64,000 nucleotides of DNA from a virus (lineage: Duplodnaviria > Heunggongvirae > Uroviricota > Caudoviricetes): positions 62,842 through 126,841 of IMG/VR virus record IMGVR_UViG_3300045973_000170; one strand, given 5' to 3'. Position numbers and translations under genes: made by a program. This document shows, one piece after another, positions 1-64,000 of this stretch. Under the pieces are notes generated by a model. It did no database searches. It saw only the letters and a list, made by a program, of their open reading frames with translations, and was not told where the DNA came from. Each line of letters starts with the position of its first letter. The stretch's first letter is position 1.

Positions 1-219
1 CAGCCGCACAGTGACAGCCAAGCCCACAGTCAGCAGAGCGAAGCATGATCTTCTGACCTGTCCTCACGTTGATGTACGGCCCCTGCCAATGCGGATTCTG
101 TCTGTCCAGTGCAATCTCATGGTACTGGAAATCCAGCCACAGTGGGAGATTCTTGGCCGTCTTGCGATTGGCACGGAAAGCGTAAATGCTTGGTGCCACC
201 GTTTCTCCCTCTGGAATCG
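1..219 (-). CDS. hypothetical protein, 5' part only (runs off window start); begins MMTIPEGETVAPSIYAF
   Basis: Open minus-strand frame from ATG at 217-219 continuing to position 1 without stop; fits minus-strand gene polarity of region. Confidence 0.35.
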
Positions 220-793
220 TCATCATTAGAGCCTCGCATCCAAGAGTTTGAGGAAATAGATAAATGGCCACATCACCACATATCCCATGAGCGTACTCAA
301 TAGCATTGGCTGACCGCATTGCATACGCTTTCGCGCCGCGATAATGACTCCAACGATCAGCCAGCAGTAGACAATGTTCATCGCTTCACTCGCTCTGTGA
401 TGACACAAACATTCTCACTGTGAACTTTCGACACCGTGGCGCGTTTTGGCCAATCCTTGAAGATTCCTTCACGCACAATCGTCAGGACGTAGCGCGTTCG
501 ATCATAGCGCATCGTCTTTTTGATTTCCGTGATTTCCCCTATTGCCACCTGACCAGAGAGGTTGTAAGCCACTCTGGTTCCGGTGGTCAACAGATTACCG
601 AAAGGATCGGTGACGGGCTTCACGGTCTAGCGGAAGACCTTGAGATACGTCTTCTGGTTGGACACGGACGTATCCGTGCGCCAGTTGCCGAAGAAGGACG
701 AGAAGTACTCCAAGCGAAGCCGCTTGCCGTCAGTCACCAGACGATTGGTGAAGCCACCCTTGCGCCACTTTTCCAGTACCACGAAATTCTTCT

Positions 794-1015
794 TCACTTG
801 ATATCCTCCTTGAGAATGGTTACCAGCCGGGAAAGCAATTCCTCGTTCAGCACGGTCTTGATGATCTGTCGCGTGGAGATTTCAAATCCCCAGATAAACA
901 GGAGCCAACCAGCCACGAACTTGAGCATGGGTGCATGAGGTTGAGCGATGATGCTGATGCCGAAGCCAAACATCACCTGTCCAAAAACCGACAACCCCAT
1001 CTTTTTCCAATCCAT
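794..1015 (-). CDS. small membrane protein (two hydrophobic segments)
   Basis: 73-aa ORF, hydrophobic stretches; preceded by conserved promoter-leader cassette at 1016-1090. Confidence 0.45.
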   Translation of the reverse strand: MDWKKMGLSVFGQVMFGFGISIIAQPHAPMLKFVAGWLLFIWGFEISTRQIIKTVLNEELLSRLVTILKEDIK

Positions 1016-1090
1016 ATGTTCTCCTGTTCAGAAGTATGATGTAACGTAGCTCACGGGATTACACTTGTCTGTCAGGGTTTCCCTGATTCT
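1016..1090 (-). promoter_or_regulatory. promoter-leader cassette (IR TCAGGGNNNCCCTGA, -35 CAGACA, 17 bp, -10 TACGTT, leader, SD)
   Basis: Member of the repeated cassette family. Confidence 0.5.
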
Positions 1091-1586
1091 ACAGGGCCAT
1101 CGCCATTTTGATTTTCTTGAGTGCGGTGGGTTTGAATCCCCGATGCTTCAGCGTGAGTCCATCAGAGCCAACATAGATCGCCTCCTTGTTACTTTCCCGA
1201 ATTTCGCAATACAGTAACACATTCTTGGGGCGTGAGTTATCGAAGATTTCCAAAGCACTCACCCGTTCCTCAATGTGCCTAATGGTTTGACCAGAGGAAA
1301 TCAAGTCATCAATGATGATGTAACGTCCTCCACCACCACTTCCCTCGTATGGAGTCAGAGCCTTGTGGTACTGGTCATGCGAGTCCTCTTCCTTGCGCCT
1401 GACGTAGATGGGCGTGAGTCCCGTCATGTAACAAATCAGGGACACCAAAGGAATGGAAGACAGACCAGAACCAGCAATCGCCACCACATCTTTGTTGAAT
1501 TTGAGATACCTCTTGACGTTCTTGATGATCTTATCCAACTCATCCCTTTTCATAATGGGGCTGTGATAATTCGGATAATGTGTCAT
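1089..1586 (-). CDS. phosphoribosyltransferase-domain protein
   Basis: PRPP-binding motif RYIIIDDLISSGQT (type I PRTase signature). Confidence 0.6.
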   Translation of the reverse strand: MTHYPNYHSPIMKRDELDKIIKNVKRYLKFNKDVVAIAGSGLSSIPLVSLICYMTGLTPIYVRRKEEDSHDQYHKALTPYEGSGGGGRYIIIDDLISSGQTIRHIEERVSALEIFDNSRPKNVLLYCEIRESNKEAIYVGSDGLTLKHRGFKPTALKKIKMAMAL

Positions 1587-1801
1587 TACTGTACCTTCTG
1601 TTCGATGAGAGCCACCGAATAGGCATCGTCACCCGCCGCCATGAGAGTACCTTCTGCTTCCATGGCCAAGTCTTCCTCACTGAATGCCTGAAGCTGTCCC
1701 GCTTTGGCAAGAGCCTCAAATGCATCAAAGGCATCAAACCCAATCTGAAAGAGGCGCACACTCTTCAGTTCAATGTCTTCCATTTCTATGAGGACAAACA
1801 T
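1586..1801 (-). CDS. hypothetical protein
   Basis: 71-aa ORF directly downstream of promoter-leader cassette 1802-1873. Confidence 0.4.
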   Translation of the reverse strand: MFVLIEMEDIELKSVRLFQIGFDAFDAFEALAKAGQLQAFSEEDLAMEAEGTLMAAGDDAYSVALIEQKVQ

Positions 1802-2183
1802 GGTGTCTCCGTTGAGGTATGCCTAATGATAAGGCGCGGGGTTACTTCTGTCTGTCGGGGATTGCCTGATTCTTCTCCAACTCTTCAATGGCGGCAAATG
1901 CCAATGCCTTGAACTCTGGCGCAAATGGTATTAGCTCACCACCAAAGTAGAAGCCAGCCGCATCCTTGATGATACGCCGTGCCTCATGAATTCCCGTCTG
2001 TATCTGTTCCTTTGTCATAACCCTCCATATCACAACCAATGAGGAATGCAAACACCGTCAGCACGAAAAACCCAATAATGGAAAGAGAAATCTTCGGAAT
2101 AAGAGTAATGGAAAGAATTATTACGAAAATCGTTCCCAATGCGGCATATCCTAAACCGATTCGCCTGAGGATTTCTTTTCTTG

Positions 2184-3002
2184 TCATGAGATTACCTGAA
2201 AGCTGGACGGATGCAGGGACATATCATCCATGACCATGTACTTGCTGAATGCCTCAGGCTCGTAAATCGAAATGTCCCAATCCAAATCACTGAGGTACGG
2301 ATGAAACAGCGCACCAAAGGCAATGTCTGACCTGTCGGTGAGACTGTTCAGATATTCCTTCAGCATTGGCCAACAACGGAATTCATCGGTTGCTCTGCCT
2401 TGTGCCACCATCGGCAGAAGAACAAAGTGCTGAATGTGACCATGATACTTGTTGTAGATTTCCTTGAATGTCTTGACTGACGCATGATTGGAAATCACGA
2501 TATGCAGATTCGTGTAAATGCCACGGTCAATCAACTTTCGTACACCGTCTTCCCACGGAAGATGGGCGTGACAGGATACCGCAACGCCAGTGACGTACTG
2601 TTCTGTTACATCCAGAATCTCATCGGTCAAATGGGTGCCGTTGGTGGTGTAGTTGGGGTCAATGCCAAGGTCATCAAATGCCTTGCAAATGGCCCGAAAC
2701 TCCGGGTGAATGGTGGGTTCACCACCCCCTATTGCCACCTGAAACGGACGCTCATTCAGGCTCATGGGGCCAAAGAAGTCATTGATCTTTTTCGGAATAT
2801 CCTGAAAATCATAATCCCGACCAGTGGATGACTGATAGCAATACGAACAGCCACCATAGCACCGATTGGTGATCTTCACATCATAGAACTCAGGGAACTT
2901 GAGTGCTGTGACGGGCTTCTTTCGATCAATGGGAAGGCGCATGGTCTTCCCATCAATGTAGATGGCCTTGTAGTTTGAGTCGGGGTGGATTCGGGTACGC
3001 AT
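2184..3002 (-). CDS. radical SAM enzyme (QueE/NrdG-like class not resolved)
   Basis: CxxxCxxC cluster (NRCYGGCSYCY) and glycine-rich GGGEP motif; cassette upstream at 3003-3075. Confidence 0.6.
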   Translation of the reverse strand: MRTRIHPDSNYKAIYIDGKTMRLPIDRKKPVTALKFPEFYDVKITNRCYGGCSYCYQSSTGRDYDFQDIPKKINDFFGPMSLNERPFQVAIGGGEPTIHPEFRAICKAFDDLGIDPNYTTNGTHLTDEILDVTEQYVTGVAVSCHAHLPWEDGVRKLIDRGIYTNLHIVISNHASVKTFKEIYNKYHGHIQHFVLLPMVAQGRATDEFRCWPMLKEYLNSLTDRSDIAFGALFHPYLSDLDWDISIYEPEAFSKYMVMDDMSLHPSSFQVIS

Positions 3003-3260
3003 GGTTCTCCTATCTCAGATGTATGATGCAAGGTAGCACACGCACTCAATCCTGTCTGTCAGGCTTTCCCTGAAGTTTTGTTTACCGCCAACCCACAGCG
3101 CGTACACACATCACCTTGATAAGTGCGCTGATAAGCTGGCCCCTTGTAGGTGCCATAGGTGGCAAAGAAAGGATCAAGCTTCTGTCCTAACTCATTATAG
3201 CGCGGAAAGAACTTATGTCCAAAGATTCTTCCCGCCAATGATGGACATGGATGAAATGTA

Positions 3261-3761
3261 TCAACCATCGTAGACTTCGGAAATGTCGAACATCCCCAAA
3301 ACAGTCTTGGCAAAGTCAATGTCCACACCGTCCTTGGTGGTGACAATCAGAGTGGAAGTCAGACCCGTATCCTGACCACTCTGCTTACCCTCAAACAGAG
3401 CTTCCAGAGCTTCCTGATTGGCTTTCTCCCAAACATCCACCGCTTCTCTCTGTGCGGCATAATCTGGCTTCCCTTCAGCGGTCTTGAGATTGATTGCCGC
3501 ATTGAAGGTTTCCAAATCGGGAATATCATCCTGTCTCACATGATGAGACTGAATGTAATACCGAATGCCATCCTGAGAGTAAGTGCGAACGCTGATGTTG
3601 AACAAATCATCAGCCGTCAGGGGTGTACCAGCCACCGAAAGAACCTTATTGATGAGCTTCTTGGCAAGATCAACAGAACCTTGGTGAGCCTCAGTGTAGA
3701 GGACTGAACTACTGTTCGTGATTACATCCACGATGGAGTGAATCGGAATGTGAAATCGCAT
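3261..3761 (-). CDS. hypothetical protein, paralog of 3761-4288
   Basis: Shares N-terminal HSIVDVITNSSSV.YTEAH and C-terminal LIVTTKDGV.IDFAK..L.MFDISE motifs with the adjacent upstream gene. Confidence 0.5.
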   Translation of the reverse strand: MRFHIPIHSIVDVITNSSSVLYTEAHQGSVDLAKKLINKVLSVAGTPLTADDLFNISVRTYSQDGIRYYIQSHHVRQDDIPDLETFNAAINLKTAEGKPDYAAQREAVDVWEKANQEALEALFEGKQSGQDTGLTSTLIVTTKDGVDIDFAKTVLGMFDISEVYDG

Positions 3762-4288
3762 CAGTTGTAGCTCTCGCTGATATCGAACATGGCCAGAGCC
3801 TTCCGTGCGAAGTCAATCTCCACACCATCCTTGGTGGTGACGATCAGGTTGGCATGAATGCCAGTTTCGGTGTTGGCCTCTTCATCATCGAACAGATGGT
3901 TCAGAGCTTCCTGATTCTCATTCTCCCACTTCTCGTATGCCTTGACCTGAGCATTGTAATCAGGCTCACCCTTCTTGTTCGTCAACTCCTGTGACGCCTT
4001 GTATGCGTCCAGATTGGGAATACGAGCAAGCGCATCCTCATCTTCATCATCCACCATACGCTGGATGAAATCGCACAGGTCATCCGTTCCCTTCTGAATA
4101 CGGAAGTTGAACAGGTCATCAGCCTTCTTGTCTGAGCCTGATGCCTTCAGCACAGCATTGATGATTTCCTTGGCCACCTTGATTGAATTATCATGGGCCT
4201 CAGTGTAGATCACGGAGCTACTGTTCGTGATCACATCAACAATGGAGTGGACGAGAATACGGAATTGCATGGTGGTTCTCCTTCTCAT
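3761..4288 (-). CDS. hypothetical protein, paralog of 3261-3761
   Basis: Tandem paralog; cassette upstream at 4289-4347. Confidence 0.5.
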   Translation of the reverse strand: MRRRTTMQFRILVHSIVDVITNSSSVIYTEAHDNSIKVAKEIINAVLKASGSDKKADDLFNFRIQKGTDDLCDFIQRMVDDEDEDALARIPNLDAYKASQELTNKKGEPDYNAQVKAYEKWENENQEALNHLFDDEEANTETGIHANLIVTTKDGVEIDFARKALAMFDISESYN

Positions 4289-4342
4289 GAGGTTATACTA
4301 CAAGGTAATGCATGGATACGTTGTTGTCAGTCAGGGATTCCC

Positions 4343-4756
4343 TTATCTATCCCATGGAGTTGAGCGCACACCCTCTCCCTTCTCTCCATCTTTCAGTACA
4401 AACTTCTTGGGGATGTAACAATTCTCCAACCAAAGAATACCTTTGATTGCCCCCAATAGCACGAATCGTGCCAGATGGATGGGTATGATAGCCCACCATA
4501 ACCCCAAGCACAGCTTGAAGGCGGCTGGAATGGAACACAGTTCACTCACAGAGGTTGCAATGAAAACGTCATTCCACATTTCCACCATGTAGTAACGTTC
4601 CATTACATACTCTTCATCGGTTCTCCAATCCCTGTCCTTTCTTTCGTAAATCACAGGTGGACTCATTCGAAGCCATGCACGAAACGTGCCATAAGCTCCA
4701 ATGAAATAGAGAATGCAGAATACGAGAAAGGTCACGATTTTGCCCCCTCTGTGCAT
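4343..4756 (-). CDS. membrane protein
   Basis: 137-aa ORF with several hydrophobic helices. Confidence 0.4.
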   Translation of the reverse strand: MHRGGKIVTFLVFCILYFIGAYGTFRAWLRMSPPVIYERKDRDWRTDEEYVMERYYMVEMWNDVFIATSVSELCSIPAAFKLCLGLWWAIIPIHLARFVLLGAIKGILWLENCYIPKKFVLKDGEKGEGVRSTPWDR

Positions 4757-5140
4757 GTGGTGTTCATCTTCCGCACAATCACTTCAATGTCATCCAGCTT
4801 ACGGTTGACCGTTTCCATGAGAGCGTTATGATCTTCGATGGCGTCACACACAGCCCTGAGGCTATCAAATGCCTTGTCCATGTCATGCCTCGACATGCGA
4901 TCATCCCCGTAGATGCCGTTGGTGATATTCGTTCTGTGATCGTCAAGTTCATCGTTGGTCATGCATCCTCCTAGATTGGTATTGACCAAATGGGCATTCG
5001 CTCATTCGCTCTGCGCTCTTCATTCAGGCGCATGGCCAACGTGTATTCATCCTGTACAGCCTTGATCAGACGAGCCTTGGCACATTCGAGACAGCAGTAT
5101 TCCCCTGATACGATGGCATCAAGGGAATACTCAACCGCTG

Positions 5141-5482
5141 TCACAGACCCTTCTCCTTGAGCAGGGTGTAGAGCAGAGCCGCCGCCATCAGGCGATGATC
5201 GTTCTCATGGAACCAGTAGGTATCAACACCCACGGGGCCGGGAGTATCCCATGCGGAAACGTACTCGTCGCGCTCTTCTCGCGTGGGGTGAAGCAGAGCA
5301 AGCAACTTGCGATACTCCTTGCCAATCGGCAACACCTTGGGGCGTTCGATCCTGTAATATCCCTGATCGTTGTACCCGTCGAAGCTCTTCTTGTCAATCC
5401 AGCACAGGAAGGGAACTGCCTTCTTCGACATGCACAGGTTGATGTACTGAAGCAGTCGCGTGGAAGCTTTCGGTGCGGCCAT
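5141..5482 (-). CDS. hypothetical protein
   Basis: 113-aa ORF downstream of cassette 5483-5560. Confidence 0.45.
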   Translation of the reverse strand: MAAPKASTRLLQYINLCMSKKAVPFLCWIDKKSFDGYNDQGYYRIERPKVLPIGKEYRKLLALLHPTREERDEYVSAWDTPGPVGVDTYWFHENDHRLMAAALLYTLLKEKGL

Positions 5483-5561
5483 GGGTATGTTCTCCGGTTA
5501 CAGGTTATGACTAATCATAACCCTTGGGTTCATCTGTGTCTGTCAGGGAAACCCTGAATGA

Positions 5562-5879
5562 CTAGGCTTTCTCTCTCTTGATGTTGCCGAACTTTTCCTG
5601 CAACGTCTTCGCTATTTCAACCATCTTGTTCACCACAGCGAAATTCATGCTGTGAATGTGAATCACAAACGGAATGTGACCACGACCATACGCCGCCAAT
5701 TCGATGTAGTTCAACACATCCATGCCCGACTTACCGTAGCCAAGGTCATGATCCAATGACACTTCCGTAATGTCATCCCAACAGGTAGCGAGAATCATGA
5801 CAGCATCCTCGTATGTCTGCACAGTCACCCATGTCTCATCCATGGGACTTCTGCGAATGTCGTCCAAATAGAGTTTCAT
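5562..5879 (-). CDS. hypothetical protein
   Basis: 105-aa ORF. Confidence 0.4.
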   Translation of the reverse strand: MKLYLDDIRRSPMDETWVTVQTYEDAVMILATCWDDITEVSLDHDLGYGKSGMDVLNYIELAAYGRGHIPFVIHIHSMNFAVVNKMVEIAKTLQEKFGNIKREKA

Positions 5880-6199
5880 GAGGATATCACCGTTGTTTGA
5901 GAAATCACGCGCCCAACTACTCGGAACGAGTGAGTGGGATTATGCTTTGCACATTCATCCATTACTGCCTTGGCATGACTAGCGGCAATCCACCCATGGA
6001 TTCCCCATATTTGCCAAGGATCATCTATTGTCTTGTACGGGTGAATCAGGGCGCGAAGCCTATCCCCGTCCTTTTTCTTCTGTTCCCATGTCAGGGGATT
6101 GAACATCAAGTACCCAACATCAGAGTCCGTCCAATCACCACCCTTTGTCTGGTGTTGTACATGAAAGATGCAACAGGTACCATCTTTTCTGAGGCACAT
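5876..6199 (-). CDS. hypothetical protein
   Basis: 107-aa ORF, 4-nt overlap with downstream gene. Confidence 0.4.
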   Translation of the reverse strand: MCLRKDGTCCIFHVQHQTKGGDWTDSDVGYLMFNPLTWEQKKKDGDRLRALIHPYKTIDDPWQIWGIHGWIAASHAKAVMDECAKHNPTHSFRVVGRVISQTTVISS

Positions 6200-6615
6200 T
6201 ACTTCACCCCAAAGATTATGACACCGCTACGTTCCCCGAACGTCACACACTTGATGCTCTGCATGTCGGGAAACTCACAGCGTGGCCCATCAGTGATTTC
6301 GAATTCATCTGAACCCTTCTCCACATCCTTGGGATAATGCCAACCCTTTCCAAAAGATGAGGCATACACCTTACCCCCATCAAATGCATAGGCATAATCG
6401 GTGGTGCGACTGTCATTCCATGGCCACGGCCAGCCCATGGAGGGAAGCGTAGCATCGTCACGGCTGGCCAGAAACGTATTGACAGCCGCACGATAGGACT
6501 TTATGCTCTTGGCCTTTGCAATGATGGGGTCAAGATCATCCCCATCCCATGCAACAGAGCCAAGCCATTCAGCCTTTGCTCCACGACCAATGTAGAAATC
6601 GGCTCGCGTTCCCAT
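6199..6615 (-). CDS. hypothetical protein
   Basis: 138-aa ORF. Confidence 0.4.
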   Translation of the reverse strand: MGTRADFYIGRGAKAEWLGSVAWDGDDLDPIIAKAKSIKSYRAAVNTFLASRDDATLPSMGWPWPWNDSRTTDYAYAFDGGKVYASSFGKGWHYPKDVEKGSDEFEITDGPRCEFPDMQSIKCVTFGERSGVIIFGVK

Positions 6616-6836
6616 TAGTCATCATCCCCAACATCACCACTCACCGAAGACTTGGGAATATTGGCACCACGCTTCTTGGCCCAATCCATCAGCTTGACGG
6701 CGAGAAGGTATACATCGTCAGCACTCAGCCACACCGTCTGATAGGTGTCAGCCTCAGGATAGAAGGCAAGGCGAGTGGCATCATCATCCACTTCCTCAAT
6801 GCACAGCACCTTTGAACCATCTCGACACTTGATCAT
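6615..6836 (-). CDS. hypothetical protein
   Basis: 73-aa ORF downstream of cassette 6837-6906. Confidence 0.45.
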   Translation of the reverse strand: MIKCRDGSKVLCIEEVDDDATRLAFYPEADTYQTVWLSADDVYLLAVKLMDWAKKRGANIPKSSVSGDVGDDD

Positions 6837-6906
6837 TGTTTCTCCTTGAGTGTATGCCTAATGATAAGAGCTAGGCTTGCTTCTGTCCATCAGGCTTTCC
6901 CTGATC
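6837..6906 (-). promoter_or_regulatory. promoter-leader cassette (-35 TGGACA, 17 bp, -10 TATCAT, leader TAGGCATACACTCAAGGAGAAACA-ATG)
   Basis: Read directly. Confidence 0.55.
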
Positions 6907-7290
6907 TTTTGGAATCACGCTGTTGGCCACCTTGTTAGCCAGCTTGGACAGTAGGATGTATGTGTATCGAAAGAAACTTGCGAAGGCAAAGAAGGGGCCG
7001 AAGCACAGTGAGGCAATAGCCGCATTCTTTACTTCCCAATTGGGTTCATCTGGCATTGAAAATCCTTCCTCAATACCATGACACCCACGCATCTTCCACA
7101 CGCTTGGCTGAGTGCGATACCGTGCCACTTCCTGAGGCTTACAACGCCAAGCCCACACACGGAAGAACACAAAGCCGATGATCAGATACCAAAAGAGGAA
7201 AATGAGGAATCCCATTAGTTCACCTTTACGCAAGCGATGGAGTTGAGGTTCTGGCTGTAACACGCCACACCCATGTCTTTGTCGTACCAA
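6871..7290 (-). CDS. membrane protein
   Basis: 139-aa ORF with two TM helices. Confidence 0.4.
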   Translation of the reverse strand: MVRQRHGCGVLQPEPQLHRLRKGELMGFLIFLFWYLIIGFVFFRVWAWRCKPQEVARYRTQPSVWKMRGCHGIEEGFSMPDEPNWEVKNAAIASLCFGPFFAFASFFRYTYILLSKLANKVANSVIPKDQGKPDGQKQA

Positions 7291-7487
7291 CGATACAGCC
7301 CATGGTCAGGTTCAAAGAACGCATGACCATTCGTTTGCTTCTCTTCGGGTTGAGGCTCCGGGGTTGGTGCTGGTGCCTCAAAGGTGGTAGTGGAAAATCC
7401 CTTGTCGTTATTATCCGGCACTGGCTTTTCCTCTTCCTTCTTCACGCACCCAACCAACAGGAGCAAACACAACATGAGATATTTCAC
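7215..7487 (-). CDS. lipoprotein (signal peptide plus Cys)
   Basis: N-terminus MKYLMLCLLLLVGC fits lipobox. Confidence 0.45.
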   Translation of the reverse strand: MKYLMLCLLLLVGCVKKEEEKPVPDNNDKGFSTTTFEAPAPTPEPQPEEKQTNGHAFFEPDHGLYRWYDKDMGVACYSQNLNSIACVKVN

Positions 7488-7657
7488 TTGATCACCTTCC
7501 GGCTGTTGAGTTGACGCGCCATCTGTCCATTCTCACGGCGCAGTTCCTTGACTTCAACGTGCAAGTCAATGAGATTTCCCTTCAGTTGGGCATTATCTTT
7601 TTCCACATTGCGGATAAAGGTTGCCAAACGCTTGAATTCGACTTTGCTCAGTTCCAA
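7484..7657 (-). CDS. small coiled-coil protein, TTG start (not in ORF track)
   Basis: AGGAG 7 nt upstream of TTG; 57 codons LELSKVEFKRLATFIRNVEKDNAQLKGNLIDLHVEVKELRRENGQMARQLNSRKVIK; cassette upstream at 7658-7732. Confidence 0.3.
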   Translation of the reverse strand: MELSKVEFKRLATFIRNVEKDNAQLKGNLIDLHVEVKELRRENGQMARQLNSRKVIK

Positions 7658-7727
7658 TGTCTTCTCCTATCTGATGTACCCCTCCAACCTAACACATGGT
7701 ATGCTTCGTGTCAAGTCAGGGAATCCC

Positions 7728-8141
7728 CTACCCCACCAGCCACCCAAGAACAAAACAGATGATTCCGGTGAACGCCAGCGTATTGATTTTGATGTTGGCG
7801 ACTTTCTTCAACGCCATCATTTCATCAAAAAGGCAATTGCTGTAATCCTCGTAATCACGAATGCAACGCATGAGTCCAGAGATTTGACGGCGCAGACGCT
7901 TGACCTTGCGTACCCTGATTGGATACTGGACAAGCCGTTTCGCATCCATTACCTTTTGCTTTTCAGCACTCACAGCGGCGGCGGCTTCAGCCTTGTCAAT
8001 CTCATCGAATGTCAGCGGAATGGTCACTTGGGAACCCTCGTAATGTATCCAAGGGCAGTCAAGGACAGGACAATACCCGCAACACCCATGAACAGAAGAG
8101 TCGCCTTGATGAACAGATTCGGCCATGTCTTCCCGTTCCAA
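7728..8141 (-). CDS. hypothetical protein with C-terminal TM helix
   Basis: 137-aa ORF. Confidence 0.4.
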   Translation of the reverse strand: MEREDMAESVHQGDSSVHGCCGYCPVLDCPWIHYEGSQVTIPLTFDEIDKAEAAAAVSAEKQKVMDAKRLVQYPIRVRKVKRLRRQISGLMRCIRDYEDYSNCLFDEMMALKKVANIKINTLAFTGIICFVLGWLVG

Positions 8142-8186
8142 ATGAGGGCAAGAAGGACGAATATGATTGTGCTTGCGTAGATGTAG

Positions 8187-8477
8187 TTATTCACTGTGTA
8201 CCTCCATGACATGCCATTCGAAGACGCCTTCCGTTACCCGTCCGATGTATTCAACAGATGATGCAACGATATCCCAACCCGTTCCCACAACACAGAAGAC
8301 ACGATTTTCAGTCTCCATCAGTTTCATGGGATTGACCAAACACCAGATGTAGATATTTTGATAATTGCGATCCTGTTGTATTCCAGCACTCAACACCTTA
8401 GCCCCAATCGGAAGTAGAATCAACTTTCGGTCAGGAGAAGGGCGACCAAGCGGATATTTGAAAATCGACTGTAGCAT
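8187..8477 (-). CDS. hypothetical protein
   Basis: 96-aa ORF; promoter motif 8602-8627 with ~100-nt leader. Confidence 0.4.
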   Translation of the reverse strand: MLQSIFKYPLGRPSPDRKLILLPIGAKVLSAGIQQDRNYQNIYIWCLVNPMKLMETENRVFCVVGTGWDIVASSVEYIGRVTEGVFEWHVMEVHSE

Positions 8478-8639
8478 TATATCTCCGGTAGGTGGTACTC
8501 AGCAGATTTCGTTCCTTGCTCCAACAGACAACGGATAGGAGTAGGTGGCGCGGTATTTCCGGTGCGTTTCCCGTTATCTGAACATTAGCACATGGCTCAT
8601 GTTCTGTCAGTCAGGCTTTCCCTGATTATCTTTTTCTTT

Positions 8640-9233
8640 CTACCTGAGGGAAGTGTACAGGTCGGTGATCCACTTGTTACGCGAGTTGGTGCGCTCATCA
8701 TCTGCCACCTGATTCTCCGTGTGATACTTGATGTTGTGTTCCTCATGCATCATCTGGTCAGCCAGCCACTCAGCACCAGTTTTCAGTGCAGGGGCTTTGA
8801 AATACTTGTCCTCCAACACATCCCAATTGATGGATTCATCCAACTGCTTGAGCATGAAATCCTTAAGATTTTGGTGATCGGGGGTAGGGGGAATCCATGC
8901 CGTCACCTTGGCAATCATGGCCTGATAGCGAGCTTCAACTTTCATGTTGTCGATCTTGCTCTTCACCCCATCCTGCACAGCCTTTTCATGTTCCTCTGCG
9001 GCCTTCTTATTGGCCTGTGCAATGGTCATTTTCTTGAGCTTGGCCAGATTCTCCTGTGCCGTCACCAATGCCTTCTGGTGGTAAGTATCCTTTGGTTGAA
9101 CTTTTGAGGGATCGGAGGCAGGATCGTTACGTTGCATGATGCAAGCCCCGAATGCCTTTGCACAAATCAATACAAAGGCATTCAGGTCAGTGACCGTCCC
9201 ATCGTTTACCCCACATGTGTATCCGCTTGGCAT
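8640..9233 (-). CDS. hypothetical protein
   Basis: 197-aa ORF. Confidence 0.45.
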   Translation of the reverse strand: MPSGYTCGVNDGTVTDLNAFVLICAKAFGACIMQRNDPASDPSKVQPKDTYHQKALVTAQENLAKLKKMTIAQANKKAAEEHEKAVQDGVKSKIDNMKVEARYQAMIAKVTAWIPPTPDHQNLKDFMLKQLDESINWDVLEDKYFKAPALKTGAEWLADQMMHEEHNIKYHTENQVADDERTNSRNKWITDLYTSLR

Positions 9234-9527
9234 TTACCAATCCTCCCCGCAAATGAATGGTGGTGGTGGTGTATCAGCATCTTCACCCTCAACGAGAGTG
9301 ATTGTGAAGTCCTTGGCCTCTACCAACCCCTGACCACGAAGCTCCTTGGTGAGGCTCTTACGCGCATCATTGGCCTTCTCAGCCTCAACCACCCGATGAG
9401 TGAACTCGGCTGTCTCGCCAGAGCCACGCCATACGATTGTGCATGTGAACTTTTTCATCGGTTGCTCGTATTGAGAATGTAATGAAGTTGAAATGCAGGA
9501 TTGAAAACAGGAGAACAACGACCACAC
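9234..9527 (-). CDS. hypothetical protein
   Basis: 97-aa ORF. Confidence 0.4.
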   Translation of the reverse strand: MWSLFSCFQSCISTSLHSQYEQPMKKFTCTIVWRGSGETAEFTHRVVEAEKANDARKSLTKELRGQGLVEAKDFTITLVEGEDADTPPPPFICGEDW

Positions 9528-9910
9528 GACCTATTGTTTTTCGGCTTACGGTGACGCCGACGAATCAAACCACACGCATGACATTCGGCAATCCACTTGA
9601 ACGTAACAGCCGTCATCCCTGTGCCATACCGATTACCATTGGAACCCAACTCAATGGCCTTGGAACGCCACACATGATCGTGTCCATGACCAACACCAAC
9701 CACTGCATGGGCAACCTCATGAGCAATCGTATCCTTGACCGCATCCTCCCCATCGGGAAGGTGAAACTTGCTGACTTCAATGCGACGGTGGTTGTATTTG
9801 CACACCCCAAGACGCCGCTTGTTGCTGTTGATCTTGAAACCCCATCCGTGCAACCCCTGTGCATCAAGCATCTGGCGAGCATGTAGCATTGCGTTCGTCG
9901 GGTGCATCAC
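9455..9910 (-). CDS. SprT-like zinc metallopeptidase
   Basis: HExxH motif (IAHEVAHAV) in SprT-like context; cassette upstream 9911-9982. Confidence 0.5.
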   Translation of the reverse strand: MMHPTNAMLHARQMLDAQGLHGWGFKINSNKRRLGVCKYNHRRIEVSKFHLPDGEDAVKDTIAHEVAHAVVGVGHGHDHVWRSKAIELGSNGNRYGTGMTAVTFKWIAECHACGLIRRRHRKPKNNRSCGRCSPVFNPAFQLHYILNTSNR

Positions 9911-9982
9911 AATCTCCGTTCAGAAGGTATGACTAATGATAAACAGGGGTGAGGCGTGTGTCAGTCAGGGAATCCCCGAATC
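9911..9982 (-). promoter_or_regulatory. promoter-leader cassette (IR TCAGGGAATCCCCGA, -35 CTGACA, 17 bp, -10 TATCAT)
   Basis: Read directly. Confidence 0.55.
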
Positions 9983-10432
9983 CGACTCTGAATCTTCTCG
10001 TACTCATCGTTGGTCTTCTTGACGTTCATAATCCAGAGCGCACATGCCGTGTTCATTCCCACACAGAACAGTTGCCAGATGGCAAGGCCGACACGACCAT
10101 GGGAGAAGTTGAAGATGCACATGAAAGAATTCAAACCAACGGCAACCCAATTGATCCAGATTGCAAAATTCAGAAGCGTTGTCGCTTTCATTATAGTTCC
10201 CCCTTGCTTGAAGCCGATGGTAGTTGTCCACGCTGAAACTTATCGTGCTTGATATCATCAGCCATGGCCAGTACAGCGTTGTCCCAAGTCTGTTCCTGAT
10301 AGGACAGGCCAAGTGCGGCCTCACGGAAGATTTGAAGAAGTTCAGGCATATCCGTTTCTTGCAGGGGACGCTCAATCTCAATGTAACTACGTCCCTCATC
10401 TTCCATCATTTCAACCGTGAGCCGAATCATGG

Positions 10433-10846
10433 TCAGTTGCGGAGAGCGTTGGCGGCACGTTCAGCCAACAGAATCGTAGTACCCATCTCCCGCACCTGTT
10501 CGAACTCCACCGGAGCTTCCCCCTCGAAACTGTCAATGTCAGCACAAATCTCGCGGAGCAGAGGCATACGAGCCGTCGCCTTGGCAGTCAACTCAGCCTT
10601 GACGATCTTGGCCAAGTCCTGAAGCCCTGCGTCGATCTGTTCACGGGTCTTTTCACCCCGCACCAAGACGCCCTGACCGTCAGCGATGGCCTGATCGCGC
10701 TTGAATCCATACTCGGACTCAGCCGCCGTCACCTGTGCATCGTACAGGTCAATCTTGTCGAGAATCTGCCGCTTAGTAGCCATGATTGGTGTCCCCCATG
10801 TTGAGCTTGAGTTTACGCGCAAGCTTGATGTACCGTTTGGTGGCAC
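10433..10846 (-). CDS. hypothetical protein
   Basis: 137-aa ORF. Confidence 0.4.
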   Translation of the reverse strand: MPPNGTSSLRVNSSSTWGTPIMATKRQILDKIDLYDAQVTAAESEYGFKRDQAIADGQGVLVRGEKTREQIDAGLQDLAKIVKAELTAKATARMPLLREICADIDSFEGEAPVEFEQVREMGTTILLAERAANALRN

Positions 10847-10970
10847 CCTGCTTGACGTTTGAATTGAAAACGTGGAGATTGGTCAGGCTCCCCTGTGGCC
10901 GCATCTTGCGAATGGGCATCTTCGTCGGGGTGTCGTACTGATCGTCCATGTCCTCGTACTTGTTACGCAT

Positions 10971-11043
10971 TGTGTTCTCCGTTGAGGTATGGGGGTAATG
11001 ATAAACCTCTCACCACCCCATGTCAGTCAGGGAATCCCTGAAG
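10971..11043 (-). promoter_or_regulatory. promoter-leader cassette (IR TCAGGGATTCCCTGA, -35 CTGACA, 17 bp, -10 TATCAT)
   Basis: Read directly. Confidence 0.55.
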
Positions 11044-11565
11044 TTAGCCGCTGAAGGCGATGAGGGAACACACACCAACCAGAATGAGCATCAGGAGAAA
11101 GTGAAAACCAATTGGTTCACCATCCGATTCAGTTTCACCATACTCCTTGGATGTAATCTTTCCGTCAGCACCAAAGTTCTCCTTCTTCAGAAACTTGTGA
11201 CCAATGTACTTGCGTAGCGACCAGAGGATCATTGGAAGAACGAGAACAAAGAGTATTGCAGAAATACAAAAATGCAAAAGCTCTCGTCCAACCACCTTCC
11301 AAACCACCAGAGCCATGGTCAAATGACCAACCTTGGTTTCTGCAAACTTGCTGGTCTGCTCTGTGACAGCCGACAGCGAAGAGTTGATGGCCTCACCAAC
11401 CTCCTTGCCAAGACCCACCCACTCACGGGCCGACTGCACTTCAACCACTTGTTTCTGTTGGGCCGTCAGCGTGTTCTTTGGCACCATCACCATGGTCACG
11501 GTGTCCTGTGCCGCCATCGGAATGGCCAGCATCAGCGCGAACAGCATACCTACGAATCTACGCAT
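11044..11565 (-). CDS. secreted/membrane protein (signal peptide); start moved to ATG at 11563-11565
   Basis: ORF-track start at 11598 lies inside the -10 box; ATG at 11565 sits 8 nt after GGAGAAACA SD and gives signal peptide MRRFVGMLFALMLAIPMAAQ. Confidence 0.45.
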   Translation of the reverse strand: MRRFVGMLFALMLAIPMAAQDTVTMVMVPKNTLTAQQKQVVEVQSAREWVGLGKEVGEAINSSLSAVTEQTSKFAETKVGHLTMALVVWKVVGRELLHFCISAILFVLVLPMILWSLRKYIGHKFLKKENFGADGKITSKEYGETESDGEPIGFHFLLMLILVGVCSLIAFSG

Positions 11566-11639
11566 TGTTTCTCCTATTGAAGGGGTATGACTAATCATAA
11601 TTCACACCCATGTTCATGTCAGTCAAGGAATCCCTGAAG

Positions 11640-11903
11640 TTAGCCCTTCATGGTTGGCGTCTTGCGACGAACAGGACACCACAGTTCATTCAGCGCAACG
11701 ATTACTGGCGGGGCAATCATTTCAACGAAAATGATACCCACCACAAGGTTTCGCGTTGACACCTTGTAGACGAGAGTGCTATCCCTTTCGTCCTGACTGT
11801 TGAAGCCCACACACGATACCGGGGTGGACTCACCCGGAAGTGTAACCTCTGACACACAGCCTGTCAAGAGGAAAAGCGGAAGAATCATCAGCATTTTTTT
11901 CAT
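11640..11903 (-). CDS. lipoprotein
   Basis: MKKMLMILPLFLLTGC lipobox. Confidence 0.45.
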   Translation of the reverse strand: MKKMLMILPLFLLTGCVSEVTLPGESTPVSCVGFNSQDERDSTLVYKVSTRNLVVGIIFVEMIAPPVIVALNELWCPVRRKTPTMKG

Positions 11904-12442
11904 TATGCCCCCTTGTGTCCATCGTTTTTGTCCAGCGTCTTCTTGAAAAGCTGACGGCTGGCGACATGGTAAACTACGATTCCCTCTGGCTTCATGAATC
12001 CCGGTGCGGCCTTTGACCCACCATACTTCAACTCCAACAGGATTTCATCAATGTCATGAGTATTGAAGATACCCGTGAAAAGCGTCGGCACCACATGGCA
12101 ACAGGCAGGACGAACATCGTCAGTCCAGCGACTTGTGTTGAAGAGGCTGAACCTCTTCTCAGTCAGCCCGTAGTTGCGCTGAATGCCCTGTCCCCACCAC
12201 TCTCCGAAGTGCTGGCCGATACCAAGGCCAATGCGAAGCTCGTCCTCATGGGCGACCACCCACTTGGCGAATCCGGCATTGTCTTCCTGAGGCGTGATCC
12301 AACGTGTGCGACTACCAGCGAATACCTCACCCTCTGGCGTTACCACAACCTGTGCGTTGGTGCCATCAATCTTCTCGCTGATGACACAATCGCGGGTGAG
12401 GCGGCTGATGCTCGGAAACTCTGCAAACTCTGGTCTGCTCAT
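11903..12442 (-). CDS. RNA ligase-like nucleotidyltransferase (Rnl2-type motifs)
   Basis: Motif I KIDGTN, motif IV EGIVVY, motif V FKKTLDK. Confidence 0.55.
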   Translation of the reverse strand: MSRPEFAEFPSISRLTRDCVISEKIDGTNAQVVVTPEGEVFAGSRTRWITPQEDNAGFAKWVVAHEDELRIGLGIGQHFGEWWGQGIQRNYGLTEKRFSLFNTSRWTDDVRPACCHVVPTLFTGIFNTHDIDEILLELKYGGSKAAPGFMKPEGIVVYHVASRQLFKKTLDKNDGHKGA

Positions 12443-12450
12443 GGATTCTC

Positions 12451-12882
12451 CTAGATGTTCAAGAAATCGTTGCGTGGATCATCGTCCATTTCATCGGGTG
12501 GCTCATACTCTGGGCCATCATCTTCAGGAAGCTCTGGCTCAATCTTATTGACCAGATAGAATTCCTTGCACTCAGGACACTGAATCAGACTCTTCTTTTC
12601 CTCGTCTGTCCATCCCTCAATGTCCTTGTTCTTTCTTTCTGCTTCCTGTTGCTTTTCCCACCATTCCCAAATGTCCTCAACGTCAGTCACATCGACGCCG
12701 CAACACTGAGTCTCAAAGGTGGAATGTTCGTCAATCCACTCTTGCTCTTCCTGTCGCTCTGCCTCTTCCTGATAGGGGCGTTCAAGCCAGCTATCGTAAC
12801 CAGCCCACGGATCAGAGGCCATAGTTATGCTCTGCGCGAATGCGATTGATGATCTTGAGGTACGCCTGAGTTTTTTTCTCAA
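12451..12882 (-). CDS. acidic hypothetical protein
   Basis: 143-aa ORF, E/D/W-rich. Confidence 0.4.
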   Translation of the reverse strand: MRKKLRRTSRSSIAFAQSITMASDPWAGYDSWLERPYQEEAERQEEQEWIDEHSTFETQCCGVDVTDVEDIWEWWEKQQEAERKNKDIEGWTDEEKKSLIQCPECKEFYLVNKIEPELPEDDGPEYEPPDEMDDDPRNDFLNI

Positions 12883-13010
12883 TTGCTTCGTCTATGGGCT
12901 TTGAACCACCATCACCATACCGATACCAGCCTTCAGCATCCCCCTGTTCTCTTGCACATTCCACAAGATCATCAAGAAGAGCTTCAATTTCTTGAATATA
13001 CGGTTCGATG

Positions 13011-13304
13011 TTACTCACCGTCAAGCTCACAGGTGCAGAAGAGCAACGTGTTACCACACTCGTCGCACATTTCACTGTCCAGTTCATCATCACTGGATTC
13101 AATGTCTTCATACCCGAAGTCCACATCGAAGGACTTGAGCGTGACCACAATCAGGTTGTCATAATCCCCTGACATGGCATTTGCACGGTACTCTTCGATC
13201 TTCTCCTTGCTCCACCCCGCTTTCTTGGCAACAGCGACAGCGCGGCCAATGATAGCAAAGGCATTGCCATCCTCACCTTCCAGCTTCAGTTTCGGCTTGC
13301 TCAT
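13011..13304 (-). CDS. acidic hypothetical protein
   Basis: 97-aa ORF; TTGACA-type promoter 13349-13371. Confidence 0.4.
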   Translation of the reverse strand: MSKPKLKLEGEDGNAFAIIGRAVAVAKKAGWSKEKIEEYRANAMSGDYDNLIVVTLKSFDVDFGYEDIESSDDELDSEMCDECGNTLLFCTCELDGE

Positions 13305-13378
13305 CGTGTCTCCTTGTAAAGATTATGACTCAAGCTACACGGTGGTATGCTGTCTGTCAAGGGGTGGAGCAAAGAAAG

Positions 13379-14281
13379 TTACAGAGGACGGCAGAGCCAA
13401 CGAATCGCACGATTCTGCCAGATGCCGCGCATCTTCGTCAGATCACAAATCTTCTTGACCGTGCGAAGGCTGTACTCACGCAAGTTGTCCTTGTTCTCAT
13501 GCATGAACCCAAGGATTTCCTTACCAAGCCCCTCATCAATCTCTTCCTTCTCAAACATCTTGCCTTCAAGGGCAACGTGGTTGATCCAGAGAGCAATGGA
13601 ATGCATATCGTGTAAATGCAAATCCAGATAATAGGCGCGGCTGATCAATGCGGCCATGTGCGTAGAATACTTGTTCTTGCCATCATCCACGAATGCCTGA
13701 AAGTCCAAGTTCGAAGAGAAGATAACACCACCCTCAAACACATGCGTCTTCTCAATGTTGTTGTCAGCCATGGTGCGATTGTCCTTGCGCCAGCTTACGA
13801 TACGCTTGCGCGTGGTATCGGTCATGGCCTTGAGGATGTTGAGACTGTCTTCATCGCGGAAGATGTTGTCACAATCATCAAACACCAGCACTTCTCCCTT
13901 GTGCTTGTACTTGTAGGACAACTGGTACAAGTCGGGTGCGCTGATTCCACCAGTGGTGGACACATAGCGATGATTCATCGAATCAAGGATATTGGTGATG
14001 GTGTAAGTCTTTCCCATTCCCGGCTTGCTAGTGACAATCATTGAACGGGCCTTTCCCCTCGCCACATCACCCGACATTAGCCCCAACTCATTGAAGCCTT
14101 CAGTCAGATCGGCAACAATTTCATCGTCGCTCTTGCGCGGAATGTTCACCCGTGCCGTCACCATCGCTTCCCGTGCCGCCACCATTTCCTTGGTGGGCCG
14201 TCCACGCTTCTTGGGCATGAAGGGGCTACTGATCACCCCACGGGGGATCGTTGGTACACTGGTTGTCATAATCGCCGTCAT
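13379..14281 (-). CDS. P-loop NTPase (Walker A GMGKT, Walker B LVFDDCD)
   Basis: Motifs read directly; cassette variant upstream 14282-14353. Confidence 0.55.
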   Translation of the reverse strand: MTAIMTTSVPTIPRGVISSPFMPKKRGRPTKEMVAAREAMVTARVNIPRKSDDEIVADLTEGFNELGLMSGDVARGKARSMIVTSKPGMGKTYTITNILDSMNHRYVSTTGGISAPDLYQLSYKYKHKGEVLVFDDCDNIFRDEDSLNILKAMTDTTRKRIVSWRKDNRTMADNNIEKTHVFEGGVIFSSNLDFQAFVDDGKNKYSTHMAALISRAYYLDLHLHDMHSIALWINHVALEGKMFEKEEIDEGLGKEILGFMHENKDNLREYSLRTVKKICDLTKMRGIWQNRAIRWLCRPL

Positions 14282-14647
14282 TTGTCCCTCGTTGAATGAT
14301 GTACCTTATGATAACCACAAGGGATACACTGTGCTATCAGGGTATCCCTTATCTTTCCAATACTTTGGGAGCAGGGGACGGTGGGATTCCAACCCACGAT
14401 CTTATTCATTGGTACTCACTAGCTTTCCCAATGATTGCTTTGAAGCACTAAGCTACGCCCCCCCAAAGTCCCCTATGTTGGCTCTTCCTTTCGGATTGTA
14501 GGCGTGGTCTGTGATGACGCCTCGTTCAGCCCAACACTACTGTTTACTGCGATGAGGGGGTGGGGGACTTGAACACCCATTTATTTCGAGTATCGGTATC
14601 GGTAGAAGTACATTCCTATCCTTCCCTACACTCCCCTCACTTCTTGT

Positions 14648-15040
14648 TTACTGCGCGTCCGTGGTGACAGGAGCCTCGACAGCAACCGGGGCCGCATCGA
14701 CCTTCGTGACGTTGGAAATCTTCTTGCCCGTGCCAACCGGACGGCCACGCACCGAAGCAACGAAAGCGTTGACCGGAGCCTTGATGTAGCGGTAGTCAGC
14801 CTTGCTCGTACCGTAGCGAGCCTTGACCACACCATCCGTCACGTTGACCACAACCACCCGCGAACCAGCCTTGAGGGGGTGACCAAGCGTATTGCGAACG
14901 GACTGCGTGAGGCGAACCACCTGAAGCGTCTTGAACATTAGAACCTCCTGTGTGAAACGTTGTGTGTTGCTCATGAATCGTACCCTAATCATAACTGCCC
15001 TACTCCTTCCTGTCAAGCCCCTTCTACAACATTCTCTCAT
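14648..15040 (-). CDS. hypothetical protein in GC-rich island (probable start MFKT at ~14940)
   Basis: ORF with ~60 percent GC versus ~45 percent elsewhere; overlapping Arg-rich alternative frame typical of GC-rich DNA. Confidence 0.4.
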   Translation of the reverse strand: MRECCRRGLTGRSRAVMIRVRFMSNTQRFTQEVLMFKTLQVVRLTQSVRNTLGHPLKAGSRVVVVNVTDGVVKARYGTSKADYRYIKAPVNAFVASVRGRPVGTGKKISNVTKVDAAPVAVEAPVTTDAQ

Positions 15041-15296
15041 TTTCTTTTCGTGAGAAAACAGATACTTCTATTGGGGTGAGCAGGGTTATCATCCATGTTG
15101 CCTCATTTAGGGCAATGAGGCTTGGCGGCGATGAACCCGCTGTTCCTCTGACTCACGAAAGGAATAGTAAAGGGTGGGTAATCCCATGTCAAGGGGTAAG
15201 ATGAAATTCTTTCAGGGGGTAATATGCAATGGGTAAATGCCGTAATGCAAAAACCCTACAGCGGGGTGCTGTAGGGTAAAGTCTTAGGAGATTCTC

Positions 15297-15629
15297 CTAC
15301 TCGTTGTCAGGGAAACTCTCATAGTGATATTCAATGTCCAATGTCACCATATCATCATCAGTCCTTTGACTCTCAGCCCAGACGTTATACGCCTCAACCA
15401 TCTTAGCCTCTGCCTTCTCGCACAAGTCTTCCTGTTCCCCAAGGATGAATTTGCACTTACAGGTTTGGCCCACCATTTCTATCCACGAATCTACTTCATA
15501 CTCGCCATCGTGATGGTAGACTTCTGAATTCCACTTAAAGGTCAATTGACCCTCTTTACATTCTGGGCATTCAAGTGTTGTTGTGTCATTCACAAGATGA
15601 AACCATGTCTCTACAGGATGATTGGCCAT
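15297..15629 (-). CDS. hypothetical Cys-rich protein
   Basis: 110-aa ORF with CPECKEG and CKCKF motifs. Confidence 0.4.
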   Translation of the reverse strand: MANHPVETWFHLVNDTTTLECPECKEGQLTFKWNSEVYHHDGEYEVDSWIEMVGQTCKCKFILGEQEDLCEKAEAKMVEAYNVWAESQRTDDDMVTLDIEYHYESFPDNE

Positions 15630-15664
15630 TCTACCTCCATGCTACATTTTGAATTACGTTTCGT

Positions 15665-16093
15665 TTAACGTTTTGGTTTGGGCCAAATACCAACGATTTC
15701 ATAAACTTCCTCATACTCATGTAGCCCCACAGCAGACATGTCACTTGGATCGTGAATGATACCTCGCCAATCCATTACCACCGAATGATAATACCCTTCA
15801 TCCATTGTTCCAACCACATGAACAGGAGCAAATGGTGCAACGGGCCAAGGAGTTCTTTCAATCTGTTGAGGGCTATAGAATTTGGTGATGTTGGACACAC
15901 AATAGTTCTTCTCCCCCAGATATTCATAAAACATCCTATCACTCACACCCCTTTCTCTGTACAAATCCCAGAAGGGGATCATGTCGTGCATAACTTCATC
16001 ATACGTTTGTCCTGTCACCATGGCCAAACACGCAATCACACAATCTGTATCTTCCCTCTGAGCAACATACACAATCGATGGTATCTGTTCCAT
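15665..16093 (-). CDS. papain-like cysteine peptidase (C39-like) candidate
   Basis: DCVIACLAMVTG resembles C39 catalytic Cys motif. Confidence 0.4.
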   Translation of the reverse strand: MEQIPSIVYVAQREDTDCVIACLAMVTGQTYDEVMHDMIPFWDLYRERGVSDRMFYEYLGEKNYCVSNITKFYSPQQIERTPWPVAPFAPVHVVGTMDEGYYHSVVMDWRGIIHDPSDMSAVGLHEYEEVYEIVGIWPKPKR

Positions 16094-16162
16094 TGGTACT
16101 CCTGATAAATACGAGTAGTTCCCGCTTTCAATCTATCACACTCTAGAGCCAGAGTCAAGCCC

Positions 16163-16531
16163 ATGACCACTCTACCGAAAGACATTCTCTCTTGTCTATT
16201 TGCGGCGGCAAATTCTTATGCCAAATGCTCAATGGGCAATCCGGATCAACGTGCCTGTGTTATTTATTCGACTAAACGAAAGACCATCGTAAGTATGGGA
16301 TTTCAGGTGGATATGATTTCACCTGAATATAACGCCCACGCCAAGCTTCGCTGGCTGGATAGGGGCGACCTGTATGCCATCTGTTCCCACGTTCCCACGG
16401 CTTCTGGGGCTGAATATCTCATCGAAATGAAGGTGAAGGAAGTCTACTACATGGAATATGTGGGTGGTGAAGTGGGCCTCATGAAACTAAAACTAAAGAA
16501 TATCCCTGCAACCCGTCTAATCTATGGCTAA
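16163..16531 (+). CDS. hypothetical protein (plus-strand island)
   Basis: 122-aa ORF on the rare strand, 8-nt overlap with next plus ORF. Confidence 0.4.
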   Translation: MTTLPKDILSCLFAAANSYAKCSMGNPDQRACVIYSTKRKTIVSMGFQVDMISPEYNAHAKLRWLDRGDLYAICSHVPTASGAEYLIEMKVKEVYYMEYVGGEVGLMKLKLKNIPATRLIYG

Positions 16532-17033
16532 GTTCTTTGTCTACCAGAAAGGAAATGAGATAATCATTGACACCAAAACCCAACGTGAGTTGGGTGATTT
16601 CTCTTTGGAAATCATTCAGACATTTGTGACCATCCAAGATTGTCGCCGTTGGGTGGGTAAATGGCATGGTACCAAACCCATTACGGATAGGATCAAGAGC
16701 AAGTACACAGGACAATCCCCTGAGTCCAAGGCCAAAGCCAAGGATTGGAAAAAGCGATTGGCCGCACGATCCAACTACTTCAAACGTAGTGAAGCCACCA
16801 AGAGAAAGATTAGTCGCACCATGAAAGGAACACGGGTAGGTTCCATGAATCCCAACTTTGGTAAGCTAGGCAAGAAACGCAAACCTTCCACCCGTTACAA
16901 GATGGCTCTCAAGAAGATGGGAACCAAGCTCTGTGTAGACACAGAGGGCAAGACGCATCGTGTACAGCCCGATTTCGTCTTGCCCAAAGGTTGGTGTTGG
17001 GGTGTCAATACGCGCACCCACAACCGTATCTAG
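16524..17033 (+). CDS. NUMOD3-repeat DNA-binding protein, homing-endonuclease-like
   Basis: Repeated SxxxKGxxxGSMNPNFGK-type motifs; Lys/Arg-rich. Confidence 0.45.
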   Translation: MAKFFVYQKGNEIIIDTKTQRELGDFSLEIIQTFVTIQDCRRWVGKWHGTKPITDRIKSKYTGQSPESKAKAKDWKKRLAARSNYFKRSEATKRKISRTMKGTRVGSMNPNFGKLGKKRKPSTRYKMALKKMGTKLCVDTEGKTHRVQPDFVLPKGWCWGVNTRTHNRI

Positions 17034-17046
17034 AACCAGATAGCCA

Positions 17047-17862
17047 TTACTGCTTTGCGCTCTTGCGCTCTTCCTCAGTGAATGCCGCATCAGCCAACGA
17101 TGCTTCACCGACCAAGTCTGAACCACGATAACGCCCCGTACTTGCGCTTGTTGCTGAGTACATTCCCTTGACACCAGCGGCATTTGCTGAGTAGTCCAAC
17201 GTGGAAAGGCTCTTGATGCCGATGGAACCAGCTTCACCAAATGAATCGATGTTGGCCCCAAGGAACTGGAACAGCCACCCATTCTTCGTGCAAGCCTCAA
17301 CAGTGGTCTTGATCTTGTCGCGTGTCCACTCGCGGCTGGCATTCTCGTCACCATCGGTGATCACCATGAAGACAACCTTGGTGTCAGCATTCACGATGCG
17401 AGTCTGTGTGTCAGCCAAAGTCTTTCCCATGGCGTCAAGCAGGGGCGTCAACCCTCTGGGATAAAACGCCAAGTCAGGAACATCTGCAATCGGCTTGGAC
17501 GCATAGACCGTGTCGATCACAGCATCATTGCCGTGCGTATCAAACTGCACCAGCGTCACGTTGCACGTTCCCGGTAGAGCTTTCTGTTCCTTGATAAAGG
17601 CGTTGAATCCACCTTCCATATCCTGCTTGATGCTTGCCATGGAGCCAGAGCGATCCAACACTACCACGATTTCACAGTGATTAGACACCGCCACCTTCTT
17701 CTTTGCGCTCACCGACTTCAGGTGTGGGGTGTCCGTGATCTTCTTTGGCTTCTTCGACGCTGTCTTCTTCACGATCTTCCCCTTCGTCACTTCCTTTTTT
17801 GGCGTACTCATGATCTTCTCCTGCGTGAGGGTTATATGATTCAACAATTTCCAGTTTTCCAC
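17047..17862 (-). CDS. von Willebrand factor A domain protein
   Basis: MIDAS motif DRSGSM; Lys-rich N-terminus. Confidence 0.6.
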   Translation of the reverse strand: MENWKLLNHITLTQEKIMSTPKKEVTKGKIVKKTASKKPKKITDTPHLKSVSAKKKVAVSNHCEIVVVLDRSGSMASIKQDMEGGFNAFIKEQKALPGTCNVTLVQFDTHGNDAVIDTVYASKPIADVPDLAFYPRGLTPLLDAMGKTLADTQTRIVNADTKVVFMVITDGDENASREWTRDKIKTTVEACTKNGWLFQFLGANIDSFGEAGSIGIKSLSTLDYSANAAGVKGMYSATSASTGRYRGSDLVGEASLADAAFTEEERKSAKQ

Positions 17863-18138
17863 CCATTGCCTCTATCGCCTTCTTGTAATACTCAAAGGTT
17901 CCTGCCATCAACATACTCATACCATAGCACCCCTTATAACAGAGGTAGGTACTTCCACTGAGATTGTGGAATTCGTAATGATCCCCGTTGTCCACAATCG
18001 TTTCAACCAGTGAACTGAAACGCCATTCGTCAGACCCAAGATAGCCGCCATACCATCCAGCCAAAACCTTGAGAAACGGTTCTTCACCCGGATTGGTAAG
18101 CTCTATAACTACCCACCGTTCTGGGGTTGTGGGATATT

Positions 18139-18546
18139 TCACCAATTCCTCCTTCGATGTTCTTTCATGTATTCTTCATATCCGTCGCGGTCATTAAACC
18201 ATTTATCAAGGGCTTCATCTTCCCCAGAGCAATAGGAACAGGGGTTCATATGGGAACATCCACGCATTTCCTCTTCAATATCATCCCAATCTCTTTGAAC
18301 CGCTTCATCCTCAATCCACTTCGTTTGAAATTCGTAAGATACACACACGGTAACTTCAGCCTTAGCATGACACCGATAGCATTCCCATGTGGCGGTATCT
18401 CCATCGTGTACATCACCACCATCACGAAATCGTGGGTAGTCTGTCATATCATTATCAACAAACCCACATTTCGGACATGTGATAAACGATTCCCAATCAC
18501 TAGATCGTACTCTTCCAACCCATCGTGACATTATTTCTTCTCCCAT
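18139..18546 (-). CDS. Zn-finger hypothetical protein
   Basis: CPKCGF...CYRCH Cys clusters. Confidence 0.4.
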   Translation of the reverse strand: MGEEIMSRWVGRVRSSDWESFITCPKCGFVDNDMTDYPRFRDGGDVHDGDTATWECYRCHAKAEVTVCVSYEFQTKWIEDEAVQRDWDDIEEEMRGCSHMNPCSYCSGEDEALDKWFNDRDGYEEYMKEHRRRNW

Positions 18547-18860
18547 CGCACATAAGCGGCAGTGATATGTTCACGAAAGGTATCAGGATCAATGATGGTT
18601 TCACAGTACTGAAAACTTCCATCAGGAAACTTCTCCATGGGACGAAAGAGGGGAAATATGGAAAACCACGGTTTCCCCCGCATTTCCTCAATCATGAAGT
18701 TGAGTAGTTGAGTATCAGATATCGTATTCACATTCTTTTCTACAATCTCTACAACAACTGCACAGTCTTCTATCATCATAGATTTCCACTTTAAGTGGAC
18801 AAGTGTGTTCTGACTCTGGTGGATTTTTCCCACACTTACACATCTCGCGGTTCTTCTCAT
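18531..18860 (-). CDS. hypothetical protein
   Basis: 109-aa ORF. Confidence 0.4.
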   Translation of the reverse strand: MRRTARCVSVGKIHQSQNTLVHLKWKSMMIEDCAVVVEIVEKNVNTISDTQLLNFMIEEMRGKPWFSIFPLFRPMEKFPDGSFQYCETIIDPDTFREHITAAYVRWEKK

Positions 18861-19111
18861 CAGCCATTGTTAGAGTCCTCACTTGAAGAACGATATTCCT
18901 TCATGCGTTGTGCCGCCTTGCGGCCCTTCTTCTTGATCTTTGAGGGTTTCTCAACGAACCCCTCTTCTGTTTTTGGATGCGTTCGAATCTTCACAAACGG
19001 CTTCTCTTCAGCATAGTCATCATCCAAATAATCCCAACGGTCTTCTACCACGTTCTGTGTTGCTCCTGATAGGGTATAGTGTAAGGTAATAGGCAGTATC
19101 TTGTTTGTCAA
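18860..19111 (-). CDS. hypothetical protein
   Basis: 83-aa ORF; TTGACA promoter 19103-19120. Confidence 0.4.
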   Translation of the reverse strand: MTNKILPITLHYTLSGATQNVVEDRWDYLDDDYAEEKPFVKIRTHPKTEEGFVEKPSKIKKKGRKAAQRMKEYRSSSEDSNNG

Positions 19112-19116
19112 GGGGT

Positions 19117-20949
19117 CTAGGACAGAAGAACAAAAGGGGCTGTATTAAAATACGCCATCACCTTTGTTCCGTTGTGATTCAACTCTTCCTTGAAGTAATC
19201 TTCAATCTTCCCTCTTCCAAACTCTCCTGAGAATATCTTCGTTCCCTCTTTACTGATCAACCCGAAGACGCTTAGGAACATCTTCTTTTTGAGCCAGAGA
19301 TAATCCTTTTCTCCCCCGCGAAAGAGGAAGTATGACACTTGAGCGCAGTGAAATTGGTTTTCTACCCATGTATCGTTGTCAGAGATAGAACGCTTCATTT
19401 TTCTGGTGGCCAATTCAATGAAGGCTTGTCCAAATGTTTCCAGAAGCTTCTCACCACCAAACTCTTTGGCATACGCTTCCAACAAAGATTTTGTATCCGG
19501 AATTTCTTTCAAAGTGAGGATTTTTGTATCCCCCAATTCCTTTAATGCCTTCGCATAAAGGTTTCGCATTTCGGTATTCAACTTACGATACTTCTCATGG
19601 ACAATCTTATGAAGAGCGAGTTTTCTCATCTTTACAATTTCAGGAATGATGTGATTACCAAATTCAGAGTAACGGAAAAACATGCGTTCCACTGTCTTTC
19701 CTGCCACACCACCTGTTTGCTGACCACCCACCCATAAACCGTTGAATCCACCGTCTGCCATGCTCTTGAGGATAAACTTGATTGATTCCCCATTCAATTT
19801 GATTTTCGTTCCGCGCTTAGTAATCTTATCATAATTGAAGGTGATTGGATACAACCATTGTTGAATCCTTGAATCGATCTTGAAGTCATCAAAGTGAATG
19901 GTGATCACTTTCTCAATGATATCATCCATCTGCTCTGAGGAAGACATAATTTCAGCCAGAAGCTTTTGAAATGGGTTGAAAAACTCAATGAGGTTCGCAT
20001 CTAATTCTGATTCAGAAGCACCAGAAATCTTGATTCGAATTGCGGAGTTGAGTGTTCTCGGAAGCTTCAAGGAAATAGGTATCAATGATTTGTTCTTGAA
20101 GTGCTTCTTAACGATGCTCCGATATGAATACAGATTGTGCTGTGTTTCCCCATCATCATTTATCAAATTGTCGATGATGTATGCGTCAGTAGCATTCAGA
20201 ATGTGCTTCTTGAATTCCTCAAGTATCTCGGCTTCCTTTGTGCGTTCCACCATGAAAATGTCTACGGATGAAAATATGCCAGTGTTCTGGGACGTTGGAT
20301 AATTCATCACGCGCTTAATCTTGCTCATCACATTATCTTTTATCTGTCTCGTCACCGCAGAATCTTGATCGTAGAACTTGTACAATGACAGGGGCTTTTT
20401 CACGACAGGATTGTTGGAGAATTCAATCGCCGCTGTAAAGACCTTTCTCAAATTCTCTGTATCATGCATTTTCCACTTCTTGGTGGCTCTATCGAATACC
20501 ACATTTGGAGAGACTTCATCCATCATTACCTTCATATTGTAGTCAGTGAAGTCCACATAGTCTCCACAAAATGCCTTTATCTTTTGTCCATCCTTGGCCG
20601 CTTTGGTGTTATTGTACAGCTTGAAATTTCCTGATGTGTTCAAGATAGATTTCAACAATCCTTGTGTCTTGTTGATCATGTCCGTGAGATTTACATCTTG
20701 AAGGATGGACTTCGTAATTTTGATTCCGGCTGGATAGGTAATCTTCCCCTCTCCACGGGCAACTTGTTCTGTTATCTTTTTCGAGATTTTTCCAACAGCG
20801 TTTGGGTCAGTCTGCTGTACAGTCAAAGGATTTATCAGTCGCACATCATCGAAAAACAGGTCGATGAATTCAGACTCCTTTGCCCGTGGATTCTTGGCGA
20901 GAAACACAAACGCAACAGTTTGTAGAATCTCATTGACTTCAGCGGCCAT
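19117..20949 (-). CDS. large hypothetical protein (610 aa)
   Basis: Long uninterrupted ORF. Confidence 0.55.
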   Translation of the reverse strand: MAAEVNEILQTVAFVFLAKNPRAKESEFIDLFFDDVRLINPLTVQQTDPNAVGKISKKITEQVARGEGKITYPAGIKITKSILQDVNLTDMINKTQGLLKSILNTSGNFKLYNNTKAAKDGQKIKAFCGDYVDFTDYNMKVMMDEVSPNVVFDRATKKWKMHDTENLRKVFTAAIEFSNNPVVKKPLSLYKFYDQDSAVTRQIKDNVMSKIKRVMNYPTSQNTGIFSSVDIFMVERTKEAEILEEFKKHILNATDAYIIDNLINDDGETQHNLYSYRSIVKKHFKNKSLIPISLKLPRTLNSAIRIKISGASESELDANLIEFFNPFQKLLAEIMSSSEQMDDIIEKVITIHFDDFKIDSRIQQWLYPITFNYDKITKRGTKIKLNGESIKFILKSMADGGFNGLWVGGQQTGGVAGKTVERMFFRYSEFGNHIIPEIVKMRKLALHKIVHEKYRKLNTEMRNLYAKALKELGDTKILTLKEIPDTKSLLEAYAKEFGGEKLLETFGQAFIELATRKMKRSISDNDTWVENQFHCAQVSYFLFRGGEKDYLWLKKKMFLSVFGLISKEGTKIFSGEFGRGKIEDYFKEELNHNGTKVMAYFNTAPFVLLS

Positions 20950-21433
20950 CTGATACTCCTAATCTGGATACATCGAAATTCTCTGGGTCTGTTTTCCCAC
21001 GAAACTTAGCAATGTCATGGTGGGTCACAATCTGTATATTGGGATATTGTTTTCTCAGCTTATCCATTAAGAGCTTCCCACTCTTGTATTGAGCTTCAGT
21101 GTATGGTTGATGACTGTTGGCAAAGCACACGCCGATAGAGAACTCATTCCAATGTAATTTTCCTCTATAAAACGACCAACCCGCATGATTGGCCATGAAC
21201 TTAGGATTTACTAACTGATAAACCTTTCCCTTTCTATCAATGTAATAATGATATGACTTATGTGTGTGTTTCAGATATGACAAAGCACCCGCTGATGTGG
21301 AACTTTCATCTGCATGAAGAACCACATAAGGCTGAGTGGTGTCACGAACCCCCTCATGATGATATCCCTTGAGTGGGATAATCGCCAATTGAAGTAACAA
21401 TAGAATTTTGAACATTGTCCTCCGTAAATGCAA
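20939..21433 (-). CDS. secreted N-acetylmuramoyl-L-alanine amidase (Amidase_2/PGRP fold)
   Basis: Signal peptide MFKILLLLQLAIIPLKG; amidase_2-like HAG...SIGV...HHD motifs. Confidence 0.55.
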   Translation of the reverse strand: MHLRRTMFKILLLLQLAIIPLKGYHHEGVRDTTQPYVVLHADESSTSAGALSYLKHTHKSYHYYIDRKGKVYQLVNPKFMANHAGWSFYRGKLHWNEFSIGVCFANSHQPYTEAQYKSGKLLMDKLRKQYPNIQIVTHHDIAKFRGKTDPENFDVSRLGVSDGR

Positions 21434-21480
21434 AGGCGTCCCATAAGTGTATTTATGGGACGCCTTTTCGTTATTGGTGA

Positions 21481-21975
21481 CTACACCTTGACCACAACAT
21501 TTGCATTGGGGCCAATGATTTCAGTCAAACGGTCAGCACAGAATGATGCGGCAGGGCTGTACGGCTTGCAAGCCACCAAGTCTACGTCACACGATCCACG
21601 CAGGAATCCCATGGCTTCTTCGACAATACATGAAGAGCCGTGTTCCTTCTGCTTGTTAATGTCGATGTGCAACTCGACATACTTATCCTGCAACAAGTCT
21701 TCCAAGCTGTGGAAGAACTCTGCCAACTTTGTGACTTCATTCATCAAGCGCATTGCTGGTTTGTTCTTCTTCTGATCGTAGTCTCGTTCCACTGAGGACT
21801 TACCGAAGACGCGACAACCGTTGCGCCCATTCATGTGAACGACAAGGCACAAAGTGTATTCAGCATACCACAGACCATTCTTTCTGAAACGGCATGAGTC
21901 AGAACCCAAGTAGTACTTGGTATCCGGCCCCTGTGTTTCAACGAATGCTGTAACTTCTGCCATGTCTATTTCCAT
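21481..21975 (-). CDS. hypothetical protein
   Basis: 164-aa ORF. Confidence 0.45.
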   Translation of the reverse strand: MEIDMAEVTAFVETQGPDTKYYLGSDSCRFRKNGLWYAEYTLCLVVHMNGRNGCRVFGKSSVERDYDQKKNKPAMRLMNEVTKLAEFFHSLEDLLQDKYVELHIDINKQKEHGSSCIVEEAMGFLRGSCDVDLVACKPYSPAASFCADRLTEIIGPNANVVVKV

Positions 21976-21978
21976 GAT

Positions 21979-22410
21979 CTAGCCTCCTTTATTGACCTCT
22001 TGAATGTTGTACCCCTTGTACTTCTTCTGAAGCTTTTGAAGCAAATCTAACTCTTCCTTCTCTTCGCGTAGCTTTCTCTCTGTTTCCTTTTCCTTTTCCT
22101 TGATACGCTGTACCATGGCGCGTTCCTTATCCTTCTTGGCCTTGGCAATACGCTTCTCTATTTCCTTTTCTGTCTCATCACGATACGGTGTGATGGTGGC
22201 TTCCAAATACGAATCGTAGCCATCATATGATTGACCAATATGAACAGTAGCATCGTCGCCATACTTGGCTACTGCTGTTAGAAGATATTCGATAAGTGAT
22301 GTGATTTTGTTGCCGCAAGGAAGTTCGTTGGTAATATCAATTTCCTTTTCCTGTACTCTGCGCGGCGTAGTATCAATTGCGAATTCTTCAGCTTTCTTTT
22401 TTGCCATCAT
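21979..22410 (-). CDS. hypothetical Lys/Glu-rich protein
   Basis: 143-aa ORF. Confidence 0.45.
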   Translation of the reverse strand: MMAKKKAEEFAIDTTPRRVQEKEIDITNELPCGNKITSLIEYLLTAVAKYGDDATVHIGQSYDGYDSYLEATITPYRDETEKEIEKRIAKAKKDKERAMVQRIKEKEKETERKLREEKEELDLLQKLQKKYKGYNIQEVNKGG

Positions 22411-22432
22411 GCCTCCATGATAATGTCATAAG

Positions 22433-22507
22433 AGCATCGTGAGGGATTTGAACCCCCGCATACGGGGGTTGCAATCCCGCGCCTTACCACTTGGCCAACG
22501 ATGCATA
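22433..22507 (-). tRNA. tRNA (anticodon arm ambiguous, possibly UGC)
   Basis: T-arm GGGGGTTCAAATCCCTC and 7-bp acceptor GCATCGT/ACGATGC. Confidence 0.55.
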
Positions 22508-22509
22508 AG

Positions 22510-22582
22510 AGGGAGAAGAGGGATTCGAACCCTCGCATAGTGGTTTTGCAGACCACGGCGTTAACCGCTTCGCCATTCTCCC
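22510..22582 (-). tRNA. tRNA-Cys(GCA)
   Basis: Acceptor GGGAGAA/TTCTCCC, loop CTGCAAA, T-arm GAGGGTTCGAATCCCTC. Confidence 0.7.
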
Positions 22583-22585
22583 AAG

Positions 22586-22659
22586 TCGGGGTAGAGGGAT
22601 TTGAACCCCCGACCTCTTGCTCCCAAAGCAAGCGCGATACCAAGCTACGCTATACCCCG
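22586..22659 (-). tRNA. tRNA-Pro(UGG)
   Basis: AC arm CTTGC-TTTGGGA-GCAAG; canonical T-arm. Confidence 0.7.
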
Positions 22660-22672
22660 TCTTGTACAACTA

Positions 22673-22747
22673 TCAGGTGGGAGGGAATCGAACCCTCTTC
22701 CTCGGCTCCACAGACCGATGCTCCTACCAACTGAGCCACGCACCTGT
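22673..22747 (-). tRNA. tRNA-His(GUG) candidate
   Basis: D-arm GCTCAGTTGGTAGGAGC, loop CTGTGGA; acceptor has one mismatch consistent with His G-1. Confidence 0.6.
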
Positions 22748-22756
22748 TACAACAGT

Positions 22757-22830
22757 ACCCCTAAAGGGATTCGAACCCCCAACCTTCTGATCCGTAATCA
22801 GACGCTCTATCCAGTTGAGCTATAAGGGCA
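22757..22830 (-). tRNA. tRNA-Arg(ACG)
   Basis: D-arm GCTCAACTGGATAGAGC, loop TTACGGA. Confidence 0.6.
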
Positions 22831-22858
22831 TGATTTACTCACACATAATTTCTCCTAG

Positions 22859-22933
22859 TGCGTTGGGTGGGCTTCGAACCCACGGAATCCAGTTTTTGAG
22901 GCTGGAATGTCTAGCCATTTGCATCACCAACGC
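22859..22933 (-). tRNA. tRNA-like with 9-nt anticodon loop (CCUCAAAAA)
   Basis: Perfect 7-bp acceptor GCGTTGG/CCAACGC and T-arm GTGGGTTCGAAGCCCAC; AC stem TCCAG/CTGGA encloses 9 nt. Confidence 0.45.
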
Positions 22934-22936
22934 CTT

Positions 22937-23025
22937 CAGTGCCTAAGGGGGGCATCGAACCCCCAAGACCATTGCTGGTCGCTGGATTTTGAGTCCAGTG
23001 CGTTTGCCAGTTTCACCACTCAGGC
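22937..23025 (-). tRNA. tRNA-Leu(CAA)
   Basis: AC arm CTGGA-CTCAAAA-TCCAG plus long variable arm. Confidence 0.7.
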
Positions 23026-23042
23026 ATATCTTTACTACAGTA

Positions 23043-23113
23043 GCCTCTGAGGGAATCGAACCCGTCATCTAGGGATTCAAAGTCCCCCGCCTTAGCCGTT
23101 GGGCGAAGAGGCC
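23043..23113 (-). tRNA. tRNA-Gln(UUG)
   Basis: Loop CTTTGAA. Confidence 0.55.
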
Positions 23114-23119
23114 ATTCAG

Positions 23120-23192
23120 TTGCCCATGGTAGATTCGAACTACCGTGTTAACTTTCAGAGAGTTACATCCTAGACCGCTGGATGAATGGGCA
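23120..23192 (-). tRNA. tRNA-Gln(CUG)
   Basis: Acceptor TGCCCAT/ATGGGCA, AC arm TAACT-CTCTGAA-AGTTA. Confidence 0.6.
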
Positions 23193-23227
23193 ATAATGTA
23201 TCCTAACACACTACGCACTGCTTGTCA

Positions 23228-23301
23228 AGGTCTAAATGGGGTTCGAACCCATGGCCTCTTCCTTACCAAGGAAGTGCTACCACCAACTGAGCTATTAGAC
23301 C
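23228..23301 (-). tRNA. tRNA-Thr(GGU)
   Basis: Acceptor GGTCTAA/TTAGACC, AC arm CTTCC-TTGGTAA-GGAAG. Confidence 0.7.
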
Positions 23302-23391
23302 AAAGTGATGTGGTACCGGATGACCACGATTCGAAGAACCTATGGGCCGCTGATCGGGTATGCATTTCCCCCAACCACATCACACTTCTAT

Positions 23392-23748
23392 TTATCCTAT
23401 TCCCCAACCCACCGTGTTCTTAAACATTTCTGGCCTCTCAGTGGGCTGATAACCACCTGTCTCTTCGTCACCCACCCATGTGTACCAATACTGTTCAAAA
23501 TCTCCACCATGAAAGGGATACAGACCCGTTGTGGTTTTCTCAATCACAAGCAGGGGGTAATACCCACATTCGTAGATATCTCCATAGTTGTTTAGGGCAA
23601 CATCTATGGCTTCATCTGCCTTTCGGAAGACACCCACACAACGACTGTCAAAGCTCTCTACGGGTTTATCGTCCCGTCCAAGAATTTTGCAAAACCTAAC
23701 CGTTGTCAGTGTCCACAGTTTCATTTCTTCCCGCCTCTGTCTGCCCAT
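23392..23748 (-). CDS. hypothetical protein
   Basis: 118-aa ORF. Confidence 0.45.
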   Translation of the reverse strand: MGRQRREEMKLWTLTTVRFCKILGRDDKPVESFDSRCVGVFRKADEAIDVALNNYGDIYECGYYPLLVIEKTTTGLYPFHGGDFEQYWYTWVGDEETGGYQPTERPEMFKNTVGWGIG

Positions 23749-23909
23749 GCATTAGCCCAAACCATCGAAATGATAACAAGGGCAAGGCAAATGTTGTAGA
23801 TATCCCCTGAGGTAAGTTTCATTAGATGAACCACCATGGGGCTTTCAACAGGTCAAAGGCATTCGGGTTACCCAAATCTTTGTCGCTCATGAAAATGTCC
23901 CAAAGGAGT

Positions 23910-24479
23910 CTACGCATTGACCACCTTCCTCCATGCCCCATCTGTTCCAACCACATACCCCTGACGCTTCCTACCCTGTCCAAGGACGTACTTCTTGCCC
24001 TTGCTGTGACAAGCCGCCGCAGGACGGCCATAACGAGTGCGAAGCTTTACCACTTCCATGGCTGTCATCTTCTTTCCCTTTCGTCCAAACATGGGCATCG
24101 TTAGAAGGGAACTGAAATTGCAAGCACCAGCCACATGTTCGGCCTTGAACTTGTACTTTCCGTCTTCATCAAGCTCAAGACAGATTTCCCACCACGCATC
24201 AACCTTCTCCTTGTCCAGAGCAAGAGCCTCTTCCCCGGCCTTCTGAAAGGCTTCACGGGCCGTCTTCTGCTCTTCAGTCTCATCGATCTTCGATGGGGTT
24301 GCATCACTCAAATCTGGAATCAACCAGACACCCTTTTCACCCCATACTGTCTTCTCGGTGACATGCCACACGGGTTCCGGCTTCTCTACAAGAACGTCCG
24401 AAATTGTTTCCAGTGTCTTCATTGCCTCATCATTTTCCAACTCAGCCGAAAGACCATCGGCACTCTTCAACGCTTCCAT
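23910..24479 (-). CDS. hypothetical protein
   Basis: 189-aa ORF. Confidence 0.45.
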   Translation of the reverse strand: MEALKSADGLSAELENDEAMKTLETISDVLVEKPEPVWHVTEKTVWGEKGVWLIPDLSDATPSKIDETEEQKTAREAFQKAGEEALALDKEKVDAWWEICLELDEDGKYKFKAEHVAGACNFSSLLTMPMFGRKGKKMTAMEVVKLRTRYGRPAAACHSKGKKYVLGQGRKRQGYVVGTDGAWRKVVNA

Positions 24480-24764
24480 TTACTCTCCCATGATAAAGGG
24501 TACAACGTCAACCCGATAATTCACTACACCATCAATACACGAATGTCCGAAATCAGGATCATCAAGCTCCGTGATATACTTCTGACGAATCTCGTCCTGT
24601 TTCTCATAACTCGACTCTTTCCACTCGTCATTCAAACGGTTTGCAATTGCCTGAAGACGATCCACTTCTTTGGTGGCATCTTCATAGACCGCAAACGCCT
24701 TGACATTTCGTGAGGAAGCGTCATCGTATTCACATGTTTCACACACCAAAATGTTCATCAACAT
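24480..24764 (-). CDS. hypothetical protein
   Basis: 94-aa ORF. Confidence 0.4.
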   Translation of the reverse strand: MLMNILVCETCEYDDASSRNVKAFAVYEDATKEVDRLQAIANRLNDEWKESSYEKQDEIRQKYITELDDPDFGHSCIDGVVNYRVDVVPFIMGE

Positions 24765-24778
24765 GATTTACTCCCATG

Positions 24779-24852
24779 CCCGTGGAGGGATTCGAACCCA
24801 CTACCTTGCGTTTAGGAAACGCCTACTCTGTCCTAATGAGCTACACAGGCAA
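24779..24852 (-). tRNA. tRNA-Arg(CCU)
   Basis: Acceptor GCCTGTG/CACGGGC, loop TTCCTAA. Confidence 0.55.
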
Positions 24853-24875
24853 TCTACCCCTTAGGAAGCCGCTTG

Positions 24876-25331
24876 TCAAGTGGGGCGACCAGACAACTCT
24901 TCCCTGACCTTCATCGAAATGATTCCCAACATGTTCTTTCCTTCTCCTTCGCATACACCCCAATACTTATCACCCCAAGTATTTCCTTCAATGAGGACTG
25001 CATCACCAGTGAATAGAAGCTTCTCGCGCAAGTCCTTGTGGGTCTGAAACTTTAGCTTCACCATGGAATACATAATTTCAACCTTGATTTCCTGCCAGTT
25101 ATCACGCAACTTGACCACTTTTCCAAACTGCTTGGCTTGGGCTGGTGTAGAAGCAAACATGATCTTCTTCATCTGCTCTTCGTCCACCGTCTTGAAACCC
25201 TGAAAGGCATGTTCAACGGTTGCCACCATTCCAATACCCCTGATGAGTATTGGGGCGGGGTAGAAATTACTCAAGAAGTAATGCTCCCCACGAAATTCCT
25301 CAACGACCTTCTGCCCTAACATATTTTTCAT
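24876..25331 (-). CDS. NADAR/YbiA-like (DUF1768) protein
   Basis: HYFLSNFY ... VEHAFQ motifs typical of the YbiA family. Confidence 0.55.
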   Translation of the reverse strand: MKNMLGQKVVEEFRGEHYFLSNFYPAPILIRGIGMVATVEHAFQGFKTVDEEQMKKIMFASTPAQAKQFGKVVKLRDNWQEIKVEIMYSMVKLKFQTHKDLREKLLFTGDAVLIEGNTWGDKYWGVCEGEGKNMLGIISMKVREELSGRPT

Positions 25332-25591
25332 GACGGTTTATTTCCTCCCCACACTTGACAATTTTCTCCCCGCGCATACCACGCAGGGCAAGGAAGTTCT
25401 TTCTTCTCTTCATCGGGTTGATATCCAGTAAACGCAATTCCCCAATGAATTCTCAATGATTGCCACTCCGGATGATCGTCACAAAATGAACATTCACCGG
25501 GAGCATGAAGCACCCTAGCATCGCAATGAGGAAATTGCCTAATGGCATTAAGAACATTCGATGGAATATTCGGTTGAACTGTTTTGTACAT
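25328..25591 (-). CDS. hypothetical Cys-rich protein (start trimmed to MYKTV to avoid tRNA overlap)
   Basis: ORF-track N-terminus would overlap tRNA 25596-25668. Confidence 0.35.
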   Translation of the reverse strand: MYKTVQPNIPSNVLNAIRQFPHCDARVLHAPGECSFCDDHPEWQSLRIHWGIAFTGYQPDEEKKELPCPAWYARGENCQVWGGNKPS

Positions 25592-25595
25592 TGAA

Positions 25596-25668
25596 GCCCC
25601 CCAACGGAATTGAACCGATGACTTAACTTTACGAGAGTTGTGTTTTGCCAACTAAACTAGGGGGGCGT
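25596..25668 (-). tRNA. tRNA-Thr(CGU)
   Basis: Acceptor GCCCCCC/GGGGGGC, loop CTCGTAA. Confidence 0.55.
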
Positions 25669-26222
25669 TACTTCAACAGATGGACAAGGACTTTCGCCAC
25701 CATCCGACTGTCATCAACGCCACGATGCGCCCTTCCTTCAAACATGCCAAGGTCTTCTGCACACTTACCCAATCCAGCATTGTAGCCGTACTTGGCCGCA
25801 AAGAGTGTCTTGACATTCAAATGCATATTGCTAAATGGATAACCCGTGTTGTTCCATTTGCAATTCTTCTCAAAGGACTTCCGATCATAGTCACCCCAAG
25901 AAGCAAAGATATTCTTGGCTGGCTTGTATTTCTGATCCATATAATCCAATGCCTGATGAAACGTCCTTCCTTCGGCCAGAATCAACTCATCAGTAATACT
26001 TGTCAGTTGGACACAGAACGGGGAAATCTCTGTGGTTGGGGGAATCACGATGATACCCTCTGAAACCCCAATCACCCTTGTCTTCACATCAACCGGGGTA
26101 ATACCAATCTCAATGATTTCGTTCCTCTGCTCTGGGAACTTGTTGGGTGGTCTGCCTTCCCAACACGTTGCCTCTATGTCGATGCACAGGATCGTTTTTG
26201 GCGTACTCATTGAATCCCCCAT
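25668..26222 (-). CDS. DEDD-family 3'-5' exonuclease
   Basis: Exo I motif CIDIEAT and downstream acidic motifs. Confidence 0.5.
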   Translation of the reverse strand: MGDSMSTPKTILCIDIEATCWEGRPPNKFPEQRNEIIEIGITPVDVKTRVIGVSEGIIVIPPTTEISPFCVQLTSITDELILAEGRTFHQALDYMDQKYKPAKNIFASWGDYDRKSFEKNCKWNNTGYPFSNMHLNVKTLFAAKYGYNAGLGKCAEDLGMFEGRAHRGVDDSRMVAKVLVHLLK

Positions 26223-26421
26223 AATGAAGTTCTTTGTTCCTTACACTTATTGTATGCGTAATTCGAATGCTTGGTATTCTTTTTCCGTTGTTCAGGTGTG
26301 GCTTGAATGTCACCACACACTGAACAACGGTTAAAGCGAATCTCGAAATTCACATGCTTAGGCGGGGTTACCCGCTTCCGTTGCTCTGCCAATTCGTGAG
26401 CGCATGTTTCAGACGGACAGT

Positions 26422-27099
26422 TCATAGACATTCTACCTCTTCAACGTCAAGGATTCTGACAAAGTAACTACCCGCATCATGATGCACCTTCTTGTGCATA
26501 TGACCTGAATATACACGCTTGGGATTCGTTTTGGCAATAGCCTCTGCCACCAAGTGGGATGAAATGTCCACCCAATTTGACGGTAGACCCCAACTCTCGG
26601 TGTTGATCATCGGAAAGTTGGAAAGAACCGTAGTCGGTGGAGGACAGTGGGTAATCAAAACATCCAACGGCTGACCACCAACATTCTTCACCAGACGCGC
26701 CACATCCTCTTCAGTGATTCTCTCCTGCTCCCACCACTCTTGGCGAGGGGGTTTGGTGTGACGCCACGCCTTGTCAACAGACTCAGCACCACCAAGGAAC
26801 CCAATGCGAAGACCTTCCATGGTCAACACCATCCCGCGAGGGATGTAGAAGAGATTCTTTGCCACTTCCTTCACCTTCGTCTTGGGCCACTCACCGATGA
26901 TATCAAAATTCTCATGATTGCCGTCGATGAAATAGACCGGACACTTGATTGCAGGGTAGAGATGATTCCACTCCATGACCATGCTGTGGGACACACCGAA
27001 ATCACCCACCTGAATGACAATGTCATCCTTGGTCACAAAGCGGTTAACTTTGACCATCGCCTCATAATACCCATGAATGTCACCCATCAGATAGATCAT
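26422..27099 (-). CDS. calcineurin-like metallophosphoesterase
   Basis: GDIHG ... GDF ... GNHE motifs. Confidence 0.6.
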   Translation of the reverse strand: MIYLMGDIHGYYEAMVKVNRFVTKDDIVIQVGDFGVSHSMVMEWNHLYPAIKCPVYFIDGNHENFDIIGEWPKTKVKEVAKNLFYIPRGMVLTMEGLRIGFLGGAESVDKAWRHTKPPRQEWWEQERITEEDVARLVKNVGGQPLDVLITHCPPPTTVLSNFPMINTESWGLPSNWVDISSHLVAEAIAKTNPKRVYSGHMHKKVHHDAGSYFVRILDVEEVECL

Positions 27100-27123
27100 A
27101 TCAATACCTCTGTAAAATTGTTC

Positions 27124-27196
27124 AAGCGGGTGATGGGATTCGAACCCACTGCAACTAGTTTGGAAAACTAGTGTTCAACCATATGAACTTCACCCG
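27124..27196 (-). tRNA. tRNA-Gly(UCC)
   Basis: Acceptor GCGGGTG/CACCCGC, AC arm CTAGT-TTTCCAA-ACTAG. Confidence 0.7.
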
Positions 27197-27201
27197 CATT
27201 A

Positions 27202-27286
27202 CGGAACCGGAGGGACTTGAACCCCCATGTGCCTTTCGACACGACAGTTTAGCAAACTGTTTCCTTACCATTCGGAACACGATTCC
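27202..27286 (-). tRNA. tRNA-Ser(GCU)
   Basis: AC arm ACAGT-TTGCTAA-ACTGT, long variable arm. Confidence 0.65.
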
Positions 27287-27288
27287 AA

Positions 27289-27663
27289 CTACGTTGTTAC
27301 TCTCACTGGTGTTCCACCCTTCTTAGAGTATTCCACCATATGTTTTGTTCCCTTGGAAGCACCAATGTTGCCGTGAAACGCTTCCACCACATCAGGGTGA
27401 GACTTGTCATACATCAACTTGTTTCGCACTGGCCCTGCCGCCCTACCATACCGTTCCCAATCAGCCTTAACCTCTAGTACATCGAAGCCTAGCTCTTCAG
27501 CAACTTCTCTGGCAATGGTGTCAGCCCCACGCGCACCACCCTCTACTATCAATGTAGTCAGGGGATCGTAGTCTGTCAAGACCCCGCGAATCTTTTCACG
27601 ATCCGTCCAGTTACGATCCCCTGTTACTAAGACAACCTTTACATATTCATGCCGTTCTTTCAC
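27289..27663 (-). CDS. hypothetical protein (Rossmann/SLOG-like)
   Basis: VVLVTGDRNW ... LIVEGGARGADTIA pattern. Confidence 0.35.
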   Translation of the reverse strand: MKERHEYVKVVLVTGDRNWTDREKIRGVLTDYDPLTTLIVEGGARGADTIAREVAEELGFDVLEVKADWERYGRAAGPVRNKLMYDKSHPDVVEAFHGNIGASKGTKHMVEYSKKGGTPVRVTT

Positions 27664-28627
27664 GGAACCTCTCGTACTGAGTGTTGTACTCTACACAAAC
27701 GTCCAAGCAGTTCTTTGAACAGATCGGGTCAGCCTTGGTGTCATGATTCTTGGCCCACGCTTCTCTGTCAGCCCTGAACCCCTCCTTCAACTCACCAATT
27801 GCCGCCCCACTCTCTCGCAAGTAGATGATGCAGGGATAGTGCTTCCCTTCCAAGATGGCCACATCATCCAAAACCAAAGAGCATCGTGAGGCATCACCGT
27901 CACGCAATCCACGCACTGGCAAGCTACGCTGGATGTTTCGAATTCTGTAAGCCAAGATCGGATACTTGTCCAACAAATCCTTGCTAACCTGAACATTGTT
28001 GAGTTTATCTCCATCCTGTGCCGCTGGAATGATACGAATGTCTGCCACACCCAAGGAATCAGCGAAACGAATAATGTCTTCAATTGATCCCTGATTGGCC
28101 TCAGTCAAGACTACACCAACTGTGGTGTAGACCAACGGGGATAGACGCTTGATGGTCGCTACAACGGCATCCCAAGCTCCTGAGACACCACCAGCCATCT
28201 TGTCGCCATCCTCTGCACAACAGGCATCCAACGAGATTGAGAAGTCGTTGACACCAGCATCGATCAAGCCCTGATAGATCGGCCAGATGCGCGAACCGTT
28301 TGACGAAACCGCAATGCGCTCAACTCCGCGAGCCTTGGCATACAACACCAAGTCTTCCAAGCCAGCGTACATCGTCGGCTCACCACCAGAGAAACGAATG
28401 TTTTTCAATCCCTCTTCGGTCAACTGCCAAATGGTCTTCAACGCTTCATTGATATCCAAGTCTGGGCCACCAATGCTACGGCAGTACGGACACTTGAAGT
28501 TGCATCGGCCTGTCAACAGAATTTCACCACGCTGTAACGGAGTGGTAGCATTTGCTGAACGACAACGCGCATCAGTCATAGTGTAGAATCCAATATCGTT
28601 TAACGAAATCACTGGTCGCGCTGTCAT
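27647..28627 (-). CDS. radical SAM enzyme with C-terminal Cys-rich (SPASM-like) region
   Basis: CNFKCPYC and RFSGGEPTMY motifs; C-terminal Cys cluster. Confidence 0.6.
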   Translation of the reverse strand: MTARPVISLNDIGFYTMTDARCRSANATTPLQRGEILLTGRCNFKCPYCRSIGGPDLDINEALKTIWQLTEEGLKNIRFSGGEPTMYAGLEDLVLYAKARGVERIAVSSNGSRIWPIYQGLIDAGVNDFSISLDACCAEDGDKMAGGVSGAWDAVVATIKRLSPLVYTTVGVVLTEANQGSIEDIIRFADSLGVADIRIIPAAQDGDKLNNVQVSKDLLDKYPILAYRIRNIQRSLPVRGLRDGDASRCSLVLDDVAILEGKHYPCIIYLRESGAAIGELKEGFRADREAWAKNHDTKADPICSKNCLDVCVEYNTQYERFRERTA

Positions 28628-28639
28628 TGTTACCCCCTG

Positions 28640-29299
28640 TTATAGTCCGTGTGTTGGCACCGTCCCTTGCTCTTCGGTACAACCAATCACGAAATAGCGT
28701 ACTGTTTGTCTATCGATTGCGGAAATTCCATGATACACCAGATAGACCACGAAAAGCGTCTTGATGTATTCTTTCACTTCTTCCGGAGAAGAGAACCCCA
28801 CCGGATGTTTAGTGTCCATCGCATACACCTTTCCTTCATACATCATTGATTCTGCGGTGGCATATGATTTCTTTTCTGCGGCCAACTCAAAGGACGATGT
28901 ACAGTGCTTAGGGATGGCGAACTTCACATCTGAATGTACCCACGCATCAAACGATGTAGTGTATGCAAAGTTTTCTTTCTCAATCACAAGCTTGTTACTT
29001 TCAAACATTTCGTTGAACTCAGCGATGGGCATTTCCTTTGCCCCATCTTCACTCCACACTTCCTCTGACGCTTCCATTTCGAGAATGTCGGTAGGGAGCA
29101 TGGATTCACTCGTTGCTGTCGTTGGATCAAAGTCCGAAGGAATCAGCTTCTTATCTTTGTTCTCAAGAGATTTCAGAAGCGGGTGCTTCTTTGACTCTTT
29201 CTTGGCCTTCGGCTCTGGCCCAACAGCTTCCTCATCTGTTCGGTGACCCCACACAAAAAGCTCTAATCCAAAAAGCTTGAAGTATTTCTCTATAATCAT
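28640..29299 (-). CDS. hypothetical protein
   Basis: 219-aa ORF. Confidence 0.45.
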   Translation of the reverse strand: MIIEKYFKLFGLELFVWGHRTDEEAVGPEPKAKKESKKHPLLKSLENKDKKLIPSDFDPTTATSESMLPTDILEMEASEEVWSEDGAKEMPIAEFNEMFESNKLVIEKENFAYTTSFDAWVHSDVKFAIPKHCTSSFELAAEKKSYATAESMMYEGKVYAMDTKHPVGFSSPEEVKEYIKTLFVVYLVYHGISAIDRQTVRYFVIGCTEEQGTVPTHGL

Positions 29300-29314
29300 T
29301 ACTGCCTCATGGTG

Positions 29315-29388
29315 ATTGATAACGCGCTCTGCGGGATTCGAACCCGCACTAATGGGGTTTAGAAGACCCCTTGACTATCCAGTTGCCG
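29315..29388 (-). tRNA. tRNA-Arg(UCU)
   Basis: T-arm GCGGGTTCGAATCCCGC, AC arm GGGGT-CTTCTAA-ACCCC. Confidence 0.65.
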
Positions 29389-29392
29389 AAAA

Positions 29393-29466
29393 GCGCATAG
29401 TGCCGCTGGTGGGCATCGAACCCACAAACAGAGGATTTTAAGTCCTCCCGATATGCCTGTTCTCGT
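29393..29466 (-). tRNA. tRNA with anticodon UAA (Leu-type codon) but short variable arm
   Basis: Perfect acceptor GCCGCTG/CAGCGGC; AC arm GAGGA-CTTAAAA-TCCTC; only 4-nt variable region. Confidence 0.5.
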
Positions 29467-29633
29467 ACAGCGGCATTTGTTCCACACAACGTCCGTTAAC
29501 TGTTTCTCTTACTAGAAGTCGGAGATTGTGACCCACCCACCTTGCCTTTTGCGACGATTCGTTCATTAGCGAGGACTGTCGAGGTTGCGCGGAACACAAC
29601 TAATCTAACCCAAGACACCGACGTTGTCAAGGG

Positions 29634-30233
29634 TTAGTCCAACCATTCGTGCTTGTAGGGGGTGATATCATCGTACAACTCTTCATCGTACTTGGCACGA
29701 TCCATGATGTTCTTGACCTTGTGGCGATAGTGCCGACTCCCTTCTCTCACGGTGTATCCATAGCGAGCTTTCCTTCCGTTATACGGCATTCTCCACATAA
29801 CCTGTTCCTGCTCGTACATCCGTTCGTGCTTGTAACACAGGTAATTGCGAATGTCGTAATTCCACAAATCACCGGGATAGTACGTCTGCTTGCGGAAGAA
29901 GTCGTAGAAATACATGTGGGTTCTCCACGGGTTCTTGGGGTTTTTGGCCCCATTGATCACATAGTGAGCATCCCCGTACAACCTCTTCCAATCCTCCTGC
30001 GCCCTCTTCTTAGCGGCCAGATACCCTTCCATGTCGTTCAGGATGGCCTTCTGGACATGCTTGCACTGTGGGCAGAAGTCCTCGTTTGTCTGGACAGTTC
30101 CATACAAGTAAGAACGATAGTACGGAATCTCCCACGCCTTCAAACCAGCATAGTAATCGATCTTCGTCCGATTGCGGGAACGCTTGATACGACCACTGTA
30201 ATCCTTGATCCACTTCTTGCTACCATGACTCAT
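29634..30233 (-). CDS. hypothetical protein
   Basis: 199-aa ORF rich in Y/R/K. Confidence 0.45.
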   Translation of the reverse strand: MSHGSKKWIKDYSGRIKRSRNRTKIDYYAGLKAWEIPYYRSYLYGTVQTNEDFCPQCKHVQKAILNDMEGYLAAKKRAQEDWKRLYGDAHYVINGAKNPKNPWRTHMYFYDFFRKQTYYPGDLWNYDIRNYLCYKHERMYEQEQVMWRMPYNGRKARYGYTVREGSRHYRHKVKNIMDRAKYDEELYDDITPYKHEWLD

Positions 30234-30268
30234 TAGTTCCTCCTGTTGAGATACCTAATACCCTATAG

Positions 30269-30739
30269 TCATGATGCCTCCTGTATGGGAATGTTGAAAT
30301 CCTCTGAGAGTCGCTTCCATGTTCGTGCTACAGCATTCTCTGGCCCATGCGGGTCTTCATCATCCCGCAAGTCTGTCACATAGAACTTCGAATAGTGGCC
30401 AGATTTGGCTAAAAGGAAGTCCTCATGCGCGTCTAATCTGTTCTCCACCCATACCCATGGGCGGGTTTCATCAAAGTCTACTGCCTCATTCTTGAAATTC
30501 CAAAAGCTCTTGGGGTTATCCCACTTTTGAAATTCTCTCCAATGAATTTGTCGTTCAAAACGGAGCCACAATGTCTTGGCTTGGTACTCATCCATCTTAC
30601 CACTTGGAATCCATCGTGTCAACCATCTGATTTCGAAATGTTCAGCACACCAGAGGAAGAATGCCTTGGCATTATGTACTGGTTCACCGTTCCACAGAAT
30701 TGTTTCGTCTAGGTCAAGATAGAGGATCGGCTTAGTCAA
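30269..30739 (-). CDS. HAD-superfamily phosphatase-like protein
   Basis: N-terminal LYLDLDETIL matches HAD motif I. Confidence 0.45.
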   Translation of the reverse strand: MTKPILYLDLDETILWNGEPVHNAKAFFLWCAEHFEIRWLTRWIPSGKMDEYQAKTLWLRFERQIHWREFQKWDNPKSFWNFKNEAVDFDETRPWVWVENRLDAHEDFLLAKSGHYSKFYVTDLRDDEDPHGPENAVARTWKRLSEDFNIPIQEAS

Positions 30740-31301
30740 TTTTTTCCCACCATACGTTAACGCGCAGTTGTGGAATTACAAGATATTCTTCACTTCGTTG
30801 ACAACAACGAGTTTCCATTCCATAGAAGTTCTTTTCAAACCCCATTTCCTGATAGCTATCATCTTCGAAGATGACATTCGCTTCAATTGCCGCATGTGCT
30901 TCTTCTTGTGTGGCATATCCGTTGTAATGATCAAAGATGTTACTATCAGAATGATCATATCGTTGCCGATGCATAGGGTGTACCAACCGCCCCTCTTCTG
31001 TCTTCTGAAAAATGAAATAGCGAACTTCACGGGATCGGTGTCGTTCAGCTATAAGCTTCTTTACTGGCTTCTTTTTCTTTGCAACCTTCTTTACAGCCTT
31101 GCGTATCTGTGGGCCACTCAAAGGTTTTGCAACATGAGTAGCTTTTGATGGCTTTCCGGTTGAGTGAACAACCTTCTTTGGTTTATCCCAATTTCTAAGC
31201 CCATTTGTGCGTTCCCAATTTGTTCCATGATACGCATCGTTCATGCAATCACTCACAATACCTCCATGATAAAGAACGGGCCGTATGGGGTTCGAACCCA
31301 T
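30732..31301 (-). CDS. hypothetical protein
   Basis: 189-aa ORF. Confidence 0.45.
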   Translation of the reverse strand: MGSNPIRPVLYHGGIVSDCMNDAYHGTNWERTNGLRNWDKPKKVVHSTGKPSKATHVAKPLSGPQIRKAVKKVAKKKKPVKKLIAERHRSREVRYFIFQKTEEGRLVHPMHRQRYDHSDSNIFDHYNGYATQEEAHAAIEANVIFEDDSYQEMGFEKNFYGMETRCCQRSEEYLVIPQLRVNVWWEKID

Positions 31302-31350
31302 CGTGTTCGCAGTGACAGTGCGGTGTCTTCACCTAGCAGACCCACGGCCC
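31267..31350 (-). tRNA. tRNA-Asp(GUC)
   Basis: Acceptor GGGCCGT/ACGGCCC, loop CTGTCAC. Confidence 0.7.
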
Positions 31351-31428
31351 TAAGCGTCCTTTTACCCCTTTAATGGACTCCCCAATTAAGAGGAAGGAAC
31401 TCTTTCGAGAAAGAACGAACATCCAAGT

Positions 31429-31503
31429 GGAGAATATGGGATTCGAACCCATCTGGTTAGCCGCATTGCAAGTGCGGTGTCCACCCCTAGCAGACCCATC
31501 CCC
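31429..31503 (-). tRNA. tRNA-like paralog of tRNA-Asp with Ala(UGC)-type anticodon arm; acceptor poorly paired (possible pseudo-tRNA)
   Basis: Shares D-arm GTCTGCTAGG and T-arm with 31267-31350; acceptor pairs only 4 of 7. Confidence 0.35.
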
Positions 31504-31506
31504 CAA

Positions 31507-32286
31507 CTATAACACTGACTCTATTGCCCTTGCATATGCCCTGAAGTCAGACTTGTACAAACCTGAAGCATTCGGGTTATTGAATTCGATGATCTTCATA
31601 TCCAGCGAATCATTCAATACGGCAATGTCAATCACAGCAACCTCATCCGGCGACCAGATATCGATCATCTTCTGAGCATAATCTACTACAATGTCATCCT
31701 GTTTGTCAAGTGCGCGACGAATCAATTTGTTGTCTTCGTTGTACATGGAACCCGTAATCATGCGCCCCTTGACCACAAAGAATCGATACTCACGAAAGAT
31801 ACTCTTGACCGTTGATACCTGAACTTTAGTCTCTGGTGCGATAGGAGAGTCACCCTTGAAGTAGAAAATCCTATCCTGCCATGCCACCAAGTTGTTGGTA
31901 TCTATGATTTCTCCGGTGAATGCCTTTCCATCGTCCACTGGACGAATGAAACGCTCTCCTTCGAAATGTGGAATATTCCCAAATGGGTGAATCTCTGAAT
32001 CCCCATTTAGCATATGATTTCCAAAAACTGCTCGCTGAACTTCGAAGTTAAGATTGTCGTTCCACCAGACACCTTTCAACCCCTTCTTCTTTCCCCACAT
32101 CGACAGATTCACAGAGCCATATGGTACGATGGGCATGTCCCTGTAGTTCTTTGGAAGCCCCTGTACGTTGTGAGTGAATGGACGAAGCTTGACATTCTTG
32201 AACGGAATGTTTTCTTCCGTGAGAATCTTAGCTATCACTTCTCTTTCCACTTCGTGAATCGCTGTTTGTAGAATCCAAAATGCCAT
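31507..32286 (-). CDS. hypothetical protein (possible ATP-grasp-like fold)
   Basis: 259-aa ORF; weak resemblance only. Confidence 0.4.
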   Translation of the reverse strand: MAFWILQTAIHEVEREVIAKILTEENIPFKNVKLRPFTHNVQGLPKNYRDMPIVPYGSVNLSMWGKKKGLKGVWWNDNLNFEVQRAVFGNHMLNGDSEIHPFGNIPHFEGERFIRPVDDGKAFTGEIIDTNNLVAWQDRIFYFKGDSPIAPETKVQVSTVKSIFREYRFFVVKGRMITGSMYNEDNKLIRRALDKQDDIVVDYAQKMIDIWSPDEVAVIDIAVLNDSLDMKIIEFNNPNASGLYKSDFRAYARAIESVL

Positions 32287-32296
32287 GATATTCTCC

Positions 32297-32369
32297 TAAC
32301 GCACCGTGAAAGAATCGAACTTTCCTGTGTCGGTTTAACAGACCGCCCCTATCCCAGACGAGGCAACAG
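32297..32369 (-). tRNA. tRNA-Asn(GUU)
   Basis: Loop CTGTTAA. Confidence 0.55.
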
Positions 32370-32754
32370 TGCTTACTTTTTTCTCAAACCTTTCTAGATA
32401 TGCAACAGCTTTCCTTGCACCATCTAAATCATCACCCAACTTTCCCATTCCCACATTACAATCGTCACAAATCCAGCCGCGCATCAAGTCAGTCACATAA
32501 TCATGATCTAACACCCAGACTGTCAATACCTTTCCACAACAATCACAAGTTGGTGGCTTTGGTGGTGCATTTTTCTTTAGCTTTGCCCTGTGCCGTGCAA
32601 CTCTTTTGATGCATGTCCTACACCGAGAATCAAGATTGTCTTCATGGTGAATGTGTTTTGGAAATTGATCAAGGGGTTTCTCAACCCCACAGATTCCACA
32701 CACTTTTGTTGCAAAGTACTCTTGCTCTTCACCCGTCAAGACATTGATCATCAC
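32335..32754 (-). CDS. endonuclease VII-like (His-Me finger) protein
   Basis: LDHDYVTDLMRGWICDDCNVGMGKLGDD matches EndoVII DHDH..RG.LC..CN..LG signature; 3' end overlaps tRNA 32297-32369 so real stop may be earlier. Confidence 0.55.
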   Translation of the reverse strand: MMINVLTGEEQEYFATKVCGICGVEKPLDQFPKHIHHEDNLDSRCRTCIKRVARHRAKLKKNAPPKPPTCDCCGKVLTVWVLDHDYVTDLMRGWICDDCNVGMGKLGDDLDGARKAVAYLERFEKKVSTVASSGIGAVC

Positions 32755-32776
32755 ATTCTCTCATAGTGTTAAGATC

Positions 32777-32852
32777 ATCGGATGGGATTCGAACCCATGT
32801 AGGCTTACGCCACAGATTAACAGTCTGCCACCTAGCCGCTAGGTTACCGATG
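32777..32852 (-). tRNA. tRNA with anticodon GUU and 13-nt variable arm (atypical)
   Basis: Perfect acceptor TCATCGG/CCGATGA; AC arm GCAGA-CTGTTAA-TCTGT; variable GGCGTAAGCCTAC. Confidence 0.45.
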
Positions 32853-32932
32853 AATGCTTACTTCAAGTGGGCATAGTTGGAATCGAACCAACGTGTCGCC
32901 TCCTATCCTTTCAACGGCTTATCAGACCGAGG
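32851..32932 (-). tRNA. atypical tRNA-like element (no D-arm; anticodon-like loop CTGATAA), paralog of 39194-39270
   Basis: Acceptor GGGCGTA/TATGCCC and T-arm GTTGGTTCGATTCCAAC; conserved 3' half TTGAAAGGATAGGAGGCGACACG. Confidence 0.35.
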
Positions 32933-33130
32933 GAATATACGCCCAAGCTTTTTCTTTTTCTTCTGTAGATTTATGTACTTTACATTTGGATAGAACCAAG
33001 TGCAACCACACTTATTACAACATCCTTCACCAGCAAAATGAGTCTTGCTGACATGTCCACAATCACATTTCACGTTACCGTGTGCCATGATATCTCCATG
33101 TTCAGTGGGGGAAGAGGGAATCGAACCCAC
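32903..33130 (-). CDS. small Cys-rich (zinc-ribbon) protein
   Basis: CDCGH ... CCNKCGC motifs; C-terminal region overlaps tRNA-like element. Confidence 0.3.
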   Translation of the reverse strand: MGSIPSSPTEHGDIMAHGNVKCDCGHVSKTHFAGEGCCNKCGCTWFYPNVKYINLQKKKKKLGRIFPRSDKPLKG

Positions 33131-33194
33131 AACGCCTAATTAAAGAAACAGATTTACAGTCTGGTGTGACCAACCAATAGTCACCTTACCCCCG
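33108..33194 (-). tRNA. tRNA-Tyr(GUA)
   Basis: D-arm GTGACTATTGGTTGGTCAC, loop CTGTAAA, long variable arm. Confidence 0.6.
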
Positions 33195-33294
33195 ACACCT
33201 AAGTGTTTCGGCCCACATGGGCCTCATCAGGAGGGTGAAGTGATGGATACGGTCTAGATGCCAGTTCCCCGTATTTACGCGCCCATCTAACGTG

Positions 33295-33750
33295 CTACCA
33301 ACCAAAGTACTTCTTGATTTCCTTCTCAATGTCCAGAGATTCGCCAGTGAATTGGAAGGCGTTCACAATCGCCTTTGCTCCATCCATAGCTTCTCTTTCC
33401 ATCATGTTAGCATTGTGTATACTCAATTCCCTACGCTTGCGGAACACATCAAGAACGATGTGCCAAATGTATGTTGGGAAGAAACCCCAACCGTGATTCA
33501 TCCGACGATACTGATATCCGTGGATACATTCTTCCACCAAAATCTTTACATCAATCAGGAGGAACAAGTCTGGGTTCACCCTAATCTTATCACCCCATGT
33601 GTATGCCGGGGTCATTGACCCAAGAATATATGGAGTAGTCGGCCACATTTCTACCACCTTCATGCCCTTCGGGACGATGCAAAATGTCCCAAACATCTTC
33701 AAGGTCTGTCTTCCATCCAGCGATGGTACTTCTCTATCCTTGACCTTCAT
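33295..33750 (-). CDS. hypothetical protein
   Basis: 151-aa ORF. Confidence 0.45.
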   Translation of the reverse strand: MKVKDREVPSLDGRQTLKMFGTFCIVPKGMKVVEMWPTTPYILGSMTPAYTWGDKIRVNPDLFLLIDVKILVEECIHGYQYRRMNHGWGFFPTYIWHIVLDVFRKRRELSIHNANMMEREAMDGAKAIVNAFQFTGESLDIEKEIKKYFGW

Positions 33751-34242
33751 AACGCCTCACTACGAGAAGGTACGCCTCCAATGCTTTAGCGCGAAAGTGC
33801 AAATCCTTTGTACTCGCGCCACTCTCTGCCAGTGCGATAATCTCTTCACAAAGTTTGATGGCGATATTCTGCGTTTCACTCATCTTTGCTCTCCTTTTTC
33901 TTCATTTTGCGGCGACAACTCAAACAGGCTGTTCCCTTTTCCTTTACCGTCTTTGTGCATCCGTAGATGCCTTGGCAGAGATATCTTCCGTTTGTCGTTT
34001 CCGGCATACGTTCAGGGTGCCAAGCCCAATTACCACTCATAGTACCTCCGCTACCCCAATGATCTTCACATCTGAATCGATGTACTGCTTATCCAATTCT
34101 TCAGTACTCAGATTTGTGAGCGATTCAAGGGTTTCTCTGCCAACTTCTAGTGCTTCGGCAATCGTTGCCGCCCTCACCATATGATCCTTGTACAACACAA
34201 TTTTGGTACTGATAACAAATTCCTTCATGAAGACCTCCTTCA

Positions 34243-34336
34243 GTTAATGGCGGGTGTGGGAGTCGAACACCACTATCTTGAGGTTATGAGTCTCAAATGA
34301 TTAGGCAATCTTTCGAAAGCCGATCCGTTTCACTCT
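34243..34336 (-). tRNA. tRNA-Met(CAU)-like paralog carrying ~23-nt insertion in D-loop
   Basis: AC arm TTGAG(A)-CTCATAA-(C)CTCAA nearly identical to 34357-34426; extra GGCTTTCGAAAGATTGCC hairpin in D region. Confidence 0.4.
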
Positions 34337-34356
34337 CCCGCTATAGAAGCTCGCCA

Positions 34357-34426
34357 AGGATTCGAACCTTGCTCTTGAGGTTATGAGCCTCAAATGACCC
34401 CGTTCACTTGCCAGCTATGAAAGTAC
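34357..34426 (-). tRNA. tRNA-Met(CAU)
   Basis: AC arm TTGAGG-CTCATAA-CCTCAA, T-arm CAAGGTTCGAATCCTTG. Confidence 0.6.
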
Positions 34427-34433
34427 CAGTAGA

Positions 34434-34505
34434 CAGATTCGAACTGACGATGGAAGCTTATGAGGCTCCTGCCTTAGGCCGCTTGGCTATACTGGCGTAA
34501 TGTTG
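34434..34505 (-). tRNA. tRNA with CAU anticodon (Met or Ile2)
   Basis: AC arm GGAGC-CTCATAA-GCTTC. Confidence 0.6.
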
Positions 34506-34586
34506 GTAGCTTGATCATTGCAGGGAGTAGTCAATTTCGAGGGATTGCTTACTATCTACAAAACCCCAATTGCTCATTCTCCTTTT

Positions 34587-34660
34587 CCCAACACAGTGGA
34601 CACAGAGAGATTTGAACTCCCGATCACGGCATGTCGAGCCGTCGCTTTAGACCAAACTGA
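34587..34660 (-). tRNA. tRNA-Val(GAC)
   Basis: D-arm GCTCAGTTTGGTCTAAAGC, AC arm ACGGC-TCGACAT-GCCGT. Confidence 0.55.
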
Positions 34661-34857
34661 GCTATGCGTCCTTCTTTGTATCATTTCTCATTTGAATTGC
34701 TTCTAACACCTGTTCAAACAATTCAGCGGTGAACTGTGAAACTGGAATTTCAGAACAACCCAAAATACCTTTTACACGATCACCAGTTTCTTGATATTCT
34801 TCAATCGTTGCCAATCTCATGTGATTCTCCATGGTTGTATTTATGCAAGTGCCGCCT

Positions 34858-34930
34858 CAGGGGATCGAACCCTATTCTCGCCCTCTTCAGGGGCGCGTTA
34901 TCACCAGACCTACGCAAGCGGCGTGTTGTT
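34858..34930 (-). tRNA. tRNA-Phe(GAA)
   Basis: AC arm CGCCC-CTGAAGA-GGGCG. Confidence 0.65.
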
Positions 34931-35279
34931 GGTAGCCTGATCAAGGCAGGGGTGTCTAATTCTATCGCACCGGATTCAGTTGTGAGCGTTCATGACAACC
35001 CCACTCCCTATCCATTAGCTCAAAAAGAACCGATCTGAGTTAGTCAAGTTGTACCCAAACCATTTACCCTTTTCCCAACAAAGTGAAGGTGGTAGTCTGC
35101 CACAAACCCCGCTAAGAGAATGTGGGCAAACGGGGAACGGAACGGATAATGTAGCTATTGGCCTGTTGTTAGCGTTCATGGTACGAGCATACGTTCTGCC
35201 TCATCCAATCAGACACTATCAGCAATCCTAACTGCACGGCTATCGTATCTTCCCGTACAGTATTTCCTTTTCCCACCAG

Positions 35280-35355
35280 TAGCGAATGAGAGATTCGAAC
35301 TCTCATGGTGTCCTCATCCCGAATGAGGCGGCTTATCCTGTTAGCCCAATCCGCT
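35280..35355 (-). tRNA. tRNA-Pro(CGG)
   Basis: D-arm GGCTAACAGGATAAGCC, AC arm CCTCA-TTCGGGA-TGAGG, T-arm GAGAGTTCGAATCTCTC. Confidence 0.65.
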
Positions 35356-36330
35356 AGAATTTGTGAGGGGTTGAGAATACACCCATCGTGGCTGTCCTTT
35401 CAAGGGATTATGAACCAGTGTCCCCACCGATCTTTCCCCTCTTTTCCACTTCCGCGAGGAAGTTGACAACCGAAGCAGTTCTCTTTAAGGTCTGAACAGT
35501 ATGACCGTCATCTAGTGCTACTCAACCTTTTCTCTACCACCGACCTTGCGAGCCGTTCGGAGTCGCTAAACCCCTATGTGCGAGTCTGGATCGAAGATTG
35601 TCGGGCTTGGGGCCGTTCAATCTGCCCTCTTCCTTGCGGGAAGGCATTATGCCACTTTTGGCACTTAGACCGAGGAAGTCTTTCCTTTTTATATTCTCTT
35701 TATCTCAATTAAAGTGGGCTGTTAACCCTGAATGTGAACTTTGAGTGAAGTGCTTCCTCAGTTGTTCCAATAGCTTTTGGCTATCAGAATGCAACACTCC
35801 ACGGCTACCGTTCGCCTTGCTCTGGCTACTTGATCATGCTTCTGGATTTAGGGCGAAGCTATTGAGAATAGCACTTCGCTCAAACCTCATGACATTCACG
35901 GAAAGCCCTATGGTGCAACCCATCGGACAATCTTGCGTGTATCCGTTACCGATCCGTTTTCGAATAGTTGGTTGTGTGCAGTACCCGACACCACTCGTCA
36001 GTCTTCGTTACTTGCCTTCCCTTGCGGGGGCGTCAGCAACGCTTTCTTCTGCACCTACTCTTCAAACATATCTCCACCTTCTTAGGGATGAAGCGGGGAT
36101 GTTCGAATATCCCCTCAGTCGGACTTGTTTGGATGAACCAACCTTGCGGCTGGCGGGGGTTACAAAGATAAGCCCCTTTATGCACCTTACGATGCACTGC
36201 TCTTTGGGAGTCCAAACACCCCAATTTCCTACTTCTCAATCAGCCTCCACCATGTGGGAGTCCCGTCATCGCCTTGGTAAGCTTTACCTCACCAACTAGC
36301 TGGTAGGTTTCTCCCTCTGTTTCTGAAGGA
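35356..36330 (-). ncRNA. ~1 kb ORF-free structured RNA with co-linear islands of small-subunit rRNA similarity
   Basis: No minus-strand ORF. TTGACA-N17-TAGCTT promoter at 36335-36363. GNRA-type hairpins (CCCGCAAGGG, CGCAAG, CTTCGG). Minus-sense segments match universal 16S blocks in 16S order. Confidence 0.5.
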
Positions 36331-36334
36331 CAAC

Positions 36335-36363
36335 TCCTTCGAAACCATGAATGAAGCTAACAC
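36335..36363 (-). promoter_or_regulatory. sigma70-like promoter (TTGACA-17-TAGCTT) driving the rRNA-like ncRNA
   Basis: Motif on minus strand immediately upstream of ORF-free region. Confidence 0.45.
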
Positions 36364-36367
36364 CTTG

Positions 36368-36805
36368 TTAGTCTCTTGTCAAGCCCCTGAACGAATTTTG
36401 TTCCGAAGGAATCACATCAAATGAAGAAATCTCGTAGTCATCTTGTATTTCGTTGACACCTGTTTCTTCATTCAACTTCAAAGACCCAATCCCGCGAGGA
36501 ACAACCGTAAGGTCAAATCCATTTTCCAACATATCCTTAAGGACTTTCCCCTGCGGGGTGTCCAAGACTTCAATTTCTGCATCAACGATATCACCATCCC
36601 ATGAAAAGGATGTTACCATATGTGAAACGTTCTTAAGGTTGATTGTGGGGGTTTCCCCTACTCCCAACTCACCTAAGGCTCTCCTATCCTTAACATACTT
36701 CTCTTCGTATTCTTTGAGAGCCTTTTCAAAGACTGCCCGTGGATAGATACGATGGTTTAGATTTGGCTTATCTACCACCATTACTGGCCCGACAATGATT
36801 TTCAT
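36368..36805 (-). CDS. hypothetical protein
   Basis: 145-aa ORF. Confidence 0.45.
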   Translation of the reverse strand: MKIIVGPVMVVDKPNLNHRIYPRAVFEKALKEYEEKYVKDRRALGELGVGETPTINLKNVSHMVTSFSWDGDIVDAEIEVLDTPQGKVLKDMLENGFDLTVVPRGIGSLKLNEETGVNEIQDDYEISSFDVIPSEQNSFRGLTRD

Positions 36806-37299
36806 CGATCATCCTTTAGCAAGTCATTAAGAACATCCCACATTTTCAACACAGGATAGCTCGCCATCCCAATGGGCTGTCGAAGAGCCTCTTGAAACGC
36901 CACATGTTCATTGCGATACATGTCAATCTTTCCACCACTCTCTACGTTGGCGATACGGTCTGCCAACTTAATCATGATGGCATAAGTACCGTATTCAAGA
37001 ATCTTGGGATACTGAATCGCATGTTTCTCTTTGCGAGTCCCCGTCTTTGGATTCGTGACGGCCAACACCAAATCTGCAATGTGTGGGCCAAACTCCCATG
37101 CCAACTCGCCATACTCTGTGTCTGTGTCTTCCAACACATCGTGCAAGGCTCCCGCCGAAACAACAATATGCGGGGCGTTGAACTCATGAAGGATGCTCAC
37201 CACACATGCTAGATGCACCATGTACGGAACACCTTCCCCGTACTTTTGATCACCGTGTTTCACGGCGACATAATGCAATGCTTTTTGAATGACTCTCAC
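36802..37299 (-). CDS. HD-domain phosphohydrolase (SpoT/Mesh1-like ppGpp hydrolase fold)
   Basis: HGDQ ... HL ... GALHDVLEDT motif set. Confidence 0.6.
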   Translation of the reverse strand: MRVIQKALHYVAVKHGDQKYGEGVPYMVHLACVVSILHEFNAPHIVVSAGALHDVLEDTDTEYGELAWEFGPHIADLVLAVTNPKTGTRKEKHAIQYPKILEYGTYAIMIKLADRIANVESGGKIDMYRNEHVAFQEALRQPIGMASYPVLKMWDVLNDLLKDDR

Positions 37300-37315
37300 A
37301 ATACCTCCATGATTA

Positions 37316-37386
37316 GAAAGCGGGTGACGGGGATCGAACCCGTGATTTCATCCTTGGCAAGGATGCACATTACCACTCTGCTACAC
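37316..37386 (-). tRNA. tRNA-Gly(GCC)
   Basis: Acceptor GCGGGTG/CACCCGC, AC arm CATCC-TTGCCAA-GGATG. Confidence 0.7.
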
Positions 37387-37890
37387 CCGCAATAACTCTA
37401 CTGCTCTATCGACTGCACTCTTGAAACGCTTATCATAAAATGCAATTGCATTATGATCCTGCTTCTCCATCTTTTCTGACAACCACCCAAGAATCTGAAC
37501 CGTTTCTTCTTGACTCATCGGTGGTGGTGTTTCCTCTGATAACGCTTCCTGTATGATACTGATGATAGCACCCGACAAGTCTTCTGTCAAGCCCCCACCT
37601 TCAGATTTTATCTTCACGATGGACAACACCGACACAAAAGAGTGGCCATGTTCAGTATATCCCTTATGTGTCCTCTGTTGCAATTCACCCATTGATTCGG
37701 AAAATGGATCATCAAAATCAATGCCAAATTCAATTCCCAACTGAAAAATCATTTCAGCCTTAAGCTTGGTGTAGAATTCCGTAGTACTCTGCTTCTTCCT
37801 GAATAACACCATCAAAACGTCAGTGTTTACCACCGTTCGTATTTCAGCGGTGTTCTCATCAATCTGGCGAAGTACTACGGAACAGAACTC
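37387..37890 (-). CDS. hypothetical protein (start at MEFCSVV)
   Basis: Start taken as internal Met of ORF 37381-37986 to avoid overlap with GroES gene. Confidence 0.4.
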
Positions 37891-37892
37891 CA

Positions 37893-38186
37893 TTAGCGAT
37901 GGAACCCGAAGATGTTGCGCTCTGCAACGACCTTGAAATCCTTGCCATCCAAACGGATCGTTGACGCATGACCCTTGGCATACCACACGGTATCACCAAC
38001 CTTGCATAGCATCTCGCCACGCTGACCACCATCAAAGATATGACCGGGGCCAACTGCCACAACGGTACCACTGGTAATCTGACCACTTCCCGTTACGCTC
38101 TCTGGGAGAACCAAACCTGATGCGGTCACTGACTCTTCTGCTTTGGACGGACTGATGATAATGTTGTCGCCACATGGATTAAACAT
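37893..38186 (-). CDS. GroES-like co-chaperonin (Cpn10)
   Basis: LVLPE ... GTVVAVGPG ... VGDTV motifs. Confidence 0.6.
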   Translation of the reverse strand: MFNPCGDNIIISPSKAEESVTASGLVLPESVTGSGQITSGTVVAVGPGHIFDGGQRGEMLCKVGDTVWYAKGHASTIRLDGKDFKVVAERNIFGFHR

Positions 38187-38427
38187 CGCTCTTCCTCTCA
38201 AAAATGGATTGTATTGCATCAACCTTCAATTGTCCTACTGCTTCATCCAAAAGTCTCACGAATGAGTCTTTAGGAGAAATGCTTTCAAACACCGATTTGT
38301 CCATCATATCTTCAGGAGAAATTGCAACACTCAAAACGTAATATGGTCTGAATGTTTCAGAATCCATTATTCGCTTTATGTCCGTTTTGTACATGTGAAG
38401 CCTCACTATAGTGAATGATGAACTACA

Positions 38428-38502
38428 ACAGGCCGGAAGGGATTCGAACCCTTAAGTTTGACAGTTTTGGAGACTGTTGGCCTTCCTGATGGCCCTCCGA
38501 CC
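38428..38502 (-). tRNA. tRNA-Trp(CCA)
   Basis: D-arm GGCCATCAGGAAGGCC, AC arm ACAGT-CTCCAAA-ACTGT. Confidence 0.65.
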
Positions 38503-38507
38503 TATAA

Positions 38508-38579
38508 ATGCCCCCTACAAGAATTGAACTTGTTCTGTTAGTTTCGAAGACTAACGTGCTTTCCGGCACACTCAAGAGG
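38508..38579 (-). tRNA. tRNA-Arg(UCG)
   Basis: AC arm GTTAGT-CTTCGAA-ACTAAC, T-arm ACAAGTTCAATTCTTGT. Confidence 0.6.
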
Positions 38580-38656
38580 CTTGATGGTTGTGGTGGGGTG
38601 AGGCCCACTTTGATGTAATCGGTAGGTACATGCCTTGCCTACACAACCTATTTAGA

Positions 38657-38740
38657 TGGAGCGAGTGGGTGTCGAACCCACATTCCGGTAAGTCTCAGGG
38701 GGCTAGTAGATGTTCGAAGCACCCTCCCCTAAACCTCACC
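38657..38740 (-). tRNA. tRNA-like element, structure unresolved
   Basis: T-arm GTGGGTTCGACACCCAC; acceptor pairing incomplete. Confidence 0.3.
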
Positions 38741-39012
38741 ATTGCGTCACGATATCGCTTCTCTCTGTTTTCATGGTACCACTACTCACAGGCTTCAGCT
38801 ACCGCCCCGTAATCTTTTCTTGTAATTCTCGCCAATCCTTTTCACTTTCGAAAGAACCCTTTTGGATAGCTTCAGTCATCTTTTCCTGACACAGCTTGGC
38901 CAATGCAATACGTTCAAAAGTGTTTAATGGAATTTCCCTAATATCTTCTCTGGCACTAGGTGTTGGCGTTATGCCTACGCTGTTTGTCATATGATACTTC
39001 CTTAAAGTGTGA

Positions 39013-39086
39013 TAGCTCTCAGGGGAATCGAACCCCTCTCTACTGACTGAGAATCAGTTGTCCTTTACCGATAGACGAGAAAGCCG
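39013..39086 (-). tRNA. tRNA-Glu(CUC)
   Basis: AC arm ACTGA-TTCTCAG-TCAGT. Confidence 0.55.
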
Positions 39087-39193
39087 TGAGGCAGGGGTTC
39101 AGGTCGCTCCATCCTGAGTAGCCGTTCACCCGTCCGAAGAGGGTTAGCTGTGAAACGGGTTCAGGCACATGGCCCTCAATGCCCCGACCAAGT

Positions 39194-39270
39194 ACGGGTG
39201 GTTGGAATCGAACCAACGTGTCGCCTCCTACCCTTTCAATCGTTTATAAGACGCAGGGGATACACCCGCA
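39194..39270 (-). tRNA. atypical tRNA-like element (no D-arm; anticodon-like loop CTTATAA), paralog of 32851-32932
   Basis: Acceptor GCGGGTG/CACCCGT, T-arm GTTGGTTCGATTCCAAC, conserved 3' half GATTGAAAGGGTAGGAGGCGACACG. Confidence 0.35.
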
Positions 39271-39475
39271 AAATTCACTAATTGATATGAAAGGATGAGG
39301 GAAGCTTACCAAAAGCATCTGCCAACCAAGCCAGCGCACAAACCACCCACACAAACCATACCACTTTCTTTGTATCTGGGATGAAATAGATTACAGCACC
39401 ACCAATGAGCAACACAATCAACAATAGATACAATGTCATTTTTACCTTCTTTGAAGAGGTTGATCGTATTTATAC

Positions 39476-39552
39476 AGCGCGAGAGGGAGGATTCGAACCT
39501 TCCAAAGCTTCCTACTTTGTTCTAGACCGTTTCGGAGTCGCATACCCCAGAT
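39476..39552 (-). tRNA. tRNA-like element with degenerate acceptor
   Basis: T-loop TTCGAAT and AC-like hairpin CAAAG-TAGGAAG-CTTTG; acceptor pairs 4 of 7. Confidence 0.3.
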
Positions 39553-39600
39553 TAGTTGTCTGGTGACTTTATCCATTTGTCTACCCTCGCAATTCATACA

Positions 39601-39674
39601 TGCACCGCATGGGATTTGAACCCACATCGTGAAGCTTAAGAGGCTCCTGTAATTGCCGTTTATACTAACGGTGC
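39601..39674 (-). tRNA. tRNA-Lys(CUU)
   Basis: AC arm GGAGC-CTCTTAA-GCTTC. Confidence 0.6.
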
Positions 39675-39791
39675 GTTGGTGAAGCAATGACCAAGGGCGG
39701 TGACCTTGTCCTTAAGGATGCTGACACATTCCTATTGGATGGGGCTTGAGAACCTGTCAGAGTCCTTGTTCCCCTGAGACTTGCTTCTATT

Positions 39792-40202
39792 TTAGTAACT
39801 TTTTCCTTCTTTATATCGTTTCATTCTCCACGCTCTTCCATTGCCTTTATTCAAAGCTCTGAAATTTGATTGTAAAGAATGACAATTGGGACAAATGATT
39901 CTTCCATTTTCTGGTAAGTTGTTCTCACTGTTCCCATCAATATGATCTAATTCTGTTGGAACATTATTAGTAATAGGATTGCGTTCTTCCCATCCACACA
40001 ACATACATTGTTCTCCGTATTTGTCGATCAAATATCTTCTGAGCATTCTTGGAGTTAATGTTTTTTCATCAACTCTTTTTTGTCTCTGATATTCTTGTTG
40101 ACACTTCCCAGAACAATACAACCCCTTATTAACTTTTGAACACGAAAATTCTGTTTCACAATTCAAACATATTACCACTTTCTTTGGATTTGTCCACGCC
40201 AT
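39792..40202 (-). CDS. HNH homing-endonuclease-like protein
   Basis: ELDHIDGNSENNLPENGRIICPNCH HNH motif plus N-terminal Cys-rich zinc ribbon; AT-rich relative to neighbours. Confidence 0.6.
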   Translation of the reverse strand: MAWTNPKKVVICLNCETEFSCSKVNKGLYCSGKCQQEYQRQKRVDEKTLTPRMLRRYLIDKYGEQCMLCGWEERNPITNNVPTELDHIDGNSENNLPENGRIICPNCHSLQSNFRALNKGNGRAWRMKRYKEGKSY

Positions 40203-40259
40203 ATAATCTCCTTTTGAGTTAACGACACTATCTGTATTTATACATGTCGTAAACTCTAG

Positions 40260-40332
40260 AGCTAACGGTGGGATTCGAACCCACGGCGTCTAAATTACAA
40301 GTTTAGAGCATTGACCGCTATGCTACGTTAGC
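40260..40332 (-). tRNA. tRNA-Thr(UGU)
   Basis: Acceptor GCTAACG/CGTTAGC, AC arm CTAAA-CTTGTAA-TTTAG. Confidence 0.7.
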
Positions 40333-40495
40333 AAGATGATCATAAAGAAACTCTACGTTATTGCGACATAGTTTGAGAATTGATGTTGATTCATTGTACT
40401 CCCTTGAGAATGAGTTCGCATTTCTTCTCTCAGGTCTAGCCGAATCTCTCCTATTCTTTAGATCAAATCGTCACGGGAGCTTATCTCCGCAACAG

Positions 40496-40575
40496 TAATC
40501 GCAATGGGGGTCGAACCCATATTAACCCCGCGAAGGGGGCTGTCCTGCCCTTAGACGATGCGTTTCGGCTATACG
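40496..40575 (-). tRNA. tRNA-like, extended D region
   Basis: T-arm ATGGGTTCGACCCCCAT, acceptor AATCGTA/TGCGATT; internal hairpin GCCCC-CTTCGCG-GGGGT. Confidence 0.3.
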
Positions 40576-40667
40576 ATTAGGATTGCAGTCCCTTTCTAAA
40601 CCGTGTCTTACTTCCTTTTCATGAACCCTGCAAGGAACATTCAAAGAAGCCCAACAGTAGCCCCAAT

Positions 40668-40739
40668 GGGAGTCGAACCCATCTTCTCACCTTGAAAGGG
40701 TGGTGAACTAGCCGATATTCGATGAGGCCAAATTTTACA
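40668..40739 (-). tRNA. tRNA-Glu(UUC)
   Basis: AC arm CACC-CTTTCAA-GGTG. Confidence 0.6.
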
Positions 40740-40742
40740 ACA

Positions 40743-40816
40743 TAGCAGTGACGAGATTCGAACTCGCGTTACTCAGATTGAAGGTCTGGTTTACTAGGCC
40801 ACTATAAGACACTGCC
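40743..40816 (-). tRNA. second tRNA with UUC anticodon (C at position 33)
   Basis: AC arm CAGA-CCTTCAA-TCTG. Confidence 0.45.
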
Positions 40817-40900
40817 AAACTTGAAATCTGCGACAATATTAATGACCTTTGTTCTTACCTCTTGGAACGGTCAGGCAAGCGACAGATTTCTTTACTACAG

Positions 40901-40974
40901 TGCGCCCACAGAGAATCGAACTCTGGTCTGAGGGTTAAAAGCCCCCTGCTACTGCCAATTGAGCTATAAGCGCA
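40901..40974 (-). tRNA. tRNA-Lys(UUU)
   Basis: AC arm GGGGG-CTTTTAA-CCCTC, T-arm CAGAGTTCGATTCTCTG. Confidence 0.65.
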
Positions 40975-41159
40975 TAATGCTTAGAAGATGTACGGTCTTC
41001 CTTCCCGCTGTTTCACAAGCCCACCACAAGCCTTTACGCGAGGCCATGGCCAATCCCGATTATCTCTTGCGATCAAGCTACGGCACGTTGAGCATTGCAA
41101 CGCTGTCAAATGAAGCAAATGTCCGGTGTCCTGACCGCTAGACGAACGAGAGGCGTGAA

Positions 41160-41242
41160 CCAATCGTACAGGATTCGAACCTGTGTTTCCAGAGCTTCCG
41201 GTTGAATAGGCTCTTACCTTTCGGTATTGTAGGCGTCCGATC
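41160..41242 (-). tRNA. tRNA-like, structure unresolved
   Basis: T-arm ACAGGTTCGAATCCTGT; acceptor only 4 bp. Confidence 0.3.
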
Positions 41243-41275
41243 AACGCCTCGTTACTTCCTATTCCAAGTTTTATG

Positions 41276-41363
41276 CAGTGCGGATAGAGAGATTCGAACT
41301 CTCAAGACCGATAAAGGTCTACAGGTTCCTAAGACCTGCGCGTACTTCCATTCCCACCATACC
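41276..41363 (-). tRNA. tRNA-Leu(UAG)
   Basis: AC arm CAGGT-CTTAGGA-ACCTG plus long variable arm. Confidence 0.65.
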
Positions 41364-41581
41364 CGCATAAACTACCATAATCATCATCAGTTGTCAATTA
41401 GCACTCTTTCAATCTAACCCCTTACACTCTTGTTGTCAAGGGGTACTTCAATCTTCTCAGTGGGACTTGAACCCACAAACCTCCATAGATGGCAATCTAC
41501 TTTGGTACCGGATTCAGGTGTGTTGCCACACACCCTTGGCCAGCGTGTTTCCCATTTTCACCATAAGAAAACTCTTCGTAA

Positions 41582-41669
41582 CGGATAGTGAAGGATTCGA
41601 ACCCTCGTCACCCTTTCGGGGTGTGCTAGTTTTCAAGACTAGTGCGATAGACCACTCTGCCAACTATCC
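41582..41669 (-). tRNA. tRNA-Ser(UGA)
   Basis: Perfect acceptor GGATAGT/ACTATCC, AC arm CTAGT-CTTGAAA-ACTAG, long variable arm. Confidence 0.7.
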
Positions 41670-41838
41670 ATTTTTGGTCGATCACCCATGCCAACGTGTG
41701 ATCGCTTGCGTCAGTAACGTATCCTTACAGAATGAAGTGTATTCCATTTCGCCAGAGACATTGTCCCCTGAATGGCTACTTTGCATCATCACTCACGCGC
41801 TTCCCCTTACGGGGTCAGGCTGGTGTACTGAACCAAAG

Positions 41839-41916
41839 TGGTCGATGTAGGATTCGAACCTACGATCATAAGCCTGTGTGTAGGACAGGTGCCTTGGGCC
41901 TCTGGGCGAATCGACC
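41839..41916 (-). tRNA. tRNA-Val(UAC)
   Basis: Perfect acceptor GGTCGAT/ATCGACC, AC arm CCTGT-CCTACAC-ACAGG. Confidence 0.65.
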
Positions 41917-41950
41917 ATATACTACAACCTAAACTGCGGTACTTCGTTTG

Positions 41951-42003
41951 TCAAGCCCCCTCAAAACTTTGGCCCCCTCTCTGCTGTATCCAGAAAGGGG
42001 GCC
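41951..42003 (-). terminator. 8-bp GC hairpin then AAAGUUUU, followed by TTGACA-N17-TAGGTT promoter feeding the tRNA array
   Basis: GGCCCCCT...AGGGGGCC hairpin at 41971-42003; TTGACA at rc of 41954-41959. Confidence 0.4.
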
Positions 42004-42150
42004 GAATCGTGCCGGAAACCTAAACTAGAACAGGATGATCAAAAGAAGCATTGTACCCAGAAGTACCTTAATCCAAAATGGCGAATTCGCCACTTCAGAT
42101 GTACGCTCTCTGAGAAATGATTTGACTAGGTCTAGCTTGGTTTGTTCCAT

Positions 42151-42702
42151 TTACTTCTCCGTCTTCTGTTTCTTTGCTGGTGCCGCCTCAACCTTTGGCG
42201 ATTCCGCCACTGTTTCTACACTTGGTAGATCAGCTTTGACTTCTTCCTTCTTTAGGCTAGTATTTATACAAGTTTCAATCCCCAAAGCGGGTAAAACCAC
42301 CCAAAGATCAGGATATTTGTCACAAAGTGTCTGATCTTTTACATGGGTCAAAATGACCGCTTCCCGATAATTCAAGCCCTGTAGGAGAGCTACCCAACTG
42401 TCTTCCAGCTTCTTTTCGTCCAGAACCTTCAGGGGGCCACCCGTGCAATAGTTCTGAATCCGACGAAACTCTGTGCGAATATTGGTATCCGAAATGCCCA
42501 CAGGCAAATCCTTCTCTGGCCTGAACCGCTTGGGAAACCCTACCGCCAACCGATCAATCTTAAACTTAGGATCGACGGCCATCTTCAACAATGACCACAG
42601 ATAGGGTTCCTTCTTACACATATCATCCATCGCTTTAATCTTTGTATCCATGTCTGGAATATCCGACATGCGATCAAGAATCTCATCAACTTGTAGCTTC
42701 AT
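42151..42702 (-). CDS. hypothetical protein
   Basis: 183-aa ORF. Confidence 0.45.
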   Translation of the reverse strand: MKLQVDEILDRMSDIPDMDTKIKAMDDMCKKEPYLWSLLKMAVDPKFKIDRLAVGFPKRFRPEKDLPVGISDTNIRTEFRRIQNYCTGGPLKVLDEKKLEDSWVALLQGLNYREAVILTHVKDQTLCDKYPDLWVVLPALGIETCINTSLKKEEVKADLPSVETVAESPKVEAAPAKKQKTEK

Positions 42703-43157
42703 TACCTACTCCCTTGTGATCATGTTTAACTGCATAGTATGTTCCACCAAAATACCCCGCCATCATTGGCAAGATTAACCACGGATTCTTTGTATACGCC
42801 AACACGTTCATTGACGAGAACCCATAAATCAAAACACTCCACCATGCGGCTGGCAATGCCTTGTTCTCACTGGCCTCTTGATGTATTTAGTCCAGCACCA
42901 ATCTGATGCAAAAGACAAACAAAAACAACCAGCACCAATGAGATAACTATTCATTTACTCTGCGCCCAAACTGCAACCCCAAGGGCGACAACCAAAATCC
43001 CAAGCACCAAAAGGATGGAAATCCAAATGGGTGAAAGTACCCACCACCACGACCAATCAATCTTACCCAACAGCTTGAGGGTGACGAACACAATGGTCAA
43101 TAGACCACTAAAACCAATACCACTTGATGACGAACTGCTCTGGCTCATGTTATTCTC

Positions 43158-43667
43158 CTATAGTCCAACGATTTTAGCGGCGTCCAGAATCGAATTCTTG
43201 GCCGATGCCGCACTTGCCTTTGCATTCTCGTAGATACGCTGGCGTTCTGTCCATGCACTCTGGGCAGTATTCAATGCCGCACTTGCGATACTCTCTACTT
43301 CAGCGGCACTTTCTGCTCGACGCTTCAACGCATCCACTTTCTGTGCTGTAGTATTGACAGCTTCTCTTACTGCCAAACAAGTGTCAAGAGCATTTCCCCG
43401 CTTGATGTTCTTGGCACTCCTGATAGAAGCCAACAAGTCTTCTACCCCCTTCTCAAAGACTGTTACAGCCCTCACCTTGGCCTCTACCGCCGCCTCTACC
43501 GCCGCCGCACAGTCCCTCATAACCCGTTCAGTCTCTAACACCGCATGAGTAGCTTGATCGACAAGAATCCTTGCATCATCATAGACACGAACGGCAGAAT
43601 CAATGGCACTTCGGGCCTTGAGACAAGCTTCCAACTTTCGACTAATCTCCCCAATTCCTACTGACAT
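43158..43667 (-). CDS. Ala-rich coiled-coil protein
   Basis: 169-aa ORF. Confidence 0.4.
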   Translation of the reverse strand: MSVGIGEISRKLEACLKARSAIDSAVRVYDDARILVDQATHAVLETERVMRDCAAAVEAAVEAKVRAVTVFEKGVEDLLASIRSAKNIKRGNALDTCLAVREAVNTTAQKVDALKRRAESAAEVESIASAALNTAQSAWTERQRIYENAKASAASAKNSILDAAKIVGL

Positions 43668-44773
43668 TAGAATTCTCCCTTCTCTCGGATTGAAACACCA
43701 ACATTGAACGTGGGCTTACCCTTCAGGGTTGTCTCAAAGTATCTCACAGTCAACCACTGACCGATGTAATCTTTCTTGTTCTTGAACAACTCGCGCTTAT
43801 ACTCCAAGGTACCTTCTGGGTTGGAGTCAAACTCTTCCCCATCCTTGGTAACACACTTGAAGATGGCACAACCCTTGTACAACCCATCGCCTTCCTTGAC
43901 GCCGATAATCTTAAACTCGCCGTCCATGAAGTCCTTGTGCTTCTGAAGATTCTCTGACCGCTGACCAATGGCGTACTTGCTGTTGGCATTGCGAAGGATT
44001 GTTCCTTCGTATCCATCCAGTACAAACAGTTGGTGACACTTTTCCATTTCCGCTTCATTCTTCGCAAGAGCAGTTGCCACTAACTCAACATTCTCTGGCG
44101 CATTCTTTACCAACTTGGCAAGAATCTTGGTACGCTCTTCAAATGTTAGGTTTTCATCTACAATGTCATAGACACAATAGATCAACGTGGGTGATAGGTC
44201 ACAATACTTCTTGATAGCAGTCATTGTAGTCTGAAGCGGAACATTGCCCGGAAGCATTAGCTCACCGTCAATGATGTACCCCTGTGTATCAAACTCAAGG
44301 TGTTCGATGACCTCAGGAATGAACGGCTTTCCCCCACGACTCTGACCATTGACACCATCAAAGATCATACGGTTGCCATCCAGCTTGGGCTGGACGTAGC
44401 ATGGCCACACAATCTTGTGGCTCTTGTCACGGTACTTCTGAGCCAGCATAGGCAACGGAAGCTTTCTCCCTGTAGGCTTGGCACCCTTGGGAAGGTAGTT
44501 CTTCTTGTCCATCTGTGACTTCACCATGGATTTGAATTCTGACTCAGCCTGTTCAAGCGGGGCAGTCTCATTGGACTTTCCAACGTTCTTGATCGTCACT
44601 GGATAGGGAACAGATTCAACCACCTTGCTTGTTCCACCACCAGCCAACTGACGCCAGCTAGTGGACTGAAGGTAGTAGCCATATTCATCTTTGACAATAT
44701 GACCCTGCCAGAACTTATCCATACCAGTGCTGGCCTTGGAAATCAAAACCTCTGATGACTTCACGATATTCAT
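43667..44773 (-). CDS. ATP-dependent DNA ligase
   Basis: Motif I KLDGNR within CYVQPKLDGNRMIF; size 368 aa. Confidence 0.7.
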   Translation of the reverse strand: MNIVKSSEVLISKASTGMDKFWQGHIVKDEYGYYLQSTSWRQLAGGGTSKVVESVPYPVTIKNVGKSNETAPLEQAESEFKSMVKSQMDKKNYLPKGAKPTGRKLPLPMLAQKYRDKSHKIVWPCYVQPKLDGNRMIFDGVNGQSRGGKPFIPEVIEHLEFDTQGYIIDGELMLPGNVPLQTTMTAIKKYCDLSPTLIYCVYDIVDENLTFEERTKILAKLVKNAPENVELVATALAKNEAEMEKCHQLFVLDGYEGTILRNANSKYAIGQRSENLQKHKDFMDGEFKIIGVKEGDGLYKGCAIFKCVTKDGEEFDSNPEGTLEYKRELFKNKKDYIGQWLTVRYFETTLKGKPTFNVGVSIREKGEF

Positions 44774-44859
44774 CTTAAACTCTCAACAGAAGATAAGCCG
44801 CACCAGCCGTTGCAAGAATAACAGCAATGAAAATCCCCACAAGTCTCTTTACATTCATC

Positions 44860-45756
44860 TTAGAATTCCCCCAATTTTTCCATCAAATTTGGCATTTCAT
44901 AGGCAACGAAATAGTCCAACAACTTACTACGATCTTTGCGTAATGCAATTTGCGTAATGTAAGAATCAATCACCGCATCTTGAATCTCCTGAGGAATACA
45001 CCCCAGATCAACCAACATCCGATTGCGTTCAAAGTTCTTCTTTAGCTCTGGGGTAGTGCAAATCTCTTCAGGTGACCAGTACTTCCACTTGTCAGCCTTG
45101 ATACCCAATGCCTTCTGGCGCAACTCCGGGTTAACAAAGGTATCATCAGCACTGAGGAAGTTGGGTACACCATCACCCTTATCCCCACGCAAGATATGTT
45201 CCATCAGAAAGATTTCAGGTTCAGTATTTTTGATAAACTTCTTTTCCACCGGAGCATATTGTTCAACGTTGTTGTATCTCTGTAGCTGTTGAAAATCATG
45301 ATCCTGTGACAGAATCAGGATAGGCTTGGGCCTATCATCGTCCAGAATGCCCCCAGACTGAAAATCGTTCTTCTGTGACCAGAAGACCAAGGAGGCAATT
45401 ACATCGTCGGCCTCGGCCCGTGGAACCTCAATGACGGGGTACGGGAAGTGTTCAGCCAACTCCTGCTTGACAAGATTCAATGCCTCAAAGATGGATGCCC
45501 AATCAAAGCCGGAATCGTCACGGCTCTTCTTGCGGCTGGCCTTGTAATATGGAAAATTCTCTTTACGCCAGTAACGCCTATCGTCACATGCAATGATAAT
45601 CTGACCATAGGTATGGCCAAACTTCACCTTGTATGACCGGATGGCATTGACCAACATGTGACGAACCAGAGGAACGCTGATAGGTATATCCTTGCGTCCT
45701 GCTAGTTCTGCCATCAGTGTGCTGATCGCAATCTGGCTATAGTCTACAATGATCAC
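44860..45756 (-). CDS. rnh: RNase H / 5'-3' flap endonuclease (T4 rnh-like)
   Basis: FEN family motifs IIIACDD ... AEADDVIA. Confidence 0.7.
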   Translation of the reverse strand: MIIVDYSQIAISTLMAELAGRKDIPISVPLVRHMLVNAIRSYKVKFGHTYGQIIIACDDRRYWRKENFPYYKASRKKSRDDSGFDWASIFEALNLVKQELAEHFPYPVIEVPRAEADDVIASLVFWSQKNDFQSGGILDDDRPKPILILSQDHDFQQLQRYNNVEQYAPVEKKFIKNTEPEIFLMEHILRGDKGDGVPNFLSADDTFVNPELRQKALGIKADKWKYWSPEEICTTPELKKNFERNRMLVDLGCIPQEIQDAVIDSYITQIALRKDRSKLLDYFVAYEMPNLMEKLGEF

Positions 45757-45907
45757 TCTTTCTCCTTAACTTTCGGCTCTGTCTTTACGGTGTGATGTGC
45801 GTGACAATCTACACAGTTCGCCACCTTCCTACACCCCTCACATGGGCCGTAACTTCCTGACATAGTAAAACACCCACAATCCTTATGACACTTCTCACAG
45901 AGAAACA

Positions 45908-47074
45908 TTAGTCGGCCCTCAACAGAATAAGGTCAGCATTCGTCCTGCCTGTCAATGCTTGCGGCTTGGCCTTGATCGCACCAAAGAAATTAGCCGTCTG
46001 GTTCTTTCGAAGCTTGCTAAATGCCGTCATCTGCTCGTCGGGCTTTCTCAGTGTCTTCTGGAACGATGGCTTGACGCCCAAGATTGTGGTTCCCTTGACA
46101 TGAAGGCTACCAGCGAACTCGCCCTCGTAATAGCCTAGCTTGCGCTTCTTGCAATCATAGACCCACAAGACCGATGCTCCAATGATATCCACAGGGTTGA
46201 TGCTTGTCAAGCCCAACTCCTTACATTCCTTGAGCAACTTGAGCTTGGCCACCATCTTACGCTTATCCGTGGGCTTCTTCTTTCGGATACGAACCATTCT
46301 TACCTTATTGCCTTCGGTGACTAGTGTTCCCGTCAAGGTAGAAAACTTATCAATGATGTTCTTGAGAATCTTCTTTCCTGCATAGGCATATCCTTCAGTT
46401 AATTGGATAGAGGTTTCGTCCTTCACCTTTCCATCCATGGCGTCCATCGCTTCTTGCCATTCATCAATCTGACGTTTGATATACTTCTCAATGATGGCTA
46501 GATGGGGAGCCTTGAAGTTGGGATTGAAAATCTTCTCCCGCAGGGAATCAAAATCTACGGCAACATCATTAACGAGAAAGTCGTCAATGGCTTGATCAAT
46601 TTCAGACAAAACACCCTGTACCTGAATCTTCATACGATCTTGTACTGAGGGGCCAGTAGATTCTTCTCCTTTAGCTTTCTCTACTTTATCCATGCGCTTC
46701 AGATCGTTGAAAAAGGTCGTTAGCAAATGAATATCCCCTTCATCCAACGGAAATCCCATCAAATGCATACGGGCTATACGAGCCAGCACAGAAAATTCAG
46801 GACATATTTCCTTTTCTGAAAGTTTGTCGAGTCTTGCGAGGTCTTTCTTTTCCGTGTTAGGACGATGGGTTTGAATCCATTCTTCGAAAAACTTACGGTG
46901 ATCCTCAACATCGCAGACGTAGTTATACCAATTCAATCCGCGACCAAGCATAATCTTATAGTTTGAATCTGTAACCTGTTTGGAAAATTCGTCCCCGTTC
47001 CAAGTAGGTTCTTCCCCCATGTGTCCACGTTCTGACACATCGGGGGAAACATGATGTAGCTTGACTCCTTTCAC
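45908..47074 (-). CDS. hypothetical protein (388 aa)
   Basis: Long ORF in replication module. Confidence 0.5.
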   Translation of the reverse strand: MKGVKLHHVSPDVSERGHMGEEPTWNGDEFSKQVTDSNYKIMLGRGLNWYNYVCDVEDHRKFFEEWIQTHRPNTEKKDLARLDKLSEKEICPEFSVLARIARMHLMGFPLDEGDIHLLTTFFNDLKRMDKVEKAKGEESTGPSVQDRMKIQVQGVLSEIDQAIDDFLVNDVAVDFDSLREKIFNPNFKAPHLAIIEKYIKRQIDEWQEAMDAMDGKVKDETSIQLTEGYAYAGKKILKNIIDKFSTLTGTLVTEGNKVRMVRIRKKKPTDKRKMVAKLKLLKECKELGLTSINPVDIIGASVLWVYDCKKRKLGYYEGEFAGSLHVKGTTILGVKPSFQKTLRKPDEQMTAFSKLRKNQTANFFGAIKAKPQALTGRTNADLILLRAD

Positions 47075-47077
47075 AGC

Positions 47078-47500
47078 TTAGTCCTCGGAAGGAATGAACT
47101 CCACAGTTGAAACGCGAACGTCCTTGGGGATATACACACCATTTATCGTCTTGAACTGAATCACCGTGTCAAAGCGGAATGAACGCCAATCCTTGCGCTC
47201 AAGATCATACACCACACATGTATCAGGGTTGGGGCGTCTTGCTGGCCTCTTCTGATCCTTCAGTGGCTTTGCGGGGGGAAGAAAGTCAGGATCAAGTGTA
47301 CATACCATATCACGACACGAACCTGTGCTTTCCTTCTGGAAGGTTACCGTTACCACGCCTTCGTGGAGAAGGTCATTCAATGTGGCCTTCATTTCGGCAT
47401 ACGCATCCGTGTTCTTTTCTACCATCATGTGTTGCTCCTTTAATAGGGATATATGCAACGTAACGGGTGGGGGGCTGTTTGTCAACCCCCCACCCAACAC
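47078..47500 (-). CDS. hypothetical protein
   Basis: 140-aa ORF; TTGACA-N17-TACGTT promoter upstream. Confidence 0.45.
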   Translation of the reverse strand: MLGGGLTNSPPPVTLHISLLKEQHMMVEKNTDAYAEMKATLNDLLHEGVVTVTFQKESTGSCRDMVCTLDPDFLPPAKPLKDQKRPARRPNPDTCVVYDLERKDWRSFRFDTVIQFKTINGVYIPKDVRVSTVEFIPSED

Positions 47501-47501
47501 T

Positions 47502-48344
47502 TTACGGAGTTACCTTGATGAAAGGCACCGCACCACTCGTAACCGTGGGTAGGACGCCGTTCCACTTGTCCAGAGCCTTGGCCTGAAGTACAGCACTCGT
47601 CAAAGACTGCTGAAGCAAACTGTTGGCATGAGCCTGACCCGAAGCACGGATGACTGACGAAAGACTGTCACCACGGGCCGTCTGAATCATCTGATTGGCC
47701 TCTGCCTCTGCTTGCTTGACCTTGTTACCCGCCTCAATAGCCGCCTGTGCCGCCGCAAGCACCGCATTGATGCTTCGCTTCACGTTCTGATCAACACGAA
47801 TCTCACCGATGATGGAAAGCTGTGTCATCTTGATACCCATGGGGTCTAGGTGAGCGCGAATCTCAGCAAGGGAACTATCCTGAAACACTTGCTTCTGATT
47901 ACCAAAAATGTCAGTAACCTTCATTCGGCTGGCGTGATGACTGAACGCATCGCGCATCAAAGAGCGAACGAAAATCTGCATGATGTGGTCTTCGTCCTTA
48001 CGGAACTTGACGAAAATCTTCGGCACAGAGTCGGCCTGAAACTCCACGCTAGTCTGAACGTCGAAGTTGATGGTGGCACCTTCGATGCTGTTCACCGTGA
48101 TGCTCTCATCCGTGGGGCTACCCTCATCCTTGGCGGCAGTCCAAATCTTGTTCTGCTGGAAGGTGGGGAAACGATACAGGTCGGTGGTGATGGGGTTGTA
48201 CAGTACAACACCCGTGCGAATGGGGAAGTCCTGAACACCCTTCTGGGAACCGTAGTTGTTGACCAGAATGCCAACGGTACCGGGGGCCACAGTGCCACAG
48301 GCCGACAGCGCGAGTACAGCAACAGCAAGGAACAGTCTCTTCAT
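47502..48344 (-). CDS. SPFH/band-7 domain lipoprotein
   Basis: Lipobox MKRLFLAVAVLALSAC; prohibitin-like core and C-terminal Ala/Gln-rich coiled coil. Confidence 0.55.
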   Translation of the reverse strand: MKRLFLAVAVLALSACGTVAPGTVGILVNNYGSQKGVQDFPIRTGVVLYNPITTDLYRFPTFQQNKIWTAAKDEGSPTDESITVNSIEGATINFDVQTSVEFQADSVPKIFVKFRKDEDHIMQIFVRSLMRDAFSHHASRMKVTDIFGNQKQVFQDSSLAEIRAHLDPMGIKMTQLSIIGEIRVDQNVKRSINAVLAAAQAAIEAGNKVKQAEAEANQMIQTARGDSLSSVIRASGQAHANSLLQQSLTSAVLQAKALDKWNGVLPTVTSGAVPFIKVTP

Positions 48345-48556
48345 TATGTAGTCTCCTTCTCAATTTGGGTTACCAGCCACATCACGAAATCCTTTACACA
48401 CAGCCCAACAAACATGATCAATACTCCGAAGCCAAGAAACCCAATGCCAACAGCCACATCGCTGTCCATGGTAACGAGGCTCGCAAAGAAAGACCACAAC
48501 GGCATCACAAAGAACAAACCGACAAGCTTTGCGATGAGTCTTACCTTTTGACCCAT
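48344..48556 (-). CDS. small two-TM membrane protein (possible NfeD-like partner of SPFH protein)
   Basis: 70-aa ORF, 4-nt overlap with SPFH gene; own TTGACA-N17-TAAGCT promoter. Confidence 0.4.
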   Translation of the reverse strand: MGQKVRLIAKLVGLFFVMPLWSFFASLVTMDSDVAVGIGFLGFGVLIMFVGLCVKDFVMWLVTQIEKETT

Positions 48557-48587
48557 ACATCCTCCTGTTTTTGTGTACAGGGGAAGC

Positions 48588-49592
48588 TTAATGGGGGATT
48601 ATCCGTTTGTCAAGGGGTTGGGGCATCCATTTTTCATGACCCGTAAAATCCAATTCTTGGGGTGGACTTTCTTGGGTAACTTCCATGATACTTTCTTGGG
48701 TAACTTCTGTTACCACACCACTTACAAGTGGTTGAAGTGCTTTAACTTGTACCGCTTCAACATTCTCCACCTTTTCAGGGGTTTGAGGCTCCACCGGAAC
48801 ACTGGTATTGGGTACAATGGAAAGCCCTGTAACGAATTCTGGTCGCTTTATCGTATCATTCTTCGTTTCCCTTCGGTGAATATTACCAGCGATAACCAAA
48901 AGAATAGCCAGAGGGTCAAGCACAAACACCAAAGTCAAAATGAACCAGCGTACCACTACATCCATGTTGGTGTCAGGGGATATCAATGCCGCCAAATACT
49001 TTAGGGGGCCAACGTCCACTTCCTTTACCCGTTGAATCTGAGAGAGACTATCCTTCTGGTGTTGCAGTTCCAAAAGGTTCTTGTTAGCTAATACAATCTC
49101 AGCCTGTGTGGTCTTCCTTTCCTTGAGCAACTTGGTACGGGCCGCATCAGCACGAATTGTCTTTGATGTGTCAGTCAGGTAATTGTTCACCACCTTATCC
49201 CCTTGAGCCATGGACTGCTGTAGGAAGGTGATGTTACTTTGCTCCATGTCAATCTGTTTTTGTACGAAGGACACATTATCTACCGCACCCGCAATTCCCG
49301 TTGTTCCTTCAATATGTTTACGACTTAGATAGCCATAGACACCCACGGAAGACAAAAGAGATAGGGTAATTGTCATTCCCAGAAGGACAGAACGGGTGAG
49401 TGCCTTGTATTTGTTCCAGTACTGATACACGAATGATGCAGTCACTAGCTTACCCATTTCGAGTACGATGCCCATTGAAACAATAGGCAATACTGCATTA
49501 GGGAAAATAGCAGTCAGCCCACTTATACTGAAGTAGGCTGAAACCGACGAAATCAGAAATGCGGAAAGAAATAATAGGACTAGGAAGATCAT
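48588..49592 (-). CDS. membrane protein with extended coiled coil
   Basis: 334-aa ORF, N-terminal TM helices. Confidence 0.45.
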   Translation of the reverse strand: MIFLVLLFLSAFLISSVSAYFSISGLTAIFPNAVLPIVSMGIVLEMGKLVTASFVYQYWNKYKALTRSVLLGMTITLSLLSSVGVYGYLSRKHIEGTTGIAGAVDNVSFVQKQIDMEQSNITFLQQSMAQGDKVVNNYLTDTSKTIRADAARTKLLKERKTTQAEIVLANKNLLELQHQKDSLSQIQRVKEVDVGPLKYLAALISPDTNMDVVVRWFILTLVFVLDPLAILLVIAGNIHRRETKNDTIKRPEFVTGLSIVPNTSVPVEPQTPEKVENVEAVQVKALQPLVSGVVTEVTQESIMEVTQESPPQELDFTGHEKWMPQPLDKRIIPH

Positions 49593-49990
49593 TTGGGAAG
49601 TTTAAGGTGACTCCGGTGAATCCGGCACCGAATTTGCTCGTTGTAGAATTTCTCTGGCTGTTCTAGCACACAAAAGAGAAATTGCAACCTAGCCTCATGA
49701 TAACTACATTGCCCTCTAGTCTCACATAGGTGTAGTATCTCACGGACGAAAGACTGCTTTCCATGGGTTCCAACATCATCGTTGAGAGCTTTGTTTGATC
49801 CGTAGTACTCGCGCCAATCGGATTCGACGCGAGTACGTTTTCGTCTTCCTTTGACGGTTCTTGACTTGGCAAAGGTGAAGAGTTTCTTTCCAATGTATTC
49901 TCGGTTGTCTAGGGTATTGGTGATTTTGTAGACGAAGCCTATGATATTTGGTGGAACCTCTTCAAATTCTTTTCCTTCATATAACCACAT
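49589..49990 (-). CDS. GIY-YIG homing-endonuclease-like protein
   Basis: GFVYKITNTLDNREYIGKK matches GIY ... YIG spacing; adjacent to RNR gene. Confidence 0.5.
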   Translation of the reverse strand: MWLYEGKEFEEVPPNIIGFVYKITNTLDNREYIGKKLFTFAKSRTVKGRRKRTRVESDWREYYGSNKALNDDVGTHGKQSFVREILHLCETRGQCSYHEARLQFLFCVLEQPEKFYNEQIRCRIHRSHLKLPK

Positions 49991-50320
49991 AGAGCATCCA
50001 TGTTGGAGACTCTATATTTATGCCTCTTCGTCATCCTCTTCTACGTCATATTCATCATCCTGATCCAGCGGCTTCCCACAGAAGGGACAAAATCGGGGAA
50101 CAAAGATTTCATCACTTGAGTCATGCTTGACCCGAAATTCCATGTCGCATTCAGCGCAATATAGGTTCTTATTCATTGGTTCTCTTATCGTTGAGGTCAA
50201 GGGACAACTGAGCTTCTTTCACTTTCCTTCTTTCCTTCTCCACGGGGCATCCATAAAGATGATCGTTGTTGTAAATGTAATCCCCGCAATAGGGGCAATC
50301 GTAATAGTCAGAATGGGCCA

Positions 50321-51976
50321 TTATCCGCAACTCCCTGCTTTGGTAATGTCGCACACATCAACTGTTTCATAGAAGACTTCGCCAATGTGTTTCGCGGCGG
50401 TTGTGTATTTCACGGGTGTCAATGGCTGTCCACCACGCGCCCCATCAGGATAACAGGTAATACCACGCAACTCTGGAAGATACTTCATCAACATCGTCCC
50501 AAACTTCTGTACAGTGTTGCTGTTGTTATGTTCACTCCCCCACTCCGGAAGATTGATCGTGGATGAAATAGAGTGATCCACAAACTTTTGCAACCATGCC
50601 TGAAACTCCACGCGCCGTTCCACATCTTCTGCCAGTGTGTAGGCATCTTCAATATGGTCAGGGTTCACACCCCTATCAACGAGCTTCTTGGCTGTAGGAT
50701 CGATGACATACTGATAAGCCATCATATCCGTTCCCTTACGATATCTGCGCTTGTAGGCGGCACAGAAGATCGGCTCCATACCTGTGGTTGTCTCTGCCAC
50801 GATACCCGTTGTTCCATTCGGAGCAATGGCGCGAGTCTTCACTGGAACAGTCAAATCCCATTCCTTGGCATACTTGGTAGCAACCTCAGTACTCTGAGCG
50901 TAAATCTTCAAGTATTCTTCCAACTCTGCATCTGGCCCATATTTCTTGCCGTGCATCAACAACCATTCGTGTAATCCCATGAGTCCAAGCCCAAGGCGTC
51001 TATTCTTATGACGCATCTTGTCTACATCAGGATAAGGCACATCAGAGTAAACACTTCCTGCCAAAAGAAAAGCAATGCCACGATCCATGGCGATCTGCAT
51101 TTCTTCCAGAGAATTGATCTGAGCCATGTTGATACTTCCCAGATTACAAATGTCATCAGAATCCTCCGACGTTACTTCTGTACACGCATTACGAAGTGTT
51201 TCCTTACTGTTCTTTCCCACGTTCACTGAGAATCCGGGTTCTCCCGTCTTCAACATCTGCTCCACGACAGCCCAATAGACAGACTGTGCGTGAGTATGTA
51301 ACTCATGCTTCTCGTCCTTGAATGCCTTGAAAAACAAATCATCCAAGATGACTGAGATATTAGTCCCATCCATGGTTGCAGGGAAGTTGTAATCGTCTTC
51401 CTTCAACTCACGCACCTTGGAAGACCAATCCTTGAGGCGAATGAACTTATGAATATCAGCATGATTCCAATTTAGTCCAGCCCAGATAGCACTGCGGCGT
51501 GATCCACCTTGCATCACACCGCGACCAGCTTCGTTTACCATTTGCATAAGGGCGATTGGGCCTGTGGCCGTCCCACCTGTCTTACGGATAGGCTTACCCT
51601 CTGCACGAATGTCAGAGTAGTCTACACCGATACCAGCACCCGTCATGAGTGCCATGGTGGACTTCTTCATCAACTCACTCCATCCCTCACGACTGTCTTC
51701 TGCTCTCATGAGCAAACAGTTTTGAGTTTGATGAAAGGCGCGTCCTGTGGCATACAAGTATCGTCCACCCGGAACGAATTGCCTCTTTTGAATCAACCCC
51801 TGAATTTCCTTTGTCAGTGTCTTTGAGGCACCGACTGCCTTCATCACATGTTTGGCTGTTCGATATGAAATGTTCTCCCACGTTTCTTTTGTTTCATTTT
51901 CCAAAATATGGGAGTACTTCTGTTCCATGATGCTCTTTGCGAAGTCACTCATTACTACCGGATTGATTGCGACCAT
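50321..51976 (-). CDS. ribonucleotide reductase, probably class II (NrdJ-like)
   Basis: 551-aa protein; PIALMQMVNEAGRGVMQGGSRRSA ... NWNHADIHKFIRLK resembles class II radical-site and effector regions. Confidence 0.6.
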   Translation of the reverse strand: MVAINPVVMSDFAKSIMEQKYSHILENETKETWENISYRTAKHVMKAVGASKTLTKEIQGLIQKRQFVPGGRYLYATGRAFHQTQNCLLMRAEDSREGWSELMKKSTMALMTGAGIGVDYSDIRAEGKPIRKTGGTATGPIALMQMVNEAGRGVMQGGSRRSAIWAGLNWNHADIHKFIRLKDWSSKVRELKEDDYNFPATMDGTNISVILDDLFFKAFKDEKHELHTHAQSVYWAVVEQMLKTGEPGFSVNVGKNSKETLRNACTEVTSEDSDDICNLGSINMAQINSLEEMQIAMDRGIAFLLAGSVYSDVPYPDVDKMRHKNRRLGLGLMGLHEWLLMHGKKYGPDAELEEYLKIYAQSTEVATKYAKEWDLTVPVKTRAIAPNGTTGIVAETTTGMEPIFCAAYKRRYRKGTDMMAYQYVIDPTAKKLVDRGVNPDHIEDAYTLAEDVERRVEFQAWLQKFVDHSISSTINLPEWGSEHNNSNTVQKFGTMLMKYLPELRGITCYPDGARGGQPLTPVKYTTAAKHIGEVFYETVDVCDITKAGSCG

Positions 51977-52356
51977 TAGAGTCCTAGTGCCTTTTCGATA
52001 TTGGGTTTGAAGTATGTTTCTGGCTTGAGAATCTTTCCGTCTTCACGACGGAGTACTTGTCCATTCGCAGGAATCTTGCTCATGTTGGAATCACGAACTT
52101 CTTTCCATACGGGTTCAAGATCAATGCCCATGGCATTACATAAGCCAAAAACAACCCAAATCAAATCAGCGGCACCATCTGCTACCCCAACAATATTTCT
52201 CTCACGAAATGCATCTGCTATCTCTTGCGCTTCCTCTCGTACTAGTTCGGCGTATAAGAACGCCTGTTCATGGTTAGTGTCTACTGTGGGTTGATATGCT
52301 ACTGGTTGTCCACATAACTGTTGAAAGATTTTCACTTCCGTCTGCTCTTGAATCAT
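51976..52356 (-). CDS. MazG-like nucleotide pyrophosphohydrolase domain protein
   Basis: EE..E.. and ADGAADL acidic motifs; all-alpha NTP-PPase pattern. Confidence 0.4.
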   Translation of the reverse strand: MIQEQTEVKIFQQLCGQPVAYQPTVDTNHEQAFLYAELVREEAQEIADAFRERNIVGVADGAADLIWVVFGLCNAMGIDLEPVWKEVRDSNMSKIPANGQVLRREDGKILKPETYFKPNIEKALGL

Positions 52357-52386
52357 TCCTACAACCTCTGTTAAGGGAAAGGATAT

Positions 52387-53232
52387 TTATACCTTGTGAT
52401 ATTTTGGAACCCACTCAGGAATTCCATCGTAATTCCCAACATTTTCAAAATCTTCGAAATACAACGTGAAGTGCAAACGCAACTCTGTCAACACCTTATC
52501 AGCCAACCGACGAATCTCTGGTTCAGCAAATCGACTTGAACGCGATTCAACAAACCAACGCCATGCCCGAAGGTTGCCTGTATAGGTAATTCTAGTTTCC
52601 AAACAATGGGGAAGAATGTTACGAGCTTTTCCACGCGCCCACTTGCGAAGATCATGTCCCTTGAGATTCAAGGGATTCAAGTGTATGAGAGTTTCAACTT
52701 GAGATTCGTAAATATCAATGGCGCGTTCTGCCGCCTCAAGAAAATGAACATACAACCAATATTCATCATCATCGTTACCTAAAAATGAACTGTTTCCCTT
52801 ATGAACAATGATGGTTTCATCTTCATATGGAACGTTCAATTCGATACAATCTTTGAACTTGTTTGCAAGGGATGCATAGAACGGCTCAAGCACAATGGCC
52901 GAATTACCCTCTTCTGTGTAACGAGTTGATCGCTGTGAGATAGCATTCTGTCTGTGACGATTGCTCTCCAAGGACAGCGCACGGCTGATGCCTTCAAGAA
53001 ACAACGTGGCTGTAATGTGTTCCAAGACAGACCCATGCATCTGTTCAACAACTTGACGCTGGTTTGCCTCATTGGGCCGACCATCCTCACCATACGAATC
53101 GTAACATCCCTTGGCCGCAAACGCACCAATCTTCACTGCATCATTCCCATCGGCGGGAATCTTGTATACCGGATGTTCAATGAACACCTGTTTGGCAACC
53201 AAAGTCACCGTAGGTTCCAGAATCACTTTCAT
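52387..53232 (-). CDS. thyX: flavin-dependent thymidylate synthase ThyX
   Basis: ThyX signature RHRQNAISQRSTRY. Confidence 0.7.
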   Translation of the reverse strand: MKVILEPTVTLVAKQVFIEHPVYKIPADGNDAVKIGAFAAKGCYDSYGEDGRPNEANQRQVVEQMHGSVLEHITATLFLEGISRALSLESNRHRQNAISQRSTRYTEEGNSAIVLEPFYASLANKFKDCIELNVPYEDETIIVHKGNSSFLGNDDDEYWLYVHFLEAAERAIDIYESQVETLIHLNPLNLKGHDLRKWARGKARNILPHCLETRITYTGNLRAWRWFVESRSSRFAEPEIRRLADKVLTELRLHFTLYFEDFENVGNYDGIPEWVPKYHKV

Positions 53233-53534
53233 CGAATGTTTCTCCTTTCGTATTCTTCATCGTCTTTCTTCCACAAATTCAGTGAATAGGAATCTGCTAT
53301 CATCATAGCAAGATTTGCCACATCAGCGCATTCAAGAAGAATTCTTTCAATGTCGTCTTTGCACTCCAAACCCACTTCTAATTCACGAACCTCTTCTTTC
53401 AAATGTTCTAGAAGGTCTTTTGGCCTATCTGTTTTCCATGAAGTTCCTCTTGTTGCATCGTATTTACGCAACTTTGACTCCATAGCTTCGGCAAAATCAA
53501 GCACATCCTGTCTTATCATCTGATATTTCTCCAC
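53229..53534 (-). CDS. MazG-like pyrophosphohydrolase
   Basis: LEHLKEEVRELEVG ... ECADVANLAMMIAD pattern. Confidence 0.45.
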   Translation of the reverse strand: MEKYQMIRQDVLDFAEAMESKLRKYDATRGTSWKTDRPKDLLEHLKEEVRELEVGLECKDDIERILLECADVANLAMMIADSYSLNLWKKDDEEYERRNIR

Positions 53535-54565
53535 TCGGTAAATTGTAATTCAGCACTCAACCCCTGATAGGTGTTCTCACGGATGATTGCCACGGGATCA
53601 CGACCAGCCTGTATCATTTCGTTTACGTCCTTCTCTTGAATCTCACGGGGCCACACCACCACTTTGAACCCCAAGTCAATATACCGCTTCATGATCTTGC
53701 ACACTTCCGCATTACGGGGTTGGTTGTCGAACACGATGGTCAACTGATCCTTGGGCAAGTCCATGGTTTCAATCTTCCCAAAGGAGGTACCCCCACAGGC
53801 AATGCTGTTGGGAATGAAGAGACTATCAAACTGCCCTTCCAGTACCGTAATCGGTTGTGTCATATCTAGGTGGAAGAGTCCAAATGTCAAGTCAGCGTCT
53901 TCCTCAAACCGCACGGTAATGTATCGCAAGGCTTCTCCCCGGATAGCCCGAAGGGTGACCCCCACGATCTTCCCGTTCTCCTTATGGAAAGGAATAACAA
54001 GGCGAGGTTCCTCACTACTCAATGCCTTCTTGTACTTCTCAGGGGCGATAGCCAACATGTCCTTGACCTGAGGTACGAACCAGAGGCGATACAACTCATT
54101 GAAGGGAAGCATACGCTTGGCACAATACACCCGTGCTTCATGATCCCGTGGAAGGTCTGTGATATTGGTACACACTCCCCTGAGAAGATCATCTTCCCAA
54201 AGGGTTGGTGTCAGGACAAGTTCTCTCTGGGGTTCTAGGTCAGCGAATAGTTCCTCTGGCTGTGCCTTGTGTGCAGAACGTCCCCCCTCTCCCTTGGCAA
54301 ACCGTTCAAAGTAGTACTGATCATACAAAGCCGGATCAACGTCCTTCAGGAAGGTTCCGAAATGCATACTGGCATTGCAGTTATGACACTTGTAGTAAAG
54401 ATTTTGTTTCGATCTGTAGAAATAACCGCGAGTTTTGGTCTTTTTCTTACTAGAGTCACCACAGAGGATACAACGACAGTTCCACAGATAATCCCCCTTC
54501 TGTTTGAAGAGAGGCAATCTGGGGCTAAGTTGTTTCAAGTACGAGATATCAATATACAACGACAA
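53516..54565 (-). CDS. DNA primase (zinc-binding domain plus TOPRIM)
   Basis: CRCILCGDS ... CHNC zinc ribbon; TOPRIM-like EGQFDSL. Confidence 0.6.
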   Translation of the reverse strand: MSLYIDISYLKQLSPRLPLFKQKGDYLWNCRCILCGDSSKKKTKTRGYFYRSKQNLYYKCHNCNASMHFGTFLKDVDPALYDQYYFERFAKGEGGRSAHKAQPEELFADLEPQRELVLTPTLWEDDLLRGVCTNITDLPRDHEARVYCAKRMLPFNELYRLWFVPQVKDMLAIAPEKYKKALSSEEPRLVIPFHKENGKIVGVTLRAIRGEALRYITVRFEEDADLTFGLFHLDMTQPITVLEGQFDSLFIPNSIACGGTSFGKIETMDLPKDQLTIVFDNQPRNAEVCKIMKRYIDLGFKVVVWPREIQEKDVNEMIQAGRDPVAIIRENTYQGLSAELQFTEWRNIR

Positions 54566-54625
54566 GGGTACACTCCGGTTAGTCCAGAAATGTACCCTGT
54601 TGTCCTTCTCTTGTCAAGTGTTAGC

Positions 54626-55192
54626 TTAGAACCCTTTTCGACTTTTTTCTTCTTGAACCGCCATTGCAGTAGACGTAACCAAATCAGATGCCGTCTTTGC
54701 AGTAGAAGCAATAAGATCAGCAGCGGCTTGTGCGGCAATTTGAATGGTTGAAACAGCAACAGAAGCGGCATGGGCCGTTACCTCAGTGGCACTATTTGCG
54801 GCGGCAATTACAGCGGCGGCGGCATTTGTAGTTGCCTCAACAGAAGGCATTGCACCTTCCAATGTTGATGTTCGTTGAGCCACCCTTGAAACATCATTTA
54901 CCACCCCATCAATACGTTTATCAAGAGATTCAATAGTGATATTCAATTTTTGTGTATCTATAATTTGACGTTCTAATGCGTCAGTCAATTTTTCAACAGC
55001 ACGAACCAAAATAGGAATCTGAACAATTTGTGGGCCAACAACTTCTTTGATTGCTATATCTAATCTGGGGCCGACAAAAAACTTGATACCAGCCCAAAAA
55101 GTGGCAAGAATTGCAAGTACAGCAATCACAACATCGGAAGCTGTTCCAAAAATTGGAGATTGAAATAAGCTTGGGAAAGAGAGTATAATCAT
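54626..55192 (-). CDS. membrane-anchored Ala-rich protein
   Basis: 188-aa ORF. Confidence 0.4.
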   Translation of the reverse strand: MIILSFPSLFQSPIFGTASDVVIAVLAILATFWAGIKFFVGPRLDIAIKEVVGPQIVQIPILVRAVEKLTDALERQIIDTQKLNITIESLDKRIDGVVNDVSRVAQRTSTLEGAMPSVEATTNAAAAVIAAANSATEVTAHAASVAVSTIQIAAQAAADLIASTAKTASDLVTSTAMAVQEEKSRKGF

Positions 55193-55764
55193 TTGAATGT
55201 TCTAACCATGTGATGGAGTATCTGGAATCCGCACAATGCTCCCAACAATTTGGGGTTGTTTGCGTCTTGCCATTTTATTTTTCGTTCCTAACAGTGGATC
55301 ATACTTAGCAATACCGGGAGTGGCCGCAATGTTATTTGCTGGCACCCCACCACCTTCCCCTTCCTCTGTAATGAACTCTATGAATGATTTCATATCTTGC
55401 GTAATTTGAAAATGAGTTTCTGATCTAGTGGGATATCGCTCTCGTTCTTATTCCCAATCTTGCAATCGTCTGGAAGATACTCCAAGAACACAAGGAAGGT
55501 TTTAATCTGAGGCCAATACTTTTCTTCGAACTTGAAAAAGAGCAGGGGGACGGTGGCTTCTGCAAACACATTATGCAAAAGGATAATATGGTTGAGTATC
55601 AATCGTTCCCCGACTTCTCCCGTCTTCTCGTACTGCTTCAACAATCGTTTGATGTACTTGAAGCGTTTCAGATCATCTTGAAACTCCTTCATCCCTGTAC
55701 ACCCCGGATTGTCATAATGCTTTACTGTATATAGTAAAAACGTATCATCATTCAGAATCATAGT

Positions 55765-56208
55765 TTAGTAACTGATCGTTGCAGTTCCAGAAAGAGGCCA
55801 CCACTTGGTTCCATTCCAAAACAGTATCATAGTCTTGCCAGCTTGATCAAACACAATCGAAGTGACAGCCAAGTTTGTCCCTGTAAGAGTGGAGTTATTT
55901 GTCGCACTAGTGGTAAGAATGATCTTGAGTTGACCATCAAACAACCCATCATTGATGGCCAACGCAACATTGCCCGTGTTCGAAATCTTGGTTGTCGTTT
56001 GTGTGACGGTGATTGTTCCTGCACCAGCCAACGTCTGGGGAGTGCCACCCAAGTAGAGTGGACTCCCCGTTTTCATTGGTGATGGGATGTTGGCGAACAG
56101 AGTTGCAAATGTGAAATAGAAATCTTCTCCATCTCGCACCAAGTAACCTTTGTCCGTTCCTTCAATCGTTGTTGCAGGAGTGAAGTCTTCCAACTTTCCA
56201 TTAGCCAT
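55765..56208 (-). CDS. Thr/Asn/Gly-rich beta-type protein (virion or fibre candidate)
   Basis: 147-aa ORF directly downstream of repeat protein. Confidence 0.4.
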   Translation of the reverse strand: MANGKLEDFTPATTIEGTDKGYLVRDGEDFYFTFATLFANIPSPMKTGSPLYLGGTPQTLAGAGTITVTQTTTKISNTGNVALAINDGLFDGQLKIILTTSATNNSTLTGTNLAVTSIVFDQAGKTMILFWNGTKWWPLSGTATISY

Positions 56209-56222
56209 TAGTTAAACCTCAA

Positions 56223-56873
56223 TTAGGTTGGTGAAGGAGTTGGTGAAGGTGTCTCTGACGGCGTGATTGACGGGGTCACTGACGGCGTGATTGACGGGGT
56301 CACTGACGGGGTACGAGTGATTGTCGGTGTTACTGACGGGGTGAAACTCACTGACGGTGTTTCTGACGGCGTCACAGACGGTGTTACTGACTGGGTGTAC
56401 CCAATGCTGGTACTCGGCGTCAATGACGGTGTTGGTGTCGGTGTTACTGACCGTGTGGGCGTTGGGCTATGTGACCAACCAATGCTTGCACTCGGTGTTG
56501 AAGTTGGTGTTACTGACGGTGACCAACCAATGCTGGTACTTGGTGTCACTGACGGGGTGATTGATGGCGTCACGGAAGGTGTGACCGTAACCGAAGGTGT
56601 AATCGACGGTGTTGGGGTTACACTCCACGAAACGTTCGGGAAAATAGGATCATCACCACTACCTTCAGTGGGTGCTTCCTTCATGGCAATAAGTGTCTCG
56701 TAACGCACACGGCTGTTGCCAGCGTTATCGACGTTTGCTAGACGATAGACCCAACCAATGTGCTGTGGGCCGGGAGTCCATTTGATTTCCTCCCCATCTA
56801 CGCCGTAAACATCGTCTGCGTTCTTGACAGCGGGTTCAATATTTGGCCGCTGAGTTCTGCTCCAACCTGACAT
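56223..56873 (-). CDS. protein with N-terminal globular domain and Ser/Val/Thr/Pro tandem repeats
   Basis: SVTP/SITP repeats encoded by 12-nt periodic DNA repeats. Confidence 0.5.
   Translation of the reverse strand: MSGWSRTQRPNIEPAVKNADDVYGVDGEEIKWTPGPQHIGWVYRLANVDNAGNSRVRYETLIAMKEAPTEGSGDDPIFPNVSWSVTPTPSITPSVTVTPSVTPSITPSVTPSTSIGWSPSVTPTSTPSASIGWSHSPTPTRSVTPTPTPSLTPSTSIGYTQSVTPSVTPSETPSVSFTPSVTPTITRTPSVTPSITPSVTPSITPSETPSPTPSPT
56258..56305. repeat. exact 24-bp tandem duplication inside broader 12-bp periodic repeat tract (56230-56700)
   Basis: gacggcgtgattgacggggtcact occurs twice back to back. Confidence 0.6.
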
Positions 56874-56897
56874 GGTACTTCTCCTTAGGTAAAACTG

Positions 56898-59579
56898 TTA
56901 TGCGCTATCTTTGGGCAACTTCGACCAACCACCCTTGGGTGTCTTGGCCAATTCATCTTTTGCCGCATCAATTGCCGACTGTGCTTTGTCGGCTCGCGCC
57001 TTTTTCTCTGCCCTGTAGCGAATTTGCTCCGGGGTCAAACTTCCGTCATCTGCTTGTGATTCCTTTGATTTTCTAATCTTGTCGTAGACCTTTTCCTTGT
57101 AGTCCTCATCCGACACAGATTCGCTTTGTACAAGACTCATGAACAGCTTTGTCATTTCCTCATCCAAGTCAGAAATATTCTTGACCTCAAACAATTCAAG
57201 GGTCTTGTTAAAACGAACTTCAAAATCTTCCTTTCGTACACGCTTCTTTGAATTCACATCTGAAACATCTGACGCATCATCGATATCTTTGAACCATGAA
57301 GTCTTTGAAGGCTTCACAACCTTCTTTGGTGTATCGTGAACAGTCTTTGTGACAGGGGTGTGTAGACGATTAATAGCGTGTGATGTACCCTTTGTTCTTT
57401 TCTGTACCTTCTTGATTGAACTATCTACCCCACGCTGATTACCTTTCATCGCATGTGTAGCATAGTTCAACAAATGATCATCACGATCCTGCAATGAATG
57501 AGCGATATACTTAACGTAGGTATCCTTATGCAACTCATCGATTTCAACTTCTTCCTTGACTGCACTCTTAACATGGGCCTTGATTTTTGCCATAGCAGTA
57601 TCAACACCCTTCTCTCTGTTGTCCAGCTTCCGTGCCTTGTTGGGATCAATGTCATCCCGATCATACTTCAAACCTTTACCCCGTTTCCAATTCCGAAGGG
57701 ACTCAGCTTCATCGCGCTTTGCAAAATCGGCTGACGCCTTCTTGACATAGGAACCAAGTACCTTCTTCAACTCATCCAACTGCTCTTCGGTCAAGACCAC
57801 GTTCTCTTCGGCCAAAATGTCAGCCAAGTCAAGATAAGAAGGATCAAAGCTACTAGTAATGCCGTTGGTTGTTCCAGCACCGAAGTACTTACGACGGCGC
57901 AATTCATTACGCGCCTTGGACGCAATCTTACGATCATTGACACTCACCTTTCCACCATGACTTTTCTTATTCTTGACCATACCAGCCAAGGTCTGCAACA
58001 TGCCTTGTGGGGTCTTGCGATAGTTTACATCTTCGTCAAGCACTTCCCCATTCATAACCATGTCCATATTCAGCTTGAGTTGTTCTGCCTTTCCGGTGGG
58101 CATGGGCTTATCCTTTTTTGGTGCTGGTGTCTGCCTTCCGTCAAAATCCTTCTGGGCTTTGGCGATGGCTGAAATCTTGTTTGTGGGATTAGTCCTATTC
58201 CAAAGGTCTTGTGACTTCTTGATCAATGGGTTATCAGATACACGGCGACCTTCCTCAGGAATGAATTCATCCTTGATAGCACGGACTCTTTCAGTTGATG
58301 CCATTTTGAAATCCTTTGGTTGCTTGGGGCCACCCGGACGAGAACCAATTTCTATTTTTCTCGGCGCATGAGAAGGAATTTTCGGTGTCTTTCCACCCAA
58401 CGGTGTATGAACAGCATTCATGGTATCAATCATATTCTGAAAGAAGCCCTCATTTTTTGGTGTGAGTGCATCTTCCTTCTTCTTCCAAAGTGCCGCTTGA
58501 AAATCCTTCTTGCGCTGAACGCTATCCTTCTTGGTCATCTTGACTTGCTTGCCAGATGCCATATCGTATCGATACTGATTGTCGCGGCCTTCTGTTACCT
58601 TAACTTCAGAATTTGCCTTGTCAGCAATCTCTTTGCTCTTGGTCTTATTGTGCTTTGACTCTTCATCATCATAGGGGTTTGGACGGGTAAGCTTGCCGCC
58701 CTTCAACCAGTGAGGTTGCTTCTTGACGGTGCCTGACTTGATATCTGTTTCTGTACAATTCTCATGAATCTCAACATCATGAGCAAGAGTACGAGCCTTA
58801 TCGCCTGTCTCGGTCTTGTTGCGTACTGATCCCTTATCCTCATAAGGATTTGGGCGTTCCAACTTCTTTCCCTTCAACCAACGGGGCTGTTGAGGTACCG
58901 TTCCAACTGTCTCTTCATTGGCAATTTCCTTCTTTGCACCCTGTCTATCCTTATGGGCGGCAAGCTTCTTTGATTCCTTTCCCGCCTTTACCCAACCCCC
59001 AAGTCTCTTAGAACCATATTCCTTCGTTCTCTTTCCACCACGATCCTTGTAGGTCTTCCCTTCTTCAAGCTCAACCTCTTCCTTCCTCAACTTTTCTCTC
59101 GCCAAATTTTGTCCATGTTTTCTATTTGCAAACTTCTTCACATCTGGTTGCGCCTTTTTTGGGTCACTCTCTTTCTCCAATCTATCCCAAATTTCGTCTG
59201 AAGACTTTTGAGAATGAGTTAGATATGTTTTGAGTGTAGGCTTACGCAACTCGTCCAACTGTTCCTGTTCAGCCATGTCGGTTTCCTCTGGCATGTATCG
59301 GTTACTGACTGAATCATTACGATTCGCGGCAACCTTGTTTCGAATCAAGCGATAGATTCCTGCCTCTCCCAAACCCAATTCTAGCAATTCTTCAATGAAT
59401 TCGTAGAAAGGCTTTCGGATGATCAATGGAAGGAACGCATCAGTCTGTATGAGCTTCAAAGCTCGCTTGATATACGGGAGTTTGGCCACAGGCATCATAC
59501 CCAAGCGTACCAATTGTTCGGCTTTTCCCGACCAATCGTGTACTTCGTTAAGTTCTTCTTGGGTAAGGTTATAGGACAT
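56898..59579 (-). CDS. large Lys-rich protein (893 aa) with internal ~27-aa repeat
   Basis: QPRWLKGKKLERPNPYEDKGSVRNKT and KQPHWLKGGKLTRPNPYDDEESKHNKT repeats. Confidence 0.5.
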   Translation of the reverse strand: MSYNLTQEELNEVHDWSGKAEQLVRLGMMPVAKLPYIKRALKLIQTDAFLPLIIRKPFYEFIEELLELGLGEAGIYRLIRNKVAANRNDSVSNRYMPEETDMAEQEQLDELRKPTLKTYLTHSQKSSDEIWDRLEKESDPKKAQPDVKKFANRKHGQNLAREKLRKEEVELEEGKTYKDRGGKRTKEYGSKRLGGWVKAGKESKKLAAHKDRQGAKKEIANEETVGTVPQQPRWLKGKKLERPNPYEDKGSVRNKTETGDKARTLAHDVEIHENCTETDIKSGTVKKQPHWLKGGKLTRPNPYDDEESKHNKTKSKEIADKANSEVKVTEGRDNQYRYDMASGKQVKMTKKDSVQRKKDFQAALWKKKEDALTPKNEGFFQNMIDTMNAVHTPLGGKTPKIPSHAPRKIEIGSRPGGPKQPKDFKMASTERVRAIKDEFIPEEGRRVSDNPLIKKSQDLWNRTNPTNKISAIAKAQKDFDGRQTPAPKKDKPMPTGKAEQLKLNMDMVMNGEVLDEDVNYRKTPQGMLQTLAGMVKNKKSHGGKVSVNDRKIASKARNELRRRKYFGAGTTNGITSSFDPSYLDLADILAEENVVLTEEQLDELKKVLGSYVKKASADFAKRDEAESLRNWKRGKGLKYDRDDIDPNKARKLDNREKGVDTAMAKIKAHVKSAVKEEVEIDELHKDTYVKYIAHSLQDRDDHLLNYATHAMKGNQRGVDSSIKKVQKRTKGTSHAINRLHTPVTKTVHDTPKKVVKPSKTSWFKDIDDASDVSDVNSKKRVRKEDFEVRFNKTLELFEVKNISDLDEEMTKLFMSLVQSESVSDEDYKEKVYDKIRKSKESQADDGSLTPEQIRYRAEKKARADKAQSAIDAAKDELAKTPKGGWSKLPKDSA

Positions 59580-59808
59580 TTTTGCTCCGTGGGTTTCTTC
59601 TATTTATAAGAGTAGGGATTTCCCTATCTCCATTGTCCTGCGTTTCGATCTTCCAGAATTTTCAGAATACTGATGTAGATGGTGATATAGTGTTCCACTT
59701 CTTCAGGGGATGGCGCACAAGGAATAGCGATCTTATCGATCCGGGTTCTGTAATACTCCCTGAAGTATTCATAATACGCTATCCGTTCTTTCACATATTC
59801 CGTATTGG

Positions 59809-60507
59809 TCATTTGGTTTTAATGACAAAATGCTTAATGGCCTGATCACCAATAACAGTGGCAATCACACCACCAACAAAGGCTTGGGTTCTGGAAGGCT
59901 TCTTGAACAACCCAAAGAAGAACTTATCTGGGTTCTCAGGGGGTTTTGGAATATCAACCAGATTCGTTCTGGCACTATCCAAGGACGTTTGAAGTATTTT
60001 CTTCTCAGAGAACAACACCCCATTAATCTTTCTCAGGGCAATATTCTCGTTTTCCTTGGCCAACATGGAGAACTTGTAGACCACAATCGTACTATCCTGT
60101 GACTTGATCAACGTATCCTGTGCGGGGATGACAGTACGAGCCAGTACCACGCTGTCGTTGGTTGCCCTCTTGAGGCTGTCAATCCTCGTCTTGAGGCCAG
60201 CAATCACCTGAGGGTTGGGCATGGCTTCCTTGAGCCTTGCAACCTCTGCACGGGCATCATTCGCATCAACGATGTAAAGGACAATCTCTTCATCCTTCCT
60301 GTCGATGACCTTCTTGACACTGTCTAACATCTTGACAGTTTGTGCAGTTTGTGCCTGAAACACCTTGTACTTATCGATGTAGCTTTGAATCTCGCTCTTC
60401 GAACTATTACTGGTGACAACATTAGTGACCAGAAACACCACAGCCGCAACTAATACAAGCTGTGCGGCTTGTGGAATTGCTTTCAAGAACTCCCATACTT
60501 TGTTCAT
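59809..60507 (-). CDS. N-terminally anchored coiled-coil protein (spanin or lysis-accessory candidate)
   Basis: N-terminal TM helix LVLVAAVVFLVTNVV; downstream of holin and endolysin. Confidence 0.35.
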   Translation of the reverse strand: MNKVWEFLKAIPQAAQLVLVAAVVFLVTNVVTSNSSKSEIQSYIDKYKVFQAQTAQTVKMLDSVKKVIDRKDEEIVLYIVDANDARAEVARLKEAMPNPQVIAGLKTRIDSLKRATNDSVVLARTVIPAQDTLIKSQDSTIVVYKFSMLAKENENIALRKINGVLFSEKKILQTSLDSARTNLVDIPKPPENPDKFFFGLFKKPSRTQAFVGGVIATVIGDQAIKHFVIKTK

Positions 60508-60510
60508 AGT

Positions 60511-60870
60511 CTACCTCTTTTCGGGGTCAGTGTAACGGTCTTCATCAGGCTCATCGGGCTTGTCGTGCTTGCCCTTGAGAGAAAACTTATCGGCAGTATC
60601 CGCACCCAGACACGCCATGGCAATCATCATAATGGCGTTGACAATGGAATCGGACGGCTTGGCTTCTGGAAGGTATACGGTAAATGCTAACGACATGCAC
60701 AAATAGATGGTACACAAGTAAGCCAAAAACGGCTTAATTGAAACACCACCACGTTCATCAAGGAACAACTCATAGTGAAATCTGATGAATTTTTGTACGA
60801 AGTTCATATTAGGAAGCGTTAAGGATTGGATAGAATTTCTTGAAGAGTTTGAGTCTGTCATCATAACCAT
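60511..60870 (-). CDS. holin-like small membrane protein (true start may be MNFVQK at ~60810)
   Basis: Two or three TM segments; immediately downstream of endolysin, start overlaps lysin stop. Confidence 0.4.
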   Translation of the reverse strand: MVMMTDSNSSRNSIQSLTLPNMNFVQKFIRFHYELFLDERGGVSIKPFLAYLCTIYLCMSLAFTVYLPEAKPSDSIVNAIMMIAMACLGADTADKFSLKGKHDKPDEPDEDRYTDPEKR

Positions 60871-61411
60871 TCATTCCACCATTCACGACCTTTGTAATTC
60901 GTGTAACGACTGCATCAGAATCCCCCAGATCGGCAATGGCATTGAGATTTCTGCTGTTCCAATACCATGCCGCTGAGAGCAATGGGTATTTCGTCGCAAC
61001 TAACTCAGGCTGTTCGATGATGTTCTCTTCCACAAGTTTATCAAAAGAGGCGTAGTTAACTTTACCCGTGAGTTGGATGAAACCCCTACCACGATACTTG
61101 AAGCCCTCTCCTGAAGCTTCGTCGCCATTGCCCATGCGGTTTGCATAAACGCGAGAGCCGATACGCTGTCCTTGACGCGCATAGCTCTTGGCTAGATCAT
61201 CTGGGAAGTACTTATGGAAGACCCTGTTCAAGGCTTCCTCTGAGTAGTTCAGATTCTCGACGGTAGCTGTAAAATTCCAGCTTTCATGACCACACTGAGA
61301 CAGGAAATGCCCCAAGCGAAGTGGGGTATTGACTGAAAATTGGGTCATAACGTTGGGTATTTGTGCGATTACGGTTGCCGGAATCGCACCACTTAGTTTG
61401 TTGATATCCAT
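60809..61411 (-). CDS. endolysin, glycoside hydrolase family 19 (chitinase-like)
   Basis: GHESWNF ... FKYRGRGFIQLTGKVNY catalytic-region motifs of GH19. Confidence 0.7.
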   Translation of the reverse strand: MDINKLSGAIPATVIAQIPNVMTQFSVNTPLRLGHFLSQCGHESWNFTATVENLNYSEEALNRVFHKYFPDDLAKSYARQGQRIGSRVYANRMGNGDEASGEGFKYRGRGFIQLTGKVNYASFDKLVEENIIEQPELVATKYPLLSAAWYWNSRNLNAIADLGDSDAVVTRITKVVNGGMNGYDDRLKLFKKFYPILNAS

Positions 61412-61627
61412 TTTGAGTTACCAGAATAAGGTGAAGATGAGGTTCAGATATTGAATAGGCTAATCGCCGGATTTCCTGTAACAACTCAGGTTGTTTGTAG
61501 GTATATCATCCCTCGTCTGCATTGGTATTTATGGATTGGAAAAAGCCAAAAACATGGGGACGTTACCAGATCGGCAACGTCCCCACAGCCCTTTCTACAC
61601 TTATGGTCGGTAGATGGGTACTCCTAT

Positions 61628-63073
61628 TTATGCCCTCGCTCTGGCCCTCACTTCGGCATAATCATAGAACATCTTGAACTGCCCATCCTTCCACACAGTC
61701 TTCAACTCAGACTGTTCAAGCTCATCCACCGTGGCCTGATTCTTCAGATAAAGATTACCATCCTTATCCCTGAGAACAGCCAACATACCCTTGGCCGATT
61801 CCTTCATACCATTGTCAGTGATCGGCTTCTTGAACATGTCAATTGGCGTTCCATTGATTTCACAATGGGTGGCCTTCATCGCCATGTTATAGGTGTCACG
61901 GGTGACGTACTGATAGGTGAAGCTACCCATGCCGAAGACCATGTTGGCCGAAGCAAACCCGTTCTCTTCCAACCCCTCAAGGATAGCATTGAGGCGTTCA
62001 ATGTTGATCGAATCGCCGTAGATGCAACCAATGTGGCTGTCCAGAAGCTTGTAACCACGCGAGGTTGTGGTGCCGCCGAAGACTTCCCAAAGCAACTGAA
62101 TGACTCCCTTGTACGCAGGACTCATGTACGGCGCATCCTTGTCACCACAAATGATCTTGACAGGATCGCCAGAGTCAGGACGAATGACCATCTTTCCATT
62201 GCGATTCAGGATTTCCCTCTTCAGCGAAGGAAGAATTTCCGTCAACAGTCTCCACAAGTCCCATGTATCAGAGACATAAGAGAAGATTCCTTCCGGATAC
62301 AAGTCAATCAAACGACTGACCGTTTCCCGTTCCCCACCTTCCCCACCAGCACACACCACTGAATGCTCTGTTGCAGCAACCGATCCCGCAATAAACGTTT
62401 CTGTTGGGTAGTATTCCTCAATCAGGTCGATGGCAGGAATGGTATCGGTACCCGTGAAGAATAACAGGTGACCAGCACCGCTAATCATTGCGGCCTCAAG
62501 CCCCGGCATACCACGGAAGCTGAAGTCATGACCCTGCCAATCCACAAACTCCTTGGGTGAACCCGTGCGCTCTGCGTACTGATCCAGCACACGCCGGAAC
62601 TGTGACGCTGTGGTGGCTGACGTTGTCGGCATCCACAAGACGTTGGACAGAAGGGTTTCAAAGTAGTTGGTAAGCCAAAAGAATTCCGGCACAGTGTTCA
62701 CCACGGTAAACATAGGAACTCTCAAGGGGACATGCGTACCCTCAGGAAGTGCCTTGAATTCCAACGGGAGATACCCAAGGTTGTGCAAGGCGCGAATGTG
62801 ATCGGTACCGATGGTGTTAGGGCCAAGATAGCCGTTCACTCGACGGGCATACTTCTCACAGACCTTCTCTACATTCTGTTCGAAGAACCCCCTATTGAAC
62901 TCTTCCATCAGATACTTCTTGAGAAAGTACTGAAGACCAAAGAACACAACATGAGTCTCACCCTTTACGCGACTTCCACGGGGTGTCAGGTTGCTGTAGA
63001 CGCTTTCTGTACCCTGAGGATACTGGCGTCGGTGATCCAGCTTGTAGCCATCAATTGCGGTAGAAATGTTCAT
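61628..63073 (-). CDS. nadV: nicotinamide phosphoribosyltransferase (NadV/NAMPT); start at MNISTAIDGY
   Basis: MNISTAIDGYKLDHRRQYPQGT N-terminus and overall NAMPT-like length. Confidence 0.7.
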   Translation of the reverse strand: MNISTAIDGYKLDHRRQYPQGTESVYSNLTPRGSRVKGETHVVFFGLQYFLKKYLMEEFNRGFFEQNVEKVCEKYARRVNGYLGPNTIGTDHIRALHNLGYLPLEFKALPEGTHVPLRVPMFTVVNTVPEFFWLTNYFETLLSNVLWMPTTSATTASQFRRVLDQYAERTGSPKEFVDWQGHDFSFRGMPGLEAAMISGAGHLLFFTGTDTIPAIDLIEEYYPTETFIAGSVAATEHSVVCAGGEGGERETVSRLIDLYPEGIFSYVSDTWDLWRLLTEILPSLKREILNRNGKMVIRPDSGDPVKIICGDKDAPYMSPAYKGVIQLLWEVFGGTTTSRGYKLLDSHIGCIYGDSINIERLNAILEGLEENGFASANMVFGMGSFTYQYVTRDTYNMAMKATHCEINGTPIDMFKKPITDNGMKESAKGMLAVLRDKDGNLYLKNQATVDELEQSELKTVWKDGQFKMFYDYAEVRARARA

Positions 63074-63975
63074 AGTTGTACCCCCATAAAGTAGTTGCAA
63101 ACGTTGATTGTCTTCACTGTCCATGGCTCCATTTCTTTGGTGCCAACCACTGAATCCGTTGAAATGATGTTCTTGAAGTAAATCTTCAACGACTCCAATC
63201 CCTTGGTAAACAAACCATGGGTTACATACAAACTCAATTCAACATCAGGTGAAATCTTATTGATTTTGTCGGCCAACCCAATGAAGGTGCCGCCACCATC
63301 ACAAATGTCATCCACAATAAGGAAATGACCCTTGGAAGGAAGATCGTGAATCCAGAAATCGGTAATCTTGCCTGTCTTCGTTTCACGGGTCTTTCCACCC
63401 ACAAAGAGAGGGAGTCCAAGATGCTTGGCTACACCCATGGCTCGCTTTGTAGCTCCCGAATCAGGAGCAATGACGCCTGTGAATTCTCCTTCAAGTTCGT
63501 ACATTGGAAGAGTAGAATTCGCCGCTAGGATGCTCTTTTTCTCTGCATTGAAAATCTGTGCTGGTGACACCGCCACACAGCGATCAATCAAACCAGAGAT
63601 AACGTCTGAATGAGGATCAAAGATAGTGACCGAAGGGAAGTTTCTGGCGTTGATCATCTTCGCCACAGACTTGGCTGTGAAGAGAAAATCCCCACCACCT
63701 TCCATCTGGCGATCCTGTCTTGCCCCCGGAACAAAGGGAAGGATCAATTCAGGCACATCCCCATATCGATCCGCAAAGGCATCCACGAAGAACATGGCAC
63801 CCACGAATTGATTCATGGTTGCAGGACGAACGAGAAGCTTTCGGCCCCCATTCTTTATTCCATTCGTGAACACAATCTGCGATGGGGCAAACCGAATAAG
63901 GGGTTCCCCACTTGGGTACTCAGCGAAATCGATGATCGTAATACCGCCACCATCACGATAGATGATATTGCTCAT
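63070..63975 (-). CDS. prs: ribose-phosphate pyrophosphokinase (PRPP synthetase)
   Basis: PRPP-binding loop HFLIVDDICDGGGT; Prs-like N-terminus; ATGA overlap with nadV. Confidence 0.65.
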   Translation of the reverse strand: MSNIIYRDGGGITIIDFAEYPSGEPLIRFAPSQIVFTNGIKNGGRKLLVRPATMNQFVGAMFFVDAFADRYGDVPELILPFVPGARQDRQMEGGGDFLFTAKSVAKMINARNFPSVTIFDPHSDVISGLIDRCVAVSPAQIFNAEKKSILAANSTLPMYELEGEFTGVIAPDSGATKRAMGVAKHLGLPLFVGGKTRETKTGKITDFWIHDLPSKGHFLIVDDICDGGGTFIGLADKINKISPDVELSLYVTHGLFTKGLESLKIYFKNIISTDSVVGTKEMEPWTVKTINVCNYFMGVQL

Positions 63976-64000
63976 TTAGGATACCGGAAGAGTTTCGTGG

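What the first reader, a model, noticed from the sequence alone, without database searches (positions are those of the whole stretch)
61628..63975. NAD+ salvage pair: NadV (NAMPT) translationally coupled to PRPP synthetase
- nadV and prs overlap by ATGA.
- Phage-encoded NAMPT pathways regenerate NAD+ and counter NAD+-depleting defence systems.
- Pairing with Prs to supply PRPP, rather than an NMN adenylyltransferase in this window, is notable.
- A YbiA/NADAR-family gene (24876-25331) also sits in this window.
Basis: partly seen in the sequence, partly recalled or inferred. Interest (0 to 1): 0.6.

Follow-up and report, generated by a model that had tools for sequence, protein, structure and literature searches.

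The report
Phage NARP1 NAD+ rebuilding gene pair
The two overlapping genes are a typical copy of NARP1, a known phage pathway that rebuilds NAD+ directly from ADP-ribose and nicotinamide after bacterial defences destroy it, and not a PRPP-supplying salvage pair, so the locus is real but ordinary.

Summary
Both genes are real, lie on the minus strand, and overlap by ATGA. They are a Prs-like ORF (63070-63975, 301 aa) followed by a NAMPT-like ORF (61628-63073, 481 aa).

In phages this pairing is NARP1. Adps pyrophosphorylates ADP-ribose to ADPR-PP, and Namat joins ADPR-PP to nicotinamide to give NAD+ directly. No NMN adenylyltransferase is needed.

- **Namat:** the second protein's best solved relative is SPbetaL1 Namat (519 bits, against 254 for human NAMPT). 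It keeps every catalytic residue. It also carries the Namat-specific adenine clamp (GSFTYQYVTRD, Arg35), which NARP2-type phage Nampt and human NAMPT lack.
- **Adps:** the first protein fails every curated PRPS model. It scores 263 bits on an HMM of Namat-linked viral Adps, against 135 for E. coli Prs. It keeps the catalytic Lys (K195), the KxRxxxTGxI hairpin and the DDICDGG loop.
- **Synteny:** of 80 viral loci encoding a relative of this Adps, 77 also encode a Namat homologue, and in 76 it lies downstream on the same strand.
- **Selection and operon end:** both genes are under purifying selection (dN/dS about 0.1). A strong terminator follows namat.

Verdict: a new, moderately divergent member of a known system, in an uncultivated T4-like phage. 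Interest is low.

The parts
63070..63975 (-). adps: ADPR-pyrophosphate synthetase, Prs-like, 301 aa; first gene of the pair
   Evidence: ORF. Pfam gives only a weak PF00156 match. All 11 NCBIfam PRPS models score below their cut-offs (best is TIGR01251, 83 bits against a cut-off of 113). It scores 263 bits on an HMM built from 81 Namat-adjacent or validated Adps with the window left out; E. coli Prs scores 135 on the same HMM. It is 32-36% identical to validated Adps of ICP1, SPbetaL1 and a Bas63-like phage, and 25% identical to E. coli Prs. dN/dS is 0.10 against the orthologue in L011.
63364..63393 (-). Adps catalytic beta-hairpin KTRETKTGKI, with catalytic Lys195 at 63391-63393
   Evidence: K195 aligns with SPbetaL1 K162 and ICP1 K185. 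Mutating either of those abolishes activity (papers read; alignment). The motif K.R..[TS]G.[ILV] is present in 72 of 81 Adps and absent from E. coli Prs. Coordinates were checked.
63286..63312 (-). Adps PP loop DDICDGGGT, the donor-pyrophosphate and distal-ribose binding loop
   Evidence: It aligns with ICP1 D212-S220 (DDICDGAAS) and with bumzen DDICDGGRT. E. coli Prs has DDMIDTGGT at this position. D222, D223, C225, D226 and F231 are invariant in the 12-sequence Adps alignment A1. DDICDGG occurs in at least 50 of 81 Adps.
63070..63073 (-). ATGA overlap of the adps stop codon and the namat start codon
   Evidence: The same 4-nt overlap occurs in the related phage L011. SPbetaL1 has a 1-nt overlap.
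63081..63085 (-). GGGGG Shine-Dalgarno-like run 7 nt upstream of the namat ATG, inside the end of adps
61628..63073 (-). namat: nicotinamide ADP-ribose transferase, NAMPT-like, 481 aa; second gene
   Evidence: Pfam PF18127 plus PF04095. The best solved relatives are 9W5X and 9W5W, which are SPbetaL1 Namat (E = 8e-155, 519 bits). Human and mouse NAMPT score about 254 bits and Xanthomonas Nampt 237 bits. It is 52% identical to SPbetaL1 Namat, 51% to FADO Namat and 46% to ICP1 Namat. It is 31-32% identical to NARP2-type phage Nampt. dN/dS is 0.095.
61895..61927 (-). Namat selectivity-clamp helix motif GSFTYQYVTRD (G383-D393); the aromatic residues stack on the adenine of ADPR-PP/NAD+
   Evidence: It fits the published Namat signature GSX-phi-X-phi-X-phi-TRD with aromatic X (PMC12774641). 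SPbetaL1 has GSFTYQYNTRD. Human NAMPT has GSGGGLLQKLTRD. Phage Nampt with no Adps in the fetched 3-kb flanks have GGGLLQQSDRD or GGGLLQMVNRD. Among 75 viral Namat encoded in the same locus as an Adps, position 3 is aromatic in 73 and position 5 in all 75.
62969..62971 (-). Namat selectivity-clamp loop residue Arg35, equivalent to SPbetaL1 Arg40
   Evidence: Alignment. The loop has the Namat length. It is 4 residues shorter in NARP2-type Nampt. The R40A/F392G double mutant of SPbetaL1 Namat loses ADPR-PP-dependent NAD+ synthesis but keeps NMN synthesis.
62180..62365 (-). Namat catalytic core: His237 (62363-62365, the phosphorylatable histidine) and Arg298/Asp300 (62180-62182 is Arg298, equivalent to SPbetaL1 R306)
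   Evidence: All NAM- and ribose-phosphate-contacting residues of SPbetaL1 Namat are conserved: D8, Y10, F184, S185, R187, D210, A234, H237, R298, D300, G353, D354, G383, S384, T391, R392 and D393. R306G or R306A abolishes activity in SPbetaL1.
61540..61586 (-). Intrinsic terminator that closes the operon: GC-rich hairpin at 61554-61586, then GTTTTTGGCTTTTT
   Evidence: The pattern scan found a 16-pair stem followed by a T-run 41 nt after the namat stop (L001 12389-12423). The fold gives -37 kcal/mol for the 95-nt stretch, z = -4.3, with 0 of 200 shuffles folding as well. Coordinates were checked.

Best explanation
The locus is a NARP1 (NAD+ reconstitution pathway 1) operon of an uncultivated T4-like phage.

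**How it works.** NAD+-depleting defences with SIR2, TIR or SEFIR effectors split NAD+ into ADP-ribose and nicotinamide. The first enzyme, Adps, has a Prs-like fold. It transfers the beta,gamma-pyrophosphate of ATP onto the 1'' hydroxyl of the terminal ribose of ADP-ribose, giving ADPR-PP and AMP. The second enzyme, Namat, has a NAMPT-like fold. It displaces that pyrophosphate with nicotinamide and regenerates NAD+ in a single step.

The cost is one ATP per NAD+. The pathway needs no PRPP, no NMN intermediate and no NMN adenylyltransferase.

The two genes are co-transcribed and translationally coupled through ATGA plus an internal SD, and transcription ends at a strong intrinsic terminator.

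**Shown here:** gene structure, family membership by sequence, by motif and by synteny, purifying selection, and the terminator.

**Inferred from characterised homologues (SPbetaL1, Bas63, FADO, ICP1, DyoEdafos):** the two chemical reactions and the anti-defence role.
For: **(1) Namat identity**
- The top PDB hits are the SPbetaL1 Namat structures 9W5X and 9W5W at 519 bits. Any Nampt scores 227-258 bits.
- All catalytic residues and all adenine-clamp residues are conserved.
- The clamp motif GSFTYQYVTRD and Arg35 are present. Human NAMPT lacks the clamp motif. Two phage Nampt with no Adps in the fetched 3-kb flanks lack both features.

**(2) Adps identity**
- K195 aligns with the essential Lys of SPbetaL1 (K162) and ICP1 (K185).
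- The ADPR-contacting residues R86, H122, D172, D222, D223 and D226 are conserved.
- Scores discriminate in both directions. The window protein scores 263 bits on the Adps HMM and 83 on TIGR01251. E. coli Prs scores 135 and 423.
- The validated ICP1 Adps is likewise below the PRPS cut-off, at 98 bits.
- The C-terminal alpha11-alpha12 segment of PRPS is missing.

**(3) Synteny**
- 77 of 80 IMG/VR loci with a relative of this Adps also encode a Namat homologue. In 76 it lies downstream on the same strand.
- Two of the three exceptions are cut about 1.2 kb after adps.
- This matches the published 97% association.
- The same adps-namat order and overlap occur in the closest relatives.

**(4) Both genes are maintained:** dN/dS is about 0.10.

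**(5) No NMNAT or Nudix** appears anywhere in the window annotation. NARP1 is expected to lack these, whereas a Nampt-based route would need them.
Against: - No biochemistry exists for this particular pair.
- The Adps is divergent. It is 30-36% identical to any validated enzyme and at most 48% identical to anything outside a handful of close relatives.
- The adenine-stacking residues of ICP1 Adps (F18, F92) are not conserved here (I14, M91). They are not conserved in the Bas63-like enzyme either.
- The PP loop DGGGT resembles PRPS DTGGT, so residual PRPP synthesis cannot be excluded from sequence.
- phrog_619 does not separate Adps from true Prs; E. coli Prs scores 193 bits on it. That hit carries no weight.
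- Only one canonical Prs sequence was used as a direct control.
- Namat enzymes retain some NMN-forming activity with PRPP in vitro.
Confidence: 0.9

Rival explanations
1. A genuine PRPP synthetase supplies PRPP to a genuine nicotinamide phosphoribosyltransferase (NadV). The product is NMN, and a host NMN adenylyltransferase or deamidase route finishes NAD+ synthesis.
For: Generic annotations point this way: PF04095 and PF18127, NCBIfam PRK09198 above its cut-off, and the PHROG names 'ribose-phosphate pyrophosphokinase' and 'nicotinamide phosphoribosyl transferase'. Namat enzymes can make NMN from PRPP in vitro when no ADPR-PP is offered.
Against: - The Prs-like protein fails all 11 curated PRPS models. 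It groups with Adps in both scoring directions.
- The NAMPT-like protein carries the adenine clamp that true Nampt lack.
- It is twice as close in bit score to Namat as to any Nampt.
- For this gene family, SPbetaL1 Adps gave no measurable product other than with ADPR. Bas63 counter-defence was independent of host pncC and nadR.
- Phages that use the Nampt route carry their own Nmnat in 94% of cases. None is present in this window.
Confidence: 0.04
2. The chemistry is the same (Adps plus Namat), but the main role is metabolic housekeeping rather than counter-defence. The pair would recycle ADP-ribose and nicotinamide released by ordinary NAD+ turnover, or by ADP-ribosylation cycles during infection. 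NADAR-type hydrolases could be one source of free ADP-ribose.
For: - A NADAR gene and a YAcAr/SLOG gene sit in the same genome.
- Bacterial NARP1 homologues of unclear role exist.
- RyDEP and Adpp show that other enzymes can feed ADP-ribose into NARP1.
Against: - In Bas63, ADPR-PP appeared only when a defence system was active.
- NARP1 is almost restricted to phages.
- NADAR lies 36 kb away with no operon link.
- No ADP-ribosyltransferase was seen in the window.
- Free ADP-ribose is scarce unless an NADase is active (inference).
Confidence: 0.05
3. The genes are decaying or inactive remnants that have no function in this phage.
For: None, beyond the divergence of Adps from characterised enzymes.
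Against: Both reading frames are intact. All catalytic residues are kept. dN/dS is about 0.1 at dS of about 0.8-1.1 against a related phage. The coupling and the terminator are conserved.
Confidence: 0.01

Closest known systems
NARP1 (Adps + Namat) of Bacillus phage SPbetaL1, coliphage Bas63 (JohannRWettstein), Bacillus phage FADO, Vibrio phage ICP1 and Mycobacterium phage DyoEdafos
   Same: - It has the same two-gene order (adps then namat), on the same strand and tightly coupled.
- The Adps catalytic Lys, the hairpin and the acceptor-site Asp/His/Arg residues are the same.
- The Namat catalytic core is the same, as are both halves of the adenine selectivity clamp.
- No NMNAT is present.
   Different: - The sequences are divergent. 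Adps is 30-36% identical and Namat 42-52% identical to the validated enzymes.
- This Adps belongs to an environmental subgroup with a longer N-domain segment (about residues 55-75), a 9-residue insertion near residue 135 and a short C-terminal extension. These features are shared by its nearest metagenomic relatives.
- The host genome is an uncultivated T4-like phage. The cultured T4-like phages sampled here carry the other type instead.
NARP2 (Nampt + bifunctional Nmnat) of Vibrio phage KVP40 and relatives
   Same: It is a phage-encoded NAD+ reconstitution pathway built around a NAMPT-fold enzyme, and it counters the same defences.
   Different: NARP2 Nampt prefers PRPP, forms a separate clade and co-occurs with a phage Nmnat, with no Adps. 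The window protein is only 31-32% identical to two such phage Nampt. Those two have GGGLLQ in place of the aromatic clamp and a shorter clamp loop. The window has an Adps and no Nmnat.
Cellular Prs (PRPP synthetase) plus NadV/NAMPT salvage
   Same: The folds are the same, and so is the pyrophosphoryl-transfer and phosphoribosyl-transfer chemistry.
   Different: Adps uses ADP-ribose instead of ribose-5-phosphate as acceptor. Namat uses ADPR-PP instead of PRPP as donor. The window Adps lacks the PRPS C-terminal alpha11-alpha12 module and scores far below the PRPS family cut-offs.
Extended NARP1 operons: NARP1-AP (with the Macro-domain phosphatase Adpp) and NARP1 with the RyR-domain glycosidase RyDEP
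   Same: The core Adps-Namat pair is the same.
   Different: No Macro or RyR gene lies between or beside the two genes here. The genes overlap, so nothing is inserted. The three small upstream ORFs have no such domains. They are conserved only in the closest relatives. This predicts that the phage cannot use ADPR-1''-phosphate (from aRES) or cyclic ADPR signals as input.

Membership tests
NARP1 - Namat (nicotinamide ADPR-transferase) | Closer to experimentally characterised Namat than to any Nampt | tested here: met
   SPbetaL1 Namat (9W5X/9W5W) scores 519 bits. Human and mouse NAMPT score 250-258 bits and Xanthomonas Nampt 227-237 bits. By BLASTP the protein scores 476, 475 and 397 bits against SPbetaL1, FADO and ICP1 Namat. 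It scores 211 and 185 bits against two phage Nampt with no Adps in the fetched flanks.
NARP1 - Namat (nicotinamide ADPR-transferase) | Selectivity-clamp helix signature GSX-phi-X-phi-X-phi-TRD, with aromatic X at positions 3 and 7 | tested here: met
   GSFTYQYVTRD at residues 383-393. The controls lack it: GSGGGLLQKLTRD in human NAMPT, and GGGLLQQSDRD and GGGLLQMVNRD in phage Nampt.
NARP1 - Namat (nicotinamide ADPR-transferase) | Selectivity-clamp loop of Namat length carrying an Arg, Lys or Tyr stacking residue | tested here: met
   Arg35 aligns with SPbetaL1 Arg40. The loop is 4 residues longer than in NARP2-type Nampt.
NARP1 - Namat (nicotinamide ADPR-transferase) | Intact Nampt-like catalytic core: the phosphorylatable His, the R306 equivalent, the D215 equivalent and the F189/Y15 nicotinamide sandwich | tested here: met
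   H237, R298, D210, F184 and Y10 are all conserved.
NARP1 - Namat (nicotinamide ADPR-transferase) | Prefers ADPR-PP over PRPP and forms NAD+ directly | not testable with these tools
   This needs enzymology. It is inferred from SPbetaL1 Namat.
NARP1 - Adps (ADPR-PP synthetase) | Belongs to the phage Adps clade, separate from cellular Prs | tested here: met
   It is below the cut-off of all 11 NCBIfam PRPS models. On the Adps HMM it scores 263 bits and E. coli Prs scores 135. On TIGR01251 it scores 83 and E. coli Prs scores 423. Limitation: no full phylogeny with many cellular Prs was built.
NARP1 - Adps (ADPR-PP synthetase) | Catalytic Lys on the beta-hairpin (SPbetaL1 K162, ICP1 K185) | tested here: met
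   K195 within KTRETKTGKI.
NARP1 - Adps (ADPR-PP synthetase) | Conserved acceptor and PP-loop residues (ICP1 R87, H121, D161, D212, D213, D216; PP loop DDICD...) | tested here: met
   R86, H122, D172, D222, D223 and D226, with DDICDGGGT as the loop.
NARP1 - Adps (ADPR-PP synthetase) | Adenine-stacking residues of ICP1 Adps (F18, F92) | tested here: not met
   The window protein has I14 and M91. The Bas63-like Adps also lacks them (H17, M102). They are therefore features of ICP1 and do not define the family.
NARP1 - Adps (ADPR-PP synthetase) | Loss of the PRPS C-terminal alpha11-alpha12 regulatory and filament module | tested here: met
   The segment aligned to E. coli Prs '[24 protein letters not shown]' is missing from the window protein and from all four reference Adps. 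This rests on alignment only; no structure was predicted.
NARP1 - Adps (ADPR-PP synthetase) | Pyrophosphorylates ADP-ribose and not ribose-5-phosphate | not testable with these tools
   Inferred from the SPbetaL1 and ICP1 enzymes.
NARP1 operon | adps and namat adjacent (published: 97% of the Adps clade), with adps first | tested here: met
   In the window the genes overlap by 4 nt with adps upstream. Of 80 related viral loci, 77 also encode a Namat homologue, and in 76 it lies downstream on the same strand.
NARP2 (Nampt + Nmnat) | A phage Nmnat is present and the Nampt lacks the adenine clamp | tested here: not met
   No cytidylyltransferase/NMNAT or Nudix family is on record for any gene of the window. 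The clamp is present.
Canonical PRPP synthetase (Prs) | Reaches the curated family score of TIGR01251 or the PRK PRPS models | tested here: not met
   The best score is 83.4 bits against a cut-off of 113. The other models give 28-68 bits against cut-offs of 296-536.
NARP1-AP / RyDEP-extended NARP1 | A Macro-domain phosphatase (Adpp) or RyR-domain glycosidase (PF02026) inside or beside the operon | tested here: not met
   Nothing is inserted between the two genes. The flanking ORFs have no Macro or RyR hit in Pfam or PHROGs.

The most novel reading that the evidence does not exclude
The window's Adps belongs to a poorly sampled environmental subgroup. It is at most 48% identical to anything outside a few close relatives. 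It carries its own N-domain insertion and C-terminal extension, and it lacks the adenine-stacking residues seen in the ICP1 structure.

The evidence does not exclude a shifted acceptor range for this subgroup. It might accept 2'-phospho-ADP-ribose and so rebuild NADP+, or it might accept other ADPR derivatives. The evidence also does not exclude cooperation with the phage's distant NADAR or YAcAr genes, which could act as feeder enzymes that release ADP-ribose, as RyDEP and Adpp do in other phages.
Probability: 0.05. Interest if true: 0.5.

Novelty: new member of a known kind. Interest (0 to 1): 0.15.

Why it matters
Little is new in principle. NARP1 was described in 2024, occurs in about 4% of sequenced phages, and now has structures for both enzymes.

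The value of the locus is practical.

- **Annotation.** It is a clean example of the annotation trap. Pipelines still call these genes ribose-phosphate pyrophosphokinase and nicotinamide phosphoribosyltransferase, and this leads to a wrong pathway with PRPP, NMN and a 'missing' NMNAT. Three features re-label such pairs reliably: the clamp motif GS[FY]x[YF]Q[YFH]xTRD, the Adps hairpin KxRxxxTGxI, and adjacency.
- **Distribution.** It extends NARP1 to an uncultivated T4-like lineage. The cultured T4-like phages checked here carry the NARP2-type enzyme instead.
- **Predicted phenotype.** The phage should escape SIR2-, TIR- and SEFIR-type NAD+ depletion. It should remain sensitive to aRES, whose product is ADPR-1''-phosphate, because it has no Adpp phosphatase.

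Tried and rejected
- **PHROG membership as evidence for Adps: rejected.** E. coli Prs scores 193 bits on phrog_619, nearly the same as the window protein at 209.
- **The ATGA overlap as evidence of a functional pair: rejected as weak.** Such overlaps are common in this genome.
- **A third operon gene: rejected as a conserved accessory.** The 122-aa membrane protein abutting adps upstream, and the 78-aa and 224-aa ORFs before it, have no informative Pfam or PHROG hit. Only the 224-aa ORF gave a sub-threshold SprT-like match. All three are found only in the two closest relatives and in none of the 80 viral loci that carry Adps.
- **Macro/Adpp, RyR/RyDEP, NMNAT, Nudix, PnuC or NadR in the window: none on record**.
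- **Nucleotide search against GenBank phages:** only a 57-nt patch in a mycobacteriophage Namat gene, so there is no close cultured relative.
- **PDB entry 9KE8/9KEO (418 bits, motif GAQTYQRNTRD): not identified.** No paper in the library cites it. It is not from a phage in the collection; the best match is 58% identity to SPbetaL1 Namat.
- **Guessing the Bas63 accession failed** (one search returned Bas27). I used the Felixounavirus phage bumzen, chosen as a relative of Bas63 from my own knowledge of their taxonomy. SPbetaL1, FADO and ICP1 were fetched directly.
- **A neighbour-joining tree of all Namat sequences timed out**. I replaced it with pairwise scores and motif comparison.
- **Structure prediction was not run.** Both folds are already clear from sequence, and fold matches would not separate Adps from PRPS.


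Full report
**What is in the sequence**

Both genes lie on the minus strand. The Prs-like ORF runs from 63975 to 63070 (301 aa). The NAMPT-like ORF ends at 61628.

The longest version of the second ORF begins at 63124, but the real start is the ATG at 63073.
- From that start the protein matches NAMPT_N and NCBIfam PRK09198 from residue 2.
- An independent assembly calls the same 481-aa product.
- The orthologue in a related phage starts at the same place.
- A GGGGG run sits 7 nt upstream.

With that start, the stop of gene 1 and the start of gene 2 form ATGA at 63070-63073.

The overlap is not remarkable on its own. At least 13 of 103 neighbouring minus-strand ORF pairs in this window overlap by 4 nt or 1 nt. 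The ORF upstream of the Prs-like gene abuts it as TAAATG.

A strong hairpin lies 41 nt after the stop of the second gene and is followed by GTTTTTGGCTTTTT. The scan found a 16-pair stem. The fold energy is -37 kcal/mol for the 95-nt stretch, z = -4.3, and 0 of 200 shuffles fold as well. This closes the transcription unit at about 61540-61586.

**Genomic setting**

The window has no close relative among GenBank phages. The same proteins occur on Logan contigs from one sample, and the Prs-like protein is also on record on a 126.8-kb JGI contig.

The neighbours show that this is a T4-like phage.
- Upstream, beyond the window end: clamp loader, RegA, family-B DNA polymerase, UvsX and a gp41-type helicase.
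- Downstream: a GH19 endolysin.
- Elsewhere in the window: primase, RNase H, ATP-dependent DNA ligase, endonuclease VII, class II RNR, ThyX, prohead protease and Cpn10.

**What the pair is**

Generic libraries give the naive names: NAPRTase/NAMPT_N for one protein, and a weak PRTase match with the PHROG name 'ribose-phosphate pyrophosphokinase' for the other.

This exact pairing in phages was studied by Osterman et al. (bioRxiv 10.1101/2024.02.11.579819).
- Bas63 still overcame SIR2-HerA in a host lacking pncC and nadR.
- A new metabolite, ADPR-pyrophosphate, appeared in infected cells.
- The purified Prs-like enzyme of SPbetaL1 pyrophosphorylated ADP-ribose and gave no measurable product otherwise.
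- The NAMPT-like enzyme joined ADPR-PP to nicotinamide to give NAD+, and it preferred ADPR-PP over PRPP.

The pathway is called NARP1 and its enzymes are Adps and Namat. Structures followed for Namat (PMC12774641) and for Adps (PMC13586617).

**Test of Namat membership**
- The best solved relatives of the window protein are 9W5X and 9W5W (E = 8e-155, 519 bits). The Namat paper identifies these as SPbetaL1 Namat.
- Human and mouse NAMPT reach about 254 bits. Xanthomonas Nampt reaches 237 bits.
- All residues that contact nicotinamide, the NMN ribose-phosphate and the AMP moiety in SPbetaL1 Namat are conserved. These include the phosphorylatable His (H237) and R298, the equivalent of R306.
- The decisive feature is the adenine 'selectivity clamp'. 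The published signature GSX-phi-X-phi-X-phi-TRD with aromatic X reads GSFTYQYVTRD here. The loop residue Arg40 is Arg35 here.

I checked the discriminating power of that motif independently.
- Among 75 viral Namat homologues encoded in the same locus as an Adps relative, position 3 is aromatic in 73, position 5 in all 75, and position 7 is Y, F or H in 63.
- Two phage Nampt with no Adps in the fetched 3-kb flanks have GGGLLQQSDRD and GGGLLQMVNRD, like human GGGLLQKLTRD. They come from a large (253-kb) Vibrio phage, D481, and from the T4-like Aeromonas phage 44RR2.8t. Both also have a clamp loop 4 residues shorter.
- The window protein is 46-52% identical to the Namat of SPbetaL1, FADO and ICP1. 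It is 31-32% identical to those two Nampt.

**Test of Adps membership**
- The window protein is below the curated cut-off of all eleven NCBIfam PRPS models. The best is TIGR01251 at 83 bits against a cut-off of 113.
- For calibration on TIGR01251, E. coli Prs scores 423, the biochemically validated ICP1 Adps scores 98, and the Adps of phage bumzen, used as a stand-in for Bas63, scores 136.
- I built an HMM from 77 viral Adps encoded in the same locus as a Namat plus four reference Adps, leaving the window protein out. The window protein scores 263 bits on it, and E. coli Prs scores 135.
- K195 aligns with the essential Lys of SPbetaL1 (K162) and ICP1 (K185). It sits in a hairpin motif, KxRxxxTGxI, that E. 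coli Prs lacks.
- The acceptor-site residues (R86, H122, D172, D222, D223, D226) and the DDICDGG loop are conserved.
- The PRPS C-terminal alpha11-alpha12 segment is missing.

Two cautions apply.
- phrog_619 does not discriminate, because E. coli Prs scores 193 bits on it.
- The adenine-stacking Phe residues of ICP1 Adps are not conserved here. They are not conserved in the bumzen enzyme either.

**Synteny and selection**
- Of 80 IMG/VR loci that encode a relative of this Adps, 77 also encode a Namat homologue. In 76 it lies downstream on the same strand. Two of the three exceptions end about 1.2 kb after adps.
- The closest relatives (83-85% identical Adps) have the same order and the same 4-nt overlap.
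- Against that relative, dN/dS is 0.10 for adps and 0.095 for namat, with dS of about 0.8-1.1. Both genes are under purifying selection.

**Accessory genes**

Some phages extend NARP1 with a Macro-domain phosphatase, Adpp, which lets them use the ADPR-1''-phosphate made by aRES. Others add a RyR-domain glycosidase, RyDEP, which opens cyclic ADPR signals.

Neither is present here.
- Nothing is inserted between the two genes.
- The three ORFs upstream (224, 78 and 122 aa) have no such domain. The 122-aa ORF has a hydrophobic N-terminal segment that reads as a single membrane helix.
- These ORFs are conserved only in the two closest relatives.
- No NMNAT, Nudix, PnuC or NadR gene is on record for any gene in the window. 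NARP1 does not need an NMNAT, so this fits.

**Mechanism, and what is shown against what is inferred**

Shown here: two intact, coupled and selected genes with the family-specific residues of Adps and Namat, in the canonical order, ending at a terminator.

Inferred from characterised homologues: Adps transfers the beta,gamma-pyrophosphate of ATP to the 1'' position of ADP-ribose. Namat then replaces it with nicotinamide to regenerate NAD+. This neutralises defences that cleave NAD+ to ADP-ribose and nicotinamide.

A prediction follows. The phage should resist SIR2-, TIR- and SEFIR-based NAD+ depletion but not aRES.

**Verdict**

The 'notable' pairing is the hallmark of a pathway described in 2024. 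This is a new, moderately divergent member of a known system, and interest is low.

The only open angle is whether this divergent Adps subgroup has a shifted substrate range, or whether it cooperates with the phage's distant NADAR and YAcAr genes. Nothing found here supports either idea.

Noticed in passing
window 22432-41916 (minus strand): ARAGORN finds 38 tRNA genes spread over about 20 kb and interleaved with small ORFs. Together they read codons for all 20 amino acids. This is a very large tRNA set for a T4-like phage of about 127 kb.
   Followed up: partly
window 24876-28627: A loose cluster of nucleotide- and ADP-ribose-related genes is interspersed with tRNAs: NADAR (24876-25331, PF08719, 1e-27), RNase_T exonuclease (25668-26222), metallophosphatase (26422-27099), YAcAr/SLOG (27289-27663, PF10686, 5e-14) and radical SAM (27647-28627). 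It lies 33-36 kb from the NARP1 pair, and no link was found.
   Followed up: partly
L001 9632-10000 (just beyond the window end; its last 25 nt are window 63976-64000): A 122-aa ORF with a hydrophobic N-terminal segment (read by eye as one membrane helix) and a Lys-rich tail ends in TAA directly before the adps ATG. In the related phage it overlaps adps by 4 nt. It has no Pfam or PHROG hit. It occurs only in the two closest relatives and in none of the 80 other viral loci that carry Adps.
   Followed up: yes
L001 9101-9129 (outside the window, upstream of the operon): A near-consensus sigma-70-type promoter match, TTGACA-17-TACAAT (11 of 12), lies about 900 nt upstream of adps. It could drive early transcription of the small ORFs plus adps-namat. 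The total number of promoter-like hits in the region is no higher than in shuffles.
   Followed up: no
window 56898-59579 and 56223-56873: An 893-aa, very Lys/Glu-rich protein carries an internal repeat (QP[RH]WLKG.KL.RPNPY...) and has no Pfam family. Next to it is a 216-aa protein made largely of TPS[VI]TPS repeats.
   Followed up: no
window 3261-3761 and 3761-4288: Two adjacent paralogous ORFs of 166 and 175 aa share ...HSIVDVITNSSSV[LI]YTEAH... and overlap by 1 nt. Neither has a Pfam hit.
   Followed up: no
window 1089-1586 and 2184-3002: A 165-aa ORF with a sub-threshold phosphoribosyltransferase match (PF00156, 18 bits; motif IIIDDLISSGQT) lies beside a radical SAM gene. It is a second PRTase-fold protein in the window, of unknown role.
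   Followed up: partly
phage records H88 (Vibrio phage D481) and H96 (Aeromonas phage 44RR2.8t); hit list: tblastn hits of the window's Namat in GenBank phages fall into two groups. One has at least 36% identity and about 300 bits or more; its fetched members (ICP1, SPbetaL1, FADO, bumzen) have an adjacent Adps. The other has 28-35% identity and 140-260 bits; its two fetched members have a clamp-less motif and no Adps in the flanks. The cultured T4-like phages in the list are in the second group, whereas this T4-like phage is in the first.
   Followed up: partly
PHROG profile phrog_12872 (547 positions): The Adps-like proteins match the N-terminal part of this profile, up to about position 225. 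The Namat-like proteins match its C-terminal part, about 365-536. This suggests that fused Adps-Namat proteins exist in some phages.
   Followed up: no
window 61451-62362 (+ strand): A 303-aa ORF lies antisense inside namat. It is most likely a chance ORF, because homology, selection and gene calls all support the minus-strand frame.
   Followed up: partly
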